Positions 1-42,056 of a DNA stretch of 42,056 nt are shown here, piece by piece. The notes beneath the pieces were generated by a model. It ran no database searches, was not told the origin of the DNA, and saw only the letters and a program-made list of their open reading frames with translations. How positions within the stretch are numbered: position 1 is the stretch's first letter; each line of letters begins with the position of its first letter. Source of the stretch: a virus. Lineage: Duplodnaviria > Heunggongvirae > Uroviricota > Caudoviricetes. The DNA is taken from positions 1 to 42,056 of the IMG/VR virus record IMGVR_UViG_2917413769_000001; one strand, written 5' to 3'. The translations under genes were made by a program, and so were the position numbers.

Positions 1-393
1 ATTAGCAGAGCCCCCGGCTGTGCCCGATGTATAGAAACCACTTTGGACCTCTGCAACCTGGACGAAGCCATTTTCCGAGCCACGAGTGGCAAAGTTGGCT
101 ATCACATCTTTTAACGCCCATCCCTTCGCAACCGTGCCTTCCTGCCCACGAATAACCGTTAAATTATCACCACTCACCGCGGTCAAATGACAGATTTCGA
201 ATGCAGTTTCGCCAGAGTCTGTCAGCGTAATCTTTGCGTAATTTTTCAACGTAGTCGATTTGTTGCTGAAATCGGAAGTGAGCAGCGCCGCGAACATTGC
301 CCCTCCACCAGGTAGAACAGGGATGGTTGTCTGGCTTGATGTAATATCGGATGCCAGAGCAGAAACCACGTTATTACCAAATCCCAATATCAT
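1..393 (-). CDS. Tail fiber protein, N-terminal part (partial; gene runs off the window start)
   Basis: Minus-strand frame open from ATG at 393 to position 1 with no stop; Gly/Ser/Thr-rich N-terminus (MILGFGNNVV...); last gene of the baseplate module. Confidence 0.4.
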   Translation of the reverse strand, partial: MILGFGNNVVSALASDITSSQTTIPVLPGGGAMFAALLTSDFSNKSTTLKNYAKITLTDSGETAFEICHLTAVSGDNLTVIRGQEGTVAKGWALKDVIANFATRGSENGFVQVAEVQSGFYTSGTAGGSAN

Positions 394-420
394 TTTTTCA
401 CCATTCTTAGTGACAGGAAA

Positions 421-1044
421 TTAAACAGAGAAATCGACAGTGAAGCTGTAAATAAACGGCAGCTTTACGATCCCCTGCTCTATTGCCTCTTTCAGAAAAA
501 CCCCGACGCTGTCAGTTGAATCAGGAAGGATAATCACGAATACACCGTTGTTCGGAACGACAGAAATATCAAAGGTGTTAGTTACGGGAGGATCAATGCC
601 ATTCGGACCACAGAGAAAGCGTGCGATGCGCCTTTTCAACCAGTCCAGATTGAACTGAAAACCGTCGGCTTTATAAAAATTCCAGGTCAGGATCCGCTTG
701 AAGTAATCATCGACTACATAGGTCGTCGCGCCTGGCACGAAGTTTTTCATCCCGGCATAGGGGATCGTGTTGTAGTCAATGGTGTTATAAGCCCCCTTAG
801 CTATCGCTTCCTGAGATACCTGCAATAACGGACGTGTTTCCCCATAAATCCCGGCGACAACCCAATCGAGCAGCTTTCCGGATAATGCAGGAGAAGGCCA
901 GTAAGGCAGGCTCAACGAGTTGAAATCATCAAGATATTCCTGGGCCATTTCGTTGTAAGCATCGAAGAACGCCACGACATTCTCATCGTCCCTGAACTGT
1001 TTGAAGCAGTAAGCGGGGATTATTGTGTCAACTGGTGCTTCCAT
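421..1044 (-). CDS. Baseplate / tail-fiber-associated protein (gpI-like position)
   Basis: 207-aa ORF between J-like baseplate gene and tail fiber; assignment by gene order only. Confidence 0.3.
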   Translation of the reverse strand: MEAPVDTIIPAYCFKQFRDDENVVAFFDAYNEMAQEYLDDFNSLSLPYWPSPALSGKLLDWVVAGIYGETRPLLQVSQEAIAKGAYNTIDYNTIPYAGMKNFVPGATTYVVDDYFKRILTWNFYKADGFQFNLDWLKRRIARFLCGPNGIDPPVTNTFDISVVPNNGVFVIILPDSTDSVGVFLKEAIEQGIVKLPFIYSFTVDFSV

Positions 1045-2254
1045 ATTTCTCTACCTGAATCTGGGCGGTTGAAGTGGTGAAGTAGGAGTACGTATCGCCA
1101 TACACCAGCGAAGAACCCGTCTCAGGCGGAACAATGGTCCCGTTGATACCAACCTGAATATCGATCATCGATACCAACGATGGCGGGACGAGTCCCTGCA
1201 CAGACTCGAGGAAAATCTCCTGAATCTGGAGGATGTTGATTGGCTGCCCTACTGCAATGCCGTTGATATAGTCGACAACGTTCTGCTGCACTGCTTTGGA
1301 CATACCGGCCGGGTCGATATATTTCGTTGATGCCGTACTCCAGGTGATGAAGACCGAAGCAGCCTGAGATGTCGGTACGACAAACGGCAGCTGGTAGCTG
1401 TCGGGGTAAGAGTCAATCTGTACCGTCTTTTTCTCCACCTCTGCACCGGAGGGATTGCTGACATCATTCGTCAGTGTCGAAATGTCCGGAACTGCTTTAT
1501 AAATGGCGTAGGCCACCTCGTACGGGTCACCACCACCGACCACCGCCACCCATTTCCCGGCTGCTGGCTGTCGGAACGAAACCAGGTTTGCTTGTACCCC
1601 ATCGACCGCTTGTACCATCATGCGAAAGAAATCCGGTACGCCCTGTGCAGTCGACATGCCTGACTGCATAACCTGCGCCCGGTACGAAGCATAGGACTGC
1701 GCCTCCAGTCCCGGCAGGCCCGTGGTCAGGTTGGTGCAGGTAACGTTGTAGTCCTTCGGTACCGACGTGATTATTTGGGTAACGGTACCTTCAGGAACAG
1801 CCCAGGAGTTGGGAGAAATCGCCAGGCAATAGACTGGCTCGGTTTGACCGCTCGAAGGGATGACGGTATCGCGCACTACGGCATACTGATTGTTGCCATC
1901 GCTCACAGTGAATCCCTTCGGGATAGGGAAGCCCGGTAGACCAGAGAACACCACATACACCGATGTGTTTGTTCCCTCCCCTTGCTGCACGCCGTAGATA
2001 TTACCCAACTGCATCAGCAACGGGATATTCGCGCCGTATGGACTGCATGAATTGATGAGATCGACACGCGCCTGATCAATCAGAGCAATCCCCCCGGTTC
2101 CTGTGCCAGCCATATCGGCAATCAGTCCCGGCGGCAGGTTTGCGGTGTAGCCAGGTACCTTTGCAGCGACACGAGAAATTAAACTGGCTAAAATAGTTTT
2201 TGGCGGCGTGGGCTTTGCCCCCGCCTCGGTCATGATTATGGGCAGATCAGACAT
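1028..2254 (-). CDS. Baseplate protein (gpJ-like position)
   Basis: 408-aa ORF in V-W-J-I-fiber order typical of P2/Mu-like baseplates; no motif confirmed. Confidence 0.35.
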   Translation of the reverse strand: MSDLPIIMTEAGAKPTPPKTILASLISRVAAKVPGYTANLPPGLIADMAGTGTGGIALIDQARVDLINSCSPYGANIPLLMQLGNIYGVQQGEGTNTSVYVVFSGLPGFPIPKGFTVSDGNNQYAVVRDTVIPSSGQTEPVYCLAISPNSWAVPEGTVTQIITSVPKDYNVTCTNLTTGLPGLEAQSYASYRAQVMQSGMSTAQGVPDFFRMMVQAVDGVQANLVSFRQPAAGKWVAVVGGGDPYEVAYAIYKAVPDISTLTNDVSNPSGAEVEKKTVQIDSYPDSYQLPFVVPTSQAASVFITWSTASTKYIDPAGMSKAVQQNVVDYINGIAVGQPINILQIQEIFLESVQGLVPPSLVSMIDIQVGINGTIVPPETGSSLVYGDTYSYFTTSTAQIQVEKYGSTS

Positions 2255-2275
2255 ATTCTCCCCTAAGGATAATTT

Positions 2276-2779
2276 ATGAAGAAAAAATTACTGCTATTAA
2301 TAACAATGATCACATCAGGATGCGTACCATATGCATACCGGACAGATCTTTCTGATTGTCTAAGCATTGGTAATTACACAAACAAAATAACTAATGAAAA
2401 AATAATCAATGAATTAAATAGTACAGAGATCAATAAAATTCAGAAAATAACTCCTACAGGTAATGTAAAATTTGGCGATGGTGACTCAACTGAATGCCCA
2501 GTCACCGTCACTCATGAAAATGGAACATCTGAACAAGGATTTCTTATATCTAGAGGCCGATGGTCTCAGCAGAAAAAATTAGAGTACAAATTTCTTTCAA
2601 AATGGGATGCGCAACAACAAGTTGAAGAAAATAATGCAGCAAATAAAATACGTACTGAACAAATAGAATCACAGGCTAGAGCACGCGACACAGAATCAAA
2701 ACATGATTTTCAGTCTGCATCTATAACTGCATATCCATTCAAGGCAGAGATCTATTGCTATAACAAAAAAAAATTTTAA
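2276..2779 (+). CDS. Putative lipoprotein (moron), function unknown
   Basis: Opposite strand to flanking tail genes; visibly AT-rich; RBS AAGGA 6 nt before ATG; N-terminus MKKKLLLLITMITSGC resembles a lipoprotein signal with lipobox Cys. Confidence 0.6.
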   Translation: MKKKLLLLITMITSGCVPYAYRTDLSDCLSIGNYTNKITNEKIINELNSTEINKIQKITPTGNVKFGDGDSTECPVTVTHENGTSEQGFLISRGRWSQQKKLEYKFLSKWDAQQQVEENNAANKIRTEQIESQARARDTESKHDFQSASITAYPFKAEIYCYNKKKF

Positions 2780-2780
2780 C

Positions 2781-3020
2781 ATGTACAAACCAGTGGACTG
2801 TGGCATTAGCGCTTCTGGAAAATTAGGACCAACAAATCTTTATGATAAACAAGCGCTAACTTTTGATATTCTTCTTCCATCCTCATTCACTCTTAAGGCG
2901 TCCATGGCTGAGCCAGACTTGTTTATGGGCATTAAGGTTGATATTCGTTCTCGTAAAACAAATGAAGTAGTGAACACCCGCACAGGCAGTTACACTGATA
3001 CTGTTTTTATTAGCAACTGA
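2781..3020 (+). CDS. Hypothetical protein (second moron gene, translationally coupled)
   Basis: ATG 2 nt after the stop of the lipoprotein gene; same strand and AT-rich composition; no signal peptide. Confidence 0.4.
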   Translation: MYKPVDCGISASGKLGPTNLYDKQALTFDILLPSSFTLKASMAEPDLFMGIKVDIRSRKTNEVVNTRTGSYTDTVFISN

Positions 3021-3041
3021 CTATCCCGATCATACATCGAA

Positions 3042-3389
3042 TCAAACAGCCACCGTTTTTTGATAGCTAATTCCATTTTTAAAAATAACGTCAATTTTAT
3101 AGGTGGGGTTAGCAGCCCCATCTACTTTTGAGATTGCCAGTGATGCGAAGTACCCGGCGAACTGCTGCTGTACCATGTTGACGTAAAAGTCCGGGTAAAC
3201 CTGCTGAACTATCGATTGCTGCGCCGGAATGCCGTACTGGGCATAAAACGGCGATTCACCCAAGCTAAGCTTCAGCGTCTGAATCAGTGTGGTCAGCCAG
3301 CCGTATGAAAAATCCCCATTAGAATCAGGCTCGACCAGTACCCACGTTTTTTTTCCGTTCTCGTCAGTGACGCGGCCCCAAGTTCTCAT
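3042..3389 (-). CDS. Baseplate protein (gpW/gp25-like position)
   Basis: 115-aa ORF, size and position consistent with gp25/W wedge proteins; by gene order. Confidence 0.3.
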   Translation of the reverse strand: MRTWGRVTDENGKKTWVLVEPDSNGDFSYGWLTTLIQTLKLSLGESPFYAQYGIPAQQSIVQQVYPDFYVNMVQQQFAGYFASLAISKVDGAANPTYKIDVIFKNGISYQKTVAV

Positions 3390-3400
3390 GAAAATCTCCT

Positions 3401-4120
3401 CTATGCGCCTGGTGTTGGAGGTTCGGAAGGAATATCTGCACTACCTGGTTCGACACCTTTAACCAAGTGCGGGTGATCAATGAGGCTGACCTCACCGGCC
3501 ACTACATCCTTCGTCACGTTCATTGGACCAATAAACGTAGCCGTGGTACTGGTCATCTGGTCAGGATCCTGCACTATTGGTCCGTTAAGGTGCAGCGTTC
3601 CCCCGCCCAAGTAAATATCCTTGGCATTGAGGTAAATGGCGTCTGCTTTCTGCGTAATTGTTCCCGGTTCCACTGTTATTGAACTGACCCCGTCGGCCGT
3701 TTTCAAAATGGCGCCATCAGGACCATATAGCACTATTTTGTTCGGATCCTCCTTCGTCCAACCCACGTTGGATAAAGGTACAAAGAACAGCGGAACCAGT
3801 GATAGCGTTAACGACCTGCTGGCAATCCCGGTCCCCAAGCCTGATACCCCTCGCAGCGAGACATCAGCAGCCACGGTCACCCCTTTATCACCTTCCTGTA
3901 TCGGGTATCTGATGTATTCAAAAGTAGCGACAGGAAGGGTTGTCTGCGGGTACTGAGTGCCATCTGGAAGCATATCGAACTGCACTGTGACGATCTGCCC
4001 ATCAACCGCAACAACATGGCAGGGTAGAGATCGACCGGATATAGCAGTCCGGTCTTCATTTGCCGTATGGATCGCGTTATTCAGAGCCTTCAGGAAAGGA
4101 AAAGTTTGTCCATTGCTCAT
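3401..4120 (-). CDS. Baseplate spike/assembly protein (gpV-like position)
   Basis: 239-aa ORF upstream of W-like gene; by gene order. Confidence 0.3.
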   Translation of the reverse strand: MSNGQTFPFLKALNNAIHTANEDRTAISGRSLPCHVVAVDGQIVTVQFDMLPDGTQYPQTTLPVATFEYIRYPIQEGDKGVTVAADVSLRGVSGLGTGIASRSLTLSLVPLFFVPLSNVGWTKEDPNKIVLYGPDGAILKTADGVSSITVEPGTITQKADAIYLNAKDIYLGGGTLHLNGPIVQDPDQMTSTTATFIGPMNVTKDVVAGEVSLIDHPHLVKGVEPGSADIPSEPPTPGA

Positions 4121-5121
4121 GTTGTATTCTTCGCCAGCGCGACGGCCTCGTAGATTGTCACCCAGGAATTGGTGTTATCAGGGTTAAGGAAATCGCCGAC
4201 ATGGCGCACTGATGTTACCAGGAATTTTCCCGAGAAATTCACTCGGTTACGCAGCGATGAGTACGAGCGTTCACTATTAACCGAAAGGAGCGCCCCTGGT
4301 CCCGAGATAATATTTTCGGGCAAAGCAACCTTCATTCCACAGAACAAATCTGAGCGAAGGGGACACTTGAACGAAACACTGAACATACCAATCCAGTTCG
4401 GCTGGTCAATCAATTCCTGGGGGAGAATTTGAACTGTGCCATCGTCGGTAGTGTTATTGTCGAAAACGCGAATGACCCGGTTTTGCATCACCATCTGCAC
4501 TCCGGTGTAATCAGCACGACTTACATAGGAGAAAGAGTGACTTCGAATTACGGCAGCAAGTTGGGTTAGTCGCGGATAAACACCAGTAGCGGGCTCTGCA
4601 AGCACCAACTGGTCATTGATGGAAATGTCAATTTTGAATCCGGGATAAGCAACTGCCAGCGCGCGGTTGAGCACATCACTTAACTTCTCCCCTTTTTTTC
4701 CATCGAGTGTAATGCTGTTCTCTTGCCCTTTGTCATTCAGCAACGGGCTGGGATTCACCACGAAATTAAGAGACTGATTAGTCCCCTGCCACACCGGAAA
4801 AGGGTTATAAATCTGCCCGCTGAGAATAAGTCCACCCTGATTGGGGTTTGCAAGTGGAAGTCCTGCAGAAAAGCCGGCGATCAAATCGACCCGGCATCCT
4901 GCCAGTTGCGTGCTCTCCCGCAGCATTGAAATTGGCACGCCAAACAGGGAAATTCTGGTACCGCTGGAAACAACGTCATACCCGGTGATTAGTGCGTCGA
5001 ACTGGATTTGTAGCGCTGACCCTGGAGACAGAGAACTGTCAAACGGGCCAATCGGATTACCTGTGTCATCCAGCGGCGTTTTGCCATTTTTGTCAGTTAG
5101 TTCGAGTCTGTAGTATTTCAT
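4117..5121 (-). CDS. Tail protein (gpD-like position)
   Basis: 334-aa ORF between tape-measure region and baseplate genes. Confidence 0.3.
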   Translation of the reverse strand: MKYYRLELTDKNGKTPLDDTGNPIGPFDSSLSPGSALQIQFDALITGYDVVSSGTRISLFGVPISMLRESTQLAGCRVDLIAGFSAGLPLANPNQGGLILSGQIYNPFPVWQGTNQSLNFVVNPSPLLNDKGQENSITLDGKKGEKLSDVLNRALAVAYPGFKIDISINDQLVLAEPATGVYPRLTQLAAVIRSHSFSYVSRADYTGVQMVMQNRVIRVFDNNTTDDGTVQILPQELIDQPNWIGMFSVSFKCPLRSDLFCGMKVALPENIISGPGALLSVNSERSYSSLRNRVNFSGKFLVTSVRHVGDFLNPDNTNSWVTIYEAVALAKNTT

Positions 5122-5387
5122 CAGGTCGCCTCGAACTGGTTCGAACTGACCCGGAAGACAAGCGACCCCGGCGCGTAAGGGAGCGCCAAGTTGATGTCAT
5201 AATCGTCAGGAGAGCCAACAAGCGGCACATACCAAACAACCTGCCCTTGCCCATCGGTGAGCCTGAGGTAATAGCGGTTTGCATACTGGTTGTATGGGAC
5301 GGTACCGAACAGTTTCGCGCCGCCGACAGTGGCCTGAAACGAGAAAGGAGTCTTCCCGTCAGGATTGAAGGGTATAGTGGTTGTCAT
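5121..5387 (-). CDS. Tail protein, small
   Basis: 88-aa ORF, start/stop coupled to neighbours in the tail operon. Confidence 0.3.
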   Translation of the reverse strand: MTTTIPFNPDGKTPFSFQATVGGAKLFGTVPYNQYANRYYLRLTDGQGQVVWYVPLVGSPDDYDINLALPYAPGSLVFRVSSNQFEAT

Positions 5388-5395
5388 GTTGAGAC

Positions 5396-6064
5396 CTAAA
5401 ATTTTGGAAAAGCAGGAATCAGATCGCCATTACTCCACCAGGATCCTGTATCCGCTGAAAAAGTTGTCGGCATTCCCGATTCGAATTTACTCATCAGGCC
5501 GCCGAGTGCCGCCTCCACCTGTGATATTGCGAGAAGCGGCTGTTCAAACTCCATTTCCCAGGTGTGTTGAACCTGCTTATTCTGCTCAGAAAATCCCGAC
5601 ACATCGACAAACGAGCGCATCAGGCAGCCGGTGTAGATATACGAGGGCGTCATCACGACGTAATAGCCGCCGCTCTGATTGTGCTTATCCAGCGCCAGTT
5701 TCAGTGCGGCGAAGGTGATCCCCTTGGTTGCGTACCCTCCATCCTTCGTGGATGCAGGTCGTAGCATCTGCATTCGCACCTGGTTCGGACGGTTGATTAC
5801 CGAGTTAGCCGCCGTCGCCATGTTGTAAAAATTGAGAGTTCCGATTTCTTGCCTGATTAGTGAAGTTCCGGCCATTGGAGTGAAGTGGGCTGTTGGTCCG
5901 GAGAGTTCACCGTGAAGCAGACCATCAACAATACTCACACCTTCGGTCAGAACCGCGATCGGCATCATGCCCCCGGGTATTTCGGAGGCAATGCCCTCAA
6001 CTAGAATTATCGGCGAAACCTCGAAGGCCAGACGGAACGCCTGACCAAAGTAATTCAATGCCAT
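5396..6064 (-). CDS. Tail structural protein
   Basis: 222-aa ORF immediately downstream of the tape-measure-like gene. Confidence 0.3.
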   Translation of the reverse strand: MALNYFGQAFRLAFEVSPIILVEGIASEIPGGMMPIAVLTEGVSIVDGLLHGELSGPTAHFTPMAGTSLIRQEIGTLNFYNMATAANSVINRPNQVRMQMLRPASTKDGGYATKGITFAALKLALDKHNQSGGYYVVMTPSYIYTGCLMRSFVDVSGFSEQNKQVQHTWEMEFEQPLLAISQVEAALGGLMSKFESGMPTTFSADTGSWWSNGDLIPAFPKF

Positions 6065-6067
6065 GCG

Positions 6068-7927
6068 TTACCTCGGCGTTATGTAGATCCCCTGAACCTG
6101 AGCCTGAATATCGGAGCCTGGCTTTTCGTTTACCTGGAGGTTGATTGTGGCCCGATCGCTAACTCCACCTTTACCGAGAGTGCTACTTGCGTCACTCAAT
6201 TGCTGGAGAATGCCAGGATGCTGTTCAACTGCGCCCTGAACTTTAGGCAGAATATTCAGTAAATAATCGACAGTCTCTTTTTTGAGATTGAGATTGCCGT
6301 CCTTCGAAACAGCAATATTGCCGCCGTTGTACTGAGCCAACGCTTTTGCAACATCCCCACCATATCTGTTCAGATTGTCGCGGAAATATTTGCCAGCAGC
6401 ATCGACTGACTTCTCTGGATCAAAGCGTTCCATTGTCGACAGCCCATAACCAGATGCTGTCGGTGTGGTGAACTGGAAGAGTCCGGCTGCCCCTGACTTT
6501 TTGTTATAAGCCAATGGATTACCGCTGGACTCTTTCATTGCTACAGCGCCAAGCAGCCCGGCTGGTAGTTGGTTATCCTGAGCAACCTGATCAAATCTCG
6601 TTTTTAAAGAAGCCAGTTGGCTATCTGGCATGTGATAACCAAGGCCATTCTTATCAAAAATGTTTTTATCGGACCAAATTCCGGTGTACTTGCCCGTGGC
6701 TTGATTTGAGCCTGGCAGTTTCCCGTTCAGGTATTCATCCCCATACATTTTAAGGATTGGGTTTACCTGATCCGGCCCTTTCCCTGTCCCAGACAGATCC
6801 ACTCCAGGAACATTACCGGCTATCCACTTAATGGCCTGGCCCAGCGCTGTAACGATGGCCTTTACACAATCTGCGAAGGTTTTCAGATCGGTCTGGAAGC
6901 TATCTCCACCCAGCCAGTCGCCCAGTTTGTGCAGGCCGCTCGCCAGCGTGTCGAATACAGCTTTCCCGTTTTTACCGTTGAGGAATTTTTCGATGCTGGC
7001 GGTCAGGTTGTCGGAGATTTTACCGATGGGGGCGCTCAGCTTCGCCAGTGCTTTCAGAAAAGAGTTTCCGATCCGGTCGGCGTTGTATTCAAACTTTGCA
7101 GTTAAATCCTGGTATTTCTGCTGAGTGCCGCTACCCATATCCCGGTCAAGAACCTGTGACTGCTCAGTGAACTGCTTACTCAGCTGCGGCAGGCGGTCGC
7201 TGTTCGCAAGAATTTGGTTAGCGGTCGCCACATCGATCACACCATCGAGGCCATAGCCTTGTAGCACGGATTGCGAGACACCAGTACCTTTGTACTGCTG
7301 TAAGAGACGGGAAACGCCCTCCAGCAGTTTCGGCATATTTTCGGCGGCACCAGCCTGCGGATTGATGCCCAACGACATAATCCCGGCGTACTGCGGGTTA
7401 TTTGGAGCATTCTGTACCGCAGCCAGCGCCTGCATGATGTTCCCGGTATTACTGATTCGGGTGCCGTAGACGTTGTTAGCGGCCTGCATCTGCCCAGAAG
7501 TGACATTCAAACCCTGCGCGGTGCGGTACTGATCGGCAACGTGGCGTGCCATTAATCCATAGCCAAATGGACCGGCCACACTCAGCGCCGCAATTTTAGT
7601 CCCCCAACTGATGGTGGTGGCAAACAGCCCCTTCAGCGTACTGGTGGTGGCCCCGAGAGTTTTATTGATGAGCGTGAAGGTTTTCAGTGTGCCCTGGGCT
7701 TCCTTGTTCAGCCCCTTCATGAACTTGTCGAAACCGGACGCATCCGGCTTTTTCCCTGTCTGCTCTTCAGGTTTTTTGGCTGGTGGCCGAGCCGTGGGAG
7801 CCGGGACCGGAAAACCACCCGGCCCGACGGTGATGGCTGCCTTAAATTTGTCGGCGATCTCGTGGAGCGCCTTGATTTTTTCGTCGTCGAAATCCAGAGT
7901 CAAAACTGGAAGCTGATTCCCTGCCAT
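6068..7927 (-). CDS. Tail tape-measure-like protein with C-terminal lytic transglycosylase (SLT) domain
   Basis: 619 aa, at tape-measure position; motif AVAMKESSGNPLAYNKKSGAAGLFQF matches the SLT catalytic Glu-Ser and G-L-x-Q signature. Confidence 0.6.
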   Translation of the reverse strand: MAGNQLPVLTLDFDDEKIKALHEIADKFKAAITVGPGGFPVPAPTARPPAKKPEEQTGKKPDASGFDKFMKGLNKEAQGTLKTFTLINKTLGATTSTLKGLFATTISWGTKIAALSVAGPFGYGLMARHVADQYRTAQGLNVTSGQMQAANNVYGTRISNTGNIMQALAAVQNAPNNPQYAGIMSLGINPQAGAAENMPKLLEGVSRLLQQYKGTGVSQSVLQGYGLDGVIDVATANQILANSDRLPQLSKQFTEQSQVLDRDMGSGTQQKYQDLTAKFEYNADRIGNSFLKALAKLSAPIGKISDNLTASIEKFLNGKNGKAVFDTLASGLHKLGDWLGGDSFQTDLKTFADCVKAIVTALGQAIKWIAGNVPGVDLSGTGKGPDQVNPILKMYGDEYLNGKLPGSNQATGKYTGIWSDKNIFDKNGLGYHMPDSQLASLKTRFDQVAQDNQLPAGLLGAVAMKESSGNPLAYNKKSGAAGLFQFTTPTASGYGLSTMERFDPEKSVDAAGKYFRDNLNRYGGDVAKALAQYNGGNIAVSKDGNLNLKKETVDYLLNILPKVQGAVEQHPGILQQLSDASSTLGKGGVSDRATINLQVNEKPGSDIQAQVQGIYITPR

Positions 7928-8622
7928 CAGAACAACCCCCGCGGCGGTTTGAGTTTCAGCAGCTCACGTAACTGAGCCGCTGTTTTCAGGTTTATTCCGC
8001 TATCTGTCCAGAGTTCGGGGAATCCGACTCCGGCGGAGAAGTCGAGAATTTCGGAGATGACGTGTTCACCGTCTCGCCAGAACTGGCGGCAGGCTTCGAC
8101 ATCTGCAATGAAGCAGTCCAGTCCATAAGACTCAAGGATGTGGTTTGACTGCCCCAGACTCCATTGACCTGGTCCATAACTTCCTTCGCCTGATTTGGTT
8201 TGTTCACTGACGAGACGCATGTAAAAAAAAACGAGTTCGCCGATCACATCATCCATATCGACAATTTCACGCTCCAGCGCCACATCCAGCGGTTTGGTAT
8301 CCCAGCCCTTCCCCTCTACCGGATAGACCAGACTTGAGAGGCGAATGATTTCGTTGACCAGAGTGTTGTGAACTCCGTTTGAACCATCCCAGGCATCATT
8401 ACCTTTTGCGATTTTTTCGAGGAAGAGATACGCCACCCGAGGTCCGGCAACAATCCCCAGCCCTTCAGTGAAAATTGCCGAGAAAGTTTTAGCCAAAATC
8501 AGGAAGTGCTCGCGGTAAACCTCTTTCGAGATTGGCGCAGAATGAACGTAAGCCGTACCCAGCTCAGTTTCGACAGGAACGATCAGGTTGAGGTTTCGAG
8601 AAATTTTCATCAGAGATCCCAC
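7927..8622 (-). CDS. Tail assembly chaperone (by position)
   Basis: 231-aa ORF between tube-like and tape-measure-like genes. Confidence 0.3.
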   Translation of the reverse strand: MGSLMKISRNLNLIVPVETELGTAYVHSAPISKEVYREHFLILAKTFSAIFTEGLGIVAGPRVAYLFLEKIAKGNDAWDGSNGVHNTLVNEIIRLSSLVYPVEGKGWDTKPLDVALEREIVDMDDVIGELVFFYMRLVSEQTKSGEGSYGPGQWSLGQSNHILESYGLDCFIADVEACRQFWRDGEHVISEILDFSAGVGFPELWTDSGINLKTAAQLRELLKLKPPRGLF

Positions 8623-9050
8623 ATTTCCGAGTTGATGTAATAGGTTCCAGTGATAGTAAGGGCAACGCCCGGCTCACCGCCTGCAAAGCTCATGTCAGCC
8701 ACGCTCGTGATGGCAGTATTCAAAAGCTGAAAATCGCCAAAAACTTTGCTGTCCGAATACACCTGAGCATCGCCAATTGCAGAGTTCGCCTCCCACTGCG
8801 TTTTGTACTGCGAACCAAGGGACTGGCTGCGCAGCAGATGAACCTTAGCCTGCATAATCATGTACGGCTGAGGTGACTGAACGGCTCCGGTCATGGCCGG
8901 GAGGAAATCGGTCATATTTCCCTGGAAGGTCAACTCAATACCCTCCTTCGCAAGATATGAAGCCGAAACGTTGAGTTCGGCATGGTCGGTAAATTTGATA
9001 CTGGCACGTACGCGGTTAAGCGTGCCAACAGGAATCATTGGATTCGGCAC
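8610..9050 (-). CDS. Tail tube protein (by position and size)
   Basis: 146-aa ORF directly downstream of the sheath-sized gene. Confidence 0.35.
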   Translation of the reverse strand: MPNPMIPVGTLNRVRASIKFTDHAELNVSASYLAKEGIELTFQGNMTDFLPAMTGAVQSPQPYMIMQAKVHLLRSQSLGSQYKTQWEANSAIGDAQVYSDSKVFGDFQLLNTAITSVADMSFAGGEPGVALTITGTYYINSEMWDL

Positions 9051-9061
9051 GGTTCAACTCC

Positions 9062-10390
9062 TTAGGAAAGCTGCATTGTCACGTTGATGTTGAAAATGAT
9101 TGTTGTGAAGCCACGCATCGGCGTGTACGTTGCTGACAGCCCAGCATAGCGACCAATCTGGTAATCGTTGGGGTTGTCTTTAACGTATTGTTTGAACGGG
9201 ATGGCGTTCACCGTAACCGGGCCATTTACCAACCCATAGGCAATGCCGGTGTTAAACACGCTTTGCGCACGCTGCTGGAGTCGGTCGATACCGTCCTGGT
9301 CGTAGTAGAGCGGGTTAATCGGGTTGTTGCTGCCATTGATCACTTCGTTCGCCAGGGCCATGTCGACGTTAATCTGAACCCAGTCAACGCTATACCAGTA
9401 CGTCGCATCATTGCCGTCGCTAGTCACTCCTTTCACCAGGATGGTGTTAGAAATGCCGCCCTCGGCCCCAGTGTCGACGTAGTTGATGTTCTGCGCATCC
9501 ATCGTGCTAAGAATGCTATTTTTCGCCTTGTTGGCGTTGACCGCTTGCAGATAGCGGAATGCCATCGGCGGGACTTTGTTCACTTCGGATGGAGACGCGG
9601 AAACGAAATTCCACATATCGGCAACCGCCGCGTTGGTCGTCGGGTAGGTATCGTCAGCCATTGCGACAACCGACTTAATGCTGGCATACGGCGATGTGTA
9701 GTTGCTGTCCTTCGGCGTATCCTCCAACACGTAGAAATACTGTTTCGCGTCACTGGCGGTGTAGAGTTTGGCCAGCGTGATGAAGTCTGTGTCACCCTTC
9801 CACGTTTCCGGTACCAAGTAAGCGTAGAAACGTTTAAGCGGCTCCTGCATGTACAGCTTCAATGCAGCGACTTCGTTCTTTGTGACATCCTTCTGGTACC
9901 CAAGTTCGAGGAGATAAGTCCCCACTTTTTGACCCTGAGCGAAAAACGTATCAACCGCAGTAACGAGCAGTTCACTGTTAACAAGCGTGAACTGGCCCAG
10001 CGTCGTTGGTGAGCCGTCTAGCGTTGAGGTGCTGTCTGTCCAGGTCAGTGAACCCGCCAGTCCCAGCGTCGCCGTGAACGTGCCGTTCCAGATAGTGGGA
10101 GAGCAGCCAACAATAGTGATTTCGATTTCACTGCCCGGATCGCGGTCGATTTTCACACTATCCGGCACCGTCAGAGTGAAGTCAGAACCGTAGGAAGAAT
10201 TTTCCGCAGTCAGTGACTCAATCGGAATGTTAACCAGATCGGTGATGTCCGAAGACTGAGTGAGAAGAACAGGCCTGCCCGGCTCTTGTGTAGTAGTACC
10301 AAACGACAAAACAGCCGACATCTGCTGAAGATTCGAGGGCATGGCCCCGATCGTCTGCGAGACGTTAACGGTGACAATTTCGTAACCCAT
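9062..10390 (-). CDS. Tail sheath protein (by position and size)
   Basis: 442-aa ORF preceding tube-like gene; implies contractile tail. Confidence 0.35.
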   Translation of the reverse strand: MGYEIVTVNVSQTIGAMPSNLQQMSAVLSFGTTTQEPGRPVLLTQSSDITDLVNIPIESLTAENSSYGSDFTLTVPDSVKIDRDPGSEIEITIVGCSPTIWNGTFTATLGLAGSLTWTDSTSTLDGSPTTLGQFTLVNSELLVTAVDTFFAQGQKVGTYLLELGYQKDVTKNEVAALKLYMQEPLKRFYAYLVPETWKGDTDFITLAKLYTASDAKQYFYVLEDTPKDSNYTSPYASIKSVVAMADDTYPTTNAAVADMWNFVSASPSEVNKVPPMAFRYLQAVNANKAKNSILSTMDAQNINYVDTGAEGGISNTILVKGVTSDGNDATYWYSVDWVQINVDMALANEVINGSNNPINPLYYDQDGIDRLQQRAQSVFNTGIAYGLVNGPVTVNAIPFKQYVKDNPNDYQIGRYAGLSATYTPMRGFTTIIFNINVTMQLS

Positions 10391-11343
10391 TATTTAACCT
10401 CGTAATTAAAAATGACTTCTTTGATGAGCTGCCGGGAAATGTCCCGCGTGGTGGCCTGGTAATAATTCACCTCGAAATCCACCGTTTTTTTCTTAGCCAG
10501 TGCGTTGATTTCCACCTGGTTGGATTTGGCGTCACTGACGATCGGAATGTTGGTCACGCCAAATTCATCACCGTCGAGCGCCGTCTCGACGACGAAATCA
10601 ACAAAATCGAGCGCATTCTGGTTACTGAATCCGTAGAGCGTCACGCGCACTAAGTCCTGCGAAAGTTGATAGCGCACGCCGTTGTACACCAGCGGAGCCA
10701 CCTGAAGCGGCGTGGTGCTGCGCACATCTGCGGCGATATACGGAGGCTTCAGATTCGAGGGCACAAGAAAAGACGGGTAAACGGTGGCAAACTGCTTCAA
10801 CGCCAGCCAGATCGGCGTGCTGTTCGAGATGATTTGTTCGTCGCTAATGTCGTCAGCGCTGTCGATAATCTGCGACCGCATCGTTGGCAGGATCGCCGTT
10901 CCCCGGTAATGAAAAATTCCTGCCTGGGTGTAACGACTCTCCATCCGAGAAAATGCGAACTGCGTACCATCGTATTCACCGAGATATACAGAGTTCGGAC
11001 CCTGAATATTGAAATCGTCTATTTTCTCAATTGGCGTGAAAATAATACTGTTTACATCGCGGGACGTTGTATCGTTCTGCTCAGTAACAACCTGCCTGTG
11101 CAGGCTCCCTTTTATCGTGCTGGTCAGCGGGCTATCAGTAAGCCCCAACCGCGCCAGTTCATCCGGGTTTACGATTGCAGCATTGATCCAGTAAACAAAA
11201 CCATCGAGCGGCAGAACCTGTTTCACATAAAGAGTGAAATTAATTTCCTGACCTGACGATATTGTTTCTACTGCTGACTGCAATACACCAGATAGCTGGT
11301 TCCCGGTCTGCTCGGCAAGTTCATCAAGACTCGGCATCGTCAT
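10390..11343 (-). CDS. Head-tail/neck structural protein
   Basis: 317-aa ORF between connector genes and sheath. Confidence 0.3.
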   Translation of the reverse strand: MTMPSLDELAEQTGNQLSGVLQSAVETISSGQEINFTLYVKQVLPLDGFVYWINAAIVNPDELARLGLTDSPLTSTIKGSLHRQVVTEQNDTTSRDVNSIIFTPIEKIDDFNIQGPNSVYLGEYDGTQFAFSRMESRYTQAGIFHYRGTAILPTMRSQIIDSADDISDEQIISNSTPIWLALKQFATVYPSFLVPSNLKPPYIAADVRSTTPLQVAPLVYNGVRYQLSQDLVRVTLYGFSNQNALDFVDFVVETALDGDEFGVTNIPIVSDAKSNQVEINALAKKKTVDFEVNYYQATTRDISRQLIKEVIFNYEVK

Positions 11344-11752
11344 CTATCCATGCCACAAAAGATGATTTGAATAAGCCGCCATCAATGAAGGACGGGCGAC
11401 GCAGCCCCTTCTCCTGTTTCAGGCGAGAGTTTTTACCTTCCAGCGCGGCCAGTGTTGGCACACCATCAACAGCTAATCCGGCCATTTCTTCCCGTTCGAG
11501 AAAAATGTTGAACTGCTGCATAGTTTCCCCGAGCAATTCCCCCTGATTAAGCGGCGCACCATGCTGGATGTGATTGATAAGCGAATAAGCAACAGCCTCG
11601 CCCACCTCAGCGCAGATTTCATCAGAGTGCGTTTCAAAGAAATGGGTGAAAAGTTGGTACCTGTCCTGAAGGTCTTCGGCAACCTCATAGGTAGTAGTAG
11701 ACATGTCGCCGTAGTCATACGGCATATCAATGACACCCAGACAGACTTTCAC
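11324..11752 (-). CDS. Head-tail joining protein
   Basis: 142-aa ORF in connector cluster downstream of capsid gene. Confidence 0.3.
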   Translation of the reverse strand: MKVCLGVIDMPYDYGDMSTTTYEVAEDLQDRYQLFTHFFETHSDEICAEVGEAVAYSLINHIQHGAPLNQGELLGETMQQFNIFLEREEMAGLAVDGVPTLAALEGKNSRLKQEKGLRRPSFIDGGLFKSSFVAWIDDDAES

Positions 11753-12189
11753 GGCGTGTACCCCCAGAGCGGCCCCATTTCCATCAGAACGGCAACAACC
11801 TGACGACCATACGGATCCTGCATCAGCATCAGATCGGCCAGTGTCAGGTTATTGAGCGCATCGCTAATAGTCATTGAACCCGATGTTCCCTGATCGGCAG
11901 CGGAATTAACCAACCCGTACATTGGAGTGTTCAGGCCAAGTTTTTTGCGTTGTTCAATGAAGAAATCACCGGGACCATAACGCAGCAGAAGCGAGCCACC
12001 AGCGTTATAAACGGTGTTCGTGTAGATGATGGGCAGGCACTCCAGCCCCAGATGTTTCGGGATAAGCTCCAGTGCCGAGCCGTAACAGCATTTCAGCGTG
12101 GGATCATTATCGGAAATGGCTGTATCAGGAACGCCCATCACGCCACGAACGAATGCGAGGTATCCCTCAAACGTCGGGCGAATGGTCAT
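11749..12189 (-). CDS. Head-tail joining protein
   Basis: 146-aa ORF, 4-nt start/stop overlap with neighbour. Confidence 0.3.
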   Translation of the reverse strand: MTIRPTFEGYLAFVRGVMGVPDTAISDNDPTLKCCYGSALELIPKHLGLECLPIIYTNTVYNAGGSLLLRYGPGDFFIEQRKKLGLNTPMYGLVNSAADQGTSGSMTISDALNNLTLADLMLMQDPYGRQVVAVLMEMGPLWGYTP

Positions 12190-12659
12190 TATTTTTGCAC
12201 CTTCACCGTTTTATTCAGTTTCGGTGGGTTGTCCTGTTCAACGTTGACGGCCTCACCGGTTATTTCAACGACGACTTCACCCGGTTTAGGCGTTTCGCCA
12301 CTCTGCATGACAGCTTTATCAACGGCATTACTCATCGACACGGCGTTAGCCTCAAGAATAGCCTGAGACATATCGTCGAGATTTTCGGTTTTTTGCTCCG
12401 CATTCTCTTCGATACGGCCAACGGTCAGCGGCTTATCAATGGAATAGCAGATTCCGGAAAATGTTTTGTCCACTTTGTCGCAGCGCTGGAAACCATACGG
12501 CTCATGCTGTTTGATGATGTGGTGAATAACGTCAGACTGGTTATCGATCATATGCTGGCCGCCAGCGGGGATCGTTACACCAAAGGACTGTGATTTTTCC
12601 GGCAGTTTGTAGTTGAACGTATGAGCCTGACGGGAACAGTTAGCGATAAAAAGTTTCAT
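12189..12659 (-). CDS. Head completion/connector protein
   Basis: 156-aa ORF immediately downstream of major capsid gene. Confidence 0.3.
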   Translation of the reverse strand: MKLFIANCSRQAHTFNYKLPEKSQSFGVTIPAGGQHMIDNQSDVIHHIIKQHEPYGFQRCDKVDKTFSGICYSIDKPLTVGRIEENAEQKTENLDDMSQAILEANAVSMSNAVDKAVMQSGETPKPGEVVVEITGEAVNVEQDNPPKLNKTVKVQK

Positions 12660-12724
12660 GAATTTTCCTCAAAAAAATGGGGAGTGTTATCTCCCCAAAT
12701 CCACCAGTTAAAACAACGAGGGTA

Positions 12725-13753
12725 TTACGCGTATTTCGCAGAAAGCAGCGTCACGCCTTCAGAACGGAAGTTCCAACCAGGAGTAGAACGCATGGTGTAC
12801 AGCGTGGTAATGCCACCGTCCGGCATCGGTGACGGGATTTCAGTCGGCGCTGCAACGTCGCAGAACATTACGTTCACGGCCTTCTGATTGGGCATCAGGG
12901 TCGCGAAGATGTTGGTGTTGAGTTCCTGACGTGCCTCAGGCACAACCAGTTCCGGGTTGGTTACGATAATAAGATCGGTACCGCCGGCACCTTTACCAAT
13001 CAGCGTGTCGTCCTGACAGAAGATCACATCATCACCGCTGGCACCGTTGGCGATATTTTTAACCATGGTACCGACAGTTTCAGTACCGCCACCCGGGCGT
13101 TGATAGCTGGTCAGTTCAACAACACCAGTCCATTCCAGCGCCTTCATGAACCGCTGAGGACACAGAACAACGGTGGTCAGAGCCTGCCCCAGCAACATCA
13201 TGCGGGTTTTCTGATCTGCAATCAGACCGAGGACAAACTTCGCCATTTCACCGGAATCCCAGGTGGTGTACGAATCGTTGCCCTGGCTATCGCTGCCGAG
13301 GTTTACCGTGGTCGCATTTGGTGAGTTGGAGATCCCTTCGTTGTTGGATGCTTTCACGCCATAAATGAGCATGTTGCGAAGCTGCTGCGCATGGCCCTGA
13401 CGGTTAGCCAGTTGCAGACCGCTGTTTAGTGAATAACCCCAACGGCTCGCCGCATCAGTATCGAGATAGCAGTACTGTGAACGGGTCGAAATGCGGTAAG
13501 TCATCATCTGGTCATAGCTCGGAACGATGCTCGCAGACGGTAACTGGCCAGGCAGCGACTGGCCGACATGAGCCTGAGTCGTTGCACGAAGATATTTCTG
13601 GTACACAACCAGATCGCTTGAACCGATACGAGCAGAAGGTGCGCCGCCCGGAAGGATTTCGAATGCGCCGGAAGCCATGCTGTACTGCATGACAATATCC
13701 GGCTGCATCATGGAAGGCGATACTGTGGTAATCGCTGGTGCGAATGCGCTCAT
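12725..13753 (-). CDS. Major capsid protein
   Basis: 342-aa ORF downstream of scaffold-like gene, typical size and position. Confidence 0.5.
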   Translation of the reverse strand: MSAFAPAITTVSPSMMQPDIVMQYSMASGAFEILPGGAPSARIGSSDLVVYQKYLRATTQAHVGQSLPGQLPSASIVPSYDQMMTYRISTRSQYCYLDTDAASRWGYSLNSGLQLANRQGHAQQLRNMLIYGVKASNNEGISNSPNATTVNLGSDSQGNDSYTTWDSGEMAKFVLGLIADQKTRMMLLGQALTTVVLCPQRFMKALEWTGVVELTSYQRPGGGTETVGTMVKNIANGASGDDVIFCQDDTLIGKGAGGTDLIIVTNPELVVPEARQELNTNIFATLMPNQKAVNVMFCDVAAPTEIPSPMPDGGITTLYTMRSTPGWNFRSEGVTLLSAKYA

Positions 13754-13763
13754 TAATAACTCC

Positions 13764-14381
13764 TTAAATCAAGAACAGGCCACAAGGCTTGCCGTTTTCC
13801 CAGACCACGTTACCGCTGGTTTCTTTTTTCACTGTCAGGTTGCCCTGCTGGGAAACCATCAACAGGCTGATGTTCACTTTCGGGTTAGAGGAAGAACCAC
13901 TGGAATACACATCCACGCAGTTTTCCGTCATATCCCAGACAAATCCATCAGCCCCGACAGGATCATCACCAGTGGCAAGTGCCGCGACTGCTGCGCTGAT
14001 CGGCAACGGAATACGCGCACCTGAACCGACGCGATAGTAGTGAACCGAACCACCAGCCAGATAAAGCGGTACCGGGTTGCTGGCAGTCGTGATGCCGTGG
14101 TACGCCTGGTTAAACACGGTAAAAGCGTTACACACCGATGCCGTTGCTTTTTTGATGGTTGATCCGCTTACGTTTTCAGCCACAGTGGAAACGCACTCAA
14201 CCACACCAATACCGCCCCATACGGGCGCATCGAGGTTTTTATCCAGCGTGCCAGAGCAAAGTTGCAAGCGGGTCGCAGGGTCGTCCTGCGCGTCCCCCTG
14301 AGTCAGGCCACGCGATTCGACGTTAAAGCTGCCAGCGAATGAACCCTGTGTTTTGAACGGGTCGAAATTAATATCAGCCAT
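13764..14381 (-). CDS. Head structural/decoration protein
   Basis: 205-aa ORF between scaffold-like and capsid genes. Confidence 0.3.
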   Translation of the reverse strand: MADINFDPFKTQGSFAGSFNVESRGLTQGDAQDDPATRLQLCSGTLDKNLDAPVWGGIGVVECVSTVAENVSGSTIKKATASVCNAFTVFNQAYHGITTASNPVPLYLAGGSVHYYRVGSGARIPLPISAAVAALATGDDPVGADGFVWDMTENCVDVYSSGSSSNPKVNISLLMVSQQGNLTVKKETSGNVVWENGKPCGLFLI

Positions 14382-15711
14382 GGTTGTTCATGCTCCCTGG
14401 AGTGTTGATTTTGACGAGGCGACGTCCCGGAGTTTTGAATGCTGCTAACCAGACGTTGGGATCGCCCTGGTATTCAGTAATGCGGCGACCTGCTTCATCC
14501 ATACGAACACGCTGGTGTAACTGGCCCAGAGTGTTGTTCATTTCATTCTCGATGGATTTCCGCGCTTCGCCGTAAATAGCCTCTTCGAGAACAGAAAGGG
14601 TCGCAGAATCCGCAATTGCGCGAATGTTCACGTCCTTATGCTTTTCCGAGTGCTTTTGCATTCCCATCAGTACGCGCTTGCGGTAATCCAGCGCTATTTC
14701 CCCGGAGAATGGAGTGGGTGCCTGTTTACCACATGCAACGTAAGCGGAGTCAGCTTTAACCCTGGCTTCAGTCATGTCAGAGTCAGATTTAGCTTTTTCC
14801 TCCTCCTCGGCTTTGGCCTTTTCTTCATCAGCCTTGGCCTGATCAGCTTTACGCTGTTCTTCTTCGGCTTCATCTGCTTTGGCTTTTTCCTCTGCCTTTT
14901 TCTGGGCTTCAGCTTCATCAGCCTTTTTCTGCTCTTCAGCAGCGGCATCTGCTTTTTTCTGTTCTTCCTGATCGGCTTTTTCCTTTGCCTCTTTCTTTTC
15001 CGCTTCTTCCGCATCAGCGCGGACTTTGATGCCGGATTCCAGCGAATCCATACGCGCAGAGATCGTTTCAAATCCCTTATTCACACCGCCTAATGCATCG
15101 CCAACTACTTTCGCGACGATGCTTTCGAGCATTTTCTCGTCCATATCAATGTCACCTTTGTTAGAAACCTCGACCCCTGTGGGGATCTTGTCTTTGTCCC
15201 ACACTCCCAAAGAGCCGTGGTCCTCTGTTACCAGAGCGATGTGATCGAGCAGGAAGGGCACGCCTTCGATAAGGAAGTTCGTGTCACCATCCATTACTTC
15301 CACATTGCCTGATGCGTTGTTAAATACGACTGAAGGACTGGTCGAAACCGTTTCCTTCACGATCTGCTCAACGATGTCCCGAATGTAGATGCGACAAACC
15401 GCCCAGACTTCATCCCCTCGGATGTACGGCAGCATCACCGAACCGACGATTCGCTCGGTAAAATCCTGCTCCGTTAAGACGGCTTTATCAGGGTGATTAG
15501 TGATAACGGGTAACCCGTTACAGCGTTGAAGAAACGCGTCGTTAAGATAGAGATTCGGATCACGCCATACGTGTTCTTTCAGCCCTGTCCGGTACGCTAG
15601 CCCGGTGCCAGTAATGCGCAGGTTGACCAGCCACATGTTCGAAAACTTCATCGGAGAAGGCGCAGTGCCGTCCCGTATTCGCTGTGCTAATTCAAGCTCG
15701 GTTAAATTCAC
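14374..15711 (-). CDS. Head scaffolding / prohead protease-like protein with K/E-rich coiled-coil region
   Basis: 445 aa; central run KADEAEAQKKAEEKAKADEAEEEQRKA typical of scaffolding coiled coils; between morphogenesis and capsid genes. Confidence 0.4.
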   Translation of the reverse strand: MNLTELELAQRIRDGTAPSPMKFSNMWLVNLRITGTGLAYRTGLKEHVWRDPNLYLNDAFLQRCNGLPVITNHPDKAVLTEQDFTERIVGSVMLPYIRGDEVWAVCRIYIRDIVEQIVKETVSTSPSVVFNNASGNVEVMDGDTNFLIEGVPFLLDHIALVTEDHGSLGVWDKDKIPTGVEVSNKGDIDMDEKMLESIVAKVVGDALGGVNKGFETISARMDSLESGIKVRADAEEAEKKEAKEKADQEEQKKADAAAEEQKKADEAEAQKKAEEKAKADEAEEEQRKADQAKADEEKAKAEEEEKAKSDSDMTEARVKADSAYVACGKQAPTPFSGEIALDYRKRVLMGMQKHSEKHKDVNIRAIADSATLSVLEEAIYGEARKSIENEMNNTLGQLHQRVRMDEAGRRITEYQGDPNVWLAAFKTPGRRLVKINTPGSMNNHG

Positions 15712-16528
15712 GTTTTCCTTTCTCCGTTAAAAACTCGACAGGTAATTTCTGCGGGGCATAAATCGGAAACACCTGACAACTGCAAAATGGATCTTCGCCA
15801 GCAGCGGTAATTTCGTCGTAATAACCGTATTCGGGCTTAATCAATCCCTGCTGTACCGCCCAGGAGTCGCGGATCAGGTAAATTAGCGTGTCGCGGTGCT
15901 TGTGATCGACGCGATAGTCGTAGCCAGGCCGCCGCCAGTTTGAATGCCAGCGAAACGCGATAGCGCCACCCTGAACGGAAAGCAGGTATTTCACGTTGCT
16001 CGCAAGTTTATGCCCCTGGTCGATTGCTACCCGGCGACTGATGAAATCCAGGTCGGTGACTGATTTCCGAATAGCCGATTTCTGCGCGTTTTTATCAATC
16101 TCGCTCACACCGTCCGGAGGGATAGACGTCACCCACCCCTGAAAACGCTGCACAGTGCGTTCAATGGCCTGCTCACGGTTCAGTTTGATAAGGTTGGCGC
16201 TGGCAAAGATTCGCCGATCAAGCTCCTTACGGAGTTCTGGCTTAATCTTGTCGAGGGTGATTTGTTTGGGCCCGTCTGGAGGCTGGTCCCGTAAAGCGCC
16301 ACCGTGAACGACGAGGCGGCTGTAAATTGATGTGAGGTGCTTGCGCGTTACATCATCGCTGGGTGATTCCCGGCTGGCTGCCACCCGAAGTTTCTGACAC
16401 CAGGAAAGCAACGATTTCTGGCTATCCCACCCATTATCAACGTAATAATTAATCGCATCGGTCAGCACTTCGTAGAGGGTTTTAGGTTTCCTCTTCGGTT
16501 TCGTGCGGCTGGTTCGTTTGTCCGCCAT
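15692..16528 (-). CDS. Head morphogenesis protein (Mu F / SPP1 gp7-like position)
   Basis: 278-aa ORF immediately downstream of portal gene. Confidence 0.4.
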   Translation of the reverse strand: MADKRTSRTKPKRKPKTLYEVLTDAINYYVDNGWDSQKSLLSWCQKLRVAASRESPSDDVTRKHLTSIYSRLVVHGGALRDQPPDGPKQITLDKIKPELRKELDRRIFASANLIKLNREQAIERTVQRFQGWVTSIPPDGVSEIDKNAQKSAIRKSVTDLDFISRRVAIDQGHKLASNVKYLLSVQGGAIAFRWHSNWRRPGYDYRVDHKHRDTLIYLIRDSWAVQQGLIKPEYGYYDEITAAGEDPFCSCQVFPIYAPQKLPVEFLTEKGKREFNRA

Positions 16529-17912
16529 TATTCGGATCCTGCGGTGGTGGTGGCTGGTATTTCGAAAGGGCTTCTTTGTCGATGATCATCGGTGAGTCGC
16601 CGTAGGTTTCGGTGGCGTTGGTCACGCTGGCCAACCACTCTGCCGCCATCGCCCTGTTTTCGGGATCAAGCTGTTGCGCCATGATTGAGAACAATGCACC
16701 AGCTTGCTGCACAACCTTGCTGTCGCTCTCACGGCGCTTATCAGGCGACTCTTCCACCAGCTCCTGCCAGCCCGCATCAAACTCACGCTCCCACATCCTG
16801 AAAGTGGTCTGATAATCCTCGGTGATAATGTCCGGATAATCGTTCTTCAGAGAGGTGTAAAAATCCTCATTCCAGGCGATGTAACGCACCAGGCGTTCGA
16901 AGTAATCCATCACCGGCTCGATAAGTTGACGCACCCCATCGACATACTGGCTGATGGCTTTGGAATCCTCTTTCCCTTCCCCAAATCCATTAGAAAATGC
17001 CTCCTCTTTGATAAGGATGGCGGGAACATCGCTACCTGCCGCAATGTCGCTGATAATGTTGTCACGGGCTGTAGAGAGCGCTTTATCGATATTCTGAAGG
17101 TTCAACGACTCGATATCGTCTTTCGTGCCAATACTGAGCACCCCTTCATTTTCCGAGATTTTGACGTTTTCCCTTTTCTTACCTGTGGCCGCCGCCATGA
17201 TGCCGCTGGCTACCGAGCCGTTCTGTTCGGTTTTGGCGACAAGCACGCCTGCCTTTTTAGCCACGAGATTGTTTGCCACCATCGTCCCGATATACGACTT
17301 CATCGGGTACAGAACACGCTGAAACACGCTGCGGCCAGTAAAGCCGAACGTTGAGTTCTGGTATTCGAGGTAAATCGGTGTGCCGTTGAATATTTTCAGC
17401 GTGCGCGATGGATGCCAGCTTTTTGAGGCTATTTTCAGCGTTGCATTCGCCTGCTGAAAGAACCGGCTATTCGGGTTCTGGTCAGTGACCATACTGCCGG
17501 CAGCATTAAGCGGATCCCAAACGTTGATATAAACGTCCTCTTCCCGCAGTCCAAATGTCGGTAGCGGGTCTTTGCACGTTGCGCCATCCGTCCCAACGCC
17601 GATAGCGGCAGCGCCATAGCAACGGGATACGTAAAAGAGATTTTTTATCTTCTCATTGAGGCCCATACGCTCCCACACTTCGCGAAACTGGCGAACAACA
17701 CGTTCATCCGGGTCAGTCTCGACGTTATAGGTGCGCGGTTTGCACATCGCCATGTTGATTGGCTTTTCCACCAGCTTGCCGCCCAGCGGGTGATACTGCC
17801 AAAGCAGCTTACACAGCTCATAGCCGACGTCGGTCCCCGGTTGAATTCCTTCATGGTCGAGAATTTTTGTCAGCTCGGAACTGATGTTGTTATTGAACTG
17901 AATTTCAGCCAT
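16482..17912 (-). CDS. Portal protein
   Basis: 476-aa ORF immediately downstream of terminase large subunit. Confidence 0.5.
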   Translation of the reverse strand: MAEIQFNNNISSELTKILDHEGIQPGTDVGYELCKLLWQYHPLGGKLVEKPINMAMCKPRTYNVETDPDERVVRQFREVWERMGLNEKIKNLFYVSRCYGAAAIGVGTDGATCKDPLPTFGLREEDVYINVWDPLNAAGSMVTDQNPNSRFFQQANATLKIASKSWHPSRTLKIFNGTPIYLEYQNSTFGFTGRSVFQRVLYPMKSYIGTMVANNLVAKKAGVLVAKTEQNGSVASGIMAAATGKKRENVKISENEGVLSIGTKDDIESLNLQNIDKALSTARDNIISDIAAGSDVPAILIKEEAFSNGFGEGKEDSKAISQYVDGVRQLIEPVMDYFERLVRYIAWNEDFYTSLKNDYPDIITEDYQTTFRMWEREFDAGWQELVEESPDKRRESDSKVVQQAGALFSIMAQQLDPENRAMAAEWLASVTNATETYGDSPMIIDKEALSKYQPPPPQDPNNGGQTNQPHETEEET

Positions 17913-17925
17913 CAGAATTCCCTGT

Positions 17926-19251
17926 TTACAGTGCCTCGTAGTTGCCGAACGCGATGATCAGCCCGTATGTGTAGCAATCGAAGAGGTCATCAGCGCGTTT
18001 GTGCGCTTTCGGGTCTGCCAGGTGGAAACCGGCGATTTGGTGGATGAGGTGGTTTGCAGTCTTTTTCTTGAATTCAACAGTCTTGTCATAGGCGGGTTGA
18101 GCGATTTTCGCTTTCTCCTGCCAGTGATGACCGGACGCCAAAACTGCCCTTTCATCTTTACCTTTCGCCGTCAGAGCCGATTTGATGGGCCTCATGTCCC
18201 AATCTTCGGTTTCGGCTTTCTGGTTGAGGATAGCGCCCATTGCAGCGTCTTCCATGAAAACACCCTGGCTGCCAAGACGAGGGCGGCAAATCTTCGCCAG
18301 CCGATCGAGGTTGTCGTACACGCTCGGCATGTATTCCGGAAGCAGCGACGCCTTAATCTGAGTGATATCCCAGTCGATAATCGTGAGCCGTGGCTCGGAG
18401 TAGGTTTCCTCATAGGCAAAGTAAACGAACCCGGTACCATCGTTTTCGGTACCGCCTTTTAGCGCGGTATCAGCTACGGCAAAGATCATGTCGCAGGTAT
18501 CTGGCATCGCTACAGGCTGGCCATCCACCAGCAGCTTGTTCACGTCCAGCAATGCATCTTTCGACCAGTCGATAAATTCAGCCTCAAACTCCTGCTGAAA
18601 CACCCTCGGATCATTTGTCTGACGCTCTTTTTCCAGTTCATCGGGTGGGACAAATGGATTTCCGGATGTGGGGGCATGATGCTCGTAAAAACCTAATTCT
18701 TTATCGTGACAAAGAGCATAGAAAAAATTGCTATCGTCGATTCCGTCAGGTGTCGAAAACACCCACGTTTTCCCGCGCCGAGTAAGTAACGTTGGCTTAA
18801 TTGATTTCGGCCAAACTTCTTCAAGCATTTCGGGTGATTTGGTGAACGCGGCTTCATCTATAAGCGCAATATCGTATTCACGCCCACGACCAGCCAGCTT
18901 ATTATCGTTTGTCACCCAGAAATCTATTTTTCCACCGTTCTTCAGTAGAATTCGCTTTTCACTACGCGACTGGTTTTTTATAAGAGGGCCGAGAATCTCA
19001 ATCAGTGCATCAAATATTTCCTGATATTGACGATATTCAGCAGTGAAGATGCCAACTTTCCCTCCTTCTTTGCGGTCCGTTCCCGGCTTGTGAAATTTAT
19101 GCGTTACATATGAACACGCCAAACTCACCAGCATTACGGTCTTTCCATAGCGACGACCACAGCGCACAACATTATATTGATGCTGGCGACCTTCTCTCCA
19201 GATGTGAAATTGTCCAGCATGGAGCTTTGGAATAAAAATTTCCTTTGCCAT
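17926..19251 (-). CDS. Terminase large subunit
   Basis: 441 aa; Walker A-like CGRRYGKT and Walker B-like IALIDEAAF; followed by portal. Confidence 0.8.
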   Translation of the reverse strand: MAKEIFIPKLHAGQFHIWREGRQHQYNVVRCGRRYGKTVMLVSLACSYVTHKFHKPGTDRKEGGKVGIFTAEYRQYQEIFDALIEILGPLIKNQSRSEKRILLKNGGKIDFWVTNDNKLAGRGREYDIALIDEAAFTKSPEMLEEVWPKSIKPTLLTRRGKTWVFSTPDGIDDSNFFYALCHDKELGFYEHHAPTSGNPFVPPDELEKERQTNDPRVFQQEFEAEFIDWSKDALLDVNKLLVDGQPVAMPDTCDMIFAVADTALKGGTENDGTGFVYFAYEETYSEPRLTIIDWDITQIKASLLPEYMPSVYDNLDRLAKICRPRLGSQGVFMEDAAMGAILNQKAETEDWDMRPIKSALTAKGKDERAVLASGHHWQEKAKIAQPAYDKTVEFKKKTANHLIHQIAGFHLADPKAHKRADDLFDCYTYGLIIAFGNYEAL

Positions 19252-19255
19252 TTAT

Positions 19256-19909
19256 TTATACCTGTAATCTCTCTCCGTCAGGAGTATCAAGTGCCCCGTG
19301 AACAACGATGGTGTCATTCGAATCACCATTACGGAGGTTTTCGATTTCGGCTTTGATTTTTTCATTGCTCAGGCGGACACGTTCGATTTCAAGTAACCGA
19401 AGTTCTCTATCCTGTTCGCTGGAGGACAGATTGTGGAAAGCTGCGAGGTTTTTCAATGCAGCGTCCTGGTCACGAGTCATGACCTCGATACCGAATTTAG
19501 TTTTCTTCACCCCGGCCATAAGACGACGAGCAGGTCCAACTAAATCACGCGTATCCGCAAGGAAAACATCCTCGATGCCCTCACCTGCACATTTAGGGCA
19601 ATCAGGGTTGGGGTCGTCGTTAGCAACGAAACCAAATCCACCAGACTGATCCGGAGGCGGTTTGCTGTCATTCGCTGCTTTAGCGGCTGCCTTGTCGTAC
19701 TCGCTTTCATCAATCCACTGATAGTGGTTATCGAATCCCCAGCAGTAACGGCAGCAAACACGGCGCATCTGAGAAATCTCACCGGGATCCGCAATCGCTA
19801 TTTCATGCCAGTGCCTGAGAATGTCCTGAGCGTTTAATATTGCCTGCTCGGTTAACTGTTCGATGCCCTGGTTAATGGCTCTCGCTACCGTTGGCTTGCG
19901 ATACAGCAT
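19256..19909 (-). CDS. Terminase small subunit-like protein (core; N-terminal HTH continues upstream in this frame without a start codon)
   Basis: 217 aa with CCRYCWG...CPKCAG Cys motifs; in-frame upstream extension to 20062 encodes LSDKEKLFVSYYLECRNKYEAYRKAGY, a TerS-type HTH, but is closed by a stop at 20063-20065. Confidence 0.5.
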   Translation of the reverse strand: MLYRKPTVARAINQGIEQLTEQAILNAQDILRHWHEIAIADPGEISQMRRVCCRYCWGFDNHYQWIDESEYDKAAAKAANDSKPPPDQSGGFGFVANDDPNPDCPKCAGEGIEDVFLADTRDLVGPARRLMAGVKKTKFGIEVMTRDQDAALKNLAAFHNLSSSEQDRELRLLEIERVRLSNEKIKAEIENLRNGDSNDTIVVHGALDTPDGERLQV

Positions 19910-20003
19910 CCGGGCGTTTCTGTCTCCCCCGGTATAACCTGCCTTCCGATATGCCTCATACTTGTTGCGGCACTCCAGATAGTAGGAAACGAAAAGTTTT
20001 TCT

Positions 20004-20294
20004 TTATCGGAGAGATCTGCGCAAAAAGGGGATCTTTCGGGATTCTGTTTTTGCGCAGTTTTTTAATGCCCTTCTCTTACCCTTCCCTTGTTCTGGCGCG
20101 GCCTTATCAGGATTCTGCGCGATAACCTGCGCAGTTTTTTTTTGCGCATTATTCTGCGCAGACTTTTTTATGTAGCGGCGGGCTGTGTCGTAAACCAATC
20201 CCTGCTGTTCACACCAGTCTTTCATCTTTATTCCCGTACTGGCGTGAGCGGCAGCAAACTGAGATTGCAGCTCCTTCCAGTCGGGTTTGCTCAT
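20004..20294 (-). CDS. HTH DNA-binding protein with AQ-repeat tail; possibly the start of a frameshifted small terminase
   Basis: ATG at 20294 overlaps upstream stop (ATGA); N-terminal HTH-like segment KDWCEQQGLVYDTARRYI; C-terminus low complexity encoded by CTGCGCA repeats. Confidence 0.4.
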   Translation of the reverse strand: MSKPDWKELQSQFAAAHASTGIKMKDWCEQQGLVYDTARRYIKKSAQNNAQKKTAQVIAQNPDKAAPEQGKGKRRALKNCAKTESRKIPFLRRSLR

Positions 20295-20557
20295 CAATCA
20301 CTGTCCTTACTGCGCGAAAGCCTCATCAGCTCGTTATAAACGTAGACGTACACGTCACCGTTACGGGCACGTTTGTATAACGCCCCTCGCAATTTGGCCT
20401 CGCCTTTTGCCGTCCCGATACGGATGGCCTCACGAAATAGCGCTAGCCTCTCCCTGTCCTGCCTCAGTTCGTCCATATCAATATCGAGCACGTCTGCAAT
20501 CTGCTGTTCCGTCAAACGACGGGCGGCCAACGCCTCTATTTTTTCACGAACGAACAT
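20294..20557 (-). CDS. Small HTH DNA-binding protein (possible packaging-specificity protein)
   Basis: Internal ATG at 20557 (MFVREK...) avoids overlap with upstream gene; sigma-r4-like HTH LTEQQIADVLDID. Confidence 0.4.
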   Translation of the reverse strand: MFVREKIEALAARRLTEQQIADVLDIDMDELRQDRERLALFREAIRIGTAKGEAKLRGALYKRARNGDVYVYVYNELMRLSRSKDSD

Positions 20558-20618
20558 AAGCACCTCTACGATTTGATATGCAATACCATCGTAATGACGC
20601 CCTGTAGTGGCTGCTGTT

Positions 20619-21236
20619 TTAAATCCGGCAAAAGGTATAGCTACCAATACCATCTCGACCAAGCTCGCTTTCGCGGGTGTTGTGTTCCACCAGCTTAAAC
20701 CCGTTAGCTGCAAACCATTTTAAGAGCCCATCATGAGTCCAGTACCAGATATGCTCATCACGGCGGAAATGACGGGACCGCAGTACATGCTCTGCGCACT
20801 CAAAGATGGGTACTGAAACGAATACCCATTTTTCCGCCCGCGCGATGGCAACCTCTGGCCGATCGATATGTTCCAGGGAATCCCAGAACGTCAGCGCCGG
20901 ATATCGGTCATGGTATAAATGCGCCCACTGTCCTCGCGCTTTCAGCCACTCAACGCCCGCAGGATTTACATCAAATCCCTTGGTATCCGGACGTGCTTCA
21001 ACAAATTGCCCGGCACCGATGCCAACATCCAGAACAACACCGCTGTAATGTCGCGAAACTAACTGGACCCGTGCCGCAGTCAACTCTCTACCTAGTTCGG
21101 TATCAGCCAGTTGCTGGTATCGTGAAAAATAATCTTCATCGTACGGTCGATGGGCCTTCGGCACCGGGTAACGACCAATACCCAATTCAGGCAGCCACGC
21201 CAGCCCATGTTTGATTTGCTCAGAGAAATACTTCAT
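20619..21236 (-). CDS. Class I SAM-dependent methyltransferase
   Basis: 205 aa; motif I VLDVGIGAGQF and downstream FWDSLEHI. Confidence 0.6.
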   Translation of the reverse strand: MKYFSEQIKHGLAWLPELGIGRYPVPKAHRPYDEDYFSRYQQLADTELGRELTAARVQLVSRHYSGVVLDVGIGAGQFVEARPDTKGFDVNPAGVEWLKARGQWAHLYHDRYPALTFWDSLEHIDRPEVAIARAEKWVFVSVPIFECAEHVLRSRHFRRDEHIWYWTHDGLLKWFAANGFKLVEHNTRESELGRDGIGSYTFCRI

Positions 21237-22140
21237 GCGCCCACTCGCTTACGTGATGCCTGATATACGTTATCGATAAAGGGCTGCACCCGTGAAGAAA
21301 GCCCACTGATTGTTTTGTCGCAAGCGTGTTTCATCTCCTGGCACCGGCAATAGTTATCCGGGTATACAAACAACGCGCGGGATAAATCCATACAACGGGG
21401 ATCGGTAACTTTAGAGTGGTGGTTATTGCCGCCATTGCCGCCCTGCAAGCAGATCATCGGTTTACCGTAAGCAAGCGCAGCGTGCATGACGACACATGCA
21501 CCCGTAAGCACTATGTCGGCCCTTTCCACCAGCGCCAGCATCTGCGTGATAGAAAGCTGGCCATCATGCAGCTTCCGGTGCGCGAAAGGTTCCAGATCCG
21601 GTATCCACTCCAGACCAGGCTCGTTATCTGCAATGCTGATAACATGAAAACCGCGTATTGCCAGTAACCGGGAAACTTCATCCACATATTTGTTCAGCGG
21701 CCCGCGGCTGGCATTGTGCCACTCGGTACGTTCTGTGGTGGGACGTATAACGGCTATTGGCTTACCATCGGTACCGGAATATCCGGCGGAGGGTAATGCG
21801 GTAAATCCATCGCTGCCGGCAGCGTACCAAATTGCTGCTGCATCGCGTCGAATATGCTCCCGGCCTGAAGATGGCCATTGCCGTAAAAAATGCGCTGACG
21901 GGGAATGCCTGGCGGTTCAGATTCAAATCTCACCGATGTGCTTTGCTCGTTCTTACGCTGCGTCCGCAATGGCGTATTGGCCTTCACGAAATGCAGGTTC
22001 GGGATCCCGGCGTAAATTTCCGGAAGTGGCGTTCTCAGCCATACCTCTTTTCCCTGTTTGACCAGCGCCTTAATGAAGCAGCGCTGGTTGATATTGTCAC
22101 CGATGCCGTGCATCCCGTCTAAGTACAGTTTTCCAGGCAT
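21233..22140 (-). pseudogene. GT9-family (heptosyltransferase-like) glycosyltransferase, interrupted by a frameshift
   Basis: N-terminal ORF (to 21754) has GIGDNINQRCFIKAL and AMQQQFGTLPAAMDLPHY; C-terminal frame, open from 21916, has PIAVIRPTTERTEWH and DIVLTGACVVMHAALAYGKPMICLQGG, both resembling WaaC-type motifs; the two frames overlap 21757-21916. Confidence 0.5.
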
Positions 22141-22678
22141 AAAGTGCCGCCTCAAGTGGTAAACGTTTAAAGCAAGTCAGCGCGGTCTCGCGTGACGCGT
22201 TGATAATCTCCACGCCCGGCAGAGCGCCAGCGAGAGAAGCAAAGTCGGTATGCCAGCGCCCTACTTCGCGCGGTACCGGATTATGCATCGTTGCCGGGTG
22301 GCGCCCATGCCAGTGTGCGCCGTTCACCAGGGTGCAGTCGTATCCGAGAAGAATCACCCTCTCTGCGCCGAGGTGGGCGGCGAGTTGAATGGCACGCTTC
22401 CCGGAGTTGAACGGCCCATTTTCTGATGGGGTGAAAAGCTTCACGCCGAACCGGGAATGAGCCCGTTTGCTCTGAGTCCATAGTTCGGCGCTGGTTTCCA
22501 GCGAATCGTAGTAATGGTCCCACCAGGTGAAATCGGCGGCGAAGATGTGCTGACAGTCTGGTACGGCCCTCCAGCTCGAATTAACTGCAATGACCGGGTA
22601 ACCGGAGCCGGAGGCCTGTGCGCAGTCGTTCGCCGTCAGCGACGGGCCGCTGGCGATGCAGATAAAGGTTTGGGTCAT
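22097..22678 (-). CDS. GT42/DUF115-like Rossmann-fold protein (sialyltransferase-like motifs)
   Basis: 193 aa; N-terminal ICIASGPSL and later SGKRAIQLAAHLGAERVILLGYDC resemble GT42 (Cst-II-type) IIAGNGPSL and SG...A..LG...I.L.G.D motifs, recalled from memory. Confidence 0.35.
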   Translation of the reverse strand: MTQTFICIASGPSLTANDCAQASGSGYPVIAVNSSWRAVPDCQHIFAADFTWWDHYYDSLETSAELWTQSKRAHSRFGVKLFTPSENGPFNSGKRAIQLAAHLGAERVILLGYDCTLVNGAHWHGRHPATMHNPVPREVGRWHTDFASLAGALPGVEIINASRETALTCFKRLPLEAALYAWKTVLRRDARHR

Positions 22679-22736
22679 AGGGATAGTTGGTCAGGTTGGC
22701 ATTATCACAGGCACTTAGGGAATGCCTGCTGTAATG

Positions 22737-23138
22737 TCAGTCTTTAAGATATTTATCGGTGTTATGTACCCGCTCGCTCATAAGCAGCTCTGCACCTGTA
22801 CTGGTTACGATGGCGCTGTGGTGAGGGTGAACATTTTCAGCCATCCACTTAATCAGTGGCTCTGCTGCTTCTGCAAAAGAGTCAGCGTCCTGTTCGTAAA
22901 CCGGACTGCATTTGATTTCATCAACCCGATAAAGCCGAATGGCTTGAAGTTCTAAGGAATCAGGGGTCGGGGCAAGAGAAATAAATTCGCTACCGTGAAG
23001 TTTTTGCGGGTTGACCTGATCCTTTGAATAGCCGGTGAAGAATGGTTGTCTTTTTTCCGCCAACATTTGCGTTATCACAGATTTAGGCTGCTGCTCGAAT
23101 AGCTCTACTTTCCAGTATTTGACCAACTTAATTTCCAT
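22737..23138 (-). CDS. Hypothetical protein
   Basis: 133-aa ORF between HNH endonuclease and the glycosyltransferase/MTase cassette. Confidence 0.3.
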   Translation of the reverse strand: MEIKLVKYWKVELFEQQPKSVITQMLAEKRQPFFTGYSKDQVNPQKLHGSEFISLAPTPDSLELQAIRLYRVDEIKCSPVYEQDADSFAEAAEPLIKWMAENVHPHHSAIVTSTGAELLMSERVHNTDKYLKD

Positions 23139-23200
23139 TATTTGTTCCTGTCACTTTGTCGTAGGTTCGTTCGCAGCTTGATCCTGCTGCATAGCGTTCA

Positions 23201-23716
23201 TCAGCCTCTTTTGCGAATTTTCCCGCCATTATTTGCAAATTCACCGTGAGCGGCTTCTCGGAATTCACGCACAGCCTTCTCAGCATCACCTATATCAGTG
23301 AAGCAACCAAGGTGACGAGCATTCCCCTTTATTTTGCATTTCGCGTGCCATTTCTTGTCCCCTTTATGCCAGCAAACACCTTTTATTCCTGAGGTATTAT
23401 TGCGCGACAGCCTTGTGTTTCGCATATTTTCCACTGGAGAGGCGTTACGAAGATTACAAATCCGATTATCATTCTTCACGCCATTGATATGGTCGACCTG
23501 CTCAGACGGCCATATTCCGTTGGTGTAAAACAAAGCCAACCGATGCGCTAAATAAGCCAAGGAATTAATCCTGATCTGGACATATCCATTAGTATCTGGC
23601 GAGCCCGCAATACAACCCGCATGAACACCACCGCGAGATTCAAGCCAATAAAAAACCCCGGTATCGGAGTTATATTTCAACAAGCGTTTAAGCTGTTGTT
23701 GATCAATTACGGCCAT
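23201..23716 (-). CDS. HNH endonuclease with AP2 DNA-binding domain
   Basis: HNH_3-type motif VDHINGVKNDNRICNLRNA; AP2-like GVCWHKGDKKWHAKCKIKGNARHLGCF. Confidence 0.8.
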   Translation of the reverse strand: MAVIDQQQLKRLLKYNSDTGVFYWLESRGGVHAGCIAGSPDTNGYVQIRINSLAYLAHRLALFYTNGIWPSEQVDHINGVKNDNRICNLRNASPVENMRNTRLSRNNTSGIKGVCWHKGDKKWHAKCKIKGNARHLGCFTDIGDAEKAVREFREAAHGEFANNGGKIRKRG

Positions 23717-24236
23717 TGGTTACTCTCCTGTATGTGTTTTCACAGGTTTTTCCTGCCGTGTAAGCTTCATCAGCGAATTTTGCCAACTGTTGATTGCGAT
23801 CGACAGATTTTGAGAGCATGTCGGCAAGCACTCTTGTGGTCTGGGCTTTTGCCGCGCCTGCTGCTGCAATTGCGGAAATGCGGCCGGTTTCACTTCCTGC
23901 GAGCTGCCTGCGTAGCGTGGCGAGTTGTTGCTGCAACCCATCACCAGCACGCTGAGCAGCGTCAGCATCAGCCTGTACTTTCGCCAGTTCCATATCTGCA
24001 CGTTTCCGCTCCTCGTCTGCCGCCTGCTGACGTCGCCGTTCTTTGGCTCGCTCGGCAACCTCTCGGTGTATAGTTGCGGTTGAGTCAGCCAGATCCCGCT
24101 GTAGCCATTGCTGCTTCCAGACTGAATCCGCCGACTCATATCCCGCGTCGTATGCTCGCCATAACAAAAAAGCCACCAGCAAAGTGATCGCCAGCGGCTT
24201 CCAGTATTTCCCCAGGTACTCGAACAGCGCAGTCAT
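23703..24236 (-). CDS. Rz-like i-spanin
   Basis: 177 aa; N-terminal [14 protein letters not shown] then charged coiled coil; directly downstream of endolysin. Confidence 0.6.
23720..23968 (-). CDS. Rz1-like o-spanin (embedded in Rz in another frame)
   Basis: Internal start [13 protein letters not shown] with lipobox Cys; Pro-rich; wholly inside the Rz gene. Confidence 0.5.
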   Translation of the reverse strand: MLTLLSVLVMGCSNNSPRYAGSSQEVKPAAFPQLQQQARQKPRPQECLPTCSQNLSIAINSWQNSLMKLTRQEKPVKTHTGE

Positions 24237-24844
24237 ACAAGCACCGATTTCGCCTTGTCATAGCGGGTCTGCCGATCATCGAGGCCGTTAGTGCCACCGT
24301 TGATGATTTTCGTAACAGCTTTGACATCCCCGGAGTGCTTCAGACAGCCTTTTGCGGTATAGAACCACGCCGCCGAACGGGCTGCATATTCATCCTGCTC
24401 CAAAAGCTGAGGAACCAGTAACAAATCGGCACCCAGACCAGCACCACAATCCCGGTAATTGTCGTGACCGGTAATCTGAATCAGTCCACGGCCGCGATAA
24501 TTCCATCCATCGTTTTGTCCAATATTCCCCATGCGATTTGCATAGACGATATTGGCAATGCCTTTTTGATCCGCCGGGTGATTAGCAGTACGTCCGTACT
24601 TCTGCGCGGTTTCGGTAGTGAAATATTTCCCGAATGTCGCTTTCAGGCCATCAGCAGAATAATTCAGGTTTTCAACAATACGTGTGAAACCTCCAGACTC
24701 ATGCCCCACCTGAGCGATAAACATCGCCTGATCCAGCGGTGAGATAATGCCGAATTCTTTCATCTCTGCATCGATATGCGGAAACCAGCGCGCAGCCAGT
24801 CCGGCGCTGATACCAGCCGCCATTTGAAATTGTTGTTGGTTCAT
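24233..24844 (-). CDS. Endolysin, glycoside hydrolase family 19-like
   Basis: 203 aa; motifs QVGHESGGF and [15 protein letters not shown] typical of GH19 phage lysozymes. Confidence 0.8.
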
Positions 24845-25125
24845 TAGTGCCTCAGATGATCAACAAGGCGCGCAACGTTGCCTCTGACGGCCACCAGCAC
24901 GGCAAGGAATATGATGTTGGCCCCGATAGTTGCCCACGAAGAATGAGGATAAATGCCGCAAAGATAAGCCAGGGGCACGGCACTGTAAGTCACCGCGATA
25001 AGCCATGCCAGACGCGAAATCCACGGGCGATGTCGTGAATCTCCCCGGCGGTAAAACATAATAGTAATGACCACTCCGGCGCACAGCAGCGCGTTTACCG
25101 TTGCTGACGGGTCATTTAGTACCAC
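24844..25125 (-). CDS. Lysis-associated membrane protein (holin/antiholin-like)
   Basis: 93 aa with two or three hydrophobic segments; immediately upstream of endolysin. Confidence 0.45.
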
Positions 25126-25498
25126 CTGAACCTCCCCGGCGCGTTATCAGCGCCACCAGCGAGCCGACATCCTGGTTATTCAGGAATGTCAGGATTTTAA
25201 CGGCTAAAGCAGAAACGATTACGGCACCGATGGCATCCAGCGGTTTATCACTATACCCGGTCAGGTTCGTCAGTTTGGAACCCACCAGTCCGGAACAAAG
25301 GATCCCGGCAATATACGACACAACGAAATATGCCATCCGACGCGCCGCGCTCAGATCTGACGCTGTTGCGATGTAGAATACAGCCCCTGCAAATGCGCCA
25401 AATACGACACCATAATCAGTTCCAGTAAGTAACCCATAGACACTGGCACCTGTCAGGACACCACCAGCCAGCCCTGAGCCTGAGATCGGTTCGGACAT
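25112..25498 (-). CDS. Holin-like membrane protein
   Basis: Start moved to internal ATG at 25498 preceded by GAGGGGG; Gly-rich with several TM segments; first gene of lysis cassette. Confidence 0.5.
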   Translation of the reverse strand: MSEPISGSGLAGGVLTGASVYGLLTGTDYGVVFGAFAGAVFYIATASDLSAARRMAYFVVSYIAGILCSGLVGSKLTNLTGYSDKPLDAIGAVIVSALAVKILTFLNNQDVGSLVALITRRGGSGGTK

Positions 25499-25637
25499 GT
25501 AGCCCCCTCTTAATTGCTGTGAGTCCTCCCAACGTTGAGGGGAAGAAATGCCGCGTCTGCGGCTGTTGATTTCAGGTTCACGGACTGAATTTAAACGTTG
25601 AAGCCTATCGGTGATGGTTCCCGGAACCCTAAACTGA

Positions 25638-25661
25638 AAGGGCTGCCAGCTGGCAGCCCTT
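25638..25661. other. 24-nt perfect palindrome AAGGGCTGCCAGCTGGCAGCCCTT (strong hairpin or protein-binding site)
   Basis: Exact inverted repeat in the non-coding Q-holin interval, about 140 nt upstream of the holin start. Confidence 0.4.
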
Positions 25662-25868
25662 AAACGAAGAATCTCGCTGAAACGAGACGAAATGAATTTG
25701 AGACACCCCATCCAACAAACCATTCAGGTTATCTGGATTTTTTACACAGCAATTTTGCAAAAAACCGCGCCCACTCAAACCAGAAATGCTTCCCGGTCAC
25801 TCAGGGAAACCCCATCATCGCAGACCGAAAAGCGTAAACAGGAACAGCCAGCGGGAATCGAATCCGCA

Positions 25869-25945
25869 TGGTCCGCCACCGGGGGCTCGAACCCCGTACA
25901 ATCAAATTAAAAGGCTGATGCTCTGTCCTGGTGAGCTAGTGGCGG
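25869..25945 (-). tRNA. tRNA-like element (possible phage tRNA or pseudo-tRNA; anticodon UUU if functional)
   Basis: Reverse complement folds as a cloverleaf: 7-bp acceptor CCGCCAC/GTGGCGG, D-stem GCTC/GAGC with GG loop, T-arm CGGGG-TTCGAGC-CCCCG, encoded CCA; anticodon stem weak (3 WC + 1 GU + 1 mismatch). Confidence 0.35.
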
Positions 25946-26598
25946 CTGACAGGTTTCACTAAATCGGTATGTAAAAAATTGCCAACTAATGAATAGCTGG
26001 CAATATGAACAAACAAACCGTGAAATTATCATAATAAGGAATAAGTATTGTCCCAAAATTACCTCCAGCGTTAATTAGCGTATGCCTATACTGCTCTTTC
26101 CGCAATGGAACACCCTTCACTTTCAGATTTAGTTATTGCCACTGGATGGTTTAGCGAAAATCGCTCTAAATCCTCGCCCAGTCCATGGCCGGCGGAGATA
26201 TAATACAGGTTTAACTAAGATGGCCTGCAGGATTATACAACTCAACTTTTTCCAGGCGGCCAAAAGTGCTACACACCCAGATATTTCATGGGCTTTATAA
26301 GGTAGTTACCTCTGGGTTTCATAGTTTACTCACGAATGATTTGCATGGGCAAAATTTACCCCAAATGAAAAACCACACCATATCAGGAGGTTTAATTTTC
26401 TGATCAAGTGTACGCATTCTTAATTAGAAAGCAGAAACCATCATAAAACACAAAATCCCCACGGAGTTAACCGCAGGGCTTGAATGAATTCTCTAACGAA
26501 TGAGCACAATACCCCATCATTGGAATCAGATTAGGCAATTTTATTCAAACATGCAATACTTCGTTGCCATCATGTTGTCAAAATTTACTAACAGGCAT

Positions 26599-27411
26599 CT
26601 ATCGTGTGACAGACTTCAATGCAGCATCAGCATGAGACTCTTCTACATGGCACTGGCTTACCAGAAGCTCAAACAGCGGCTTAAAGTTGCGTGACCATGT
26701 CGGTTGGCTTATTGTCATCACGCCTTCACACAACGCCTTGCGCACGCTCTCTGCCGGAAGCCTGGCATAACCACGGCCTGAGCATTTCCCGCATTCCTTC
26801 ATCACCGGCACGCCCTGAAGTTCCGTCGCCTTCTTATCCAGCACCTTCCCCTTACCATGACAACGACACGCATTGCTGATAACACCTTTGCCGTTACAGG
26901 TATTGCACATAACCCGCGCGGTTTCCCGTACCGACTTCCATTCTTCCCAGTAAGATGGATAAACCCCATTCGTGATTGCGGCCCATTTTGGTGGCTTACC
27001 GTCTGGATATTGAACCTTGTTTGTGAAGACATCAGCTTCGGTGAAGCCGCTACCAGCGCAGCAATCGCACTGCCTGACACTTGCCGCACTGCGCGTATAA
27101 TCCTGATACGCAAAAGCGCACATAATTTCGAGAACGCGTCGGCGAATTGTTTCATCGAGTTCAGTAACTGATTTACAACGTCGTGACAACTCAACTGCTG
27201 ACACATACAGTTCCTCCAATGCCCTGTCAGGGCTGCTGATTCCAATTTTTGCAAGGTACAGATCAAAGCCAAATCCACACCTGGCATTTACCAGCCCCAG
27301 CGCTGCCATTACATCTGTACCGGTCAGGTTATCGGTGGCCGTCGCCCGCGAAGAATCACTGAACATCGGGGACTTTGGAGCAAAATATTTTGCGATTGAT
27401 TCAAGGTTCAT
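26599..27411 (-). CDS. Late-gene antiterminator Q (Cys-rich lambdoid Q family)
   Basis: 270 aa with multiple CxxC motifs (CDCC, CNTCNGKG, CRCHGKG, CGKCSGRG); between nin genes and lysis cassette. Confidence 0.65.
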   Translation of the reverse strand: MNLESIAKYFAPKSPMFSDSSRATATDNLTGTDVMAALGLVNARCGFGFDLYLAKIGISSPDRALEELYVSAVELSRRCKSVTELDETIRRRVLEIMCAFAYQDYTRSAASVRQCDCCAGSGFTEADVFTNKVQYPDGKPPKWAAITNGVYPSYWEEWKSVRETARVMCNTCNGKGVISNACRCHGKGKVLDKKATELQGVPVMKECGKCSGRGYARLPAESVRKALCEGVMTISQPTWSRNFKPLFELLVSQCHVEESHADAALKSVTR

Positions 27412-27548
27412 TACGTGACTCCTGCTTTCTGAATTAAACGAGCGGCGTTACGGATGATGCGATAATCGGTCAGAACTGAGCCAGAAAAGCGGTATAGGCG
27501 CAGTCGCACCCAGTAAGTTTTGAGTGCTGCGGTTATTTCCTTTTTCAT
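27411..27548 (-). CDS. Small conserved nin-region protein (YlcG-like position)
   Basis: 45-aa [24 protein letters not shown]...; ATG overlaps rusA stop (ATGA) and its stop overlaps the Q start. Confidence 0.4.
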
Positions 27549-27907
27549 GCGCTCTCCAGTTCAGTAATAATCAGTTCAGGCTTGCCGCCTTTGAAGACTG
27601 GCATTCTCTTCATGCTGTAGTAATCAACCTGTTGGTCGTCGAGCCAAAACCTGGATTTTGTCAGCGCGTCGAATGCAGCTTTTTGCAGGTTATCCAGGTC
27701 ACGGCGGCGGCTGTCCGGCATGTGGCATTCGACAAGGATTTTCACCGGTGTTGCCAGGCCGATATCCAGCATTGCGTTTTTAATGATTAGGGCGACGTTA
27801 TCGCGGTATGCCAGCCCCTCTGCGCTGATGTGCGTGCGCCCGCGATTATGGCGGTAGTAGCGGTTGTTGCTCGGGGGCCATGGGAGACTGAGGCGATATT
27901 CATTCAT
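27545..27907 (-). CDS. rusA: Holliday junction resolvase RusA
   Basis: Internal start [31 protein letters not shown]...; near-identical motifs to RusA as recalled from E. coli DLP12. Confidence 0.85.
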
Positions 27908-28194
27908 GCTTTTACGATCCCCTCTTTCAGCCAGATAACCTGCGTTCTCGCCATACCTTCCAGCGCGCATTCTTTTGCATACTCAGCATCGACAAAATGT
28001 GTACGGCGGTCGATCTCGTCGTGACAGGCAGAGCATGCAATGGTGGCAATCAGGTCAGGCGGTTTGATTCCGGTGCCACATAACCCGGCCAGGCGAATGT
28101 GCGCCAGTACAGACGTTTCCGGGTTACCGTTGCAGACATTTGGAATTCTTACCTGGCACTCTCTTCCCTTCGCCGCTTTACTTAATTTACTCAT
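27904..28194 (-). CDS. YbcO-like protein (DUF1364-type, Cys-rich)
   Basis: Start [14 protein letters not shown] at 28194; Cys motifs; immediately upstream of rusA as in DLP12-type nin regions. Confidence 0.5.
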
Positions 28195-28451
28195 TGAACA
28201 TGCCCCCACGTTTCACCACGGATGACACAACCAACAGCGCCCCTTCCGATATTTACCCATCGACTAACAGATCTAACTCTGCCGAAATTGCTAACTTCAT
28301 ACAGGCCCTCGAAACCCAGAACAGGCCGCCATCGCTCATTGCTTTCATCAATGTGGCATTCCCGGCCACGCGCAGCTTTTCGAAGATTAGTCATGTTCAC
28401 CCCCAGACCTTTTGTCGGAAGGTTCTCGGCGTCCGTGCCGGACGTCCGCAC
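28191..28451 (-). CDS. Truncated NUMOD4-motif homing-endonuclease-like fragment
   Basis: WRPVLGFEGLYEVSNFGRVRS matches the NUMOD4 signature; preceded by MTNLRKAARGRECHI, which echoes the YbcO N-terminus; no HNH catalytic motif before the stop. Confidence 0.35.
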   Translation of the reverse strand: MRTSGTDAENLPTKGLGVNMTNLRKAARGRECHIDESNERWRPVLGFEGLYEVSNFGRVRSVSRWVNIGRGAVGCVIRGETWGHVQ

Positions 28452-28602
28452 TCCGGCAATTTCACGCTGACCGTCCAGGTAAGGAAATCAGAATTGAGGC
28501 TTTTTTCGGTCCTGATACCGCGCGCCCGATACCGGGCCATCAGTTCGTCAGCCTGCTCGGTTGTGCATTCGGGATGGTGAAAAAAAGAATGTTTCATCTC
28601 CA

Positions 28603-29206
28603 TCACCCTGCAAAGCTCAGCAACTGAGAAGCGGCGTTCTCCGCGTCGCGCTGCGTGGCAAAAGTGCGGGACAATATCCAGCGCCACAGAACATCGAGCG
28701 CGGCTTTATACAGCTGCTGGAACTCGATTTCGTCCATATTTGCGAATGAGATACTGCGGGGATGTTTGCGAAGTGTGCCGTCTGGCAACTGAATGGCGTC
28801 GTAATGCCCGTCCTCGACGATAACCCATGCGCGATAAGCATCGAATGATTTGCAGAGGCTGATCCCGTTCGTTACGCGGCGGTTTGCGACCTGATCCAGA
28901 TACTGTTCAGCAGCATCCAGAAGAGCGCCACCGTTGCCACCATATGCAGCCAGATAACTGGCATAGCCGGTAACCAGCTTGCGCTCATTGCTGGATATTG
29001 CGCCGCCTGTAGGTTCCCAGTATTCGAAACCGAGATTGAGGAGTGCGAAGAAGCGACGGTGAAACGCCGGATTGCGCACTTTTTTTAAACTCAGCCACCA
29101 GTACGTCGCCGAGTTTGATTTTTGATTGCAGAATATCGCTGGTCTCGGGCGTAGCCGGGATCAGTATTCCTGTGTAGTGCTTAATGAGTTGTAGTTCATG
29201 CGCCAT
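28603..29206 (-). pseudogene. nin-region protein (YbcN/DUF1367-like?) split by frameshift at an A7 run
   Basis: Upstream ORF (start 29206) and downstream 158-aa ORF overlap in different frames; removing one A from the run at 29080-29086 joins ...AEFKK to VRNPAFHRRFF... Confidence 0.35.
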
Positions 29207-29269
29207 GGGAGTTACTCCGTGGCGCAAAGTCATCAGGTTCTGGTTGTTCAGACCAGTTGCTTAATTATG

Positions 29270-29509
29270 CTAGAAATACAGTAAAATGGTCAATTTTTTT
29301 GACATCATTTCTTTGATGACTTCTGCTAGTGTGGCTTTGGACCAATAGAGATCGTCTTTGTTGAGTTTTCGGCTCAAAATTTCCCCACCAACCGACGACA
29401 GAATAAATCGATCAAAGGAAACTAAATTAAAGGACAAAACTTCGCGGCCACAGGCATCTGTGATGGTCGCTCTAAATTCTCCAGTAAGATCTGAGTAAAT
29501 TGTAGCCAC
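29270..29509 (-). CDS. Hypothetical small protein (AT-rich moron)
   Basis: 79 aa; GTG start preceded by AAGGAGG at 7-nt spacing; AT-rich island. Confidence 0.4.
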   Translation of the reverse strand: MATIYSDLTGEFRATITDACGREVLSFNLVSFDRFILSSVGGEILSRKLNKDDLYWSKATLAEVIKEMMSKKLTILLYF

Positions 29510-29609
29510 AATATTTCCTCCTTAGCGACATCCAGACGCAATAAGAAACTCCTGGTAGCCGCACTGGAAGAATTCACTCAAATCAATTTGCCGCTACCAT
29601 GCAAAACAA

Positions 29610-29843
29610 TTAATAAAACCAGTCGTCGGCACTTTCCCATGTCTCTTGCAGGATACGTTCGACTTCATTCTTTTCCCCACCGAATATAACAAGGCCATCA
29701 CTACTTGCACGCTTAATAATTAGCTTGCAATCATCAAACTGCTTACTTAGGCGTTTTAATAGTTCAGTCTCAAGAGCCGGGACTGCCCCAACAGGAAGTT
29801 TCTTTATGCAATCAATGGTTAACTCGACTTTCACGCCCGCCAA
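29610..29843 (-). CDS. Hypothetical small protein (AT-rich moron)
   Basis: About 75 aa; same strand and island as preceding gene; start codon uncertain (TTG/GTG). Confidence 0.35.
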   Translation of the reverse strand: MAGVKVELTIDCIKKLPVGAVPALETELLKRLSKQFDDCKLIIKRASSDGLVIFGGEKNEVERILQETWESADDWFY

Positions 29844-30045
29844 TTACTGTATATGCATACAGCTTCTTTATAAACCTCTAATTTGAGTTTTGCAATGTTT
29901 TGAAAGCACGATTTGCGAATCACTCCACAGAAAAAACATAAAAAAACCGCCGAATTACGAAGAGATCCACTGTGATTGTATGCGGTGCATCCTGGACAAA
30001 ATACCATCAACGGAAACGTCAAGGTGTTCTGAAATTGAGACAGAT

Positions 30046-30156
30046 TCAATTAATATCTTTCGCTAACCAGAACAGTAGAAAGGCGATTGCCAGGATACTG
30101 CTACTGATTGTGCTGAAAACTACGGCTTGCGCCAGGAGGGTGTACGTTAGTTTCAT
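30046..30156 (-). CDS. Small hydrophobic membrane peptide (36 aa), toxin-like
   Basis: Absent from ORF track (under 60 aa); MKLTYTLLAQAVVFSTISSSILAIAFLLFWLAKDIN; RBS AGGGAG 9 nt upstream of ATG. Confidence 0.3.
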   Translation of the reverse strand: MKLTYTLLAQAVVFSTISSSILAIAFLLFWLAKDIN

Positions 30157-30430
30157 GTTTTTGCGCTCCCTAAAATTTTATATACCTGGCAACCGTGGCA
30201 ATGCTGCTCAGTGATAGTTATGAGCGATGAGGAATCCCCAGTAATGGGCGGCTAAAATAAGACAGGCATAGAGTTTTGTGATCTACTAATTATATTGCCA
30301 ACTCAATGAGATAATCGCTATGCCTGCGAGCCGCAGTATGGCAGAAATTATTCCTGAATGTATCAGGCCCCTTTCACAAATATCGATAAAATGCATTGCT
30401 GGATGACACCTTTGCACTCGACAAAACGCA

Positions 30431-30574
30431 TCACTGACGCTGACCTGTATCGCGTATGCGGTACATACCATCCACAGAAACGTCAAGATGCTTTGCAATT
30501 GCGAAGACCATCGATTTCGGGTTTGCAGCCAGAAAATCCAGCACCGCGTTCGTATCAATTTTTTTCTTAGCCAT
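30431..30574 (-). CDS. Small protein (47 aa), function unknown
   Basis: Absent from ORF track; MAKKKIDTNAVLDFLAANPKSMVFAIAKHLDVSVDGMYRIRDTGQRQ; RBS GGGGGAG 8 nt upstream, starts 16 nt after the DnaC-like stop. Confidence 0.4.
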   Translation of the reverse strand: MAKKKIDTNAVLDFLAANPKSMVFAIAKHLDVSVDGMYRIRDTGQRQ

Positions 30575-30589
30575 AGTTCCGACTCCCCC

Positions 30590-31339
30590 TCATTTGACGA
30601 CCCGCAGGTGCGAGACGTTTTTGCGGTAGCTACCCCAGTCAAAGTTCACCCACATACCACCATCCATCTGAAGGCGATCGAGAATCCGCTCACCAAGCGT
30701 ATTCATCAGGGAGTCATAATTCAGGTTGGTCAGAATGCCGACCGGGCGCATGGAAGAGAGACGTCGATCGATAACCTGATTCAGAATCACCTTTTCGCCG
30801 TTACTCCCGCGCTGAATACCTACTTCGTCCAGGATGAGCAAACCGACACGGCAAAGGTCGTCCAATAAATCTGCTTCAGACTGGCCACCGTCGTAACATT
30901 CGCGAACTCGTAGCATCAGGTCTGGAATGGTTACCACCAGCACTGAACGCCCACCACTTAGAAGGTGGTTACCGATCGCCGCCGCAAGATGGTTTTTCCC
31001 AGTTCCCGGCGCGCCGCTGAATACGAAACTCGCGAAACCGGTACCGAAGTTATGCGCGTAGCTTTTCGCCAGTGTGTAGGCTTTGCGCTGCTCCTCGCCG
31101 GACACTTCGTAGTTTGCAAATGTGCAGTTACGATGCAGACTCTGGATGCCTGAGCGACCGAAGATTTTTTCTGTTCGCGCCTTCTGGTTCAGTTTGTCCA
31201 GTTCTTCACATCGCTTGAGGCCTTCTTCCCGCTGCCACGCCAGCAACTCAGCTGCACTGGTGAACTTTGGCTGAACGCCTGGCGGGATGAGTTTCTTCAG
31301 GCGCTCGAGCGCGCTGCCGGTACTAATCATATTTTTCAT
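30590..31339 (-). CDS. DnaC-like helicase loader (IstB-type AAA+ ATPase)
   Basis: Walker A GAPGTGKNHLAAAIG and Walker B LLILDEVG; downstream of replication initiator. Confidence 0.85.
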   Translation of the reverse strand: MKNMISTGSALERLKKLIPPGVQPKFTSAAELLAWQREEGLKRCEELDKLNQKARTEKIFGRSGIQSLHRNCTFANYEVSGEEQRKAYTLAKSYAHNFGTGFASFVFSGAPGTGKNHLAAAIGNHLLSGGRSVLVVTIPDLMLRVRECYDGGQSEADLLDDLCRVGLLILDEVGIQRGSNGEKVILNQVIDRRLSSMRPVGILTNLNYDSLMNTLGERILDRLQMDGGMWVNFDWGSYRKNVSHLRVVK

Positions 31340-31341
31340 CG

Positions 31342-32226
31342 CTACCCCCTGAACCCTGGTGGGATGGAGTTATCTGGACGGGAAATGGTATTCGGATCCC
31401 GCATACCTGACGGCGCTGCCACTTCCCAGGCTTCCTCGTAGTGTTTCGAGGGACCAAAGAACGTTGCCGCCTGTTTCACGTACTCGGTATTCAGCTTCCC
31501 TGTGGCCCTCACGAAATCGGCATAACGCCGGGTGCCATCAAGCAACTCCTGAACTGTGGCGCCTGTTTTAACCCTGGCTGTCCAGGCTTTGCAGGCGTCA
31601 GCCTTGCTGTTGCCTCCTGAACGCTTTGGATAAATCGCCCATGCCTGTTCGAAATCGTCCGGGTAGGCATTTTTTTTCGGTGATACACCACCATCGGAAG
31701 AATCATCACTCTCAGGGGGTGTGGCGGAGCCATGCCCCAAAGTGTTTTCTTCTTCCTGTTCCTGTTCCTGTTCCTGTTCCTGGTTAAGGAACGGTTCCAG
31801 AACCCTTTCAGAACCCTTTAGTTTTGCGCCTCCGATATGAGCTATCGCATCATTCATAATCCGCGCCAGCTCTGGCTTGACGGTCGATTTATCCGGCACC
31901 TGAGAAAACAGACGCATGGCCGCTATACCCTGATTTGGATTCTCAACAGGATTCCAACTCATGAAGTTCCGAATAAGAACCCATTTCGAGTCAAAATCAC
32001 GCGTTGCGAAACCGTTCTTGGATAGTTCATCAAACCCTTTCGAAACCCTTTCAGAAGTCCAGTTGAGGTCTTCCGAAACGTATCCATCAGGCAGCCGAAA
32101 ACACCCAATCATGTTCGTGTGTTGCCCCGTGAGCAGGTACAGCGCAAGCAGACGGGCATCATCAGAAACCCGACGCATTCCATCGCTTATCCAAAAAGAT
32201 GTATGCACCTTGCCGTAATCACGCAT
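31342..32226 (-). CDS. Replication initiation / replisome organizer protein (lambda O-like role)
   Basis: Start at internal ATG 32226 (GAGG RBS); upstream of DnaC-like gene; iteron-like direct repeats and an EQ linker inside the coding region. Confidence 0.6.
   Translation of the reverse strand: MRDYGKVHTSFWISDGMRRVSDDARLLALYLLTGQHTNMIGCFRLPDGYVSEDLNWTSERVSKGFDELSKNGFATRDFDSKWVLIRNFMSWNPVENPNQGIAAMRLFSQVPDKSTVKPELARIMNDAIAHIGGAKLKGSERVLEPFLNQEQEQEQEQEEENTLGHGSATPPESDDSSDGGVSPKKNAYPDDFEQAWAIYPKRSGGNSKADACKAWTARVKTGATVQELLDGTRRYADFVRATGKLNTEYVKQAATFFGPSKHYEEAWEVAAPSGMRDPNTISRPDNSIPPGFRG
31798..31819. repeat. Tandem 11-bp direct repeats CAGAACCCTTT x2 (iteron-like)
   Basis: Exact tandem duplication inside the replication initiator gene; core AACCCTTT recurs at 32042-32063. 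Confidence 0.4.
32042..32063. repeat. Tandem direct repeats (C/G)AAACCCTTTC x2 (iteron-like)
   Basis: Second pair sharing core AACCCTTT with 31798-31819, about 230 bp away in the same gene. Confidence 0.4.
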
Positions 32227-32242
32227 AAAAACCTCTGAATGC

Positions 32243-32521
32243 TTAAAGTGCTGTCGGTTCGTCAGTTTTGGCGGAGTGCTTAAAGACCATCTCAACGCAC
32301 AAAAAAACGCAGTCCTGACAGATTGAGACGCCTGGTCCGGCGACAAGAACGCCAGCAACTTCAACATTCGTCTTTCCGCAAAACGAGCATTTGTGTGTTG
32401 GCTGGATGTTTACCTCGGTACTGGTTACTGACATACTGGCCTCGCAATAACTCTCCGTTTTTGCAATCGAAGACTGCCTGTGTTGGCGCACAACAGTCTT
32501 CACCCATTCGATATCGTTCAT
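32243..32521 (-). CDS. Stand-alone ClpX zinc-binding-domain (ZBD) homolog
   Basis: [37 protein letters not shown] aligns with the ClpX N-terminal C4 zinc finger ([30 protein letters not shown], from memory); no AAA+ domain follows; alternative start at 32434. Confidence 0.55.
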
Positions 32522-32528
32522 GCCGACC

Positions 32529-33071
32529 TCACACCATACCCGGAGCCAGAGCAGCTATGCCGCTGATGACCTGCCCCATGGCTTCAGCAGGGAGCATCGC
32601 AAGCAGATGCTGAATTCCCTCACGAACTTCTTTCACCATCTGGTGATGAGGAGCGTTAAGCATCACAGCCTGTTTCGCTTCACTGATTTCCTTCTCCATC
32701 GCTGCATAACGCGTCATGAAACAATCCTGTCCGATGAGGCGCCCTCGAAATTCCAGCGGCAAAACAGCCAGGATTGCAGGAGTCAGCTGGCGGATGTTTT
32801 CGCGCGCATATCCGGTATCGCTGTCCAGCCAGCGGAAAAGCTTCTGCCGCTTACGGCTCAGGTCGTCAGGAAAATCCAGCCCGGCGCCGCCCTGCCGCTC
32901 CCATTCCTCAACGATGCTCCCGGCAACCACATCCTGGTTGTCCAGCGATGCCGACCACGCACGAACGGCAGCACGAATCTGGTCATGCTTATCCGCCGGA
33001 TCAGGTTGATTGCGATTTATCATCGCAGCGGGTGGAAACCCGGTATTTTGTTGGAATGAAATTGAATTCAC
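32529..33071 (-). CDS. Hypothetical early protein (cII/YdaT-like position)
   Basis: 180-aa ORF between cro-like gene and replication genes; no motif recognised. Confidence 0.3.
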
Positions 33072-33073
33072 GG

Positions 33074-33310
33074 TTATGCCCTCGCATCCTGCGCCGGTAA
33101 TCCATCCGTGGGGTTCGGATAGGCCGCAGGATCAATTTCGTGTGGTGTAACTTGCCAGTTCAAGAATTGGCAAAACGCACGAACACGAGAAGTTGGAACT
33201 TTCCCCGAGTTCAACCAGCGGCTAACCGCTTGCGAGGAGAGTCCCATAGCCTCCCCAATGGCTGTTTGAGTAGTGATAGATTTAACTTTACTTTTGAGTT
33301 GATCGTTCAT
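33074..33310 (-). CDS. Cro-like HTH transcriptional regulator
   Basis: 78 aa; HTH QTAIGEAMGLSSQAVSRWLN; AGGAGG RBS; divergent from repressor gene across operator region. Confidence 0.55.
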   Translation of the reverse strand: MNDQLKSKVKSITTQTAIGEAMGLSSQAVSRWLNSGKVPTSRVRAFCQFLNWQVTPHEIDPAAYPNPTDGLPAQDARA

Positions 33311-33344
33311 AACGCCTCCTTTGGCTGGAATTAAGCATATACAC

Positions 33345-33398
33345 TGAAATTTAATATTTCAATACATTACATCAATCTGTTTCAGTTACTTCTGAAAC
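33345..33398. promoter_or_regulatory. OR-like operator region: two inverted repeats sharing half-site TGAAA(Y)
   Basis: TGAAAT-N5-ATTTCA at 33345-33361 and GTTTCAG-N6-CTGAAAC at 33379-33398, in the 101-bp cro/cI intergenic region. Confidence 0.45.
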
Positions 33399-33411
33399 AC
33401 GCGGTTGTAAA

Positions 33412-33834
33412 ATGGCAATTATGAATACTGATACCAATCAAATTTTTGCTTACCGATTCAATCAATCGGCTGCAGAGCACAACTGGAATCTATCTGAAAT
33501 AGCCCGTCGCGTAGGAGTTACGCCGCAGGCGGTACAGAAGTGGGCGAAAGGATCGTCAGTACCTCGAGGAAAGAAGTTAAAGCAACTAGCTGACGTTATG
33601 GGTCGGCCTGAACATTGGTTCTTCATGGCTCCCAATGCAGAAAGTGGGGAGGTAATTTCTCAGCAATCAATTCTCAAAAAGCTTGATGTAACTGAAGAAG
33701 CACTGCTTTCAATCTTCAATCAGCTCCCCGAGTCAGAAAAACATCGATTGATTCTCCACGCTAAAGGTGTATTGCAAGACCTGCAATCACTGAAAGATGA
33801 CGTAAGCGATCTGATTAAACACCTCAAAAACTAA
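33412..33834 (+). CDS. CI-like repressor (HTH; no LexA/S24 autocleavage domain seen)
   Basis: 140 aa; HTH LSEIARRVGVTPQAVQKWAKG; C-terminal half lacks a Ser-Lys peptidase-like motif. Confidence 0.55.
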   Translation: MAIMNTDTNQIFAYRFNQSAAEHNWNLSEIARRVGVTPQAVQKWAKGSSVPRGKKLKQLADVMGRPEHWFFMAPNAESGEVISQQSILKKLDVTEEALLSIFNQLPESEKHRLILHAKGVLQDLQSLKDDVSDLIKHLKN

Positions 33835-33896
33835 CCTTCCCTTTCAATAGCACTGGCAATGTCCGGTGTTTTGCACGCCATTAATTACTAATTAAA

Positions 33897-33936
33897 GTTT
33901 CATGTTCTTGACAAATGAAACTCAATGTTGTAGTTT
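33897..33936 (+). promoter_or_regulatory. OL/pL-like element: operator half-sites flanking a -35 TTGACA
   Basis: GTTTCA-N13-TGAAAC at 33897-33921 encloses TTGACA (33908-33913); candidate -10 TAGTTT at 33931-33936 (17-nt spacer). Confidence 0.35.
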
Positions 33937-34013
33937 TAGCTACATCGACAACAAGCGCATCGTTGTCAGGTGAAACGTTCCGCTGGCCGGCGACAAGGCA
34001 TCGAGAGGGTGAG

Positions 34014-34271
34014 ATGGATAAATCAAAAGCCGTGTTGGCAGTGGCTATAAAAGTGGTGGAGTTCATTCAGGCTCAGCTGAAAGCGACTAGCCTGACGGAT
34101 CTCAAAACTAAAGATGTAGCCGAATGCTTAGTGGCGGCCGCAAGTTCAAACCGCCTGGAGCTACAAAAGCTGGCAAAAAAAGCCAGCTTAAAGGTCAGGC
34201 GTCCTTACCGGGACAGATGTTCGCCCATAAACGACTTTAGCAAATATGCCATGTATATGACCACAATTTGA
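34014..34271 (+). CDS. Hypothetical protein, first gene of leftward operon
   Basis: Start moved to internal ATG at 34014 (GAGGG RBS) because the annotated ATG at 33915 lies inside the operator palindrome; overlaps a convergent minus-strand gene. Confidence 0.3.
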   Translation: MDKSKAVLAVAIKVVEFIQAQLKATSLTDLKTKDVAECLVAAASSNRLELQKLAKKASLKVRRPYRDRCSPINDFSKYAMYMTTI

Positions 34272-34397
34272 GCAAAATGCAGTTTCAAACCACGGGTCTC
34301 CAACACGATTTATCTGTTCGCTTGGCGCGCAAACAATGTGTTCATTACCAGTGATTTCGCACTTTGGACAACGTGGTTTATTGAGTGGCTCTGACAT
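34188..34397 (-). CDS. Small zinc-ribbon protein (antisense to leftward operon)
   Basis: About 69 aa from ATG at 34397 (AAGGA RBS); CPKC...CSNC Cys pairs. Confidence 0.4.
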   Translation of the reverse strand: MSEPLNKPRCPKCEITGNEHIVCAPSEQINRVGDPWFETAFCSNCGHIHGIFAKVVYGRTSVPVRTPDL

Positions 34398-34519
34398 GTT
34401 CATTTCCTTGTTACGACTGTGTAAATGACAGAGTACCGAATTCCTACGGCTGTGGAAAGCAAGGAACCCACGCAGCATGAGTGGGTTAACAAAACAGGCA
34501 TAACACGGGAGAAGTTATC

Positions 34520-34726
34520 ATGGTTCATCAGCACTACGGTACACAGACAGTAAACCGCGGCGCAGTTATGCCGGGCATGCTCGTCAAACACAATGATTCG
34601 ACCTGGACTGCATCAGCTAATGCGCGCGGTCGCTTGTATCTCCAGCGCGGCATGGAGAGAACCTACATAAAAGACTTACTGGTTGAGGTTTATCTAAACG
34701 GTGTAGGACATGGCCTTAGCCATTAA
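34520..34726 (+). CDS. Hypothetical small protein
   Basis: 68 aa; GGGAGAAG RBS upstream of ATG. Confidence 0.4.
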   Translation: MVHQHYGTQTVNRGAVMPGMLVKHNDSTWTASANARGRLYLQRGMERTYIKDLLVEVYLNGVGHGLSH

Positions 34727-34737
34727 CGGAGGGGGTT

Positions 34738-34899
34738 ATGCAGGAGAAAAAATGCGCATACTGCCGCAAGCCGATCGAGCAAGGGAAGAAAGTTAAAAAC
34801 GAACTGCTCTTCATCCACGGCTCGCAGTTGAAACGCGAGCAACGTGATTACTGTTCAGTACGTTGTGCTTCATACGACCAGATGGCCCACGAGTCATAA
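34738..34899 (+). CDS. Small zinc-binding protein (YdaE-like position)
   Basis: 53 aa; GGAGGGGG RBS; CAYC...CSVRC Cys motifs; immediately upstream of recE-like gene. Confidence 0.45.
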   Translation: MQEKKCAYCRKPIEQGKKVKNELLFIHGSQLKREQRDYCSVRCASYDQMAHES

Positions 34900-35036
34900 C
34901 GTAAAAACCCGCCGAAGCGGGCCTGTACGTCCGGTGCCACCAACCAAAGTACACCGGAAATTACACAAAACCAATGAACACCCAATGGGCGCTACCAATG
35001 GCCCGGGGATTATACATCCAAAATTGAGGATCTCAT

Positions 35037-37919
35037 ATGGAATTCTTCTACGTGGTTAAAGCCACTCAGAAATCTGGCAAACCAGATGCAGTCGTCTGGT
35101 TCACTGCGAAAACCGAAGCCCGCGCCAATCTTCGACTCGACGTTGCGCTGGAAGAGGCAGAAATCGAAACCGGTCGCGGGCAGGACTACAACAAACCTGC
35201 ACGTACTAATTTTCCGGTAGTTGATGATCTTCCAGAAGAAGGCGTTGTGGATTTAACCTGGTGCGATCGCTATGAGCTGAAAGAGGACGGCATCAACTGG
35301 GAAAAAATAGTGGTGGCCGAAGTACCCGCGGCGACGGAAGTCACCGCGAACGGCGGCGAAACCATTGACCCTGATCTCAGGGTTGATGCGGACGACGACG
35401 ATAAAACCGAATATCCGGTTGCAGAAATGGCCTTCAGCCGTCGACTGCTCTCGCAGTTCATCAGCGATGCGACAGCCCATCACATCAATCATTCTCAGCG
35501 TGTTCAGATTATCAAGCTGTCACAGGATGATGAAAACCACTATGTCCAAAACCTGCTTCTTGCGGTCAGAAATGTCCCCGAGCTGGAAAAGTTAAGTACG
35601 GCGCAGCTCTGGAAATTCACTGACGCAATCAAAACTGTTTTCCATACAGAAAAACGTCATGAGCTGTCAATCGTCCTCCGTTTCACCAGAATATGGGCTG
35701 CAAATGATTACATTGACCGTGGCATCCTGGCTCGCGAGTGGGCTGCCGGTAATCGCATCAGTAGCGTGCAGCGTACTGATTCCGGAACCAATGCCAACGG
35801 CGGTTACGTCACTGACCGTGGCGAAGGTGCACACCACACGCTGGATACTCTCGATTCAGAGATTGCCTGCGCCCTTCTGCCTATGGACTTCAACCACTTC
35901 GAGATCCCGGGCAGCATTCTTCGTCGCGCTAAAGAAATCGTGACCAAAAAAGAAGAGCCGTGGAAATCATGGAGCACCATTCTGCGCAATCAACCCGGCG
36001 TTCTTGGCGTTAACCGCACAGCTATTTTTAACCTGATACGTATCGCGCCGGAAAATATTCACCTGACGCCGGTTGCTCATCTGGAGTTCGTTAACCAGAC
36101 CATGACAGCTGAGTTCAATTCCGCGGTTGAGTTATTGCCATTGCATGAAGCTGAGCCCGCAACACAGGGTATTCCCCAACCTGAAAGTAAGGAGCCTCCG
36201 CGCAAATCCTTCTGCACTCACGAAGAGTACCTGAAACGCGTGTGTGAAGAAGGAGCACGCCGCCGCGCAGAGGAGGCGGCAGCACAACCACATAAAGCCG
36301 AACAAGAACTGGTTAAAAATGTCGGAAACGGAATATTCGACGTTACGGCTTTACTGCAGAACTCAGCAACTCATGGCACGAAAAAGGCTACGGAAACCAC
36401 CAGCAATGTGCAGGTTCAAGAAACTGTCAGTGATGAAAAACAGGTTGGTAATGAAATGCAGTCAGGCGAAAGCAGTCTGGAAACTGGTGAAGAGTCACAT
36501 CCCGGCCAGCAGGCCGATGTAAACCAAAATACGGAATCTGTCGCCCAAAATAGCGATTCTGTAAACCAGACTGAACCAGTTTTGGCACACGCCGAGCCAG
36601 AGGCGCAATCTGACGAACAAGCGGTTGTTTACCCCGCTTACTTCGAGCCTGGTCGCTATGAAGGTCTGCCGAACGAGGTTTACCACGCCGCCAACGGCAT
36701 CAGTTCCACCCAGGTAAAAGATGCGCGCGTTTCGCTGATGTACTTCAATGCGCGCCACGTTGAGAAAACCATCGTCAAAGAGCGATCCGCAGTGCTGGAC
36801 ATGGGAAACCTGGTACATGCGCTGGCGTTGCAGCCAGAGCAGCTCGATGAAGAATTTAGCGTTGAACCCGTAATTCCGGAAGGCGCATTTACCACCACGG
36901 CAACGATCCGCTCGTTTATTGATGCGTACAACGCCAGCCTGCCAGCGCAACTGAGCGCAGACGATATCAAAGCTTTGCTGGAAAAGTACAACGCCACCCT
37001 GCCAGCGCTGGTGTCGCTGGGCGCTGGCCTGGATGAAACGGCGCAGAACTATATGGCGCTGCCAGCTGAATTCCAACGTATCGATGCAGACCAGAAGAAG
37101 ACAGCAACAGCAATGAAGGCGTGCATCAAAGAGTACAACGCCACCCTGCCAGCGCAGATTAAAACCAGCGGCAGCCGCGACGCGCTACTCGAACAACTTG
37201 CGATTATCAATCCTGACCGGGTCGCGCAGGAAGCTCAGAAGCTGCAACCGCTGAAAGTCTCTGGCACGAAGGCCGATCTGATTCTGGCAGTGAAAGCTGT
37301 CAACCCGGAAGCCGTATTTGCCGACGAACTGATCGATGCATGGCGCGAAAACCCGGAAGAAAAAGTACTGGTTACCCGCCAGCAACTGAGTACCGCATTA
37401 GCCATTCAGAAAGCCCTTCTTCAGCACCCGACCGCCGGCAAGCTGCTGACTCACCCGAGCCGAGCCGTTGAGGTGAGCTACTTCGGGTTTGACGACGAAA
37501 CTGGGCTGGAAGTCCGTGTGCGTCCGGATCTGGAAATCGACCTGGACGGCGTGCGTGTCGGCGCAGACCTGAAAACCATCAGTATGTGGAGTGTTAAGCA
37601 GGAAAGCCTGCGCGCCAGGCTACACCGGGAAATTATTGAACGTGATTATCACCTGAGCGCGGCTATGTACTGCGAAACCGCGGCGCTGGATCAGTTCTTC
37701 TGGATATTCGTCAACAAAGACGAGAACTACCACTGGATCGCCATTATTGAGGCATCCGCAGACCTGCTGGAACTGGGCATGCTTGAGTACCGCAAAATGA
37801 TGCGCGCTATTGCAACCGGCTTCGACACTGGGGAATGGCCAGCGCCGATCATTGATGATTACACCGACGAACTTAACGACTTCGACCTGCGCCGCCTTGA
37901 AGCGCTGCGACTGGCTTAA
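35037..37919 (+). CDS. recE: RecE-like exonuclease VIII (C-terminal PD-(D/E)xK nuclease)
   Basis: 960 aa; N-terminal NFPVVDDLPEEG and DRGILAREWAAGNRIS...GGYVTDRGEG resemble RecE as recalled; C-terminal VRPDLEIDLDG...ADLKT nuclease motif; followed by RecT-like gene. Confidence 0.75.
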   Translation: MEFFYVVKATQKSGKPDAVVWFTAKTEARANLRLDVALEEAEIETGRGQDYNKPARTNFPVVDDLPEEGVVDLTWCDRYELKEDGINWEKIVVAEVPAATEVTANGGETIDPDLRVDADDDDKTEYPVAEMAFSRRLLSQFISDATAHHINHSQRVQIIKLSQDDENHYVQNLLLAVRNVPELEKLSTAQLWKFTDAIKTVFHTEKRHELSIVLRFTRIWAANDYIDRGILAREWAAGNRISSVQRTDSGTNANGGYVTDRGEGAHHTLDTLDSEIACALLPMDFNHFEIPGSILRRAKEIVTKKEEPWKSWSTILRNQPGVLGVNRTAIFNLIRIAPENIHLTPVAHLEFVNQTMTAEFNSAVELLPLHEAEPATQGIPQPESKEPPRKSFCTHEEYLKRVCEEGARRRAEEAAAQPHKAEQELVKNVGNGIFDVTALLQNSATHGTKKATETTSNVQVQETVSDEKQVGNEMQSGESSLETGEESHPGQQADVNQNTESVAQNSDSVNQTEPVLAHAEPEAQSDEQAVVYPAYFEPGRYEGLPNEVYHAANGISSTQVKDARVSLMYFNARHVEKTIVKERSAVLDMGNLVHALALQPEQLDEEFSVEPVIPEGAFTTTATIRSFIDAYNASLPAQLSADDIKALLEKYNATLPALVSLGAGLDETAQNYMALPAEFQRIDADQKKTATAMKACIKEYNATLPAQIKTSGSRDALLEQLAIINPDRVAQEAQKLQPLKVSGTKADLILAVKAVNPEAVFADELIDAWRENPEEKVLVTRQQLSTALAIQKALLQHPTAGKLLTHPSRAVEVSYFGFDDETGLEVRVRPDLEIDLDGVRVGADLKTISMWSVKQESLRARLHREIIERDYHLSAAMYCETAALDQFFWIFVNKDENYHWIAIIEASADLLELGMLEYRKMMRAIATGFDTGEWPAPIIDDYTDELNDFDLRRLEALRLA

Positions 37920-38629
37920 TGGAGGATTTGACCATGCAAAATACTAACATCATCACGACTGAGCAGGCTCCAAATACCATTTCTGCCAGTAACGCAGTAT
38001 TCAACGTTCAGGCTCTCGGGCAGTTGACCGCCTTTGCTGACTTGATGGCGCAATCAGCGGTAACCGTTCCTGCGCACCTGGCGGGTAAGCCCGCCGACTG
38101 TATGGCGATCGTCATGCAGGCGATGCAGTGGGGCATGAACCCCTACGCCGTTGCGCAGAAAACACATCTGGTTAACGGTGTGCTGGGCTATGAGGCTCAA
38201 CTGGTCAATGCCGTGATTGCCAGCTCAAACGCCATCAAGGGCCGGTTCCATTATCGCTATGGCGGAGAGTGGGAGCGCTGCACCCGCACGCAGGAAGTCA
38301 CGCGGGAGAAACACGGGAAGAACGGGAAATACAATGTCACCGAGCGCGTGCGCGGATGGACTGATGAAGACGAAATCGGCCTTTACGTCGAGGTTGGCGC
38401 CGCCCTGCGCGGTGAGACTGAAATCACCTGGGGTGAGCCGATCTACCTGTCAGGTGTTGTCACTCGCAACTCGCCGCTTTGGGTGTCGAACCCGAAACAA
38501 CAGATCGCGTACCTGGCTGTGAAGTATTGGGCCCGCCTCTACTGCCCTGAGGTCATTCTTGGCGTCTACAGCCTGATGAAGTTGATCAGCGTGAAGAGCG
38601 CGAAATTAACCCGGCACCACAGCGTATGA
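37919..38629 (+). CDS. recT: RecT/Bet-family single-strand annealing protein
   Basis: 236 aa; QWGMNPYAVAQKTHLVNGV resembles the Bet/RecT QYGLNPW region; start overlaps recE stop. Confidence 0.55.
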   Translation: MEDLTMQNTNIITTEQAPNTISASNAVFNVQALGQLTAFADLMAQSAVTVPAHLAGKPADCMAIVMQAMQWGMNPYAVAQKTHLVNGVLGYEAQLVNAVIASSNAIKGRFHYRYGGEWERCTRTQEVTREKHGKNGKYNVTERVRGWTDEDEIGLYVEVGAALRGETEITWGEPIYLSGVVTRNSPLWVSNPKQQIAYLAVKYWARLYCPEVILGVYSLMKLISVKSAKLTRHHSV

Positions 38630-39039
38630 GTCTGACCGAAATCGCCGATGGAAAAGCCGATGCGTCCACAGGCTCACAGGAACCAGTAGTGAGCATCGAC
38701 GCTATCGCCGATGGGTTCCGCGCACGCATCGAAACAGCAGAGACACTGGAATCAGCCTCCGCTGTCGGTAACGACATCAACGAAGCAAAAGCCACGCTCG
38801 GCACTGCGCTGTTCACCGAGCTGAAGAATAAGGCGACACGCCGCTATCACCAGGTTAACGCCAAAAACAAAGTTGACGCAGTGATCAACTCGCTGCCGCA
38901 GCCGGGTGAACCTGATGCTGCAGAGCGGTTCGCCGAAGCTGAGCGAACGCTGGCCGCCGCGAAACGCCATCTCGGCGACGAGCTGCACGACAAGTACAGC
39001 ATCACCCTCACGGATATGAAACCGGAATACGTGGGCTAA
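38626..39039 (+). CDS. Hypothetical acidic protein
   Basis: 137 aa; ATG overlaps recT stop (ATGA). Confidence 0.35.
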   Translation: MSLTEIADGKADASTGSQEPVVSIDAIADGFRARIETAETLESASAVGNDINEAKATLGTALFTELKNKATRRYHQVNAKNKVDAVINSLPQPGEPDAAERFAEAERTLAAAKRHLGDELHDKYSITLTDMKPEYVG

Positions 39040-39073
39040 AGGAGGCGGGAGGGTTCGCCCTCCCGGTAACGAC

Positions 39074-39418
39074 ATGAGCAAATCATTAAATGCACGTTGC
39101 ATCCGTCGATGGACTATTGAATTTAAAGGCCGCTGCGACTCGAAATACAGCCCGTATTGGCGCAAACGTGACCTCCGGGGTTATATCCGTGAAGCTGCGC
39201 TAACAACGGCTTCCTGCATGGTTGAGCGTATGGCAGAAGACAACGCCAAGTTTGACTATGAAGGCACAACTATTGGCTGGTCGCCAGAGTTTTCTGCCTG
39301 GTACGACGAACGCCGGGAACAGTATCTCAAAGAGGCACTAACTTTCCTCGATGAAGAAGCTACTACCGACGAAATCGACGAAGAAATACAAAACGAGCTG
39401 GAGGCCTGGAATGACTGA
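39074..39418 (+). CDS. Hypothetical protein
   Basis: 114-aa ORF with acidic C-terminus. Confidence 0.35.
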   Translation: MSKSLNARCIRRWTIEFKGRCDSKYSPYWRKRDLRGYIREAALTTASCMVERMAEDNAKFDYEGTTIGWSPEFSAWYDERREQYLKEALTFLDEEATTDEIDEEIQNELEAWND

Positions 39419-40058
39419 GCGCGGAATGATTTTCAATGTTCACCAGGTGCGCGCCCTGCTTGATGGAAGCATGGCGCAGGTTCGCCGAGTGATGAAATCG
39501 CAACCTGACGAAGATGGCCTGGCGAAATTAATCGATGGACCATGGATTGATACCAGCGAGCAAATTTATCTGTGCCCGTTCGGAACTGTGGGTGATCGCC
39601 TTTGCGTCAGAGAACCATTTTCACGTCTCGCCTCATTTAACTTTTTCAACCCTGCAGTGCCGCATGAAGTTCCAGATTTCTGGTATTGGGCCGATGGTGA
39701 TCCAGAATGGGGAGACTGGACTCGGCCACAATCTGGCGCAGTAATGCCTCGCGCCGCAAGCCGAATCACTCTGGAGATAACCGGAATCCGCGTCGAGAGA
39801 CTTCAGGCTGCTGATGAATCAGACTTGCTGAATGACCTTGGCGACATGCTTGAACACTGCGACACCGTAGCGGGACACGCCTTTAATCATGCCGAACATT
39901 ATGCAATCGCTGGCGTTTCGGTTGGGATGTGCCCAGAAATGCATGGCTTCAAAGCGTGGTGGGACAAGGTTAATGGCTCTGGCAGCTTCGACGCCAACCC
40001 TTGGGTCTGGGTAATCGCATTCAGACGGATCGATGGGGGTAACCATGAAGCTGATTAA
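39411..40058 (+). CDS. Hypothetical protein, possibly ASCH/PUA-like fold
   Basis: Start at internal ATG 39411 (GGAGG RBS); pattern MIFNVHQVRALLDG...GDRLCVREPF...WVWVIAF loosely resembles ASCH domains. Confidence 0.3.
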   Translation: MTERGMIFNVHQVRALLDGSMAQVRRVMKSQPDEDGLAKLIDGPWIDTSEQIYLCPFGTVGDRLCVREPFSRLASFNFFNPAVPHEVPDFWYWADGDPEWGDWTRPQSGAVMPRAASRITLEITGIRVERLQAADESDLLNDLGDMLEHCDTVAGHAFNHAEHYAIAGVSVGMCPEMHGFKAWWDKVNGSGSFDANPWVWVIAFRRIDGGNHEAD

Positions 40059-40299
40059 CCGCGGCAGCAAACAGTCCCCACTGGCGCACCGGGCATGCGA
40101 CATAGCACTGGCGACACATGCAGAGCGCTACGGCGACTACGGACGCAGCAAAATGAAAGAGACGTACACCGTCAGAGTGGAAGGTGTAAAGGTCTGGGTT
40201 GAGGTGGTGAACCGGAAGGCGAGCTACGTGGCCACGGCGATGACAGGTATGCGTCGGCTGCGCTCGTGCGGGCAGAGGAGAAATAATGATGACATCTGA
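40045..40299 (+). CDS. Hypothetical protein
   Basis: Internal ATG at 40045 with GGGGGT RBS; about 84 aa. Confidence 0.3.
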   Translation: MKLINRGSKQSPLAHRACDIALATHAERYGDYGRSKMKETYTVRVEGVKVWVEVVNRKASYVATAMTGMRRLRSCGQRRNNDDI

Positions 40300-40624
40300 A
40301 ATGGCAATTCCAGCGAAAAAGGCGGCTGAAATTCTGGATGTTTCAACCAGGACTATTTACCAGTTGATTAACTCAGGGCAGTTGGCCGGTAAGAAGATAG
40401 GCAATAAGTATCGAACAACCGCATCAGCATGCCTTGCATATTTGTATTCCCCGCAAGAAACTAAACAGGCGAACGCGGGTGATCATAAAGGAGATAATTT
40501 ATGTCAATCACCCTCAGAGGCGGTGTGTGGCACTGTCATTTCTTTACGCCGTCAGGAAAAAGAGTTAGACGCTCTCTTGGTACGGGGGACAAAAAGCAAG
40601 CGCAGGAACTGCACGACAAACTGA
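40286..40624 (+). CDS. xis: Excisionase (Xis/AlpA-type HTH)
   Basis: [31 protein letters not shown]; directly upstream of and overlapping integrase. Confidence 0.55.
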
Positions 40625-41664
40625 AGGCAGAGGCGTGGCGGGTAGATAAGATAGGGGATCTTCCGTCCAGATCTTTTGAAGAATGTTGCATCCGCTGGAT
40701 ACGGGAAAAAGAGCACAAGCGTGCTCTTGATGATGACAAAACCAAGATAGAGTTTTTTCTGCAACATTTTTCGGGCAGGGACATTTCGTCTATTACGGCG
40801 AATGATGTATACGGCGTCGTCGAAGGGATGACCAACAGAAAACATTATCAGAACTGGGTTAGCAGCAGGGACGCTGCAATCAGGAAAGGAAAGGAACCAC
40901 CGGAATACAAGCCAAAGCTGGTTAGCCAGGAGACAAGGGCACAGCATCTGTCATTTATGCGGGGTCTTTTCCGTATAGCTGAGAAGGACTGGCTCTGGAT
41001 AAAGGATGCACCTGTTATCAAGGTGAGAAAGCCAGGGAGCAAGCGTATCCGCTGGCTCACTAAAGATGAGGCCTCACGGCTAATCGAATGCGTTTCTGAT
41101 GATTTAAAGCCGGTCGTTACTTTTGCGCTGGCGACAGGACTTCGGCGCTCTAACATTATCAACCTGGAATGGCAGCAGGTCGATATGCAAAGGAAAATTG
41201 CCTGGGTAAATCCAGAGGACGCTAAAGCGGGAAAGGCTATCGGCGTAGCCCTGAATGATACCGCATGCAAAGTGCTTCGCGATCAGATTGGAAAACATTC
41301 CAGGTGGGTTTTTGTCTACACGAAAGCAAAACATCGACCTGATGGAACAATCACCCCCGCAGTCAGGAAAATGAGTCTCGGTAACCATAAAGGATGGGAT
41401 GCGGGTCTGAAGCGAGCCGGAATCGAAAATTTTCGCTTCCACGACCTGCGCCATACCTGGGCAAGCTGGCTGGTTCAGTCCGGTGTCCCGTTATCCATTT
41501 TACAGGAAATGGGTGGATGGGAATCGATTGAAATGGTCCAGAGATATGCGCACCTGGCCCCTAATCATTTAACGGAGCACGCACGGAAAATTGATCTGAT
41601 TTTTGGAAGCAGCGACACAAATACGACACAGGAAATAAGTCAGGCAGGATTGAGGATAGCGTAA
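40501..41664 (+). CDS. int: Tyrosine integrase, P22-like family
   Basis: 387 aa; catalytic-region motifs [14 protein letters not shown] and VQRYAHL; close resemblance to P22 Int as recalled; ends 16 nt from a tRNA gene. Confidence 0.9.
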
Positions 41665-41679
41665 TTCATTGATTTATAA

Positions 41680-41756
41680 TGGCGCGCCCTGCAGGATTCG
41701 AACCTGCGGCCCACGACTTAGAAGGTCGTTGCTCTATCCAACTGAGCTAAGGGCGC
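41680..41756 (-). tRNA. argU: tRNA-Arg (anticodon UCU), argU-type
   Basis: Reverse complement GCGCCCTTAGCTCAGTTGGATAGAGCAACGACCTTCTAAGTCGTGGGCCGCAGGTTCGAATCCTGCAGGGCGCGCCA: 7-bp acceptor, D-loop GG, anticodon loop CUUCUAA, T-loop TTCGAAT, encoded CCA. Confidence 0.9.
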
Positions 41757-41786
41757 ATTACACCGCGAGATGCTGTAATCGCGTGA

Positions 41787-41814
41787 ATTATACGGTCAAC
41801 CCTTGCTGAGTCAA
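41787..41814 (-). promoter_or_regulatory. Candidate sigma70 promoter for the tRNA-Arg gene
   Basis: On minus strand: -35 TTGACT, 16-nt spacer, -10 TATAAT, then GC-rich discriminator about 30 nt upstream of tRNA 5' end. Confidence 0.5.
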
Positions 41815-42056
41815 TGGCTTTTGAACCGGTTGCTGAACAAGTGTACGGCGGTGTCTATTTATCTCACCATGAGAGCAAGGAAACACATATCCGCCCTCAG
41901 TCTGGGACAGGTAAACCTGTTTTCATTGATAAAGAGTACAATTTTCTTACGTTACGAAAAATTGTGCGTTTATATGAGCCGGGTAACTATCAAACCAGCA
42001 ACTCTCTGTTGCCAAAAAAACAGCGGATTACAGATAGTCCAGAAAACGAAACCTGA

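Follow-up and report, generated by a model that had tools for sequence, protein, structure and literature searches.

A lipoprotein gene read as two genes in one assembly is moron cargo in the baseplate module of a Rac-SA53-like prophage

Genes and base composition at the locus

The window analyzed here is the whole of IMG/VR virus record IMGVR_UViG_2917413769_000001, 42,056 nucleotides long, which holds a nearly whole prophage in which the contig end truncates a tail-fibre gene. Its modules include baseplate genes, tape measure, capsid, portal, terminase and a RecE-like exonuclease; the sheath and tube genes are putative and were assigned by position only. The lysis cassette contains a GH19 endolysin (24233-24844) and a DUF2514 protein identified by Pfam match (23703-24236), which we take to be the i-spanin, and an integrase gene (40501-41664) lies beside a tRNA-Arg. 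Among sequenced phages, the closest to it are Escherichia phage Rac-SA53 and Actinobacillus phage vB_Apl-pPE4, with ~69% identity on the gpJ-like protein.

Two open reading frames, ORF1 (2276-2779, 167 aa) and ORF2 (2781-3020, 79 aa), are called on the plus strand within the baseplate module. Both neighbors are on the minus strand, as an earlier note made from the letters of the DNA had described. One border is formed by a 408-aa gpJ-like baseplate wedge gene (1028..2254, minus strand; Pfam Baseplate_J, E 7.4e-10; PHROG 6 'baseplate wedge subunit', E 3.6e-37) and the other by a 115-aa gene (3042..3389, minus strand; PHROG 7986, unknown function, E 4e-57). The names gpJ-like and gpW-like had been proposed for these neighbors. 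The first is borne out by the profile matches, while the second holds by position only, from synteny in the order V-like / 115 aa / J-like / I-like.

A Shine-Dalgarno sequence, AAGGA, was read from the sequence 6 nt 5' of the plus-strand ATG at 2276 (motif and spacer, 2263..2275, plus strand). The divergent start codons are 21 nt apart, and the minus strand of this gap carries GGAG for the gpJ-like gene. The G+C content of 2276-3020 was 0.356 compared with a window mean of 0.507 (sd 0.037, z = -4.15), the lowest value among 827 sliding 745-bp stretches of the window, and it drops to 0.32-0.38 across ORF1 and ORF2. The AT-rich composition and separate ribosome-binding site noted previously therefore both hold. 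Promoter-like sites numbered 2, versus 3.6 expected from shuffles. One of these, at 2166-2194 in the 5' end of the J-like gene (9/12 matches), is not kept in Rac-SA53 or pPE4, and no plus-strand terminator was found 3' of 3020. To reach J, the late transcript must run antisense through the plus-strand gene.

One gene, split in one assembly at an A-run

The plus-strand stretch 2276..3020 is a single gene, not two, and encodes a lipoprotein precursor of 247 aa; it reads as 167 aa plus 79 aa as written, and as 247 aa without one extra A. A search of 5.8 billion sequences with the 167-aa protein gave a sole match, a 247-aa protein from Erwinia sp. OLTSP20 (P0001) that is 98% identical and corresponds to ORF1 plus Asn plus ORF2. 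The DNA alignment between Erwinia and the window contains a single indel, a run of A8 in Erwinia versus A9 in the window (2765..2773, plus strand). The extra A brings in a TAA stop at 2777-2779, two codons past the run, and an apparent restart at 2781. With A8, the frame reads on as ...YCYNKKNFNMYKP... without a stop.

The split products are annotated as TGC25819.1 and TGC25820.1 in Escherichia sp. E1130. A second E1130 record, TLI75898.1 (P0004), is a 247-aa protein identical to ORF1 plus N plus ORF2. The locus was retrieved from all assemblies via the neighboring 115-aa protein. Assembly GCA_004745435.1 (L012) is 100% identical to window positions 1-9389. Assembly GCA_005781065.1 of the same strain (L013) differs from it by 0 substitutions and 2 single-base gaps in 8,578 bp, and both gaps are A8-to-A9 runs, at 2765-2773 and 8223-8231. 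The Logan assembly of SRR8835199 (L014) is identical to L013 and hence has A8, and Erwinia has A8 at both sites. At the lipoprotein site, A8 was also found in an IMG/VR contig (L005) and in Erwinia sp. OLFS4 (L011), the one match in an exact-pattern scan of genome contigs; every copy other than that of GCA_004745435.1 thus carries A8 among these close relatives. Because the two +1 changes both fall in A8 runs and are accompanied by zero substitutions, comparison of the assemblies points strongly to a homopolymer miscall of GCA_004745435.1 as the source of the extra A.

A real frameshift in the culture, with A8 slipped to A9, would leave a pseudogene or a phase-variable 'off' state in which a 167-aa lipoprotein is made without its C-terminal domain. 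Tracts of A8 or A9 are prone to slippage, the two assemblies of the one strain differ at exactly 2765-2773, and the early stop in the A9 frame would give a clean truncation. We nevertheless consider this improbable, as the sole other change in 8.6 kb is again A8 to A9 with zero substitutions, which is the pattern of a systematic miscall, and the read-based assembly (L014) has A8. The run is A5, A7 and A5 in the more distant L006, L007 and L010, so the tract is not conserved across the family and a conserved frameshift or phase switch is unlikely. A phase-variable contingency gene or programmed frameshift was rejected on the same grounds, the A8 in every copy but one assembly and the A5-A7 in distant members.

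The earlier note had proposed two translationally coupled genes, a lipoprotein and a 79-aa partner. One nucleotide separates the ATG at 2781 from the stop at 2777-2779, which fits that proposal. We regard two coupled genes as barely credible, since every other copy and remote relative is a single ORF, no Shine-Dalgarno sequence precedes 2781, the stop and restart arise at the A9 run, and the break falls within a conserved predicted domain, between the invariant cysteines C161 and C175. ORF2 is instead the C-terminal domain of the same protein, severed by a one-base difference in one assembly only. Comparison with a 60%-identical relative gave dN/dS values of 0.18 for the N-terminal part and 0.09 for the C-terminal part, and by this measure both halves of the gene are under purifying selection.

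Protein features and predicted structure

A lipoprotein precursor was expected to begin with a positively charged n-region and a hydrophobic h-region, with a lipobox whose terminal Cys falls among the first 15-35 residues. The N-terminus, MKKKLLLLITMITSG followed by C, satisfies the PROSITE PS51257-type rule and is a predicted type II signal peptide with a lipidated Cys16 and Val at +2 (2276..2323, plus strand). The earlier description of the product as a lipoprotein is supported by this prediction of signal peptidase II processing. G15 and C16 are invariant in 10/10 family members, and the +2 residue is V, A or T in all of them and D in none. Under the '+2 rule', Asp at +2 is the inner-membrane retention signal of enterobacterial lipoproteins. 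Because no Asp is present at +2, Lol transport to the outer membrane is predicted.

An AlphaFold2 model from the single sequence was poor (pLDDT 63.6) and was replaced by a model built on a 9-sequence alignment, with a mean pLDDT of 85.4 and a pTM of 0.56. In that model, residues 1-21, comprising the signal peptide and tether, are disordered and are followed by a helix at 40-48, strands between 55 and 108, a helix at 109-147 and strands between 155 and 246. The N-terminal alpha+beta domain spans residues ~25-108 (2348..2599, plus strand) and contains the covarying Cys28/Cys74. A long charged alpha-helix, residues 109-147 (2600..2716, plus strand), joins it to a C-terminal beta-rich domain of residues ~153-247 (2732..3017, plus strand), for which the pLDDT block means were mostly 86-97.

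The linker helix is the most variable stretch of the family alignment. C28 and C74 are jointly present in 8 sequences and jointly replaced in the other 2, and C161/C175 are invariant, as are Y153, P154, N163, G184, P185 and N187 in the C-terminal domain. Because the cysteines are paired and covary, they probably form disulfides and the protein is probably extracytoplasmic.

From these features, the precursor would be exported by Sec, lipidated at Cys16 and cut by signal peptidase II, and the Val at +2 would allow Lol to pass the lipoprotein to the outer membrane. The mature protein would be ~232 aa long and consist of a short tether, the small alpha+beta domain, the 39-residue helix and the beta-rich domain, with each domain probably pinned by one disulfide.

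Family size and database searches

HMMER, run exhaustively against 1.84 billion cluster representatives, returned only 8 relatives, with E-values from 7e-92 to 1e-8. All 8 are 242-260 aa long and align end to end. Searches of IMG/VR and JGI metagenomes for further family members yielded one near-identical contig. No copy of the lipoprotein gene was found when the region was compared by megablast and blastn with 5,426 complete E. coli genomes, and megablast and tblastn against 50,697 phage records gave no match and no family relative.

Pfam returned no family at E <= 1 for the ORFs of the window or for P0001. With 9 family members, Pfam gave stray weak matches to unrelated families (best E 0.062), none of them TraT or Bor. 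Nothing significant was obtained from Pfam, NCBIfam, PADLOC, PHROGs or PDB sequence profiles, and no exclusion or defense family was matched. Foldseek searches of the model against PDB and BFVD gave no match at E <= 0.001. The PHROG Cor family (phrog_1119) was matched at best by 2/9 members at E 0.18, which is not significant, and not by the window protein. The absence of a recognizable motif reported from the sequence thus extends to profile and structure searches. Homology to a housekeeping or structural tail protein, which would have counted against the earlier proposal of a superinfection-exclusion factor, was searched for in Pfam, PHROGs and by Foldseek and was not found. The family is rare, unannotated, undescribed and without a structural match.

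Membership in the known phage and plasmid lipoprotein groups was also considered. For Llp/Cor, neither sequence nor size agrees (Cor at E 0.18 in 2/9 members; ~232 aa), and for TraT and Bor-Iss, no Pfam TraT or Lambda_Bor match was obtained among 9 members. Membership among the Rz1-like spanins, for which a small lipoprotein gene inside or beside that of the inner-membrane spanin would be expected, does not agree with position, as the lysis genes are at 23.7-24.8 kb and the lipoprotein gene is in the baseplate module.

The insertion slot in related prophages

In each of the five independent contexts that were recovered, and down to 25% identity, the family gene sits in the slot flanked by the 115-aa and J-like genes. 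In the most distant of these (L010, 25% identical), the gene comes after a 114-aa gene of the same orientation, and the contig stops short of any J-like gene. The other contexts are E1130 together with Erwinia, the metagenome-derived contig L006, and two Enterobacter ludwigii prophages, in which a Bro-N antirepressor gene lies 3' of the lipoprotein gene. The Erwinia and L006 tape-measure homologues carry Pfam SLT, and the fibre genes differ among the phages that carry the family.

In Yersinia phage vB_YenM_29.18 the slot is empty, and the homologue of the 115-aa gene overlaps the J-like gene. Rac-SA53 has an antirepressor and two type I signal-peptide proteins in the slot, and pPE4 has an antirepressor and one other gene. 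The 115-aa gene is present in 88/5,426 complete E. coli genomes. Four E. coli slots were inspected and contained antirepressors, a YafO toxin, a 248-aa signal-peptide protein and other signal-peptide proteins. The 248-aa protein is named 'lysozyme inhibitor LprI family' by PGAP.

Cargo on the opposite strand begins 14-21 nt from the J-like start codon, and a spacing of 20-21 nt recurs in L001, L006, L007, Rac-SA53 and E. coli W. Four slot proteins (rac61, rac62, a 179-aa protein of E. coli W and the 248-aa 'LprI family' protein) resemble the lipoprotein in having an N-terminal signal peptide in the same slot and, where they are on the opposite strand, in this start spacing. They differ in that their signal peptides are type I and without a lipobox. 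The possibility that rac62 and the LprI-like protein are diverged homologues of the family was rejected, as they are unrelated in sequence (hhalign probability 0.2-0.3%).

The identity of the lipoprotein compared with that of its structural neighbors was 59% vs 66-88% in L006, 36% vs 40-80% in L007 and 25% vs 37-69% in L010. By these alignments, the lipoprotein has changed more rapidly than most of the structural proteins around it. Compared with Erwinia, identity falls from 97% for the lipoprotein to 81% for J and 62% for the I-like protein, and a recombination boundary is placed inside J because of this fall.

The gene separates two genes that are neighbors in related phages and deviates in composition, as expected of a moron. 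It is AT-rich foreign cargo on the opposite strand in the baseplate module of a Rac-SA53-like contractile-tail prophage. The G+C minimum, the absence of any insert in vB_YenM_29.18 and the other cargo in sister prophages all agree with the insertion that had been suggested from the sequence. Like lambda bor/lom and P22 sieA-mnt-arc-ant, it is an AT-rich, independently oriented insert between late genes that are adjacent in relatives. The P22 region combines sieA with ant, and the slots of sister prophages likewise hold antirepressor genes. It is not related to Bor, Lom or SieA, however, and no promoter or terminator, by which a moron is formally defined, was found above the shuffle level.

Discussion

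The best overall explanation of the locus is a single lipoprotein gene carried as moron cargo, with a possible role at the cell envelope. We give this reading a probability of about 0.6. A moron-encoded lipoprotein in a tail module is a familiar kind of element, and the protein family itself is undescribed. By analogy, expression of the gene from the prophage may not depend on the late operon.

The envelope role can be compared with the small phage lipoproteins that cause superinfection exclusion, namely Llp, the Cor proteins of phi80, T1 and N15, and Rtp45 (PMC9586334, PMC12685063). These proteins of about 6-8 kDa are encoded next to tail or receptor-binding genes, carry an internal disulfide as well as a type II signal peptide, and act from the periplasmic face of the outer membrane to disable the receptor of their own phage (PMC9586334, PMC12685063). 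The Cor proteins are thought to work like Llp (PMC9586334), and Rtp45 has an equivalent action on LptD (PMC12685063). The protein described here resembles them as a phage lipoprotein with a type II signal peptide, predicted disulfides and a gene beside tail genes. It differs in having no detectable sequence or fold relationship to them, and in its mature form of ~232 aa, about four times larger, in which a 39-residue helix is predicted to join two domains, as opposed to the single domain of about 60-80 aa in Llp and Cor. In addition, the characterized Gram-negative exclusion lipoproteins come from siphophages, in which a tip protein binds a single outer-membrane protein, while the tail here is contractile and bears fibres. 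Protection against incoming phages at the level of the envelope, which the earlier note had suggested in the form of receptor masking, is a tentative proposal, drawn from analogy and somewhat less than evenly probable.

If the protein does protect, two modes of action may be suggested by analogy. An outer-membrane receptor might be bound and altered from the periplasmic side, as with Llp, Cor and Rtp45. Alternatively, the penetrating tail might be disturbed, as with Ltp, for which the tape measure is the target, or T4 Sp, for which it is the tail lysozyme. Sp (Spackle) interferes with that lysozyme in T4. The Ltp protein of Streptococcus thermophilus prophage TP-J34 (Bebeacua et al. 2013, as cited in PMC10883804) acts on the incoming tape measure and not on the receptor, and blocks DNA injection. 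Ltp is likewise a multi-domain prophage lipoprotein, and an action on the tape measure would suit the strict linkage of the family to a tail module with an SLT tape measure. Ltp differs in its Gram-positive host and has no sequence or fold match to the window lipoprotein. The strict tie of the family to one tail module while fibre genes vary leans slightly toward interference with the tail, but it may equally reflect vertical inheritance at a fixed site.

Less probable than envelope protection, and unlikely on balance, is a lysogenic-conversion factor that benefits the host. Such a factor could confer serum or complement resistance in the manner of lambda Bor and plasmid TraT, protect against host lysozyme in the manner of LprI/MliC-type inhibitors, or act in adhesion.

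A more specific proposal is that the protein represents a new class of large two-domain outer-membrane lipoprotein that blocks incoming tails of the same module and does not mask a receptor. The possible targets would be the peptidoglycan-cleaving SLT domain of the tape measure or the baseplate spike in the periplasm. We consider this quite unlikely. If it were true, the protein would parallel Ltp or T4 Spackle in a Gram-negative setting, and the slot flanked by the W-position and J-like genes would be a hot spot devoted to cargo with anti-injection or anti-muralytic action in the periplasm. Such a hot spot would account for the signal-peptide proteins in E. coli prophage slots, the 'LprI-family lysozyme inhibitor' among them.

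A lysis function as an Rz1-type outer-membrane spanin subunit is very improbable: the protein is a phage-encoded predicted outer-membrane lipoprotein and one family member reached E 0.15 against the PHROG 'Rz-like spanin' family, but outer-membrane spanins are typically short, around 60 residues, and this lipoprotein is four times larger (232 aa), with folded domains, and is encoded in the baseplate module about 21 kb from the prophage's own lysis cassette (23.7-24.8 kb), in a slot that is empty or filled with unrelated cargo in sister phages.

The main value of the single-gene reading with moron cargo is corrective, in that an apparent two-gene operon is one gene broken by what is very probably a homopolymer miscall. 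The second A8-to-A9 change in the same assembly, attributed to the same kind of miscall, hits the tail-chaperone gene. Because the assembly carries two such changes, the annotation of the genome, including TGC25819.1 and TGC25820.1, needs care. As it stands, the gene ranks as an ordinary accessory gene, of a family with a confidently predicted structure that is tied to one insertion slot in a prophage lineage whose 115-aa gene occurs in 88/5,426 complete E. coli genomes. Should the family prove to exclude phages, it would be a structurally new type of envelope-level defense, and the slot would be worth searching for more.

Probable tail-assembly chaperone gene

A second A9 run lies at 8223-8231 in the window; by sequence comparison, the corresponding run is A8 in the other assembly of strain E1130 and in the Erwinia prophage. 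It falls within a 205-aa minus-strand gene (about 7992-8610) located between a 142-aa gene and the tape measure. Because of the extra base in this run, the gene reads in the window as a single fused ORF (7927-8622). On the coding strand the run is GTT TTT TTT, which has the correct phase for -1 slippage and forms a canonical T_TTT_TTT heptamer; the tract is kept in the Enterobacter prophage L007. The -1 product would be 227 aa long, and its end, TGATG, overlaps the start codon of the tape measure. The tract is probably the programmed frameshift site of the tail-assembly chaperone, which would be analogous to gpG/gpGT.

Relation to the Erwinia prophage

The similarity between the window and the Erwinia prophage (L001) is mosaic. 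Identity is 97% for the tape measure, for the lipoprotein and for the 222-aa protein, 81% for the J-like protein (1028-2254) and 62% for the I-like protein. Similarity by blastn ends at window position 1211, which places a recombination boundary within the J-like gene or close to it. In the Erwinia relative, the fibre module carries an unusual cargo, a 287-aa Macro-domain protein (L001 5988-6851) whose gene is flanked by a tail-fibre gene (Collar domain) and a tail-fibre assembly gene.

The window itself begins at the end of contig PDIL01000010.1, or within one base of it, and the tail-fibre gene that follows the I-like gene (1-393, minus strand) is therefore incomplete. As a result, the receptor-binding proteins of the phage cannot be read from the window.

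RNA genes, probable attachment site and additional ORFs

The probable attachment site is a tRNA-Arg (UCU) gene (41680-41756, minus strand) that directly follows the integrase gene (40501-41664). A tRNA-Lys (UUU) gene is located within the prophage at 25869-25945 (minus strand), close to the lysis and regulatory region. The Hfq-binding sRNA isrB (RF01386) was matched in Rfam at 34902-34996 on the minus strand (41.7 bits, gathering score 35), just upstream of the gene for a 960-aa RecE-like exonuclease (35037-37919). Several unusual minus-strand ORFs were observed between the small terminase and lysis genes (20619-22678 and 23201-23716), including an HNH endonuclease, an ORF containing a methyltransferase domain, and two whose glycosyltransferase-9-like and MptE-like matches are weak.

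Cargo between the 115-aa and J-like genes

The 115-aa gene is present in 88 of 5,426 complete E. coli genomes. The contents of the junction between it and the J-like gene were read in four E. coli prophages, Rac-SA53 and pPE4 (L002, L003, L015-L018), and the insertion point was found to be a variable cargo slot. Across these six loci the cargo includes antirepressors (antA/AntB or Bro-N), several unrelated signal-peptide proteins, a YafO toxin and a protein of 248 aa named "LprI family lysozyme inhibitor". Most of the slot cargo is exported to the envelope.

Follow-up and report, generated by a model that had tools for sequence, protein, structure and literature searches.

Why should a prophage carry its small-terminase gene in two pieces? 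In the 42,056-nt stretch of DNA analysed here (the window), which comes from Escherichia sp. E1130, terS is divided between two minus-strand ORFs, an upstream one of 96 aa and a downstream one of 217 aa that holds the Terminase_2 domain (Table 1). The initial annotation had described the layout and proposed that one TerS gene is broken by a frameshift inside a slippery, homopolymer-rich repeat tract; sequencing error, decay of the terminase and programmed slippage were offered as causes, and a packaging role was suggested for the repeats. We reproduced both ORFs, together with the T5, T6 and T9 runs of the plus strand (20048-52, 20059-64 and 20135-43). The description of a stranded TerS HTH was also accurate: between the in-frame TAA and the ATG, which is the first ATG/GTG/TTG after that stop, the 217-aa frame reads KTAQKQNPERSPFCADLSDKEKLFVSYYLECRNKYEAYRKAGYTGGDRNAR and has no start codon. 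The 217-aa fragment begins within helix 3 of the Terminase_2 HTH and is without both DNA-binding modules of the protein; NCBI annotates it as 240 aa from a CTG start (P0029). The upstream fragment, annotated as TGC25839.1, ends in the out-of-frame tail TESRKIPFLRRSLR before its stop. The plus strand also has antisense ORFs, at 19891..20175 and 20088..20339.

Table 1. Features of the terS region and its surroundings, in window coordinates
Feature	Position	Strand	Remarks
terL	17926..19251	-	441 aa; directly downstream of terS; Pfam Terminase_6N
Repaired terS	19256..20294	-	~343 codons without the extra A; reads …ALKNCAKTDPERSPFCADLSDKEK…
Downstream fragment	19256..19909	-	217 aa; begins at ATG 19909
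Terminase_2-type HTH	19910..20014	-	LSDKEKLFVSYYLECRNKYEAYRKAGY…; stranded upstream of the ATG
Upstream fragment	20004..20294 (ORF to 20297)	-	96 aa; start ATG 20294; N-terminal HTH module and linker
Distal hexamer pair	20018..20057		TGCGCA at 20052-57 and 20018-23
Extra A, GAT to GAAT	20043/20044	-	Coding strand ACAGAATCCC; ACAGATCC or CCTGATCCC in relatives
Spacer between clusters	20058..20115		58 nt; candidate pac-cut region, by analogy with P1
TAA closing the TerS frame upstream	20063..20065	-	
Proximal hexamer cluster	20116..20160		TGCGCA at 20155-60, 20143-48 and 20128-33; CGCGCA at 20116-21
A9 tract between hexamers 2 and 3	20135..20143	-	Same length in intact relatives
N-terminal three-helix HTH module	20160..20294	-	Residues 1-45; recognition helix …YDTARRYIK

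We looked for the intact form of the gene by protein search, because neither phage records nor complete E. coli genomes gave a megablast match to the region. In each of the 88 relatives retrieved (64 distinct) the protein is encoded by one ORF, 321-369 aa long, and the repaired TerS is 90-95% identical over its whole length to single-ORF TerS proteins of 342 aa among the relatives. Homologous phages with two separate genes, which the initial annotation had named as evidence against a break, were thus the opposite of what we found: the homologues carry one gene. When terS was compared with that of L002, L004, L005, L011, L012, L013 and L014, the only uncompensated indel was one extra A; taking one A out of the window sequence gives ACAGATCC, as found in L013. 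Among ~15 billion proteins the 96-aa product stands alone, in a 90% cluster of one member. When contigs were scanned by pattern for further alleles with a 6-nt gap, the metagenome set gave none and the viral set gave in-frame alleles only.

The place of the break differs from that first proposed. The A6, A9 and A5 runs have the same lengths in the window as in the intact relatives, and the extra base lies outside them. Deleting one base at 20059-20064, as had been suggested, does open a fused frame; the lesion is not there, however, as the relatives have the same A6. We dropped this run as the lesion site because in the alignment the relatives' upstream frame continues past it as …KNCAKPDPERS…; loss of one A from it gives …KTAQKQNP…, compared with …KNCAK… in the intact relatives, and its positions 20063-64 belong to the TerS-frame stop codon. 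We conclude that this lambdoid-type prophage has an ordinary small-terminase gene made in one piece, which is broken, as the initial annotation held, by a frameshift, here of the +1 type, and that this break is a non-programmed indel. The extra base, its uniqueness and the intact state of the gene in relatives are direct observations.

Read without the extra A, TerS would begin at its N-terminus with a three-helix HTH module, followed by a linker of ~45 disordered residues and then by a Terminase_2 body of the SPP1/SF6 type. Pfam Terminase_2 (PF03592) matches the repaired protein with 70.5 bits (cut-off 26.1) over profile positions 1-129, starting at LSDKEKLF, and the 217-aa fragment with 31.9 bits from profile position 40 only. 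The repaired protein also matches phrog_51, "terminase small subunit" (E 1e-50), and, by phmmer, SF6 G1P (PDB 3zqp; E 8e-4, aligned from DLSDKEKLF). We used an AF2 monomer model of a relative, P0001, that is 93% identical to the repaired TerS. It places helices at residues 6-20, 24-31 and 35-41 of the predicted N-terminal module (pLDDT 77-88) and at 96-108, 111-117 and 124-132 of the predicted Terminase_2 HTH, and it predicts a disordered linker; the whole-chain model is poor (pTM 0.29), the usable parts being these two HTH modules and the linker. In Foldseek the model matched the SF6 TerS DNA-binding domain 4zc3 (TM 0.84, rmsd 1.4 Å, 56 columns), with no other significant match. The N-terminal module is likewise found at the head of Stx-phage TerS (49% identity) and of the PacA of the P1-like phage D6 (38% identity). 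By blastp it matches P1 PacA (E 1e-4), with NTARRY in common, and on these sequence comparisons the module is shared with PacA. terS ends at 19256 and terL begins at 19251, with the portal gene next; TerL is 72% identical to that of Rac-SA53 and 63% identical to that of a Yersinia phage, and has distant matches to T4-like gp17.

Of the causes first proposed for the break, sequencing error and a decayed terminase remain the two live explanations. We infer that the extra A most likely arose as an error of base calling or assembly in the Ion Torrent data; a very recent inactivating mutation is less likely. The E1130 genome (PDIL00000000) was sequenced by Ion Torrent, single-end, at 50x, and assembled with MIRA and SPAdes (PMC6639607). 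The platform is indel-prone, and its assemblies are liable to single-base indels and frameshifts (PMC12046094). The 42 kb contain two more uncompensated indels of a single base, one breaking a 302-aa gene at ~21769 and the other breaking recT at ~38573. A suspected third split, among NUMOD4 ORFs at 28.2-28.7 kb, was not borne out; relatives also have small separate genes there. Conservation holds on both sides of each break: the two pieces of terS are 89% and 79% identical to the intact relative chosen for comparison, the 302-aa gene is 94-95% identical to its intact relative on either side, and for recT, whose only relative is distant, the two sides show 47% and 63% identity. All other indels in the blocks compared are compensated, multiples of three or intergenic.

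If instead all three single-base indels were real, the prophage would be a recently inactivated, packaging-defective remnant and terS a pseudogene, which we consider unlikely but a serious contender. Defective prophages are common. The long homopolymers of the tract have their expected length, so that where errors are likeliest the sequence shows no general inaccuracy. In published Ion Torrent data, consensus errors prefer runs of at least 3 and cluster in longer homopolymers (mean length 5.5), which counts against an artefact; here A9, A6 and A5 are correct, and the errors would be 1-to-2, 2-to-1 and 1-to-0 calls. The modern error rate (~14.5 discrepant loci/1748) would moreover put the expected number of errors in the window below one (PMC12046094). 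Against real mutation, 3/3 lesions are single-base indels, and the blocks compared hold no nonsense codon, no deletion or other larger coding-region lesion and no IS insertion. Where structural genes are of the same sequence type as in L002, their proteins are 97-100% identical to those of L002, and therefore show no sign of drift. The GAAT allele, finally, was found in no other genome or metagenome searched. With three single-base frame breaks in a 42-kb Ion Torrent draft, the split TerS, 302-aa gene and RecT should not be taken as biology without the reads, and the value of the frameshift itself is one of caution.

The repeats in which the break had been placed proved more informative. TGCGCA is not enriched in the 42 kb as a whole (21 copies observed, 19 expected), but five copies fall within 20018-20160, whereas any other 240-nt window holds at most two. 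The copies of the proximal cluster lie at terS nt 135, 147, 162 and 174 and the whole array spans nt 135-277; the distal pair makes up an imperfect inverted repeat of 18 nt, with the lesion inside it. Across 53 distinct sequences, TGCGCA averages 6.5 copies per 240-nt linker and 0.076 per 240 nt outside it, an 86-fold difference, and in each of two whole phage genomes no other cluster of the array's motif is as dense as the array itself. This arrangement resembles the pac site of P1, a cis site that likewise lies in the 5' part of the small-subunit gene, just after a homologous HTH module (…NTARRY[IL][KR]), and has two hexamer clusters around a spacer, 4+3 in P1 and 4+2 here. In P1 pacA, TGATCA/G occurs at nt 194-233 (HEX4) and 324-352 (HEX3), with the annotated cleavage sites (nt 276-285) and an IHF site between them, and synonymous mutation of the hexamers lowers packaging ~9-fold (PMC10028697). 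By analogy, we infer that the array would be this phage's pac site, of the P1 type with a new hexamer. The N-terminal HTH module of TerS would recognise the TGCGCA hexamers, and the terminase would cut near the array, at a presumed position, from which headful packaging would begin. Our search of the literature, incomplete in its coverage, found no prior description linking TGCGCA to pac or packaging.

N-terminal modules with ARRYIK go with TGCGCA and those with AKRYIK go with TGCGAA/TTCGCA, and a third, different N-terminal module goes with GGGGCA/TGCCCC. Within the module, the ARRYIK and AKRYIK classes are told apart by residue 39 of the third helix and by no other position. In these sequences, then, the hexamer motif covaries with the type of HTH, although each of the classes may be a single clade. 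P1 PacA has ARRY yet uses TGATCA, and therefore residue 39 is not the whole specificity code. The hexamers might alternatively bind a factor other than TerS, such as the protein of the 87-aa ORF just upstream of terS, which matches phrog_309 "terminase small subunit", or a late regulator; or they might be a methyltransferase or restriction target, since TGCGCA contains GCGC, a methyltransferase gene lies ~0.3 kb upstream of terS and the P1 hexamers are also methylation targets (PMC10028697). This we judge improbable: the class of motif follows the module that is fused to TerS, and arrays are present in a Yersinia phage (L008) and in 933W (L096) without an annotated gene of the 87-aa type directly upstream, that position being taken by other genes or a gap.

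Very improbable, in our estimation, is the idea that the hexamer tract is a mere low-complexity, AQ-rich basic linker repeat, spread by duplication and with no role at the DNA level. A tandem duplication of 27 nt can be seen, disorder is predicted for the linker and most copies do encode Ala-Gln. One hexamer is nevertheless kept in three frames, in which it encodes AQ, CA and LR/MR: the frames hold 254/32/60 copies, and at least two of them are used in 46/53 sequences. In the intact relatives of the window, the two distal copies read Cys-Ala, in another frame than the four Ala-Gln copies. Synonymous sites are fixed as well. Ala is encoded by GCG in 257/271 of the A[QH] dipeptides of the linker (95%) versus 236/1361 downstream Ala codons (17%), and the base before this GCG is T in 264/271 (97%). 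The motif, moreover, changes with the HTH module and the residues follow it (FCAD with TGCGCA, FCPE with TGCCCC), and the homologous array of P1 has been proven to act as pac (PMC10028697). Runs of at least 8 A also recur in the linkers, in 30/64 distinct relatives and in all three codon phases. Comparison of these sequences shows that the hexamers are conserved at the DNA level, implying a constraint on DNA rather than on protein. The suggestion that the repeat tract is packaging-related is thus strongly supported by the frames, the synonymous sites, the covariation with the HTH and P1 pacA. Taken jointly, a non-programmed indel that is most likely an artefact, and a TGCGCA array that would act as a P1-type pac site, are probably the correct reading of the locus.

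P1 uses TGATCA/G, whereas the hexamer here is TGCGCA (TGCGAA or GGGGCA in sister lineages). No copy here contains GATC, and therefore Dam-methylation control would not apply; with TGCGCA in place of the Dam-type TGATCA/G, the array would be a variant of the P1-type pac rather than a strict member. The rest of TerS is Terminase_2 and not PacA-like, and TerL, unlike PacB, is a T4-like Terminase_6N protein. With SPP1/SF6 G1P the protein shares its C-terminal two-thirds (the Pfam and 3zqp matches, and the predicted HTH superposed on 4zc3), and the pac of those phages likewise extends over the start of terS and includes direct repeats (PMC4737164). In contrast to G1P, TerS here has ~93 extra N-terminal residues, made up of a second HTH module and the linker, and a short motif is conserved at the base level. 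The box repeats of SPP1/SF6 do not drive binding by the DNA-binding domain, recognition being thought to be conformational (PMC4737164), which counts against the pac reading. P22 is a headful packager with pac inside the terS coding sequence (PMC9611059), but its pac is a single asymmetric 22-bp site without a hexamer array, and its TerS (gp3) belongs to an unrelated fold family. The TerS of 933W has the same N-terminal module (49% identity), directly followed by four hexamers at 12-nt spacing in the repetitive peptide IDHEIDHKTDHEIDHD; it differs in that its hexamer is YGATCA, as in P1, and its C-terminal body has no Terminase_2 match.

Programmed recoding, by a +1 ribosomal frameshift (for example at TCC_C or CCC_U) or by transcriptional slippage in an A/T run so as to make full-length TerS, can be dismissed almost entirely: 0/88 relatives have the two-ORF layout, none needs recoding, and the split allele is unique to one assembly. 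We considered a +1 shift within the 56-nt overlap of the two frames. The frame can be restored only at 20007-20062, between the TAA at 20063-20065 and the stop of the 96-aa ORF at 20004-20006. The overlap does hold rare codons (CGA and AGA) as well as a stretch of C4T5, and a +1 shift at TCC-CGA would give …TESERSPFCADL…, near the wild-type sequence; only runs of at most 5 lie within the rescue window, however, there is no prfB-like motif with an upstream SD, and an Rfam scan of both strands of 18.5-21.5 kb matched no family. Slippage at A9 (20135-43) was rejected: this run lies upstream of the TerS-frame stop, and therefore slippage there meets that TAA and cannot fuse the frames. The hexamer repeats are not a recoding signal. 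The tail chaperone G/GT, prfB, dnaX and mxiE likewise have two overlapping frames with homopolymer runs nearby, but their layout is conserved in relatives and their slippery sites are defined, whereas the terS split occurs in one assembly only and outside the runs.

What the array may mean reaches further than the break. How small terminases recognise pac DNA is still an unresolved question (PMC9611059, PMC4737164), and the comparative data here implicate a repeated, short and base-specific motif together with a covarying small domain, with a proven homologue in P1. We lean, with some reserve, towards the view that a widespread class of temperate enterobacterial phages shares one portable packaging cassette, made up of the 45-residue TerS HTH module and a cognate hexamer array within the codons of the disordered linker. 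The class may include this lineage, prophages of Klebsiella, Yersinia and Serratia, Stx phages and P1. If this is true, TerS and pac would here form a simple, sequence-specific system in which specificity swaps are built in, of a kind not yet obtained from the classical pac phages P22, SPP1 and SF6. It opens the way to direct binding and specificity-swap experiments and to the rational design of packaging signals for phagemid delivery. Pac sites would become predictable in many prophages, including Stx phages, and therefore so would hot spots of transduction. Judged from the aligned sequences, TGCGCA, TGCGAA(T), GGGGCA and YGATCA would be natural specificity variants of the cassette, and one specificity switch appears to track a single residue of the recognition helix, R39K accompanying the change of C5 to A in the hexamer.

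In the window, the small terminase gene (terS) is interrupted by an ordinary single-base frame break; everywhere else, the gene is one piece. As the initial annotation described, the ATG of the 217-aa ORF is the earliest start codon available past an in-frame TAA, and the frame between that stop and the ATG encodes a TerS-type HTH lacking a start codon (…PERSPFCADLSDKEKLFVSYYLECRNKYEAYRKAGYTGGDRNAR); the AQ-rich end of the upstream 96-aa ORF is coded by (C)TGCGCA copies together with runs of A9, A6 and A5. The two ATGs are 385 nt apart, which puts the downstream frame at +1 to the upstream frame. The alignment to Pfam Terminase_2 begins at profile position 40 for the 217-aa ORF and at position 1 for the fused protein, at LSDKEKLF, the point where alignment with the SF6 small terminase (3zqp) also begins.

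A protein search with the fused TerS as query found hundreds of small terminases, each about 342 aa long and encoded by a single ORF, with up to 92% identity over 99% of the query. Their alignment reads …GKGKRRAVKNCAKPDPERSPFCADLSDKEK…, implying that the upstream frame is kept through the A6 run and KNCAK. In DNA alignments the A6, A9 and A5 lengths are equal in the window and seven relatives, and the sole uncompensated terS difference is an extra A, where the window reads ACAGAATCCC, relative L013 ACAGATCC and the others CCTGATCCC; without it, the window protein reads …ALKNCAKTDPERSPFCADLSDKEK…. The one-base deletion in A6 proposed earlier also opens the frame, but is not the difference between the window and working genes. 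In another relative's protein, P0014 (NCBI, 301,763-bp contig; alignment A1), several compensated frame changes fall exactly at the tract's A runs (KSLRRIMRKKTAQ, AVKTAQNLIPKDPFC) and one more near the C-terminus, which shows homopolymer sequencing errors in terS.

The terS break is probably technical in origin. The window corresponds to contig PDIL01000010.1 of Escherichia sp. E1130 and is identical to locus L001 over 9256-29978. E1130 was sequenced on Ion Torrent (single-end reads, 35-400 nt, 50x) and assembled with MIRA and SPAdes (PMC6639607); the platform tends to produce single-base indels that put genes out of frame, and its assemblies are over-represented among rejections for 'many frameshifted proteins' (PMC12046094). 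Two further uncompensated single-base indels emerged when the remainder of the window was compared with relatives. A 302-aa gene (phrog_6804), intact in relative L002, is broken by a missing G (GGTACC-GATGG versus GGTACCGGACGG), and the RecT-family recombinase gene recT, which in E. coli P27_L1_05.20 is a single 363-aa ORF, lacks one base and falls into ORFs of 236 and 137 aa (TACAGC-CTGATG versus TACAGTGCCGATG in that strain). These three lesions, one base each, lie in three unrelated modules; no nonsense codons or larger coding-region lesions were seen in the blocks compared, and coding sequence either side of each break is still recognisably conserved, so base-calling error fits better than decay. 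We therefore favor an artefact as the source of the extra A. A real recent mutation is a less likely source, even though the long runs in the tract, Ion Torrent's most error-prone spots, are correct, and in a modern benchmark the error runs average 5.5 in length and errors are rarer than here (PMC12046094); against it stand the absence of any larger lesion in those blocks and structural proteins that, where the sequence type is shared with L002, are 97-100% identical.

Programmed slippage, also raised initially, is extremely improbable: a single ORF of 321-369 aa, never two separate genes, is present in all 88 relatives whose terS DNA was fetched (64 distinct), among them plaque-forming phage isolates of Yersinia and Klebsiella; the 96-aa product is the sole member of its 90% cluster among ~15 billion proteins; pattern scans found no other alleles with the 6-nt gap; and no Rfam family matched. 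The frame could be rescued solely between 20062 and 20007, where there are only short runs and no recognised +1 signal, and slippage at A9 would terminate because A9 is upstream of the TerS-frame stop.

Features of the terS region and of the other interrupted or inserted loci (window positions)
Feature	Position	Strand	Remark
terL	17926-19251	-	
Downstream terS ORF	19256-19909	-	217 aa
Upstream terS ORF	20004-20294	-	96 aa
Extra A	20043/20044	-	terS break
A5 run	20048-20052	-	
A6 run	20059-20064	-	
In-frame TAA	20065-20063	-	
A9 run	20135-20143	-	
87-aa gene	20297-20557	-	overlaps terS start
302-aa gene	21233-22155	-	ORFs 21754-22155 and 21233-21685; G missing at ~21769/21770
HNH_3 gene	23201-23716	-	putative insertion, 23131-23716
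Repeated DUF2514 codons	23131-23226		downstream of HNH_3 insert
Two small overlapping ORFs	28191-28687	-	
recT	37919-39039	+	ORFs 37919-38629 and 38626-39039; base missing at ~38573 (38572-38574)

The suggestion that the repeat tract is related to packaging was borne out by hexamer constraint, by covariation with the N-terminal three-helix HTH (the N-module) and by a P1-like array. The window's 21 copies of TGCGCA match chance expectation; five of them, with one CGCGCA, are packed into 143 nt (terS nt 135-277) as four copies, a 58-nt spacer and two copies, and other 240-nt windows hold at most two. In 53 distinct relatives that share this N-terminal sequence type, TGCGCA density per 240 nt is 6.5 in the terS linker versus 0.076 outside. 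The copies are read as Ala-Gln (254), Cys-Ala (32) or Leu/Met/Val-Arg (60), with at least two frames used in 46 of 53 sequences; GCG codes Ala in 257 of 271 linker A[QH] dipeptides versus 17% of downstream Ala codons, and T precedes the Ala codon in 264 of the 271. The three frames and fixed synonymous sites imply that the constraint acts on DNA. Within each of two complete phage genomes, no other cluster of the motif is as dense as the array (8/24 and 5/22 copies; next best 2). In an AF2 model of a relative's TerS, P0001, the stretch encoded by the array is a disordered linker (residues 46-89, pLDDT ~30) that joins two HTH modules. A runs of 8-9, such as the window's A9, occur in the linkers of 30 of 64 distinct relatives (L011-L090), in all three codon phases; usually they lie between two hexamer copies (…GCAAAAAAAAACT…), and they are found across three motif classes. 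This spread of phases and classes marks them as a conserved DNA feature, not merely Lys codons, possibly serving DNA bending.

The hexamer covaries with the N-module. Modules with …ARRYIK… pair with TGCGCA, those with …AKRYIK… pair with TGCGAA/TTCGCA, in many cases arranged as the palindrome TGCGAATTCGCA, and a different module (MSKPDEKAIERDY…LRYMAQKNGW) pairs with GGGGCA/TGCCCC. In this third class even the conserved FCAD (TTTTGCGCAGAT) becomes FCPE (TTTTGCCCCGAA). The motif of one class is hardly ever found with the module of another. Residue 39, within the predicted third helix in the P0001 model, is the sole position in the 44-residue module that discriminates the ARRYIK and AKRYIK classes. 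The hexamer repeats point to a testable recognition code.

The same N-module heads the small terminase of Stx phages (933W, 49% identity) and PacA of the P1-like phage D6 (38%), and P1 PacA aligns with it, NTARRY being common to both. P1 pac is a 161-bp site with seven hexamers inside pacA, and synonymous hexamer mutation lowers packaging ~9-fold (PMC10028697). In the annotated P1 record, TGATCA/G lies at nt 194, 201, 213, 228 and 324, 336, 347 of pacA; between these two groups lie the IHF site, at nt 256-268, and the mapped cleavage sites, at nt 276-285. From the shared N-module and the same position and geometry of the array, we infer that the window tract is a pac site of the P1 type built on another hexamer. 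The N-module would bind the hexamers, terminase would cut nearby, and packaging would be headful. Unlike in P1, the hexamer has no GATC and is therefore not expected to be under Dam control, and the array is attached to an SPP1/SF6-type Terminase_2 body and a T4-like TerL. A non-exhaustive literature search found no earlier description of a TGCGCA-type pac array. In 933W terS (L096 1801-2607), four YGATCATGA repeats (nt 141-185, 12-nt spacing, encoding IDHEIDHKTDHEIDHD) directly follow the shared HTH module; in Stx phages they may form a Dam-sensitive pac array. One TGCGCA also occurs at nt 259.

terS lies in the late operon of a lambdoid-type prophage, which is read on the minus strand in the order lysis genes, transferase and methyltransferase module, 87-aa gene, split terS, terL, portal gene and head genes. 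The 87-aa gene is conserved (85 aa in L002) and has no Pfam match; it aligns with the central part of phrog_309 'terminase small subunit' (E 1e-15), and its product may be a third small DNA-binding packaging partner. In many relatives, ParB_N-like and PF20691 (TAGT) genes lie directly upstream of terS (L002 8247-9735; L007 3090-4740; L009 594-2310); they are absent from the window's prophage, whose terS-proximal block differs. The 302-aa gene's module, between the lysis genes and terS, also contains an MptE-like or sialyltransferase-like gene and a Methyltransf_23 gene. Of the two small ORFs lying between DUF1367 and ybcO, one matches NUMOD4, and the pair may be a homing endonuclease remnant; a frameshift there was not established, E. 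coli relatives likewise having a small separate gene. The HNH_3 endonuclease gene, absent from L002, lies within the 3' end of the DUF2514 (Rz-like) gene, whose last 32 codons are repeated downstream of it, and looks like a homing-endonuclease insertion.

Follow-up and report, generated by a model that had tools for sequence, protein, structure and literature searches.

The DNA analysed here (42,056 nucleotides, hereafter the window) carries three adjacent phage genes that are best explained as a conserved, mobile and late-transcribed module of cytoplasmic enzymes, which would modify glycans in the lytic phase and whose acceptor would most likely be the phage's own virion proteins. This explanation is tentative and we give it a probability of about 0.45. 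The genes encode a PmgO-family protein, a heptosyltransferase-like protein and a methyltransferase (Table 1). A preliminary description of the sequence had already read this cassette as a glycan-modification module, and the evidence from protein families, folds and gene context led to the same conclusion.

The three genes fill the region 20619-22678, all in the same orientation, and the ORF layout agrees with the three adjacent minus-strand genes noted previously. The PmgO-like and GT9-like genes overlap by 44 nt, while the stop codon of the GT9-like gene overlaps the methyltransferase start by 4 nt (ATGA). The cassette was also said to separate an HNH endonuclease gene from the terminase genes. 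It does lie between them, but a 133-aa ORF and an 87-aa HTH ORF are found there too, and the HNH gene itself appears, from the gene content of close relatives, to be an insertion: it is missing between Rz and the 133-aa ORF or cassette in relatives L006 and L007. The 133-aa ORF is in L007 and missing from L006. The possibility that the HNH gene is a terminase-associated HNH displaced by the cassette was rejected, given its HNH_3/AP2 homing type and its absence from these relatives.

Table 1. Features of the cassette and of the surrounding region of the window
Feature	Position	Strand	Remarks
Small terminase (TerS) gene, split	19256..20297	-	1-nt insertion at ~20043; 342 aa in an intact relative
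HTH ORF	20294-20557		87 aa; also between the HNH gene and terminase
Class I SAM-dependent methyltransferase	20619..21236	-	205 aa; Methyltransf_23, phrog_6564
GT9-fold glycosyltransferase gene, heptosyltransferase-like	21233..22140	-	302 aa in intact form; 1-nt deletion at ~21769
PmgO-family protein	22097..22678	-	193 aa; Maf / GT42 sialyltransferase-like fold, minimal catalytic core; Pfam MptE-like (formerly DUF115)
38-bp conserved intergenic element	22699..22736	.	just upstream of the cassette; short repeats able to form hairpins
133-aa ORF, phrog_16206	22737..23138	-	between the HNH gene and the cassette; E 1.9e-44
HNH_3/AP2-type homing-endonuclease-like gene, free-standing	23201..23716	-	HNH_3 42.3 bits; phrog_99, E 1.6e-65
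Sigma-70-like promoter matches	26025..26056	-	only coding-strand matches upstream of the cassette; downstream of the Q gene; probably the late promoter region
Q antiterminator gene	26599-27411		phrog_127, E 1.9e-98

Near-identity DNA searches of GenBank phages and complete E. coli genomes gave no match, and a more distant DNA search gave, besides the 38-bp element, just one weak match to a jumbo phage. This element is 93-95% identical to intergenic DNA of phi80 and of several Klebsiella phages, where it sits in lysis-to-terminase/cos accessory regions and points the same way with respect to the late genes. It may mark the junction of a module. The cassette had been described as visibly GC-rich. 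Its GC content is indeed above that of the whole window (54.5% versus 50.7%), but the enrichment is modest, since 5.6% of windows of equal length reach the same value and the 36.3-40.4 kb region reaches higher values (up to 56.7%). Most of the apparent contrast comes from the flanking 133-aa ORF and HNH genes, whose GC content is only 45%.

The methyltransferase was assigned as previously proposed, matching Methyltransf_23 over residues 60-184 (42.1 bits against a cut-off of 27) and phrog_6564 (E 4e-81), and its SAM motif I (VLDVGIGxGxF) does not vary among 15 homologues. A PDB sequence search gave generic relatives only, such as UbiG-type enzymes. The presence of a SAM methyltransferase is compatible with a module that glycosylates and methylates the phage bases for restriction evasion, and close relatives have, directly downstream of the methyltransferase gene, genes for a ParB-like protein and a TET-associated glycosyltransferase (TAGT, E 1.8e-47). 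However, this pair is separable from the trio, being missing from the window and from many other loci, and the profile and PDB searches found no match to a DNA-methyltransferase, only the generic small-molecule-type Methyltransf_23. Moreover, no DNA glycosyltransferase was matched by the fold of either transferase, the cassette has no neighbouring gene for a base-hydroxylating or hydroxymethylating enzyme, and we know of no report of glycosylated DNA for D3 or P1. A DNA target is highly improbable.

The heptosyltransferase-like assignment of the second gene was upheld by profile and fold. Its two halves both match phrog_6804 (profile positions 2-107 and 107-271 of 275), and the modelled protein adopts a two-lobe GT-B fold with GT9 structures as its nearest relatives. 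The Pfam scores (17-22 bits) lie at or below the gathering cut-off of Glyco_transf_9 (PF01075, 22 bits), with 17.3 bits for the C-terminal fragment of the window and 21.7 for the intact homologue P0001. A match at E<0.01 was obtained for 20 of 39 family members, the best at 1.4e-7. The NCBIfam heptosyltransferase equivalogs scored far below their cut-offs, with weak matches to heptosyltransferase II, and a PDB sequence search with the family profile found only WaaF, weakly. The catalytic residue of WaaC is Asp13. The pair G14-D15, invariant in 39 homologues, follows strand E4-8 of the model, and its Asp would correspond to the catalytic Asp of WaaC and TibC, as judged by position and not by residue-level superposition. 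In TibC this residue is Asp-110 (PMC4358343). An invariant CxC..HxC knuckle (C265/C267/H272/C274) precedes the last helix of the family. A 505-aa match, P0039, covers 97% of the query, also bears a Methyltransf_23 domain and looks like a fusion of the GT9-like protein and the methyltransferase.

In the window the GT9-like gene is frameshifted, as had been noted. Alignment with relatives L006, L007 and L032, which read GGTACCGGATGG where the window reads GGTACC-GATGG, located the single-nucleotide deletion, and the one gene is represented by two ORFs (22140-21754 and 21790-21233). The repaired frame is 96% identical to intact homologues of the same length. The gene is thus either a pseudogene or the product of an assembly error. 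A programmed frameshift is unlikely because all close homologues among the matches listed, and three of three aligned relatives, read one 302-aa frame, and because a second, unrelated indel splits TerS, whose N-terminal part matches positions 1-73 of phrog_51 and its C-terminal part positions 128-243; TerS of L006 is intact. From these two indels, the prophage copy of the cassette is probably inactive, unless both are assembly errors.

The short protein belongs to phrog_4603 (E 3e-55) and is sialyltransferase-like, as its motifs had suggested. The fold search identified the central GT-A-variant catalytic fold common to Maf proteins and GT42 sialyltransferases, without the flanking Maf N- and C-terminal domains, and GPSL, NSG and LLGYD motifs are invariant in 40 homologues. 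The protein also retains a GPSL / N / SG / GxD / H..HP pattern, which we take, by comparison with Cst-II, to mark the CMP-sugar site of GT42 enzymes. The gene is surrounded by phage genes and not by flagellar or nonulosonic-acid genes. PF01973 (MptE-like, former DUF115) aligned to residues 86-117 only, with 23.3 bits against a gathering cut-off of 34.6, and precomputed matches to this family are present in many homologues. A PDB sequence search was not informative, and a BFVD fold search gave many unnamed phage DUF115-like proteins, none of which pointed to a function. The protein is predicted to be a CMP-ulosonic-acid-dependent transferase. It is very unlikely to be a pyrophosphokinase of the MptE or thiamine-pyrophosphokinase type, in which case the trio would make or modify a small metabolite. 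Together, the profile and fold searches assigned none of the three proteins to an unrelated family.

The trio appears, from its recurrence in sequence data, to be a conserved module of hundreds of phages and no one-off. Among 80 IMG/VR loci sampled from 447 relatives, the order DUF115-like, GT9-like, methyltransferase is kept in 75, and three of the five exceptions are interrupted by a contig end. The trio is also found in Pseudomonas phages D3 and PAJU2, in Enterobacter phage Mulvp2 and in Klebsiella jumbo phages; ORF010 of PAJU2 carries the annotation 'structural protein'. Its phage carriers infect Gram-negative hosts only, and they have unrelated virion modules (myo-, sipho- and jumbo types). 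Pairwise dN/dS values of 0.05-0.19 showed that the cassette genes are under purifying selection. The preliminary description had considered the cassette as acquired, and the synteny comparison agreed: 11 of 14 close terminase relatives carry it, but L094 and L095 lack it, as do 43 more distant terminase relatives with at least 5 kb of upstream sequence. The cassette is accessory because of this patchy distribution, and a core packaging role was rejected on the same comparison. We found no functional study of the cassette in the literature.

The sites occupied by the cassette are all late-transcribed, i.e. between Q and the lysis genes, between the lysis genes and terminase, or within the head-tail genes. 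In L069 it lies between Q and holin, and in the lineage of the window and in phiNP between Rz and terminase. The lysis-to-terminase junction had been regarded as an unexpected site, a view that could not be maintained, as many relatives and phiNP carry the cassette there. In D3, PAJU2 and Mulvp2 the trio lies within head-tail gene clusters, and gene layout suggests the same for a Rahnella prophage, whose neighbouring genes are unannotated. A promoter/terminator scan found no sigma-70-like promoter in the cassette or immediately before it, and the only terminator-like hairpins within it were two weak matches (3 G-C pairs) inside the methyltransferase gene.

In the mechanism that we propose, the PmgO-family enzyme would use a CMP-activated donor to attach an ulosonic acid, the GT9-fold enzyme would draw on an ADP-activated donor to attach a heptose-type sugar, and the methyltransferase would cap the glycan. 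CMP-Kdo and ADP-heptose are the likely donors, since both are produced by all Gram-negative hosts to build the LPS core. Nonulosonic acids are, to our knowledge, not produced by hosts such as E. coli K-12, and the predicted donor of the PmgO-like enzyme is therefore more likely CMP-Kdo. By analogy with mycobacteriophage virion glycosylation, the module would be active in lytic growth on a cytoplasmic acceptor, most likely phage virion proteins. Among the three targets named in the preliminary description (virion, DNA and LPS), the virion fits best because the trio lies within the head-tail modules of D3, PAJU2 and Mulvp2. The acceptor is here deduced from gene position, and morons also insert into structural operons. 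Protein as acceptor is hinted at by the four-strand N-lobe of the GT9-like model and by a locus of Lonsdalea quercina, outside any recognisable prophage, in which GT9-like and PmgO-like genes adjoin an inverse-autotransporter adhesin gene, a homologue of the GT9-like gene lying 168 nt downstream of it. A degraded methyltransferase is also present at this locus, which may be a phage remnant. No Ig-like or other candidate acceptor domains were found in the structural proteins of the window phage, and no single acceptor family co-varies with the cassette across virion types.

LPS was another candidate acceptor. Kdo, heptose-type sugars and a methyl group could be added to newly made lipid A-core on the cytoplasmic side of the inner membrane, leading to lysogenic conversion, or to receptor masking on cell debris and superinfection exclusion late in infection. 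Among characterised GT9 enzymes the nearest are WaaC and WaaF, whose acceptor is Kdo2-lipid A. The donors presumed here are precursors of the LPS core, the cassette is restricted to phages of Gram-negative hosts, and D3 causes seroconversion. Like the cassette, known seroconversion modules (gtrABC, oac, D3 iap/wzy-beta) are prophage-borne, glycan-modifying, patchy and accessory. However, these classic modules lie near int/att, are expressed in the lysogen and include membrane proteins, whereas the cassette belongs to late operons, has no promoter-like site of its own and encodes three soluble proteins, none with a transmembrane-grade segment (maximum 19-residue hydropathy 0.97-1.67). LPS made late would have scant time to reach the surface, the acceptor-binding N-lobe of the GT9-like model is small (~110 aa) compared with that of the LPS enzymes, and the cassette genes of D3, PAJU2 and Mulvp2 are interleaved with head and tail genes. 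LPS thus has the worst context fit of the three targets. Lysogenic conversion, which the preliminary description had raised as one possibility, is disfavoured, and LPS inner-core remodelling as a whole is possible but unlikely.

The trio could also glycosylate and methylate a host protein or small molecule, such as a defence factor or a signal, and so serve host takeover or anti-defence. Two of its sites, the stx position after Q and the lysis-terminase junction, are accessory hot spots, and the variant cassette of P1 forms one C1-controlled operon with a Ser/Thr phosphatase gene, of which a homologue (ppp) lies ~1.3 kb upstream of the cassette in L049. A host acceptor would not have to vary with virion type, in keeping with the broad range of phages. 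On the other hand, PADLOC matched the cassette to no defence system, and known anti-defence families were not recognised either. A module acting late would also be ill-timed against early-acting defences, and the head-tail position in several phages would be left unexplained. Such an effector is decidedly unlikely.

If virion glycosylation is the function of the cassette, it would extend to Gram-negative systems, i.e. temperate and lytic phages of Enterobacterales and Pseudomonas, among them two model phages, D3 and P1, and relatives of phages used in therapy. We found no demonstration of virion glycosylation outside mycobacteriophages in the literature. In mycobacteriophages it shields the capsid from antibodies. 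The proposed function, if true, would bear on phage immunogenicity, stability and adsorption, on the use of LPS precursor pools by phages and on the role of the long-unexplained 'pmg' genes. A more specific and rather doubtful proposal is that phages of Gram-negative bacteria O-glycosylate their virion proteins with a short methylated Kdo-heptose glycan, made from host CMP-Kdo and ADP-heptose by a portable three-gene module, and so acquire a coat resembling the LPS inner core; D3, PAJU2 and the jumbo Klebsiella phages, with P1 for the variant, would then be carriers that have so far gone unrecognised. The question is open to direct test, since D3, PAJU2 and P1 can be cultured. The significance for the window itself is smaller, its copy being probably dead.

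Several known systems can be compared with the cassette. The phage PmgO-family protein has 181-193 aa, compared with 632 residues for the Maf chain, and lacks the extra domains of Maf, which are thought to bind flagellin; Cst-I and Cst-II are the GT42 members of this comparison. In P1 and Citrobacter phage phiNP, a variant trio pmgO-pmgP-pmgQ likewise comprises three genes including a glycosyltransferase. P1 PmgO is a true homologue of the short protein (38% identical over 97% of the protein, phrog_4603), but the partners differ, PmgP (a second DUF115-like protein, phrog_2111) and a phrog_1962 glycosyltransferase replacing the GT9-like protein and the methyltransferase. In phiNP this variant occupies the identical Rz-to-terminase junction, while in P1 it lies downstream of a C1-controlled and not a late promoter. 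The pmg name stands for 'putative morphogenetic function'. The three P1 genes are non-essential and dispensable for plaque formation (PMC10695390).

Compared with the GT9 enzymes WaaF (331 residues) and WaaC (320), both as solved chains, and TibC (406), the GT9-like protein is shorter. It differs from WaaC, WaaF, TibC and AAH in being phage-borne and always paired with a methyltransferase. The N-lobe of LPS GT9 enzymes is bigger, whereas that of TibC, a protein heptosyltransferase, is likewise down to four strands. [quoted passage not shown] The phage protein lacks the barrel and thumb of this BAHT family (TibC, AAH), its model opening at the catalytic N-lobe, and it has a compact CxCx4HxC in place of the four widely spaced cysteines of TibC. 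Unlike BAHT genes, the cassette has no adhesin gene beside it in the window or in the phage loci, Lonsdalea quercina being the sole exception.

A parallel in gene position is seen in mycobacteriophages Che8 and Corndog, in which glycosyltransferases and an O-methyltransferase are, like the cassette, encoded in or beside the virion structural operon. In Corndog these genes (gp35-38) lie inside the operon and are expressed in infected cells (PMC4351075), and Che8 capsids are glycosylated, as cited in PMC11256854. The enzyme families appear to be different from those of the cassette, as judged from the product names in PMC4351075 only. The hosts are Actinobacteria with other sugar donors, and the capsid glycan is demonstrated in Che8, whereas a glycan on the cassette phages is so far a prediction.

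The window is a prophage, assigned by exact protein matches to Escherichia sp. E1130. Three minus-strand genes, overlapping each other by 44 nt and by ATGA, lie in its late region (Table). The preliminary description had proposed families for their products, and these were borne out by profile matches and conserved motifs. For the methyltransferase, a Methyltransf_23 score above the cut-off, the phrog_6564 match and a motif I that is invariant among aligned homologues clearly predict a class I SAM methyltransferase. The PmgO-family protein is 38% identical to PmgO of P1, and its family keeps the invariant residues GPSL ... N ... NSG ... LLGYD ... HWHG.HP, a pattern which we take, by comparison with Cst-II, to be the CMP-sugar site of GT42 enzymes. 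On a minority reading of the modelled fold data, this short protein would be a pyrophosphokinase, which is very unlikely. Because the PmgO-like and GT9-like proteins of the window both score under the Pfam gathering cut-offs, they are named here as Maf/GT42-fold and GT9-fold transferases and not as curated family members. In the GT9-like family, an invariant C265-x-C267-x4-H272-x-C274 knuckle precedes the last helix and a G-D is invariant after strand 1, at the place of the catalytic Asp of WaaC. The catalytic Asp of TibC occupies the same position, and TibC has a four-Cys iron finger inserted in its C-lobe and an N-lobe cut down to four strands (PMC4358343). The modelled N-lobe of the phage protein likewise has just four strands, in about 110 residues.

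Features of the prophage late region in gene order from Q, followed by other features of the window
Feature	Positions	Strand	Remarks
Q antiterminator	26599-27411	minus	start of late order
Promoter-like sites	26056-26025		
tRNA-Lys(TTT) gene	25869-25945		late leader
Holin, endolysin, Rz		minus	
HNH_3 endonuclease gene	23201-23716	minus	
133-aa ORF	22737-23138	minus	
38-bp element	22699-22736		intergenic, directly upstream of cassette
PmgO-like gene	22097-22678	minus	193 aa; phrog_4603, E 3e-55
GT9-like gene	21233-22140	minus	two ORFs
Methyltransferase gene	20619-21236	minus	Methyltransf_23, 42 bits (cut-off 27); phrog_6564, E 4e-81
Site corresponding to ParB-like/TAGT segment of relatives	20558-20618		
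87-aa HTH ORF		minus	
Small terminase gene	19256-20297	minus	
Large terminase gene		minus	
Portal gene	16482-17912	minus	end of listed late order
isrB match (Rfam)	34902-34996	minus	41.7 bits (gathering score 35)
387-aa ORF	40501-41664		
tRNA-Arg(TCT) gene	41680-41756		far window end

The two ORFs of the GT9-like gene together span phrog_6804 (275 positions) end to end. The frameshift suspected earlier was traced by alignment to a single G missing at about 21769 (GGTACC-GATGG in the window vs GGTACCGGATGG in the relatives L006, L007 and L032). The repaired product has 302 aa and shares 96% identity with an intact protein of equal length from Pantoea sp. JZ2; among the matches listed, full-query homologues at 67% identity or more have 301-306 aa, with a few others truncated or extended. 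Pairwise dN/dS against four relatives was 0.05-0.19 for all three genes, in line with purifying selection. As the repaired GT9-like gene falls in this range too, its frameshift is either of recent origin or an assembly error. A 1-nt insertion at about 20043 likewise splits the small terminase gene (CAGAATCCC vs CAGA-TCCC in relatives, where the protein is intact at 342 aa). Together, the two indels suggest a decaying prophage or assembly errors; unless they are errors, the prophage is probably defective. The cassette copy in the window is probably inactive.

Scanning IMG/VR with the GT9-like profile gave 447 relatives, of which 80 loci were kept. The PmgO-like, GT9-like and methyltransferase genes followed in the same order on one strand in 75 of them, and three of the five exceptions end at a contig edge. 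The three genes adjoin each other in Pseudomonas phage PAJU2 (ORF010-012), Klebsiella jumbo phage Eowyn (gp005-003) and Enterobacter phage Mulvp2, where the first gene carries no annotation, whereas D3 has them divided into orf7 and orf12-13. One 505-aa match (P0039) spans 97% of the GT9-like query and adds a methyltransferase domain. Positions vary by phage, all in or beside the late or structural block and on its strand: between Rz and terminase in the lineage of the window and in Erwinia, 5' of a D3-type terminase, within the head-tail gene clusters of D3, PAJU2 and Mulvp2, apparently within head-tail genes of a Rahnella prophage (by gene layout, the neighbours being unannotated), and between Q and holin in the locus L069, the site where stx genes sit in Shiga-toxin phages. 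P1 and Citrobacter phage phiNP share PmgO in a variant set, with a second DUF115-like protein, PmgP (phrog_2111), and the glycosyltransferase PmgQ (phrog_1962). The P1 pmgO-variant genes are not needed for plaque formation (PMC10695390). The cassette is a widespread, conserved phage module of the PmgO family, with late expression predicted.

PmgO-like genes are left unannotated in GenBank in phiNP (L005 7001-7573; OR565852.1 23701-24273) and likewise in Mulvp2 (L167 5514-6017; OR508996.1). PAJU2 ORF010 (L003 5974-6543), also PmgO-like, is labelled 'structural protein' in its original record; if that label derives from sequencing of virion proteins, the particle may contain the enzyme.

Among phages retrieved via the large terminase, 11 of the 14 closest relatives (75% identity or more) have the cassette. 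L094 and L095, each with 9 kb of upstream sequence, lack it, as do all 43 of the more distant relatives for which 5 kb or more is available upstream. These absences rule out a core packaging feature, and the description of the cassette as acquired or accessory agrees with this distribution. The GC richness stressed in the preliminary description holds against the window mean (54.5 vs 50.7%) but is a minor signal: the cassette lies about 1.6 SD above the average for windows of its length, 5.6% of these are at 54.5% or more, the 36-40 kb region is richer, and the visual contrast comes mainly from flanking genes at 45%.

In close relatives, a ParB-like gene and a TET-associated glycosyltransferase (TAGT, E 1.8e-47) sit between the methyltransferase gene and the HTH ORF (L006 9610-11134, L172 10530-12078), likely a DNA-modification pair of temperate enterobacterial phages. 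DNA modification by the trio itself is highly improbable, as this pair, 3' of the cassette, is separable and the window lacks the 1.55-kb segment.

The closest relatives lack the HNH_3/AP2-type gene, and in them Rz leads straight to the 133-aa ORF or the cassette; the gene has the look of an inserted, free-standing homing endonuclease and not of a terminase-associated HNH. The 38-bp element, which can fold short hairpins, shares 93-95% identity with DNA between genes, in the same orientation, in the lysis-to-terminase/cos accessory regions of phi80 and several Klebsiella phages; modules may have recombined at this point, or the element may serve in regulation. The window end with tRNA-Arg(TCT), beside the 387-aa ORF, may be the integration site, and the match to isrB, an Hfq-binding sRNA, falls within the early region. 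The portal protein goes under the name 'anti-CBASS protein Acb1 family' in some sources (UniRef, NCBI), which looks like annotation carry-over, not demonstrated activity.

One methyltransferase is tightly linked to two enzymes that have glycosyltransferase-type folds and conserved residues of catalytic type, and the proposal of an acquired glycan-modification module was upheld. The first enzyme, PmgO-like, would take its sugar from a CMP-ulosonic acid, as Maf and GT42 enzymes do, and the second, GT9-like, from ADP-heptose, as in GT9 enzymes. CMP-Kdo and ADP-heptose, both LPS-core precursors, are to our knowledge the only such donors common to all trio hosts, which include E. coli, Pseudomonas, Klebsiella, Serratia and Caulobacter. 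LPS-core remodelling would be biochemically natural given both folds but is unlikely: the promoter/terminator scan found no promoter-like site at the cassette, which lies in the late operon with only two weak terminator-like matches, both within the methyltransferase gene, and all three products are predicted to be soluble. A host-takeover or anti-defence role of the trio is quite unlikely. The acceptor would be cytoplasmic and available late in infection; virion proteins are the best candidates, since several unrelated phages have the genes embedded in their head-tail modules. Among the targets listed earlier, glycosylation of virion proteins therefore stands as the leading hypothesis, ahead of LPS lysogenic conversion, and DNA modification is unlikely. 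A literature search found no functional study of the cassette.

A protein acceptor is also suggested by a locus in the chromosome of Lonsdalea quercina (L168 5423-13691). There, GT9-like and PmgO-like genes occur with no recognisable prophage around them, directly downstream of a gene for a 1136-aa inverse-autotransporter (invasin/intimin-type) adhesin and followed by two S/T/D-rich beta-type proteins without family matches. The methyltransferase between the two genes is degraded, however, and the locus may therefore be left over from a phage. This neighbourhood of transferases and adhesin recalls TibC/TibA. For glycosylation of virion proteins, the mycobacteriophages Corndog and Che8 offer a precedent: in Corndog, genes for an O-methyltransferase and for glycosyltransferases lie between those for portal and protease (PMC4351075), and Che8 capsids carry glycans, according to work cited in PMC11256854.

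Follow-up and report, generated by a model that had tools for sequence, protein, structure and literature searches.

The Q-to-holin interval of a lambdoid prophage as a probable late-operon control region with largely decayed cargo

In the stretch of viral DNA analyzed here (42,056 nucleotides of the IMG/VR record IMGVR_UViG_2917413769_000001, hereafter the window), the Q antiterminator gene and the holin gene are separated by a long interval that had appeared empty. According to the present analysis, a lambdoid prophage in all likelihood controls its late operon from this interval and also carries its cargo there, the cargo having largely decayed. About 85% of its length can now be accounted for at the level of sequence. 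For annotation, the value of the result is that 1.1 kb of apparently empty DNA can be labeled with a late promoter and terminator, a dead kinase gene, a scar of an insertion sequence (IS), one live and one dead tRNA and further terminators (Table 1). The interval is an ordinary locus, namely, a cargo hot spot in decay; it offers a snapshot of gene gain and loss in the slot that separates Q from the lysis genes and reveals no new mechanism.

Extent and coding capacity of the interval

The original prediction of a stretch of about 1.1 kb with no convincing ORF was borne out. The longest complete ORF within the interval, on either strand, comprises 72 aa and lies antisense to the tRNA; in 1000 shuffled versions of the interval the longest ORF had 76 ± 20 aa on average and reached at least 72 aa in 50% of cases. 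The ten largest small ORFs of the interval showed no match in Pfam or PHROGs below E 0.02.

The interval had also been described as AT-rich and unusually long, and both descriptions hold in part. The GC content is 39.1% in the Q-proximal 653 bp (25946–26598), whereas the part from the tRNA to the holin gene, with 51.2%, is close to the window as a whole (50.7%). As for the length, no larger gap separates minus-strand genes within the first 29 kb of the window. However, when 77 relatives of this Q gene were compared, the ORF-free DNA following Q varied from 39 to 1554 bp (median ~318 bp) and was at least 1000 bp long in five, so the interval belongs to the upper length tail of the family and is not unique.

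Table 1. Features of the Q-to-holin interval and of its flanking genes (positions in the window).
Feature	Positions	Strand	Characteristics and basis
Q antiterminator gene, Q-lambda family	26599–27411	minus	PF03589 Antiterm, Pfam E 2e-42
Q-to-holin interval	25499–26598		exactly 1100 bp; both flanking genes on the minus strand
Late promoter pR' (putative)	26528–26556	minus	−35 TTGCAT (26556–26551), −10 TAATCT (26533–26528); alignment with lambda
pR' spacer GTTTGAATAAAATTGCC	26550–26534	minus	17 nt; resembles the Q-binding element
Putative start (26521) and −10-like sigma-dependent pause element AATGAT, then GGG	26516–26521	minus	homology to lambda
Intrinsic terminator tR' (predicted)	26445–26478	minus	8-bp GC-rich stem CCCTGCGG/CCGTGGGG, tail ATTTTGTGTTTT; terminator scan
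5' leader of the lost kinase cargo gene (moron)	26323–26448	minus	homology to L095/L096
Hanks-type Ser/Thr protein kinase pseudogene, codons 1–36	26214–26322	minus	tblastn with the L065 kinase
Terminal 53 nt of an IS200/IS605-family (ISEc46-like) IS	26151–26203	minus	tnpA-proximal subterminal palindrome; solo remnant
Orphan non-coding DNA	26005–26150	.	no homologue, DNA or six-frame protein, in the collections searched
Weak promoter-like site TTGGGA-17-TATGAT	26056–26028	minus	score 9/12
Second intrinsic terminator t2 (predicted)	25972–26004	minus	11-bp stem ATTGCCAGCTA/TAGTTGGCAAT, then T6; terminator scan
tRNA-Lys (anticodon UUU)	25869–25945	minus	ARAGORN; Rfam RF00005, 48.3 bits (gathering threshold 29)
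3' stump of tRNA-Gly(UCC)	25841–25868	minus	28 nt, T arm and 3' acceptor strand; alignment with PhiR47_1 and HK639
Spacer conserved with HK639 (80–82%) and PhiR47_1 (76%)	25667–25840	minus	ends in hairpin t3
Terminator-like hairpin t3	25688–25671	minus	7-bp stem, tail TTCTTCGTTT
Perfect 24-nt palindrome AAGGGCTGCCAGCTGGCAGCCCTT (t4)	25638–25661	.	as RNA, 10-bp hairpin with a short U-containing tail
GC hairpin t5 GCCGCAGACGCGGC, then ATTTCTTCCCCTC	25550–25563	minus	terminator scan
Holin ribosome-binding site AAGAGGGGG and ATG (25498–25496)	25496–25511	minus	read from the sequence
Holin gene, PF16931 Phage_holin_8	25112–25498	minus	E 2.7e-34; ATG at 25498

Putative late promoter, pause element and terminator

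The protein encoded upstream of the interval shows 34% identity with lambda Q over its full length (BLASTP, E 2e-45) and matches the lambda Q of PDB entry 7UBM (E 2.5e-51). It additionally contains a 63-aa insertion bearing extra CxxCxGxG zinc motifs. The elements pR', qut and tR', which had been expected between Q and the holin gene, have credible counterparts here, since a lambda-like pR' with a putative Q-binding element, a candidate pause element and a conserved terminator fill positions 26556–26445.

The promoter was recognized by alignment: TTGCAT-GTTTGAATAAAATTGCC-TAATCT-GATTCC-AATGATGGGG of the window aligns to TTGACT-TATTGAATAAAATTGGG-TAAATT-TGACTC-AACGATGGG of lambda (read from NC_001416), and the spacers of the two phages are identical at 13 of 17 positions. 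Its distance from the stop codon of the homologous Q gene is equal in the window and in lambda. The segment AATGATGGGG stands in place of lambda AACGATGGG, which starts at lambda +1 (44587), and transcription is by this homology expected to begin at 26521. The arrangement TTGCAT/GTTTGAATAAAA/TAATYT is also present in five relatives (L013, L014, L017, L018, and L022). A simple sigma-70 scan missed pR' because each of its hexamers agrees with the consensus at only three of six positions. A consensus hexamer, TTGACA, located upstream at 26581–26576, could serve as −35 instead, although the −10 sequence belonging to it, TATTGC, is poor.

The layout composed of −35, 17 nt, −10, 6 nt, AAYGMTGGG, 35–45 nt and a hairpin with a T-run was found in 64 of 68 distinct sequences (66 relatives, the window and lambda). 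The tR' sequence is up to 95% identical across 40 nt in about 45 IMG/VR relatives. Its hairpin was the sole consensus structure in the RNAalifold analysis of 22 distinct relatives, with compensatory changes in five of the eight pairs. A terminated pR' transcript of roughly 73–77 nt is predicted from these positions. A Q-lambda gene, a promoter with a putative Q-binding element, a pause element and a terminator, i.e., the sequence-level marks of a lambda-type late control region, are thus all represented by homologous candidates.

By analogy with lambda, RNA polymerase would start at pR', about 78 bp past the Q stop codon, and pause at the −10-like AATGAT at the start of the transcript; without Q, it would stop at tR' after ~75 nt. 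Once made, Q would presumably bind the lambda-like element in the spacer between the two hexamers and join the paused polymerase, and the Q-modified enzyme could then read through tR' and t2–t5, making tRNA-Lys on its way to the holin, endolysin and structural genes.

Remnants of a kinase gene and of an insertion sequence

For the roughly 650 bp next to Q, either the decayed remains of cargo or a non-coding RNA had been suggested. The first suggestion is supported, with the 5' fragment of a kinase gene and an IS end identified there, whereas a novel stable structured RNA found no support. The kinase fragment, which is frameshifted and truncated in the window and has intact counterparts in relatives, occupies positions 26448–26214 together with its leader; these 235 bp are 89% identical to the relatives L095 and L096, and the proximal part of the leader is conserved also in L094 and L097. 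The tblastn search with the kinase of L065 detected MKPRGNYLIKP and, in a shifted frame, CSTFGRLEKVELYNPAGHLS. The pseudogene is frameshifted by a 1-nt insertion close to 26275 and has a TAG stop in frame at 26271–26269 (codon 18), and the homology breaks off abruptly at 26214, leaving no intact frame for the full catalytic domain.

The intact homologue is a protein of 260 aa (Pkinase, E 2.4e-32), the gene of which is followed by a gene for a PP2C phosphatase, and it matches mad6, PD-T4-6 and Stk2 in PADLOC with E from 1e-22 to 5e-38. The Ser/Thr kinase and PP2C operon is probably an anti-phage defence module. Related Q loci carry at this slot a DNA methylase, tRNAs, or the kinase–phosphatase pair. 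The tblastn search of the interval with the L065 phosphatase gave only chance matches to PP2C. A second, diverged kinase fragment (YISAGHGLGE...) directly past the break was also considered and rejected as a chance match, with E 0.23 against nine sequences.

The 268 bp past the break (25946–26213) have no relative found by BLASTN in E. coli genomes or, at E ≤ 1, in phages. Searches of IMG/VR with two 18-mers and a degenerate hairpin pattern returned only unrelated chance matches, two 20-mers had no match in metagenome contigs, and the concatenated six-frame translation had none at E ≤ 0.1 among 5.8 billion proteins. The sole lead came from a plasmid search and pointed to the end of an IS; the ISEc46-like element is present in plasmids too. 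The plasmid match lies under a CDS annotated as PrlF antitoxin; its reading as a PrlF remnant was rejected because the match is the IS end, which overlaps the N-terminal part of that CDS, probably an extension called in error. The remnant is 77–78% identical to the last 53–54 nt of a 1767-bp IS in L118 and L119 and shares with it the terminus ...CGCTAA, down to the same terminal base, as well as the subterminal palindromic end. Neither tnpA, nor tnpB, nor a second end accompanies it: tblastn of the whole window gave best E values of 0.82 for TnpA and 0.17 for TnpB, both outside the interval.

The homologies to the kinase and to the IS are separated by a 10-nt filler (26213–26204). The IS insertion is the probable cause of the truncation of the kinase gene. 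Since the kinase fragment abuts the IS end, the data suggest that the IS was inserted and that a later deletion took the rest of the operon together with most of the IS; this order of events is deduced from the juxtaposition alone. Three components would make up the added length downstream of tR': the kinase and PP2C operon, of which a leader and 36 frameshifted codons survive next to the IS end; a reduced tRNA array; and orphan sequence with a terminator.

A different reading takes the 53-nt palindrome for an independent hairpin, either mobile or functional (PATE/MITE-like solo end), and ascribes the truncation of the kinase gene to a recombination event unconnected with the IS. In favor of it, solo copies of this IS end lacking tnpA and tnpB were detected in plasmids and one phage contig (L116 and L117), and the filler next to the palindrome is unmatched. 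We nevertheless regard this course of events as unlikely. In L115 the solo copy includes more of the inner IS sequence, which shows that IS remnants can be truncated in this manner. In the window, the inner rather than the terminal side of the remnant faces the kinase fragment, as expected if one internal deletion had removed DNA from both the IS and the operon.

Orphan segment, small RNAs and small proteins

Past the IS remnant, ~170 bp (about 26150–25979) are left that have no homologue in the collections searched and end in a strong terminator hairpin. No positive explanation follows for this segment, since it has no homologue. The hairpin in question, t2 (stem and loop at 26004–25978), is located 27 nt upstream of the tRNA and has a folding energy of −21.3 kcal/mol (z = −8.2 against shuffled sequences).

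A covariance-model scan for a non-coding RNA, as the original prediction had proposed, did not yield one: Rfam cmscan of positions 25000–27000 on both strands at E ≤ 1 found the tRNA and no other structured-RNA family. The short transcript from pR' to tR' is the sole non-coding RNA that can be predicted here with any confidence. To our knowledge, such a transcript is made by every lambdoid phage.

In principle, the orphan segment (about 26150–25972) could be the gene of a separate small regulatory RNA, such as one of ~50 nt running from near 26021 to the hairpin and U-tract of t2. The promoter-like site ~20 nt upstream of the strong terminator hairpin would fit such an RNA, and 25946–26213 (268 nt) folds better than shuffled sequences on the minus strand (z = −2.76, 1/200) and not on the plus strand (z = −0.42). 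Small RNAs such as StxS are known from prophage late regions and provide a precedent (PMC7547250). However, promoter-like sites are about as frequent in the scan as expected by chance (three versus 2.3), most of the z-score is supplied by the terminator hairpin, and t2 could equally well be the terminator of the lost cargo or an extra barrier to transcription without Q. The absence of homologues of the segment from the collections searched leaves a small RNA with no backing from conservation or covariation, and Rfam gave no match at E ≤ 1. We therefore give little credence to an RNA of this kind, and the chance that the interval holds either an undescribed small prophage RNA in the orphan segment or, in the ~75-nt pR'–tR' transcript, an StxS-like regulator of the host is likewise slight.

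That the interval encodes at least one functional small protein is scarcely credible, even though the start codon of the kinase gene is kept with its upstream context and small ORFs exist (a 17-aa peptide at the kinase start, a 32-aa ORF at 26319–26417 on the minus strand and a 64-aa ORF at 26500–26694 on the plus strand), given ORF lengths at chance expectation, no meaningful Pfam or PHROGs match and no good ribosome-binding sites seen at the small ORFs. The 32-aa ORF owes its existence solely to a 1-nt deletion when compared with L095 and L096, where its frame is closed by a stop after 20 codons; L094 and L097 lack this ORF.

tRNA genes, hairpins and holin start

The tRNA-like element noted earlier in the interval is a real tRNA-Lys gene. 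It encodes the CCA end, has a phage-type scaffold, and its minimum-energy fold is the cloverleaf, with one C31–U39 mismatch; the gene is intact. Its identity is 84% with tRNA-Lys of PhiR47_1 and ~80% with argN of Stx phages, and it is unlike lysT of E. coli. The discriminator A73 and the anticodon UUU fit the identity rules of LysRS.

The stump of tRNA-Gly is fused straight onto the CCA end of tRNA-Lys. In comparison with PhiR47_1, where the order is Lys-Thr-Gly, ~126 bp are gone, which correspond to tRNA-Thr and to the first 45 nt of tRNA-Gly. A phage tRNA array of the Lys-Thr-Gly type thus appears to have shrunk to tRNA-Lys and a 28-nt remainder of tRNA-Gly.

Closer to the holin gene, t3 coincides in position with an annotated terminator of HK639, the copy in the window being weaker. 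The 24-nt palindrome reported earlier was located by self-match at the position of t4, and the segment 25630–25700, which includes t3 and t4, folds with −27.7 kcal/mol (z = −6.1). A hairpin with a T-run followed by TTCCCCTCA occupies the same place before the same type of holin in L001, L026, L092 and HK639, and in HK639 the hairpin at the t5 site carries a terminator annotation. In total, the interval contains five terminator-like sites against 1.7 ± 1.5 in shuffled sequences, with folding z-scores of the hairpins from −6 to −8; the U-tracts of t3, t4 and t5 are poor, and these three may fail to stop transcription. The ribosome-binding site of the holin gene is conserved in L001, L020, L026, L092 and HK639.

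Comparison with known systems

Near-identical DNA was not detected by megablast in phages, and in E. coli the only such match was a 45-bp piece of the holin leader. Apart from the source assembly GCA_004745435.1, exact-protein look-ups with Q and holin of the window returned a single sequencing run, in which the interval is identical, and no informative close relative.

Escherichia phage HK639 has a Q-to-holin interval of ~950 bp with four annotated terminators at matching positions, the same lysis cassette (PF16931-type holin, second holin and GH19-type endolysin) and 80–82% identical spacer DNA downstream of the tRNA-Gly sequence. It differs in having a different, shorter Q and no kinase or IS remnant, and in place of tRNA-Lys and the stump it contains tRNA-Asn and a near-complete, uncalled tRNA-Gly. 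Arrays of tRNA genes after Q, such as ileZ-argN-argO of Stx2 phages and Met-Lys-Thr-Gly of PhiR47_1, occupy the same slot, after tR' and before the cargo or lysis genes, and have homologous tRNA scaffolds. In contrast to these arrays, the window retains one surviving tRNA and a stump, and its tRNA has the discriminator A rather than T and the C31–U39 mismatch.

The likeness to the prophage-cargo defence kinases PD-T4-6, mad6 and Stk2 lies in the 260-aa Hanks-type kinase of the relatives, whereas the copy in the window is dead, frameshifted and reduced to 36 codons; in addition, the relatives pair the kinase with PP2C. A PP2C phosphatase is not known to belong to the single-gene PD-T4-6 description. 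With ISEc46, which has tnpA and tnpB, the window shares the last 53 nt with the palindrome and ...CGCTAA, and what it holds is otherwise a remnant, not an element.

StxS is a short pR'–tR' transcript from a constitutive late promoter (PMC7547250). A short terminated late-promoter transcript comparable to StxS and to lambda 6S RNA, of ~75 nt, is predicted in the window also, and it has no sequence similarity to StxS. Q of Stx phages presumably belongs to a family different from that of the window Q.

A close parallel is the Q-pR'-qut-6S RNA-tR'-S region of lambda. Its Q belongs to the same family, the promoter, the Q-binding spacer and the pause element are nearly superimposable on the proposed elements of the window, and a terminator followed by lysis genes lies downstream in both. 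The differences are that tR' is found ~75 nt from the start in the window versus 194 nt in lambda, that the interval measures 1100 bp versus 676 bp, with no tRNA gene or cargo remnants in lambda, and that lambda Q lacks the 63-aa insertion with its extra zinc motifs. As far as can be judged by alignment, the comparison shows that the lambda layout of pR' and the putative Q-binding element is kept together with Q proteins that bear an extra zinc-ribbon insertion.

Gene Setting and Size of the Q-Holin Interval

All genes flanking the interval (25499-26598) are oriented on the minus strand. Exactly 1100 bp separate the Q stop codon from the holin start codon; in 77 relatives of the Q gene, the length free of ORFs behind Q varied from 39 to 1554 bp (median approximately 318 bp). 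Five of the 77 reach at least 1 kb; the interval, unusually long according to the original prediction, is thus long for its family and not unique. Its longest ORF (72 aa) equals the chance expectation (76 ± 20 aa in shuffled sequences, half of which contained an ORF of at least 72 aa), and none of its ten largest small ORFs matched Pfam or PHROGs, in agreement with the predicted lack of a convincing ORF. The AT-richness attributed to the whole interval was confined to the Q-proximal 653 bp (39% GC), whereas the remainder (51% GC) resembles the whole window. The window matches contig PDIL01000010.1 of the assembly GCA_004745435.1, and the interval was identical in one sequencing run.

The Q protein shows 34% identity with lambda Q across its whole length (E = 2e-45), and the lambda Q structure 7UBM was its top match among solved structures (E = 2.5e-51). 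Relative to lambda Q, it contains an insertion of 63 aa (approximately residues 122-214) with extra CxxCxGxG motifs like those of the DnaJ zinc-finger domain. The nearest Q genes in the one-genome-per-species data (77-86% identity) belong to Pseudocitrobacter, Citrobacter, and Enterobacter. An enterobacterial-type Q gene (85% identical) was also found in a 667-bp contig (NZ_JBHSON010000282.1) of an Actinomadura rugatobispora assembly, most likely as contamination. At the window edge, a 387-aa ORF (40501-41664, plus strand) ends beside a tRNA-Arg(TCT) gene (41680-41756, minus strand; together 40501-41756); these are possibly a putative integrase and the prophage attachment site.

Features of the Q-holin interval and its flanks
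Feature	Position	Strand	Description
RusA, YbcO, YlcG genes	upstream of Q	-	
Antitermination protein Q	26599-27411	-	PF03589, E = 2e-42
pR', window			-35 TTGCAT, 17-nt spacer GTTTGAATAAAATTGCC, -10 TAATCT, 6 nt GATTCC, pause element AATGATGGGG
pR', lambda			-35 TTGACT, 17-nt spacer TATTGAATAAAATTGGG, -10 TAAATT, 6 nt TGACTC, pause element AACGATGGG
tR' hairpin (first terminator)	26478-26457, tail to 26445	-	called by terminator scan
Remnant kinase gene	26448-26214	-	89% identity over this length to L095 and L096 (contigs from kinase-homologue search); ATG at 26322
ISEc46-like end remnant	26203-26151	-	77-78% identity, same terminal bases ...CGCTAA
t2 hairpin	end of 26150-25972, 27 nt before tRNA	-	11 bp then T6, z = -8.2
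tRNA-Lys(UUU)	25869-25945	-	
tRNA-Gly stump TGCGGATTCGATTCCCGCTGGCTGTTCC	directly after tRNA-Lys CCA	-	aligns with T arm and 3' acceptor strand of tRNA-Gly(UCC) of PhiR47_1 and HK639
t3 hairpin	25688-25671	-	matches annotated HK639 terminator
t4 (24-nt palindrome)	25661-25638		
t5 hairpin	25563-25550	-	hairpin at same position before conserved holin leader in several relatives
Holin 1	25112-25498	-	PF16931; downstream of Q
Holin 2	24844-25125	-	PF05449; after PF16931 holin
GH19-type endolysin, then Rz-like DUF2514 protein	after both holins	-	

Predicted Late Promoter and First Terminator

The lambda Q-S interval was taken directly from NC_001416 and aligned to the window. Elements corresponding to pR', qut, and tR', which had been expected here, lie in the first 154 bp after Q; the promoter, spacer, and pause element align with those of lambda. 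The lambda pause element starts at 44587, the 6S RNA start, so the transcription start of the window is predicted at 26521. The same layout (-35, 17 nt, -10, 6 nt, AAYGMTGGG, 35-45 nt, GC-rich hairpin with T-run) was present in 64 of 68 distinct sequences (66 relatives, the window, and lambda).

The tR' hairpin is up to 95% identical in approximately 45 relatives. According to the RNAalifold analysis of 22 distinct sequences, it is the sole consensus structure, with five of the eight stem pairs preserved by changes on both sides. The Q-independent pR'-tR' transcript has a predicted length of approximately 73-77 nt. Judging from its analogues, lambda 6S RNA and StxS (PMC7547250), its synthesis in the lysogen is probably constitutive.

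The promoter spacers of relatives form two classes, lambda-like TTGAATAAAA, which includes the window, and CGGAAWWWWC. The split was seen among Q proteins 64-80% identical to that of the window (L013-L092, related sequences, first ~170 nt after the Q stop), which points to a switch of Q-binding specificity inside a single protein family. Despite the 63-aa insertion in its Q, the window retains a lambda-like spacer for Q binding. In the CGGAAWWWWC class, the initial transcript AACGCTGGGAATCCGTTCA is almost invariant.

Kinase and Insertion Sequence Remnants

The decayed cargo gene proposed for the unexplained ~650 bp was found as a kinase remnant followed by an insertion sequence (IS) end. In L065, a Q relative, the sequence matching 26399-26216 (80% identity) covers the leader and 5' end of a gene for a 260-aa protein kinase (Pkinase, E = 2.4e-32). 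A gene for a 248-aa PP2C phosphatase comes next, and the pair is flanked by tR' and a P21-type holin. Alignment with relatives revealed a 1-nt insertion near 26275, resulting in TAG at codon 18; the remnant reads on in a shifted frame as ...CSTFGRLEKVELYNPAGHLS. The homology breaks off abruptly at 26214 (codon 36), and neither the remaining kinase sequence nor the phosphatase left a trace in the interval. The intact kinase of relatives matches the PADLOC defence models mad6, PD-T4-6, and Stk2, which suggests that the lost cargo was plausibly an anti-phage module. The intact Hanks-type kinase and PP2C pair is located between tR' and the holin in nine IMG/VR lambdoid contigs (L065 4085-5610; L093-L101). 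The ~80-nt 5' leader of the kinase gene is more conserved than parts of its coding sequence.

When the remaining 268 bp were compared with plasmids at low stringency, a match of approximately 55 nt appeared in 176 records. Their common unit is a discrete 61-bp element in unrelated contexts, present in 489 of 5426 E. coli genomes (1-5 copies each). Annotated copies show this unit to be the tnpA-proximal end of an IS200/IS605-like element (ISEc46 family, 1767 bp) with tnpA and tnpB. In the window, the IS end is oriented with its inner side towards the kinase fragment, from which 10 nt of filler separate it, and no transposase remnant was found anywhere in the window. In the simplest history, an IS would have inserted in or beside the kinase cargo operon, and a later deletion would have extended from codon 36 of the kinase to a point inside the IS, presumably in this order.

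Similar sequences were observed elsewhere. A palindromic element with the same ISEc46-like core hairpin lies in another phage's immunity region (IMGVR_UViG_3300045988_051161; L117, ~1300-1380), where a cI-like repressor ORF appears to have its N-terminal helix-turn-helix interrupted by it. In the Klebsiella plasmid NZ_MZ836808.1 (L115, 881-1273), the first ~25 codons of a CDS annotated as a PrlF-family antitoxin overlap an ISEc46-like end remnant; the true start codon of this CDS probably lies further downstream than annotated.

The adjoining stretch (26150-25972) had no relative by DNA or six-frame protein search in any of the collections searched and is read as DNA flanking the old IS insertion site together with a cargo terminator. 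It is very unlikely to encode a small RNA. The minus strand of 25946-26213 (268 nt) folds somewhat better than shuffled sequences (z = -2.76), unlike the plus strand (z = -0.42). The weak promoter-like site directly upstream of the strong t2 hairpin belongs to a kind found here at chance frequency.

tRNAs, Predicted Terminators, and Holin Leader

The original prediction that this slot carries cargo such as tRNA is borne out by the well-supported tRNA-Lys(UUU), whose scaffold is that of phage tRNAs, not of E. coli lysT. Its acceptor stem ends in C1-G72, C31 and U39 are mismatched, and the discriminator is A73, where its phage relatives have T73. A phage-type tRNA-Lys could be a putative replacement resistant to host nucleases cutting the tRNA-Lys anticodon. 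Phage PhiR47_1 has a Lys-Thr-Gly array, of which the window lacks approximately 126 bp. The ~170 bp following the tRNA-Gly stump are 76-82% identical to PhiR47_1 and Escherichia phage HK639; the block conserved in both (25740-25840, minus strand) contains invariant TCTGCGATGATGGG, resembling the pR' pause element, and invariant TTTTTGCAAAATTGCTGTG. ARAGORN detected an unannotated tRNA-Asn in the Q-holin interval of HK639 (L011, 1876-1950); the tRNA-Gly-like sequence after it (L011, ~1955-2030) was not called. An unannotated tRNA-Lys-like sequence is also located between the annotated tRNA-Met and tRNA-Thr of phage vB_EcoS-689R5 (L114, 1501-1581).

The interval contains five terminator-like sites versus 1.7 ± 1.5 in shuffled sequences. 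In the holin leader (25496-25545, minus strand), conserved TTCCCCTCA lies ~30 nt upstream of the ribosome-binding site AGAGGGGG, as in L001, L020, L026, L092, and HK639. The two are complementary, and their pairing could mask the ribosome-binding site; in the minimum-energy fold, CCCCTC pairs instead with a nearer GGGAGG.

Comparison with Related Q Loci

Comparison with the Q-S intervals of related prophages, proposed earlier as a check, showed the lambda-like layout and varied cargo. Related Q loci have different genes in this slot: a DNA methylase, tRNA arrays, or the kinase-phosphatase pair. The interval owes its extra length to the turnover of cargo at a known hot spot, and there is no sign of an element of a new kind. 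A comparable Q-holin interval (~950 bp) exists in HK639, which shares the lysis cassette; four terminators are annotated there. Judged by sequence, the interval bears every mark of a lambda late control region and probably works like one.

Follow-up and report, generated by a model that had tools for sequence, protein, structure and literature searches.

The window, that is, the whole analysed stretch of 42,056 nucleotides, shows a tRNA-like sequence upstream of the holin gene, and the question raised by this locus is whether that sequence, which has a Lys-type anticodon and a weak anticodon stem, represents a phage tRNA, a decayed copy of one or a processing element shaped like a tRNA. The window holds a lambdoid prophage and matches contig PDIL01000010.1 of GCA_004745435.1 (Escherichia sp. 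E1130) at 100% identity. Its minus strand contains the structural genes, from about 0.4 to 21.7 kb, followed by the lysis cassette, Q and nin-type genes, and its plus strand contains RecE/RecT-type genes and an integrase gene, which adjoins a host-type tRNA-Arg(UCU) at 41680-41756. The sequence in question is the following:

25869..25945, minus strand: tRNA-Lys(UUU) gene of the argN or "slot X" lineage, 77 nt with the encoded CCA (ARAGORN, Rfam and homology)

Direct reading of minus strand 25869-25945 gives CCGCCAC-UA-GCUC-ACCAGGACA-GAGC-A-UCAGC-CUUUUAA-UUUGA as the 5' part and UUGUA-CGGGG-UUCGAGC-CCCCG-GUGGCGG-A-CCA as the 3' part. The acceptor (7 bp), D (4 bp) and T (5 bp) stems are perfect, the T loop is UUCGAGC, the discriminator is A73 and the CCA is encoded. 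The anticodon stem shows four of five pairs (three Watson-Crick and one G.U) and the mismatch C31xU39, and it carries the 7-nt loop CUUUUAA, with U33 and the purine A37; in all these details the original prediction was accurate. The nucleotides U8, A14, G18, G19, G53, U54, U55, C56, A58 and C61 are all present. ARAGORN calls a tRNA-Lys(ttt) at exactly 25869-25945 of the minus strand, which reproduces the predicted anticodon UUU. In a search of the whole window, the Rfam model RF00005 matches the gene with 48.3 bits, against a gathering score of 29 (E=1.9e-7), and marks 31-39 as the only non-standard pair. Both predictors match well above threshold, where a missing or pseudogene-level hit had been named as the disproof. 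The minimum-energy fold is the cloverleaf, at -27.2 kcal/mol, with A26-U44 added and a 9-nt loop. Full length, one mismatch in 21 pairs and a complete set of invariant nucleotides separate the gene from the tRNA pseudogenes. Another RNA family at this site was ruled out, as a permissive Rfam search of 25400-26700 gave the tRNA alone. Since two records of the source strain that are independent of each other (NCBI GCA_004745435.1 and a Logan assembly) both contain the sequence, an assembly error is excluded.

The region from Q to the lysis cassette shows these features around the tRNA gene:

26599..27411, minus strand: antitermination protein Q, 270 aa (Pfam PF03589 and precomputed annotation, named for Escherichia sp. 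E1130)
26457..26478, minus strand: terminator-like hairpin, about 120 nt past the Q stop codon (consensus scan)
26028..26056, minus strand: weak sigma-70-like site TTGGGA-17-TATGAT, a candidate only (consensus scan)
25970..26004, minus strand: terminator-like hairpin, an 11-pair stem followed by UUUUUUA (consensus scan and direct reading)
25112..25498, minus strand: holin, 128 aa, first gene of the lysis cassette (PF16931)

Q (27411-26599), the tRNA (25945-25869) and the holin gene (25498-25112) are all on the minus strand, and their layout is that of the E. coli and Stx-phage array loci L001-L005; the tRNA occupies the place typical of the late-leader arrays, downstream of Q, ahead of the first late genes and in their orientation. 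The predicted order, with the tRNA upstream of the holin, holds, but the two are not adjoining: the holin start at 25498 is 370 nt downstream of the tRNA 3' end, and these 370 nt are non-coding. Behind the holin gene come the genes for a second holin, a GH19 endolysin and a DUF2514 protein. We take the placement of the hairpin at 26457..26478 to resemble that of tR' downstream of pR', and the stretch 26559-26451 is conserved at 83-86% behind related Q genes of Kluyvera and Klebsiella prophages. The two terminator-like hairpins of the Q-tRNA interval are separated by a spacer of about 500 nt, and the second one ends about 25 nt upstream of the tRNA. No convincing private promoter of the tRNA was found in the Q-holin stretch, where the sigma-70-like sites number 3, against 3.0 expected from shuffles. 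With a terminator-like hairpin upstream and promoter-like sites at chance level, late transcription antiterminated by Q would be the simplest route, which suggests that the tRNA is reached mainly by antiterminated transcription.

Homologues were searched with 96 nt around the tRNA as query in GenBank phages and in 5,426 complete E. coli genomes. They are present in 245 GenBank phage records and in 1,781 of the 5,426 genomes, at 78-88% identity, and are annotated as tRNA, which places the match far beyond chance; the best identity in both collections is 88.5%, to a prophage tRNA-Arg. The homologues lie between Q and the lysis or stx genes, in line with the expectation that lambdoid and Stx phages carry tRNA genes in this position. 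The window gene is a real phage-borne tRNA gene of the argN lineage, as argN of the Stx2 phage 933W and the tRNA-Arg and tRNA-Lys of E. coli prophage arrays belong to the same gene lineage, which supports the view of it as a phage tRNA, whether working or decaying. The loci fetched show a recurrent frame, Met/Ile2(CAU)-X-Thr(UGU)-Gly(UCC), in which the lineage occupies slot X. The annotation of slot X in public records is inconsistent: Lys or Arg in some of them and no annotation in others.

In 933W, argN is a tRNA-Arg(UCG) within the array ileZ-argN-argO, and the window tRNA is 78% identical to it. Both show the acceptor CCGCCAY/RUGGCGG, a 9-nt D loop, a common T arm and the leader position between Q and the late genes. 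The window tRNA differs from argN in having UUU instead of UCG, A73 instead of U73 and a broken 31-39 pair, and its locus differs in having no ileZ before it, no argO behind it and a holin cassette, not stx, downstream. The nearest relatives, at 88% identity, are tRNA-Arg(UCU) of Ile2-Arg arrays: L110 (E. coli EC416, ETEC type), L002 (ECCNB12-2) and L061 (IMG/VR). The L110 type is found in the ETEC strain EC416 and in three IMG/VR contigs. Outside the masked loop, the smallest distance is 8 differences in 70 positions, to three sequences that are each a tRNA-Arg(UCU); the E. coli Lys type shows 9-10. L110 and the window tRNA share G30.U40, U44, C60 and A73, whereas the T stem is fully paired in the window tRNA and has two mismatches in L110. 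The tRNA-Lys(UUU) of the Ile2-Lys-Thr-Gly arrays (E. coli and Shigella lambdoid prophages, with E. coli C8, phage PhiR47_1 and the PPompW phages as examples) is 84-87.5% identical to the window tRNA and has the same anticodon in the same slot, and the tail of the tRNA-Gly and the downstream block of these arrays are preserved in the window. In these arrays, the loop of the tRNA-Lys is CCUUUAA, with C33 where tRNAs universally have U33, the anticodon stem is fully paired, the T stem contains an A.C mismatch and the discriminator is U73. The window tRNA has U33 in its loop and A73 as discriminator, its T stem is perfect and its mismatch is at 31-39. Ile2-Arg(UCU)-Thr-Gly and Ile2-Lys(UUU)-Thr-Gly arrays both occur, so slot X carries an Arg or a Lys anticodon within one array frame. 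The host tRNA-Lys(UUU) (lysT family) has 100% matches in every one of the 5,426 E. coli genomes, the median copy number being 6. It is the same as the window tRNA in positions 32-39, A73 and CCA and agrees with it in 40 of 68 comparable positions overall, but the acceptor, anticodon-stem and T-stem sequences and the D-loop length differ. Similarity to the cellular tRNA-Lys is absent: the window tRNA is a tRNA-Lys by its anticodon only, and its nearest relatives are tRNA-Arg.

Downstream of the gene, two features connect the window with the complete arrays:

25840..25867, minus strand: dead 3' remnant of a tRNA-Gly(UCC) (BLAST alignment to the E. coli C8 array)
25739..25839, minus strand: non-coding block, also found 3' of E. 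coli prophage tRNA arrays at about 75% identity (BLAST, about 90 loci)

The remnant, GCGGAUUCGAUUCCCGCUGGCUGUUCC, begins one base past the CCA of the tRNA and shows the T arm GCGGA-UUCGAUU-CCCGC, followed by a decayed acceptor 3' strand and CCU; it is 17% diverged and is a tRNA pseudogene by definition. In a BLAST comparison with about 90 fetched array loci, window 25869-25739 aligned at 75.6% with positions 1707-1837 of L001, the E. coli C8 array, which extend from the T arm of tRNA-Gly(UCC) through about 100 nt of the downstream flank of that array. The window lacks the tRNA-Thr and the first 45 nt of the tRNA-Gly, and it also lacks the Ile2 tRNA, which precedes slot X by 1-2 bases in most arrays examined. 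ARAGORN gave no second tRNA within 15 kb of the gene, and a search of E. coli genomes and GenBank phages with the 505 nt upstream of it found no match, low-stringency settings included. Neither a leading ileZ with anticodon CAU nor an own promoter pT, which mark an array start, was found at the window locus. Judged from these alignments, an Ile2-X-Thr-Gly array has degraded at this locus and left the window tRNA as its only survivor.

The anticodon arm contains the changes that distinguish the window tRNA from its nearest relatives:

25902..25918, minus strand: anticodon arm (direct reading)

The stem shows the pairs U27-A43, C28-G42, A29-U41 and G30.U40 (25915/25905) and the mismatch C31xU39 (25914/25906); the loop is at 25913-25907 and the anticodon at 25911-25909 of the minus strand. 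Compared with the nearest tRNA-Arg(UCU), only two changes in the arm are new: C35>U, which turns the anticodon UCU into UUU, and G39>U, which removes the C31-G39 pair, retained in 28 of 30 distinct family members. With both changes, positions 32-39 (CUUUUAAU) are the same as in the host tRNA-Lys. As the L110-type tRNA-Arg shares G30.U40, this weak pair was inherited, and the C.U mismatch is the one novelty of the stem. The tRNA-Arg(UCU) nature of the nearest relatives, the nucleotides shared with L110 and the existence of both Arg and Lys arrays indicate that the window tRNA is derived from a tRNA-Arg(UCU) by an anticodon switch. The identity marks of E. coli LysRS are the anticodon U34, U35 and U36, with U35 dominant, and A73, and those of ArgRS are C35, which is dominant, and A20. 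The anticodon UUU and A73 are both read in the window tRNA; with C35 lost and U35 and A73 in place, it should, by these identity rules, accept lysine.

The course of events that we propose is as follows. The C35>U transition would have given the anticodon UUU, which together with A73 provides both main LysRS marks and removes the main ArgRS mark; G39>U would have made positions 32-39 match the host tRNA-Lys and left C31 opposite U39; and the other tRNAs of the ancestral Ile2-X-Thr-Gly array would have been lost by deletion. The gene would then be transcribed late, by Q-modified RNA polymerase running through the upstream hairpins, and its product would be released by RNase P and trimmed at the 3' end; it would then accept lysine and decode AAA and AAG. 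More speculatively, a sequence-divergent spare tRNA-Lys(UUU) might sustain late translation when anticodon-arm nucleases destroy the host tRNA-Lys, the candidates being PrrC, PARIS AriB and OLD-type Toprim enzymes. On balance, the window gene is probably a functional, late-expressed extra tRNA-Lys.

The most serious alternative, which we consider rather unlikely, is that the gene is a decaying relic: a tRNA-Arg(UCU) for rare codons, inactivated by C35>U and drifting since, with G39>U as the first structural hit, in an array that is being deleted piecemeal; its transcription and processing may persist, and its contribution would be nil. The state of the array, with Ile2 and Thr absent and a truncated, diverged Gly, agrees with such a relic, and so does the position of the mismatch at a pair that nearly all relatives keep. 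The Rfam score points the same way, since it is 6-9 bits under that of the tRNA-Arg relatives at 54-58 bits, although it resembles that of the widespread E. coli prophage tRNA-Lys (46.0) and exceeds that of the L110 tRNA-Arg (32.3), which speaks for constraint. The loops of slot X are degenerate in many other phages, and with a host tRNA-Arg(UCU) next to the prophage, the phage may have had no need of its own copy. The variant is also a singleton with no conserved relatives, found only in Escherichia sp. E1130 among the collections searched. Three exact or degenerate patterns gave no second copy in IMG/VR, where two wider family patterns gave other variants only; two scans of JGI metagenomes did not find it, and a scan of GTDB species genomes gave the E. 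coli/Shigella C33 type only. Exact-protein look-ups of Q and the holin returned the source genome alone. Loci with a Q at 79-90% identity (Kluyvera, Klebsiella aerogenes and metagenomes) show no slot X tRNA, one of them having a lone tRNA-Thr, and loci with a related holin show no tRNA. Since the variant is known from one genome, selection on its particular sequence is not demonstrable by comparison.

Against decay stands the distribution of the substitutions. The window tRNA shows nine differences from each of its nearest relatives and only one of them, G39>U, breaks a pair, the others avoiding or compensating stem positions: positions 51 and 63 changed jointly, from A-U to G-C, and the window tRNA has pairs at both positions where the T stem of L110 is mismatched. 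Two of the nine differences from L002 are in stems (binomial P=0.053). Divergence from the E. coli array is lower in the tRNA (10/80) than in the adjoining dead sequence (32/131; Fisher P=0.05). The loop, the tertiary nucleotides, CCA and A73 are intact, and the cloverleaf is still the fold of minimum energy. The anticodon UUU is found on at least three body types of the lineage (the E. coli type with C33, that of another group with A33 and that of the window with U33), and one of these is the commonest array type, which would be unexpected for a null mutation. Among 30 distinct canonical family members, 97% of the stem cells are paired and all five anticodon-stem pairs show compensatory change, so the lineage evolved as a decoding tRNA.

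If the gene is a functional tRNA-Lys, its use to the phage has to be considered. The customary explanation for the late-leader tRNA genes of lambdoid and Stx phages is the supply of rare codons. Codon compensation was ruled out here: Lys codons are common in the prophage (5.3-5.5%), AAA is the major one (59-65% of Lys codons) and E. coli hosts have a median of 6 tRNA-Lys genes, so that an explanation by rare codons does not fit a tRNA for a common codon already served by about six host genes. Two further candidates were rejected. A tRNA-dependent lysogeny (mBio 2024) was ruled out, as the prophage abuts an apparently intact tRNA-Arg(UCU) and not a tRNA-Lys, and for self-protection from a prophage-borne tRNA nuclease there is no candidate among the early proteins (RecE/RecT-type, integrase and YdaT-like).

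Several defence systems attack tRNA anticodon arms. Phage tRNA-Lys restores infection in the presence of PrrC170 (PMC11555353), and AriB of PARIS does not cut the tRNA-Lys of T5 (PMC11464382). AriB cuts the host tRNA-Lys at C40/A41 and reads the 31-39 pair (Mut1), A41 and U16; the motif UAAU is common to all its substrates, and U39 is needed for cleavage (PMC12409363). P2 OLD cuts CNG motifs of anticodon stems and is evaded by phage tRNAs, among them the tRNA-Thr of phage 21, which have an altered CNG motif and a shortened anticodon stem (PMC12445682). The anticodon of the window tRNA is that of the target of PrrC and AriB, tRNA-Lys(UUU). The window tRNA shows C31, U40, U41 and C16, where the host tRNA-Lys has A31, C40, A41 and U16, and retains U39 and the UAAU motif; in its 3' anticodon strand, UUG replaces CUG, so that the CNG motif is lost, and the stem is one pair shorter. 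Like the anti-PARIS tRNA-Lys(UUU) of T5 and the phage tRNA-Lys that overcomes PrrC170, it is phage-encoded and combines the anticodon of the nuclease target with an arm unlike that of the host. T5, in contrast, is a virulent phage with a large tRNA region, and its tRNA-Lys is unrelated in sequence to that of the window; protection in T5 comes from U39>A and A41>C, and the window tRNA has retained U39. The tRNA-Thr(UGU) of phage 21, also lambdoid, replaces the OLD-cut host tRNA in experiments, and its altered CNG motif and short stem are also seen in the window tRNA, but it is another isoacceptor, the window has no tRNA-Thr of its own and that of the related E. coli arrays is host thrU. Neither the Thr nor the Gly tRNA of these arrays differs from its host counterpart, thrU or glyT (100% identity), which marks them as captured host genes. 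It follows that these arrays do not, as a rule, consist of nuclease-resistant variants. By analogy with the published systems, a counter-defence role against tRNA-Lys nucleases (PrrC, PARIS and OLD-type) is a plausible hypothesis. As U39, which AriB requires, is present, the resistance of the window tRNA to PARIS is not predictable.

A narrower form of this idea is doubtful and is less likely than a counter-defence role in general. It sees the adaptation in the weakness of the anticodon stem: C31xU39 and U40 would have been selected to block recognition by AriB, P2 OLD-like enzymes or PrrC, with decoding kept. The four positions at which the window tRNA departs from the host tRNA-Lys (31, 40, 41 and 16) are those that set the sensitivity to AriB or lie at its cut, and the loss of a CNG half-site together with a shorter stem is the way in which OLD is evaded. 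However, U40 was inherited from a tRNA-Arg ancestor of the L110 type and was thus not selected in a Lys context, and G39>U recreates the UAAU motif of the AriB substrates together with the U39 required for cleavage. The host-identical Thr and Gly tRNAs of the related arrays also speak against it.

The wider lineage bears on whether slot X decodes at all. A scan for the 3' half with A73 gave 112 further IMG/VR loci; its pattern fixed the T arm and the 3' acceptor strand, so the conservation of the slot X body is partly imposed by the search and the variability described here is treated as a lead only. Among 69 distinct slot X sequences of IMG/VR, the anticodon loop takes 31 forms, with the acceptor, D and T arms kept. 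Many of the loops have 5, 6, 8 or 11 nt, some show A33 or C33 in place of U33, and there is a series of near-identical bodies that differ in the central three loop bases only. The Met, Thr and Gly neighbours of slot X have invariant loops. This variability fits either weak selection for decoding or diversifying selection on the anticodon arm. It might also mean, although we hold this to be improbable, that slot X of the arrays in temperate enterobacterial phages is a fast-evolving counter-defence RNA and not a tRNA for codon supply, with a conserved body and an anticodon arm remodelled repeatedly to supply or mimic the tRNA destroyed by nucleases of hosts and of rival elements. The remodelling would then include the Arg-to-Lys switches, the loops without U33 and the altered loop lengths, and the window copy would be an independent Arg>Lys conversion with a mismatch at the pair that determines PARIS sensitivity, 31-39.

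The same pattern, of kept arms and a loop that varies in sequence and length next to neighbours with invariant loops, and the location of the gene within a long untranslated leader would be expected if it encoded a tRNA-shaped RNA that does not decode, either an RNase P site separating the late leader from the lysis mRNA or a decoy for tRNA-targeting enzymes. For the window gene we regard this as very improbable: its copy has a canonical 7-nt loop with U33 and A37, a sense anticodon and the matching A73, part of the body conservation is an artefact of the search pattern, and the Arg(UCU) relatives show the classic compensatory evolution of the anticodon stem, as in decoding tRNAs. A missense tRNA that would be charged with arginine through the A20 and the Arg-lineage body that it has kept, and would put Arg at Lys codons, is hardly credible, as C35 is the dominant determinant for ArgRS and U35 for LysRS, A73 fits Lys by the same identity rules, and a broad misreading of Lys as Arg in late expression would probably be costly.

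The window tRNA, in our reading probably a functional extra tRNA-Lys, belongs to a known kind of phage gene in a known place and is unusual in its Lys anticodon and in one new mismatch. Its lineage is a natural series that contains Arg(UCG), Arg(UCU) and three Lys(UUU) forms. Such a series would be useful for studying how the amino-acid identity of a tRNA changes by one mutation and is adjusted later, and whether a spare tRNA-Lys, as in T5, also helps temperate phages to withstand nucleases of the PrrC, PARIS or OLD type. The variability of slot X merits a separate study.

The tRNA-Lys(UUU) gene (25869-25945, minus strand), located between the lysis genes and the late antitermination gene Q, is flanked in the window by the following elements:

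25840-25867, minus strand: 3' remnant of a dead tRNA-Gly(UCC) gene, containing the T arm and a decayed acceptor strand
25739-25839, minus strand: non-coding block of about 100 nt
25946-26450, minus strand: 505-nt spacer separating the tRNA from the Q-proximal terminator

The tRNA-Gly(UCC) stump begins one base past the CCA of tRNA-Lys and is the footprint of a deletion which took out a tRNA-Thr together with the 45 nt at the 5' end of the tRNA-Gly. The non-coding block recurs, at approximately 75% identity and with a conserved UUUUUUGCAAAAUUGCUGUG, downstream of the tRNA arrays carried by E. coli prophages. On the other side, the spacer shows no ORF of at least 50 aa on the minus strand, and no match to it was found among complete E. 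coli genomes or GenBank phages, distant mode included.

The prophage of E. coli C8 (L001) shows an Ile2-Lys-Thr-Gly array, whose last two genes are:

L001 1583-1736: tRNA-Thr(UGU) and tRNA-Gly(UCC)

Their sequences are 100% identical to those of chromosomal thrU and glyT; this holds for at least 5,421 of 5,426 E. coli genomes, in which tyrU separates thrU from glyT. By this identity, the phage array of E. coli C8 includes tRNA genes captured from the host.

The second position of these arrays (slot X), occupied by a tRNA of the argN lineage, was compared across IMG/VR:

L006-L103 and L118-L227: recurring array Met/Ile2(CAU)-X-Thr(UGU)-Gly(UCC)
L120 5537-5609, L142 2140-2212, L119 4400-4474 and L160 7420-7496: examples of slot X

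The tRNA body of slot X is nearly constant in these arrays, a conservation partly imposed by the search pattern. Its anticodon loops vary in both sequence and length, with 31 kinds in 69 distinct sequences, and include loops of 5, 6, 8 and 11 nt, as well as some in which U33 is replaced by A33 or C33. One series shows differences confined to the three central loop bases. In contrast, the loops of the tRNAs neighbouring slot X are invariant. Annotation of slot X is inconsistent between records (L003 1504-1580; phage records ON470583.1 and ON470580.1): some RefSeq genomes and phage records label the same gene of the C33 type, a widespread slot-X tRNA-Lys of E. coli prophages, as tRNA-Lys, and others annotate its neighbours but leave the gene itself without annotation.

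Prophages with a Q related to that of the window show other tRNA-related genes:

L115 and L116 1-449: protein with a colicin D-like tRNase domain (PF06958, PF11429), and an immunity gene
L117 4221-4295: lone tRNA-Thr(UGU) after Q

L115 and L116 represent a Klebsiella aerogenes prophage, whose Q is 79% identical to that of the window, and the colicin D-like protein, a tRNA-Arg-cutting toxin, and the immunity gene are encoded a few genes upstream of Q. The Q of the L117 prophage is 80% identical to that of the window, and its tRNA-Thr shares the UGU anticodon with the phage tRNAs that have been shown to act against the P2 OLD tRNA nuclease.

Further features of the window are:

23201-23716, minus strand: HNH endonuclease gene (PF13392), between the packaging genes and the lysis cassette
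32529-33071, minus strand: YdaT-toxin-like gene (PF06254), in the immunity/early region
34902-34996, minus strand: Rfam match to isrB, an Hfq-binding sRNA, in the early region
40501-41664, plus strand: prophage integrase
41680-41756, minus strand: host-type tRNA-Arg(UCU), 72.1 bits

The isrB match, at 41.7 bits (E=3e-4), lies above the gathering score of 35, and this stretch terminates in a terminator-like stem-loop. The integrase gene directly adjoins the host-type tRNA-Arg(UCU), which is probably the attachment site of the prophage. The prophage therefore neighbours the isoacceptor, tRNA-Arg(UCU), from which its tRNA-Lys(UUU) appears to have originated.

Follow-up and report, generated by a model that had tools for sequence, protein, structure and literature searches.

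I-HmuI is an HNH nicking homing endonuclease carried by a self-splicing group I intron in the DNA polymerase gene of Bacillus phage SPO1, and it belongs to the intron-encoded endonucleases that are often in frame with the upstream exon. Among the nuclease genes of the ICP1 phages, decay by in-frame deletion is frequent (PMC10448857), a fate that the reading frame described here appears to share. In fungal mitochondria, mobile endonuclease ORFs (mORFs) that carry a replacement gene end are known from atp6 of Allomyces macrogynus and from atp6, atp9, cox2 and nad3 of Glomus (PMC3630166), and earlier records of such a gene-end mechanism come mainly from the 3′ ends of genes in fungal mitochondria.

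We analysed a stretch of 42,056 nucleotides (IMG/VR record IMGVR_UViG_2917413769_000001; the window), which is a prophage in Escherichia sp. E1130, integrated beside tRNA-Arg. An earlier note on this DNA had proposed that a small ORF in the nin region is the scar of a homing-endonuclease insertion and its decay, and the intact NUMOD4 and HNH_3 relatives of 190 aa that we found, which share both its start and its C-terminus, support that proposal. Our search of the literature on ybcO/DUF1364 or on nin-region homing endonucleases found nothing specific.

The 67-aa reading frame and its neighbours

The 86-aa ORF that had been reported at 28191-28451 is present on the minus strand of the window, where it begins with a GTG. 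The start that we prefer is the ATG at 28394, which gives a product of 67 aa with the stop at 28191 (ORF67; 28191-28394, minus strand). The upstream gene ends 2 nt before this ATG, whose position is precisely that of the ybcO start in phage mEp237, and an NCBI entry, a hypothetical protein of Escherichia sp. E1130, matches the 67-aa form. ORF67 opens with 14 ybcO-type codons and runs on into NUMOD4; its stop codon shares an ATGA with the start of a complete ybcO. The YbcO-like start that had been noticed is borne out, since it aligns, at the syntenic position, with the first 11-14 codons of mEp237 ybcO; compared with mEp237, the window has a 200-nt insertion. The likeness covers just the first 13-14 residues, and a Pfam search returned no YbcO match in ORF67 at E<=1.

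From the Pfam results and the alignment with P0018, an intact relative of 190 aa, we read ORF67 as an internally deleted homing endonuclease gene in three parts, all on the minus strand. A native-type ybcO 5′ end, comprising codons 1-13 and the CA of codon 14, occupies 28354-28394 and, judging by synteny with mEp237 and by the intact relatives, now serves as the in-frame leader and start codon of the endonuclease ORF. Nucleotide identity delimits the other two, namely an N-terminal segment at 28244-28353, made up of the linker IDESNE and the NUMOD4 beta-strand region (P0018 residues 15-50), and a C-terminal segment of 17 residues and the stop at 28191-28243, representing the end of the recognition helix of a helix-turn-helix (HTH). 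The linker corresponds to the N-terminus MIDESKERWRPV of a free-standing endonuclease form in locus L102. As had been claimed, a NUMOD4 signature is present without an HNH or GIY core: the Pfam profile search gave PF07463 at E=1.7e-11 (44.6 bits, cutoff 23.4) and no HNH or GIY-YIG match. The match covers only positions 1-28 of the 49 in the profile, whereas intact relatives have the full motif.

The upstream neighbour had been considered doubtful and was thought to overlap the endonuclease remnant, and on both points our results differ. The ORF at 28397-28687 contains, as its real part, a conserved 68-aa nin-region gene (28397-28603, minus strand) of the mEp237 gp51 / Gifsy-2 STM1021.1n type, identified by alignments and by a PHROG match (phrog_1212, E=1e-32), and with the start of ORF67 at 28394 the two genes do not overlap. 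Its last codons (TGG GGG TGA) form a Shine-Dalgarno-like run for the next start. Homologues in Citrobacter koseri are 87% identical; in that species, which has the closest gp51-like gene, a different 93-aa gene replaces ybcO and there is no endonuclease. On the other side, ORF67 adjoins a complete, intact ybcO (27904-28194, minus strand; PF07102, E=2.3e-41, profile positions 1-91 of 92). A GGGGG run lies 8 nt ahead of the ybcO ATG, inside the endonuclease C-terminal segment, and the ATGA stop/start overlap is conserved in the intact loci L089, L091 and L093.

The earlier note had called the ORF truncated. Our alignments point instead to an internal deletion, with the last 17 residues being the authentic C-terminus. 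P0018 matches ORF67 from residue 1 (E=2e-32), and ORF67 equals residues 1-50 and 174-190 of that protein, with 81% identity. Nucleotide alignment with the intact genes reveals an in-frame deletion of 366 nt (122 codons) by which the HNH core is gone. In BLAST, nt 13-151 of ORF67 match the same positions of the intact L089 gene, nt 1-150 match the same positions of that in L091, and nt 148-204 match nt 517-573 of L089; nucleotide identity to the intact L089 and L091 genes is 80-81% over nt 1-151, and the C-terminal segment is 83-86% identical to nt 517-573 of the intact genes. The BLAST pieces and codon views of both end points place the junction at 28244-28247, with the microhomology GG(A/T)A at the flanks. 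The deleted stretch corresponds to P0018 residues 51-173 (the domains of P0018 being NUMOD4 at 20-74 and HNH_3 at 85-125), so that the loss runs from the remainder of NUMOD4 through the HNH_3 motif and the helical linker into the first helices of the C-terminal HTH. Via P0018, the 17 last residues align to the C-terminal HTH of I-HmuI, covering only the end of the recognition helix. Since the deletion removed HNH_3, ORF67 is a remnant rather than an active member of the NUMOD4-HNH endonucleases. We also considered the tail of ORF67 (TGGGGGCATGTTCAATGA, ending in WGHVQ and the stop) as the 3′ end of a second gp51-like gene and rejected this: none of the gp51 homologues has such an ending, and the intact endonucleases share this tail as their conserved C-terminus.

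Among 5.8 billion protein clusters, exact matches to the 67-aa protein were confined to this genome and one SRA assembly (SRR6148301, 99.95% identical), and we met no gene of similar size that is intact, conserved and assigned to a different domain. A representative search gave no other protein of the size and make-up of ORF67, and a word-indexed protein search for close relatives gave only the strain's own protein. At the DNA level, the 236-nt block had no match in 5,426 complete E. coli genomes (blastn, E<=1), 3,072 of which have a ybcO match; in E. coli genomes and INPHARED phages, megablast and blastn found nothing beyond the flanks.

These findings bear on whether ORF67 could be a functional mini-protein that has been retained, with its NUMOD4 strands and HTH recognition helix serving as a DNA-binding protein that shields the ybcO site, as a regulator, or just as a translated spacer through which translation is coupled into ybcO. 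Frame, start, stop and the ATGA overlap with ybcO have all survived an exactly in-frame deletion, there is a precedent in ICP1 phages for in-frame deletions that change rather than destroy endonuclease genes (PMC10448857), and the 53 retained codons have a dN/dS of 0.04-0.05 against the intact genes. However, with a dS of ~1.2 this ratio mostly reflects the period in which the gene was intact and is therefore uninformative on selection acting on the remnant. The low value, which we also take to point to recent decay of the gene, equally fits a constrained remnant. Moreover, NUMOD4 breaks off at profile position 28 of 49, the HTH is reduced to its last helix, and the exact form is confined to this strain and the near-identical assembly. 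We consider a retained mini-protein improbable.

The intact endonuclease family

The intact members are proteins of 174-197 aa that carry NUMOD4 and HNH_3 (Pfam) and are colinear with I-HmuI (PDB 1U3E, E=3.7e-9); weak HTH_3 and HTH_38 matches were obtained in P0174 and in P0168, a Citrobacter freundii protein. The genes of the intact members immediately precede a full-length ybcO, the stop codon of the one overlapping the start codon of the other. A full ybcO directly follows the endonuclease in 17 of the 20 loci examined. Its start overlaps the endonuclease gene in L089, L091, L093, L094, L095 and L096; of 13 other loci with high scores, metagenomic or viral, 10 have ybcO after the endonuclease. 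When ~147 NUMOD4-HNH loci of more distant relationship were inspected, a single one had ybcO nearby, and there it is not adjacent. The genes upstream of the endonuclease vary: NinF, a 151-aa gene, a 102-aa gene, Dam or, in the window, the gp51-like gene. Taken together, these genes form a coherent, apparently undescribed I-HmuI-like group that is tied to ybcO in lambdoid phages of Enterobacterales. As the nearest intact genes are just ~80% identical to ORF67 in DNA, its direct intact ancestor and the donor phage lie outside our sample.

The family is absent at >38% identity from a set of 50,697 deposited phage genomes. When the NUMOD4 part was searched against phages with tblastn, the matches were motif-level only (e.g. 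mycobacteriophages at 56%), and the first viral scan yielded unrelated NUMOD4 genes only. A back-translated scan of GTDB species genomes returned 600 chance pattern matches and no relative. Viral contigs contained no match to the degenerate DNA pattern WRPVLGFEGLYEVSNFG or to a degenerate pattern of the re-coded ybcO start described below, and a shorter version of the latter had no match in GTDB genomes. The family combines sporadic presence, a fixed site by ybcO and empty sites in related genomes, which is a hallmark of homing genes.

A YbcO-like leader is present in 16 of the 32 closest cluster representatives. The fused forms extend in frame over the first ~14-19 codons of a native-type ybcO, and the fusion junction lies just past the conserved ybcO Cys codon, L181 alone joining just before it. 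The same junction recurs across very different ybcO subtypes and upstream genes, in loci whose proteins are 47-86% identical. Forms without a leader stand free in L094, L101 and L102, showing that the fusion is not obligatory. By these alignments the ybcO-like start is native to the endonuclease family, a conserved design feature and not a by-product of decay. The earlier note had spoken of a duplicated ybcO 5′ end, and there is indeed a second start in the window; yet only 27 of 42 nt are common to both ybcO 5′ ends, so it is no fresh duplication, and the arrangement is a feature of the whole family.

Given that intron-encoded endonucleases are often in frame with their upstream exon, the insert might be taken for a remnant of a group I intron or intein in ybcO, or, the genome being a draft assembly, for an assembly artefact. 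Rfam gave no family match in the region at E<=1, and none at gathering score in the intact loci L089 and L093. The downstream ybcO is complete, with its own ATG after the endonuclease stop and all N-terminal codons, so that no splicing is needed, and on these two grounds we rejected an intron or intein origin. An artefact is opposed by the second assembly, from SRA run SRR6148301, which has the same structure. As a whole, this explanation is hardly credible.

Re-coded ybcO starts and empty sites

Within the ybcO of the window, the first 57 nt differ sharply from the remainder. Over these 57 nt (19 codons; 28138-28194, minus strand) identity to mEp237 is 61%, as against 97% over nt 58-291 and 99.1%, with two mismatches, over nt 58-276 (Fisher p=1e-11 for the first 57 nt versus the rest). 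By the Pfam match and the mEp237 comparison, the rest of the gene (27904-28137, minus strand; DUF1364, a predicted His-Me finger nuclease) is thus of the E. coli mEp237 type. The 5′ end is 82-83% identical to those that follow the intact endonucleases in L091 and L089, uses AGR and AAG codons in place of CGN, has a G19N change and a GC content of 42%; from these identity, codon and GC data we annotate it as an endonuclease-linked, re-coded ybcO 5′ end. The change from CGN to AGR is found at the R-G-R codons in re-coded ybcO starts.

Over 10 loci, the leader and the downstream ybcO repeat are 53-71% identical at the nucleotide level, and 66 of the 108 codon pairs that specify the same amino acid use different codons. 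Compared with ybcO alleles of phages without the homing endonuclease gene (HEG), the leaders average 78% nucleotide identity, the downstream copies 63%. Comparison with uninterrupted ybcO regions also favours the insertion reading of the earlier note, as ybcO occupies the corresponding place, free of any insert, in HEG-less phages. For the window, the empty sites are mEp237 and E. coli H5, in which gp51 is followed by ybcO with nothing between them. For a second lineage, that of L093, they are the HEG-less phages L285, L269, L289 and L297, which have a native ybcO. Over the first 57 nt, the L093 leader matches the native ybcO of these four phages at 52-56 positions, whereas the downstream copy in L093 matches it at 38-40 of 57; the rest of the L093 ybcO is 87-89% identical to theirs (Fisher p=2e-4 to 5e-4). 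In the two lineages for which empty sites are available, the ~57-nt start of the downstream ybcO has therefore diverged far more than the rest of the gene, and mostly synonymously. L089 is an exception in that its ybcO differs from E. coli alleles to the same degree along the whole gene (65% vs 61%, p=0.65), so that re-coding for immunity and a donor allele from a distant lineage are not separable in every case.

A simpler history would be a chance mosaic, in which illegitimate recombination between two nin regions joined a ybcO start to an unrelated endonuclease, with no site-specific homing. Lambdoid nin regions are highly mosaic, and in the window the two flanks of the insert have different affinities, the left one resembling C. 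koseri (87% protein identity) and the right one mEp237 (99% nucleotide identity); in phage epsilon34, too, the N-terminus of a neighbouring gene is fused in frame to an HNH gene and the neighbour is not restored (PMC2629481). Against chance stand the recurrence of one junction with very different ybcO subtypes and different upstream genes, and the overlap with a complete ybcO that recurs together with it. In L093 nearly every base of the leader agrees with the native ybcO allele found locally, and the fused loci, with proteins 47-86% identical, are not one recent clone. We regard a chance mosaic as very improbable.

Proposed mechanism and comparison with known systems

The explanation that we favour, and consider likely from the sequence comparisons above, is that ORF67 is a recently inactivated I-HmuI-like NUMOD4-HNH-HTH homing gene that belonged to a ybcO-specialised cassette. 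We infer that members of the family cleave and home, which would proceed as follows. The enzyme would nick or cut a native ybcO near codon 14-15, and repair from an endonuclease-carrying phage would copy in the cassette, in which the endonuclease is joined by a re-coded start for ybcO. The native start of ybcO, now displaced, would remain upstream, supplying the endonuclease with a ribosome-binding site and an ATG and acting as a left homology arm that is independent of which gene lies upstream, while the re-coded start would restore ybcO. By borrowing the first ~14 codons of ybcO and supplying a re-coded replacement start, the family would leave its host gene whole. The re-coding probably abolishes the cleavage site and blocks loss of the cassette through recombination between the repeats. 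In the window, a ybcO of the mEp237 type would have received the cassette, and co-conversion would have stopped ~57 nt into the gene; later, the 366-nt in-frame deletion flanked by microhomology would have taken the catalytic core, and the leftover, non-catalytic 67-aa ORF may still couple translation into ybcO.

On its own, the feature in the window is an ordinary dead selfish gene, and its value is as a pointer to the family. The architecture would show how a free-standing endonuclease within a coding sequence keeps both itself and its host gene expressed. Alongside introns and inteins, it may offer homing endonucleases a third means of residing inside a phage gene while leaving that gene functional, through a displaced native start and a cleavage-immune, re-coded and coupled start; we find the arguments for and against this generalisation evenly balanced. 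If it holds, the ybcO of this prophage has been permanently immunised against the endonuclease family. One kind of sharp mosaic boundary inside ybcO would also be explained, and annotators should be aware that small "hypothetical" ORFs that start like a neighbouring gene can be endonuclease scars. As the hosts are lambda-like phages from E. coli and Citrobacter, standard genetics can address cleavage specificity, co-conversion and what the re-coded start does.

Of the described systems, gene 31 of Salmonella phage epsilon34 resembles the fused forms in that the eaE N-terminus is fused in frame to an HNH endonuclease (PMC2629481). It differs in that the next gene is a P22 orf45 homologue and not a restored eaE; with no replacement start, the interrupted gene was simply lost. 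We had considered gp31 as a second example of start duplication and rejected it, as no duplication was found. With I-HmuI, the intact relatives share NUMOD4 strands, the HNH motif, the helical linker and the C-terminal helix-turn-helix over the whole enzyme, albeit at low sequence identity, and the window copy has no catalytic core. I-HmuI is intron-borne, whereas genes of the ORF67 family are intronless and sit within the 5′ end of the presumed target gene, and a second start makes that gene whole again.

Like the free-standing genes of the T4 Seg/Mob type and of ICP1 (PMC10448857), which spread by intronless homing and co-convert their flanks, the ORF67 family is sporadically present beside its presumed target and is accompanied by a donor flanking tract with a sharp end, in the window at nt 57/58 of ybcO. 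Those genes sit between genes or split a host gene; in the ORF67 family, fusion to the beginning of the target gene is very common, and a complete but re-coded version of that beginning comes next. The fungal mORFs (PMC3630166) likewise place an endonuclease ORF inside a gene and in phase with it, bring a foreign gene end in which the protein sequence is preserved and the DNA differs strongly, largely at synonymous sites, and leave the displaced native gene end on the other side. The ORF67 family is their mirror image in that it duplicates the 5′ end, so that the displaced native piece lies upstream, where it would be translated as a leader, and the foreign piece lies downstream on the gene body. 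Its endonuclease is of the HNH type, in place of LAGLIDADG or GIY-YIG, and its hosts are temperate phages of Enterobacterales. The hallmark of the mORF arrangement, an in-phase endonuclease between native and foreign gene ends that differ mainly synonymously, is found in the ORF67 family as well.

The ybcO locus of the prophage

The window, which carries a lambdoid prophage, lies in contig PDIL01000010.1 of Escherichia sp. E1130 (GCA_004745435.1). A 387-aa ORF, presumed from its position to be the integrase (40501-41664), ends 16 nt from a tRNA-Arg(UCU) gene (41680-41756), which suggests integration at an argU-type tRNA, as in DLP12. The prophage contains a tRNA-Lys(UUU) gene between the Q antiterminator gene and the lysis genes (25869-25945, minus strand), the interval where Stx-type lambdoid phages have tRNA genes, and, in its early region, a match to the isrB family of Hfq-binding sRNAs (34902-34996, minus strand; 41.7 bits against an Rfam gathering score of 35, E=4e-4).

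The nin region is transcribed on the minus strand, and its gene order is a frameshifted DUF1367 gene (28985-29233 and 28603-29079), a 68-aa gene (28397-28603), the ORF studied here (28191-28394), ybcO (27904-28194), rusA (27545-27907), ylcG (27411-27548) and a Q-type antiterminator gene (26599-27411). The ybcN-like DUF1367 gene (28603-29233) owes its division into two ORFs to an A-run of seven, one A too long (29083-29089, reading ...GAG TTT AAA AAA A GTG CGC AAT...); six A's, as in phage mEp237 and C. koseri, would give EFKKVRNPAFHRR. Since an independent SRA assembly (L084) also has seven, the split is not obviously an assembly error, and represents either a pseudogene or a slippery site.

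The earlier note had described an 86-aa ORF (28191-28451), and this frame is indeed present. The sensible start, however, is the ATG at 28394, because it lies 2 nt past the stop of the 68-aa gene, the exact gp51-ybcO spacing of mEp237. The resulting 67-aa product (ORF67) is also the form recorded at NCBI. Residues 20-46 match Pfam NUMOD4 (E=1.7e-11; 44.6 bits, cutoff 23.4 bits) over profile positions 1-28 of 49 only, and a domain search found no catalytic domain in ORF67. It is followed by a gene for a complete YbcO (E=2.3e-41), the stop of ORF67 and the ybcO ATG overlapping in the sequence ATGA. Relative to mEp237, 200 nt are inserted in the window, starting at about codon 11-14 of ybcO. The ORF at 28397-28687, which had been thought doubtful, contains a conserved gene in its last 68 codons (phrog_1212, E=1e-32), with homologues in mEp237 (gp51), Gifsy-2 (STM1021.1n) and Citrobacter koseri (87% identical proteins). 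An assembly artefact is unlikely as the source of this arrangement, given that the structure is shared by a second assembly (SRR6148301), which is 99.95% identical.

Intact relatives and an internal deletion

Early searches for close relatives of ORF67 found none. P0018, a 190-aa protein (MANLRKEARGRECQIDEDNERWRPVIGFEGLYEVSNFGRVRSVSRWVSIG-[123 residues]-RGAVGCVIRGETWGHVK), came up once 1.84 billion representative proteins were searched exhaustively with HMMER; it is 81% identical to ORF67 (E=2e-32) in an alignment starting at residue 1. From this alignment, ORF67 consists of P0018 residues 1-50 fused to residues 174-190. In nucleotide comparisons, nt 13-151 and 1-150 of ORF67 are 80–81% identical to the same positions of the intact genes in L089 and L091, respectively, while nt 148-204 match L089 nt 517-573 (86%) and nt 158-204 match L091 nt 527-573 (83%). 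Relative to the intact genes, ORF67 thus has a 366-nt in-frame deletion with its junction at window 28244-28247, between ...ATT GGA A and GGT A GG GGA..., where there is GG(A/T)A microhomology. Lost are the remaining NUMOD4, HNH_3 (P0018 residues 85-125) and most of the C-terminal helix-turn-helix. The intron endonuclease I-HmuI, whose structure has been solved (1U3E), is colinear with the intact relatives (E=3.7e-9, P0018 residues 21-185).

With the deletion mapped and HNH_3 gone, ORF67 is a dead endonuclease gene. The earlier reading of a decayed homing-endonuclease insertion scar was therefore right at its core, ORF67 being a deleted form of intact P0018-type enzymes; the absence of an HNH catalytic core also stood, but "truncated" did not, as the gene is internally deleted and keeps its original stop codon. 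The 53 retained endonuclease codons show 89–92% protein identity to the intact genes and dN/dS of 0.04–0.05 at dS of about 1.2, in agreement with a recent deletion, though equally allowing constraint on the remnant. That ORF67 might be a functional mini-protein is disfavoured, since the deleted form is unique to the E1130 strain and both of its DNA-binding modules are incomplete. The feature in the window is real and, by itself, a dead selfish gene of a known kind.

A family with a ybcO leader and two unequal ybcO starts

The P0018 search gave 65 relatives, most with both NUMOD4 and HNH_3. A YbcO-type N-terminus, fused in frame shortly before a conserved ERWRPV, is found in 16 of the 32 closest (47–86% identical; for example MADLRKAARGRECQ, MRVVSKKVRESARGQDCTV, MSTLTRLARGRDCQVR, MSWLTDLCCGQPCY and MSAITKSAQGENCT), and the rest start with a short leader of their own. 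The ybcO-like start is a trait of the endonuclease family. In all six intact members whose genomic context we inspected (L089, L091, L093, L094, L095, L096), the endonuclease is followed by a full-length ybcO whose start overlaps the endonuclease stop, and what lies upstream ranges over unrelated genes, among them NinF, a 151-aa gene, a 102-aa gene and a Dam methylase. When metagenome and IMG/VR contigs were scanned with profile guidance, 13 further loci scored high (>185 bits), and in ten of these ybcO has the same overlapping position; at about 147 loci with more distant NUMOD4-HNH genes, ybcO was nearby in one only, and there non-adjacent. The idea of a chance mosaic is contradicted, since one junction and one type of ybcO overlap recur with divergent ybcO subtypes and in different contexts. 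So is that of an intron or intein, as the region gave no Rfam match and ybcO is complete and separately initiated.

The free-standing forms in L094, L101 and L102 have no ybcO leader and start where ATGA or GTGA overlaps the preceding gene. In L102 the N-terminus (MIDESKERWRPV) is the same as the window linker IDESNERWRPV, so in the fused forms the ybcO codons stand in for the endonuclease initiator codon alone. In L181 (IMG/VR), the leader joins the endonuclease before the conserved Cys (MAKINFRKEAKGRE|FDEALERW), and at the other loci after it, which means that the junction is not quite constant and that there may have been independent fusion events. Three identical loci among the 13 (L185–L187, IMG/VR, about nt 1480-2050) have a rearranged 3' end: the leader-fused endonuclease (MKVVSKKVRDSARGQDCTVNDQEERW...) has its C-terminus replaced after ...IVRGEA, with no ybcO following, and is a family member rearranged or decayed in another way.

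The leader and the downstream ybcO start are not equivalent. In E. coli-type loci the leader keeps native codons (CGT GGY CGK GAA TGC CA) and is on average 78% identical to alleles without an endonuclease gene, which average 81% among themselves, whereas the downstream start averages 63% to native alleles, with AGA/AGG/AAG for CGN and CCA AAT for CCY GGC. Across ten distinct loci, leader and downstream copy share 53–71% DNA identity and use different codons in 66 of 108 aligned same-amino-acid pairs; ATG accounts for ten of the 42 identical pairs. A second lineage, the L093 type, offers the clearest test. Seven viral contigs without the endonuclease gene carry a relative of the gene upstream of L093 and then ybcO directly, and in the four compared in detail, native ybcO nt 1-57 matches the L093 leader at 52–56 of 57 positions but the L093 downstream start at only 38–40, while the other 246 nt of ybcO are 87–89% identical (Fisher p=2e-4 to 5e-4). 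Pairs of ybcO genes from loci without the endonuclease showed no such 5' dip.

The window ybcO is 61% identical to that of mEp237 in nt 1-57 and 99.1% in nt 58-276, and its nt 1-60 are 82–83% identical to the ybcO genes behind the intact endonucleases in L091 and L089; it is thus a chimera with a breakpoint after nt 57, as expected from a short co-conversion tract. L089 is an exception, its whole ybcO being equally distant from E. coli alleles. At the other end of the window gene, around its last 15 nt (27904-27918, overlapping the rusA start), identity to mEp237 falls abruptly from 99% to 15/21 over the last 21 nt; this is a second sharp mosaic boundary, here at a gene junction. In L087 (SRA assembly ERR13770175, nt 2501-2895), an extra G in a WG codon run removes the stop of a gp51-like gene, which thereby reaches 109 aa. 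It is followed in another frame by a C. koseri-type 93-aa gene (MAIYRNRKW...), which occupies the place of ybcO in this lineage and has its own CxxC...H...CxxCH pattern.

A possible homing cassette and its parallels

The observed anatomy is [native ybcO codons 1-14 :: endonuclease] - ATGA - [re-coded codons 1-19 + rest of ybcO], for which a homing cassette living within its own target gene would be the most economical explanation. We infer cleavage and homing by family members from sequence comparison. The enzyme's cut in native ybcO would fall close to the constant junction, right behind the conserved zinc-ligand Cys codon; such enzymes usually target constrained sequence of this kind. Repair from the donor would copy in the endonuclease and the diverged start. 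Remaining upstream, the native start would give the endonuclease its ribosome-binding site and ATG, which it needs since the E. coli-type linker contains no Met; the same stretch would serve as a left homology arm whatever the variable gene upstream may be. With the diverged start in place, ybcO would be whole again; this start would probably escape cutting, and it would differ too much from the leader for a repeat-mediated deletion to occur. In the conserved endonuclease C-terminus (...TGG GGG CAT GTY MAA TGA), a G-run sits 8 nt ahead of the ybcO ATG, suggesting translational coupling of the two genes. In the window prophage, the cassette would later have lost its catalytic core by the microhomology-flanked deletion, and core loss is the usual fate of such genes with nothing left to invade.

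We found no relative above 38% identity among deposited phage genomes, and the literature searched contained no link of ybcO/DUF1364 or the nin region to a homing endonuclease. The start-duplicating, target-embedded architecture of this family, which is readily testable, appears to be undescribed for phages. In enzyme type the family is I-HmuI-like, and in life-style it resembles the free-standing endonucleases of phages, in which flanks are co-converted and in-frame decay is frequent (PMC10448857). In phage epsilon34, a phage gene N-terminus is fused in frame to an HNH endonuclease (PMC2629481), but this is a bare fusion in which, unlike at the ybcO loci, the host gene is not restored. N-terminal duplication has been tied to intron mobility in Tremella (PMC8393795). 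In fungal mitochondria, mobile ORFs bring with them a C-terminal gene end that is foreign and has diverged synonymously, and the native end is displaced (PMC3630166); the gene-end replacement in the ybcO family is the mirror image of this arrangement.

Follow-up and report, generated by a model that had tools for sequence, protein, structure and literature searches.

The zinc-binding domain (ZBD) at the N-terminus of ClpX is an adaptor hub, and ClpXP controls both the turnover of lambda O and Mu transposition. As reported in 2003 by Wojtyra et al., lambda O and SspB have their primary binding site in this domain. Small proteins that blunt AAA+ proteolysis include lambda RexB, T4 PinA and the anti-adaptors IraD, IraM and IraP. 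RexB has been proposed to prevent ClpXP-driven antitoxin loss and abortive infection. Lambda O, MuA, UmuD′ and SspB dock on the ClpX ZBD (PMC8808172, PMC7804408). Its hydrophobic side pocket, the lambda O and trigger factor pocket, contains F16 and I46 (numbered without Met1), which overlap the lambda O site (PMC7804408). L12, L13 and H23 (numbered from Met1) are required for binding of the MqsA degron, as determined by mutagenesis; H23 is also implicated in binding of the SspB tail (PMC8808172). The ClpX-binding (XB) peptide of SspB is RGGRPALRVVK-COOH (PMC3983244, PMC8808172). It binds the ZBD at 35–80 nM and, as the anchor of a bifunctional peptide, suffices to send a bound, untagged protein to ClpXP (PMC12373786). 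Peptides of RssB gave the ZBD-binding consensus L-[KR]-x-h, and the isolated ClpX ZBD supplied in trans inhibits the degradation of sigma-S that RssB mediates (PMC7226468). ClpC2, a partial homolog of ClpC1, is a stand-alone sponge (PMC10030653). A literature search for functional studies of stand-alone or phage ClpX zinc fingers, of phage ClpX inhibitors, or of helicase loaders together with ClpXP returned none.

The gene considered here belongs to a 42,056-nt virus sequence (IMG/VR; Caudoviricetes), called the window below. The preliminary description had proposed that an open reading frame at positions 32243–32521 (minus strand; 92 aa; containing CSFCGK) encodes a stand-alone homolog of the ClpX ZBD, devoid of an ATPase domain. 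It named a search with the zf-C4_ClpX profile as a check and a better alignment of the cysteine motif to an unrelated zinc ribbon as counter-evidence. The profile (PF06689) matches the 92-aa frame with 43.8 bits (E = 2.4e-11; curated gathering cut-off 27 bits), over frame residues 44–79 and profile positions 2–37 of 39. In a sequence search of all PDB chains, matches down to E = 5e-4 are exclusively ClpX (6SFW, 2DS5, 1OVX, 9NDJ, 8E91, 2DS7, 6VFS); the next is the ribosomal zinc ribbon eL43, at E = 0.06 only, so the assignment to the ClpX domain stands. An AlphaFold model (pLDDT 77, from 26 homologs) contains zinc-ribbon hairpins and a C-terminal helix, as in 1OVX and 2DS5. The top eight Foldseek matches of this model in the PDB are ClpX, namely one CLPX-CLPP integrative model followed by seven ClpX ZBD chains, with rmsd 0.8–1.5 Å over 36–42 residues at 45–53% identity; the 0.8 Å overlay is on the crystal structures 2DS5/2DS6/2DS8. 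All further matches have E > 1. Cysteines C16, C19, C39 and C42 (CxxC...CxxC) align with ClpX C15, C18, C37 and C40 and are 96–100% conserved among 67 family sequences. An AAA+ module is absent, as had been proposed: the ClpX equivalog model TIGR00382 gives 32.7 bits (cut-off 370.75), and matches of the protein to TIGR00382 and NF003745 are limited to model positions 8–48. The protein is slightly acidic; a count over its sequence gives a net charge of about −2, a point against DNA binding. An unrelated zinc ribbon or DNA-binding finger is thus rejected, sequence and fold searches giving ClpX only. By sequence and predicted fold, the protein is a descendant of the N-terminal substrate- and adaptor-docking domain of ClpX. 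Zinc binding and dimerisation, together with any binding partner and any effect on proteolysis, we infer. The hydrophobic core is conserved with ClpX in the 67 sequences and is compatible with a dimer, the model itself being of a monomer. Public databases already contain an identical protein, from Escherichia sp. E1130, under the name 'ClpX C4-type zinc finger protein'. Of the four PHROG families that match, one carries the label 'protease' and the other three are of unknown function.

The gene is shorter than first described. The frame at 32243–32521 exists; its start had been placed 29 codons too far upstream. Translation begins at an internal ATG at 32434 (M30 of the long frame), preceded by a GAGG Shine-Dalgarno sequence at 32440–32443, five bases upstream. 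Both ATG and Shine-Dalgarno sequence are kept in 58 of 58 unique relatives. In many relatives the frame is closed eight codons before this ATG, with no start codon available upstream. Column variability at codon positions 1, 2 and 3 is 0.098, 0.080 and 0.287 in the 63-codon core; in the 29-codon extension it is flat (0.151, 0.14 and 0.13), the DNA being well conserved. The closed upstream frame and the confinement of third-position variability to the core define a product of 63 aa (32243–32434, minus strand), the length that NCBI usually calls for this protein. The 92-aa frame is rejected as the gene on the same grounds, and the remaining 87 nt (32435–32521, minus strand) are a non-coding leader. 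Purifying selection at the protein level is evident from the codon pattern.

The surface was compared by aligning the 67 family sequences with E. coli ClpX. Kept are the four cysteines, S-F between the first pair, G-K, E-V, the hairpin L-I-A-G-P-x-V-x-I (LIAGP being L30-I31-A32-G33-P34 in this protein), and V41, L43, I47 and I48. Residues of the side pocket are present: F18 (99%) stands for F16, and position 49, for I46, is I (76%), M or V. The ligand site of the SspB tail and the MqsA degron is not conserved. L12 and L13 are replaced by T13 and H14, both conserved, and H23 by V24, which is variable (V/N/I). More broadly, ClpX K11-L12-L13-Y14 corresponds to P12-T13-H14-K15 (PTHK), conserved in the family. 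ClpX Y35 is S or C (position 37), and D42, N45 and R49 are F44, V47 and F51, a new hydrophobic stripe on one face of the helix. A one-residue loop insertion relative to ClpX occurs in 59% of the family; in the protein of the window the spacer between the cysteine pairs is one residue longer. With L12, L13 and H23 replaced, the domain is not a faithful copy of the ligand site, and canonical ligands may not bind. Judged from the alignment, it is a re-tooled copy of the ClpX docking surface, and conservation of PTHK, S/C37 and F44/V47/F51 points to a changed or additional partner.

Features follow each other on the minus strand in the order promoter-like site, YdaS/Cro-like gene, YdaT/CII-like gene, leader with hairpin, ZBD gene, initiator gene, DnaC-like loader gene. 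The promoter-like site (TTGAAA, 17 nt, TATGCT; 33334–33362, minus strand; pattern match only) is the sole one found by consensus scan on the minus strand within 30400–33900, and is probably a pR-like early promoter. The first gene of the early operon encodes a YdaS/Cro-like repressor (33074–33310, minus strand; Pfam YdaS_toxin, HTH families; PHROG 35). The second encodes a YdaT/CII-like regulator (32529–33071, minus strand; Pfam YdaT_toxin, E = 3.5e-46; PHROG 163, CII-like) and lies immediately upstream of the leader. A divergent cI-like repressor is located at 33412–33834. The ZBD gene lies just upstream of the replication initiator gene, in agreement with the preliminary description: it ends with a stop at 32243, and the initiator begins with the ATG at 32226, after a gap of 17 nt that contains the initiator's own AGAGG. 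The consensus scan gives no promoter-like or terminator-like site between the two genes. With a single promoter-like site, upstream of the cro-like gene, and no separating terminator or promoter, the ZBD gene is probably an early lytic gene co-transcribed with cro, cII, initiator and loader; the co-transcription with the initiator proposed earlier is likewise probable. A moron-like gene with its own promoter and terminator was considered and rejected, neither being found by the scan. The replication genes are followed downstream by a DinI-like gene (29610–29843, minus strand) and a DUF1367 gene (28603–29079, minus strand). Across the immunity region from them stands a 960-aa open reading frame (35037–37919, plus strand), in the position of an annotated exodeoxyribonuclease VIII (RecE-like) gene of related Klebsiella and Salmonella phages. 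The layout is typical of a Rac/Gifsy-like prophage.

The replication initiator (31342–32226, minus strand; 294 aa, starting MRDYGKV) matches PHROG 1701 (E = 9e-105) and several 'replication initiation protein' PHROGs. The complete frame (31342–32367, minus strand; 341 aa) begins inside the ZBD gene in another reading frame. Profile matches extend from residue 48 on, so the true start is the ATG at 32226. An acidic (EQ)n linker is encoded by TTCCTG repeats at 31747–31776. Origin iterons were looked for inside the initiator gene and none were found. Three otherwise different initiator types paired with this loader clade have the C-terminal motif IP(P/N/S/T)GFRG in common. One initiator of the lambda O family that follows a ZBD gene (L113/L114, 4167–5213) carries LRKVK five residues from its C-terminus (...FKTLRKVKEGSL). 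This is an L-R-x-V-K match, absent from the sister variant L115, and may be due to chance. A degron common to the initiators is rejected: N-termini differ by type, and the LRKVK of one Rep_O variant is not general.

Within the leader, at the junction of the cII and initiator regions, lies a conserved 12-bp hairpin (32469–32501; strand unassigned). Pairing is kept in 95.5% of cells, with compensatory changes in 6 of 12 pairs; 0 of 500 shuffles reach the observed values. Rfam gives no family match for the hairpin. It is seen across loci L001–L118 and occurs also in loci without a ZBD gene, e.g. Gifsy-1 (L084, 2453–2485). In most relatives a T-run follows the hairpin on the opposite (plus) strand. 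Mismatches read on the gene strand are mostly A·C (9, versus 3 G·U). With these two features the hairpin looks like a terminator of antisense RNA, and it may be that of an oop-like RNA. A possible antisense promoter is located at 32409–32437 (plus strand; TTTACC, 17 nt, CATACT, the latter CATAAT in some relatives), its −10 element overlapping the ZBD start codon. Its elements are kept in 54 of 58 unique sequences, but coding constraint confounds this count, and in the scan the match does not reach the threshold. A transcript from this promoter to the hairpin would be about 65 nt long and complementary to the ribosome-binding site of the ZBD gene.

The gene following the initiator (30590–31339, minus strand; 249 aa) is, by profile and structure-database matches, that of a DnaC-family helicase loader (PRK12377/PF01695; also PHROG 50). 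It matches E. coli DnaC (6QEL) with E = 8e-74 and NCBIfam PRK12377 (NF009043) with 437 bits (cut-off 389). Its C-terminus is ...SYRKNVSHLRVVK-COOH, ending SHLRVVK. The tail HLRVVK-COOH is encoded at 30593–30610 (minus strand), and its last five residues, LRVVK, are the last five of the SspB XB peptide. E. coli DnaC is alignable only to loader residue 243 and is without the tail motif. In the model the tail has pLDDT <50 and no predicted secondary structure, the whole model being poor (65). An HLRxVK tail is found in most ZBD loci and in 120 protein clusters at ≥71% identity; loaders at 58–59% identity are without it. Within the motif L, R, V and K are kept, whereas x varies freely (P, A, I, V, L, S or T), a pattern that fits the L-[KR]-x-h consensus. 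The tail is also present on STM2625 of Gifsy-1 (L084, 3501–4250; Salmonella LT2), on gp51 of SPN3UB (L085) and in loci L086–L110. For the loader clade with HLRxVK, this motif predicts tethering to the ClpX N-domain. Strict co-occurrence of ZBD and LRxVK tail is rejected: most tail-bearing loaders have no ZBD neighbour, and one ZBD stands with a tail-less loader. ZBD genes occur also in modules without any DnaC-like loader. Tail and ZBD are thus independent features that both point at ClpX; taken as a ClpX-related pair, they are a lead drawn from sequence.

Relatives of the ZBD occupy the same slot in more than 100 enterobacterial prophages. Loci in IMG/VR that encode relatives number 102, and 80 of these were used for synteny. 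Among the 80 loci the gene lies about 15–20 nt before the initiator gene (with a larger gap in two), and the order ZBD, initiator, loader is kept in nearly all; six have another initiator type in the slot. At least three initiator types occur in this set, and the upstream CII-like gene is 27 to 69% identical. Stop codon of the ZBD and start codon of the initiator often overlap in family loci. Diverged members are about 50–60% identical, all have PTHKCSFC...G.GV.IC...F, and occupy the same slot in other modules. In E. coli, Phage_CII and DUF2740 come before the ZBD, and a Phage_rep_O initiator and a DnaB-type helicase after it; in Salmonella and Enterobacter, Phage_CII comes before it, and an HTH_36 initiator and a lambda-P-like loader after it; in Serratia it stands with an O-like initiator and a different, tail-less DnaC loader. 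Over all modules the gene stands ahead of at least five initiator types, served by three helicase-delivery arrangements (DnaC-like, DnaB-like and lambda-P-like). Small PF06689 proteins number in the thousands in a profile search, the best 120 all being 42–130 aa long; at least one of the distant members lies outside a phage context. A close relative is present in only three lambdoid phages among 50,697 deposited phage genomes, with the same gene order in both of the two inspected. DNA of the window is absent from complete genomes of E. coli; a diverged E. coli family member (P0210) exists. In the P2-like phages PhiR44_2 (Escherichia phage; L003, 3824–4156) and P88, a gene two places downstream of replication gene A encodes 110 aa whose C-terminal part is a ClpX-type zinc finger (44–47% identity over the finger). 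The P88 feature at this position is annotated as a carboxylate-amine ligase.

The gene is optional. With one genome per species, 22 of 26 loci of this loader clade are without it but retain the LRxVK tail; Gifsy-1, SPN3UB and Klebsiella phage ST13-OXA48phi12.4 are among the phages that lack the gene. Identical initiator N-termini are seen in loci that have the gene and in loci that lack it, so that the ZBD counts as an accessory and not as an obligatory subunit of the initiator. In three loci without it (L087, about 3060–3125; L089; L109) leader, ATG-TCA start and 3′ flank are all retained around a 15-codon open reading frame (MSEKSAFRKIDGPPL) that ends just before the initiator Shine-Dalgarno sequence. 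This frame apparently results from an internal deletion of the zinc finger.

The reading preferred here, given a probability of roughly 0.4, is that the protein mimics the ClpX N-domain and thereby protects the replication proteins of the phage against ClpXP. It would occupy ligands that otherwise dock on ClpX, or form pairs with the N-domains of ClpX itself. In both cases ClpXP would capture phage replication proteins less readily by way of its N-domains while the replication complex is being assembled. The most concrete candidate client in the window is the loader, through its LRVVK tail; a client common to the whole family could be the initiator, as with lambda O. A decoy interfering with ClpXP had already been suggested from the sequence, and the suggestion holds in part: the free-ZBD precedent, the neighbours of the lambda O family and the LRVVK of the loader speak for it; replacement of L12, L13 and H23 and dispensability of the gene speak against. 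The same two points weigh on the mimic as a whole, the optional gene (22 of 26 loci without it) and a ligand site so changed that canonical ligands may not be bound. Its occurrence in one slot with DnaC-like, DnaB-like and lambda-P-like partners would be explained by a host-side target common to all. The rival that dispenses with ClpX altogether makes the protein a replication accessory, a small dimeric module that would bind the initiator, host DnaB or a replisome part through PTHK and F44/V47/F51 and aid origin assembly. Its place directly before the initiator is invariable, and the frequent stop/start overlap, the purifying selection, the departure from ClpX exactly at the known ligand site and the new hydrophobic helix face all suit such a role. 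It is nevertheless somewhat unlikely, for the gene is dispensable to identical initiator types and stands before at least five unrelated initiator N-terminal domains and three helicase-delivery systems, so that no phage replication protein is common to all. Conservation of the PTHK surface across all module types, including those with unrelated initiators, suggests instead a common partner, probably of the host.

Another reading is a general reprogramming of ClpXP, in which mixed dimers with ClpX N-domains, or a sponge for adaptors (SspB, RssB, UmuD), would produce a global block of N-domain-dependent proteolysis in the course of lytic growth. One possible outcome would be that ClpXP-driven antitoxin loss, and with it toxin-antitoxin abortive infection, does not occur. 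In its favour, the hydrophobic core positions presumed to make up the dimer interface are conserved between the family and ClpX; the mosaic context suits a host target that is conserved; the ClpX N-domain captures the MqsA antitoxin (PMC8808172); and ClpC2 sets the precedent of a stand-alone partial Clp ATPase homolog as sponge (PMC10030653). This broader role is clearly unlikely: adaptor tails may not bind a domain in which L12, L13 and H23 are replaced, and a purely global function leaves the fixed place beside the replication genes unexplained. Shielding of the replication proteins may also be extended to a module in which the two members of a ClpX-tethering pair occur together. Through its LRVVK tail the loader would attract host ClpX, which would strip or destroy it once the helicase is loaded, and the co-expressed ZBD would mask the tail or cap the ClpX N-domains until the origin complex forms. 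Such a cycle would resemble the release of lambda P by DnaK/DnaJ/GrpE and the remodelling of the MuA transpososome by ClpX; the odds on it are long. If true, phage replication initiation would include ClpX as an inbuilt, timed agent of disassembly, adjusted through a phage copy of its docking domain. Finally, the frame might serve mainly as a leader coupling ribosomes to the initiator start, or as carrier of the antisense promoter, the protein mattering little. The relatives that keep leader, ATG-TCA start and 3′ flank around 15 codons before the initiator Shine-Dalgarno sequence, and the overlap of the possible antisense −10 element with the start codon, are compatible with this. The chance is very small, however, given that codon positions 1 and 2 vary three times less than position 3 and that the four cysteines and about 20 other residues are near-invariant across 50–100% identity.

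Already known is the family name in databases; new are the fixed position in the replication module, the re-tooled surface and the functional hypothesis. If the shielding of replication proteins is true, a free copy of the N-domain encoded by a phage would add a new class to the viral modulators of host proteolysis and would be a ready-made tool to switch off N-domain-dependent degradation. The fixed slot before unrelated initiators suggests a general link between lambdoid replication and ClpX, so far studied for lambda O only. If neither proteolysis modulation nor loader tethering holds, the family would still be a clean case of domain capture and re-tooling by phages.

Compared with described systems, RexB, PinA, IraD/IraM/IraP and ClpC2 have in common with this protein the concept of a small protein guarding substrates from an AAA+ protease. 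ClpC2 differs in binding an antibiotic and not a substrate. To our knowledge, none of these proteins is a ClpX N-domain homolog and none occurs in the slot between cII and initiator. The loader resembles the tethering motifs of SspB (XB), UmuD and RssB (LKxh) in ending LRVVK-COOH; the SspB motif is carried by an adaptor, whereas the phage motif, as read from the sequences, is on a DnaC-family loader, also in prophages without a ZBD gene. ClpX itself is matched in the C4 zinc ribbon with C-terminal helix, CSFCGK, the LIAGP-V-IC hairpin and the F16/I46 pocket. Unlike ClpX, the phage domain is without AAA+ fusion and is prophage-encoded in a replication module. Closest in manner of action would be the isolated E. 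coli ClpX ZBD in vitro, which as a free domain competes against ClpX for RssB and makes sigma-S degradation slower (PMC7226468). That ZBD is a fragment made in the laboratory, its ligand site being the native one, and was used in micromolar excess, whereas the phage ZBD is a natural, diverged gene product.
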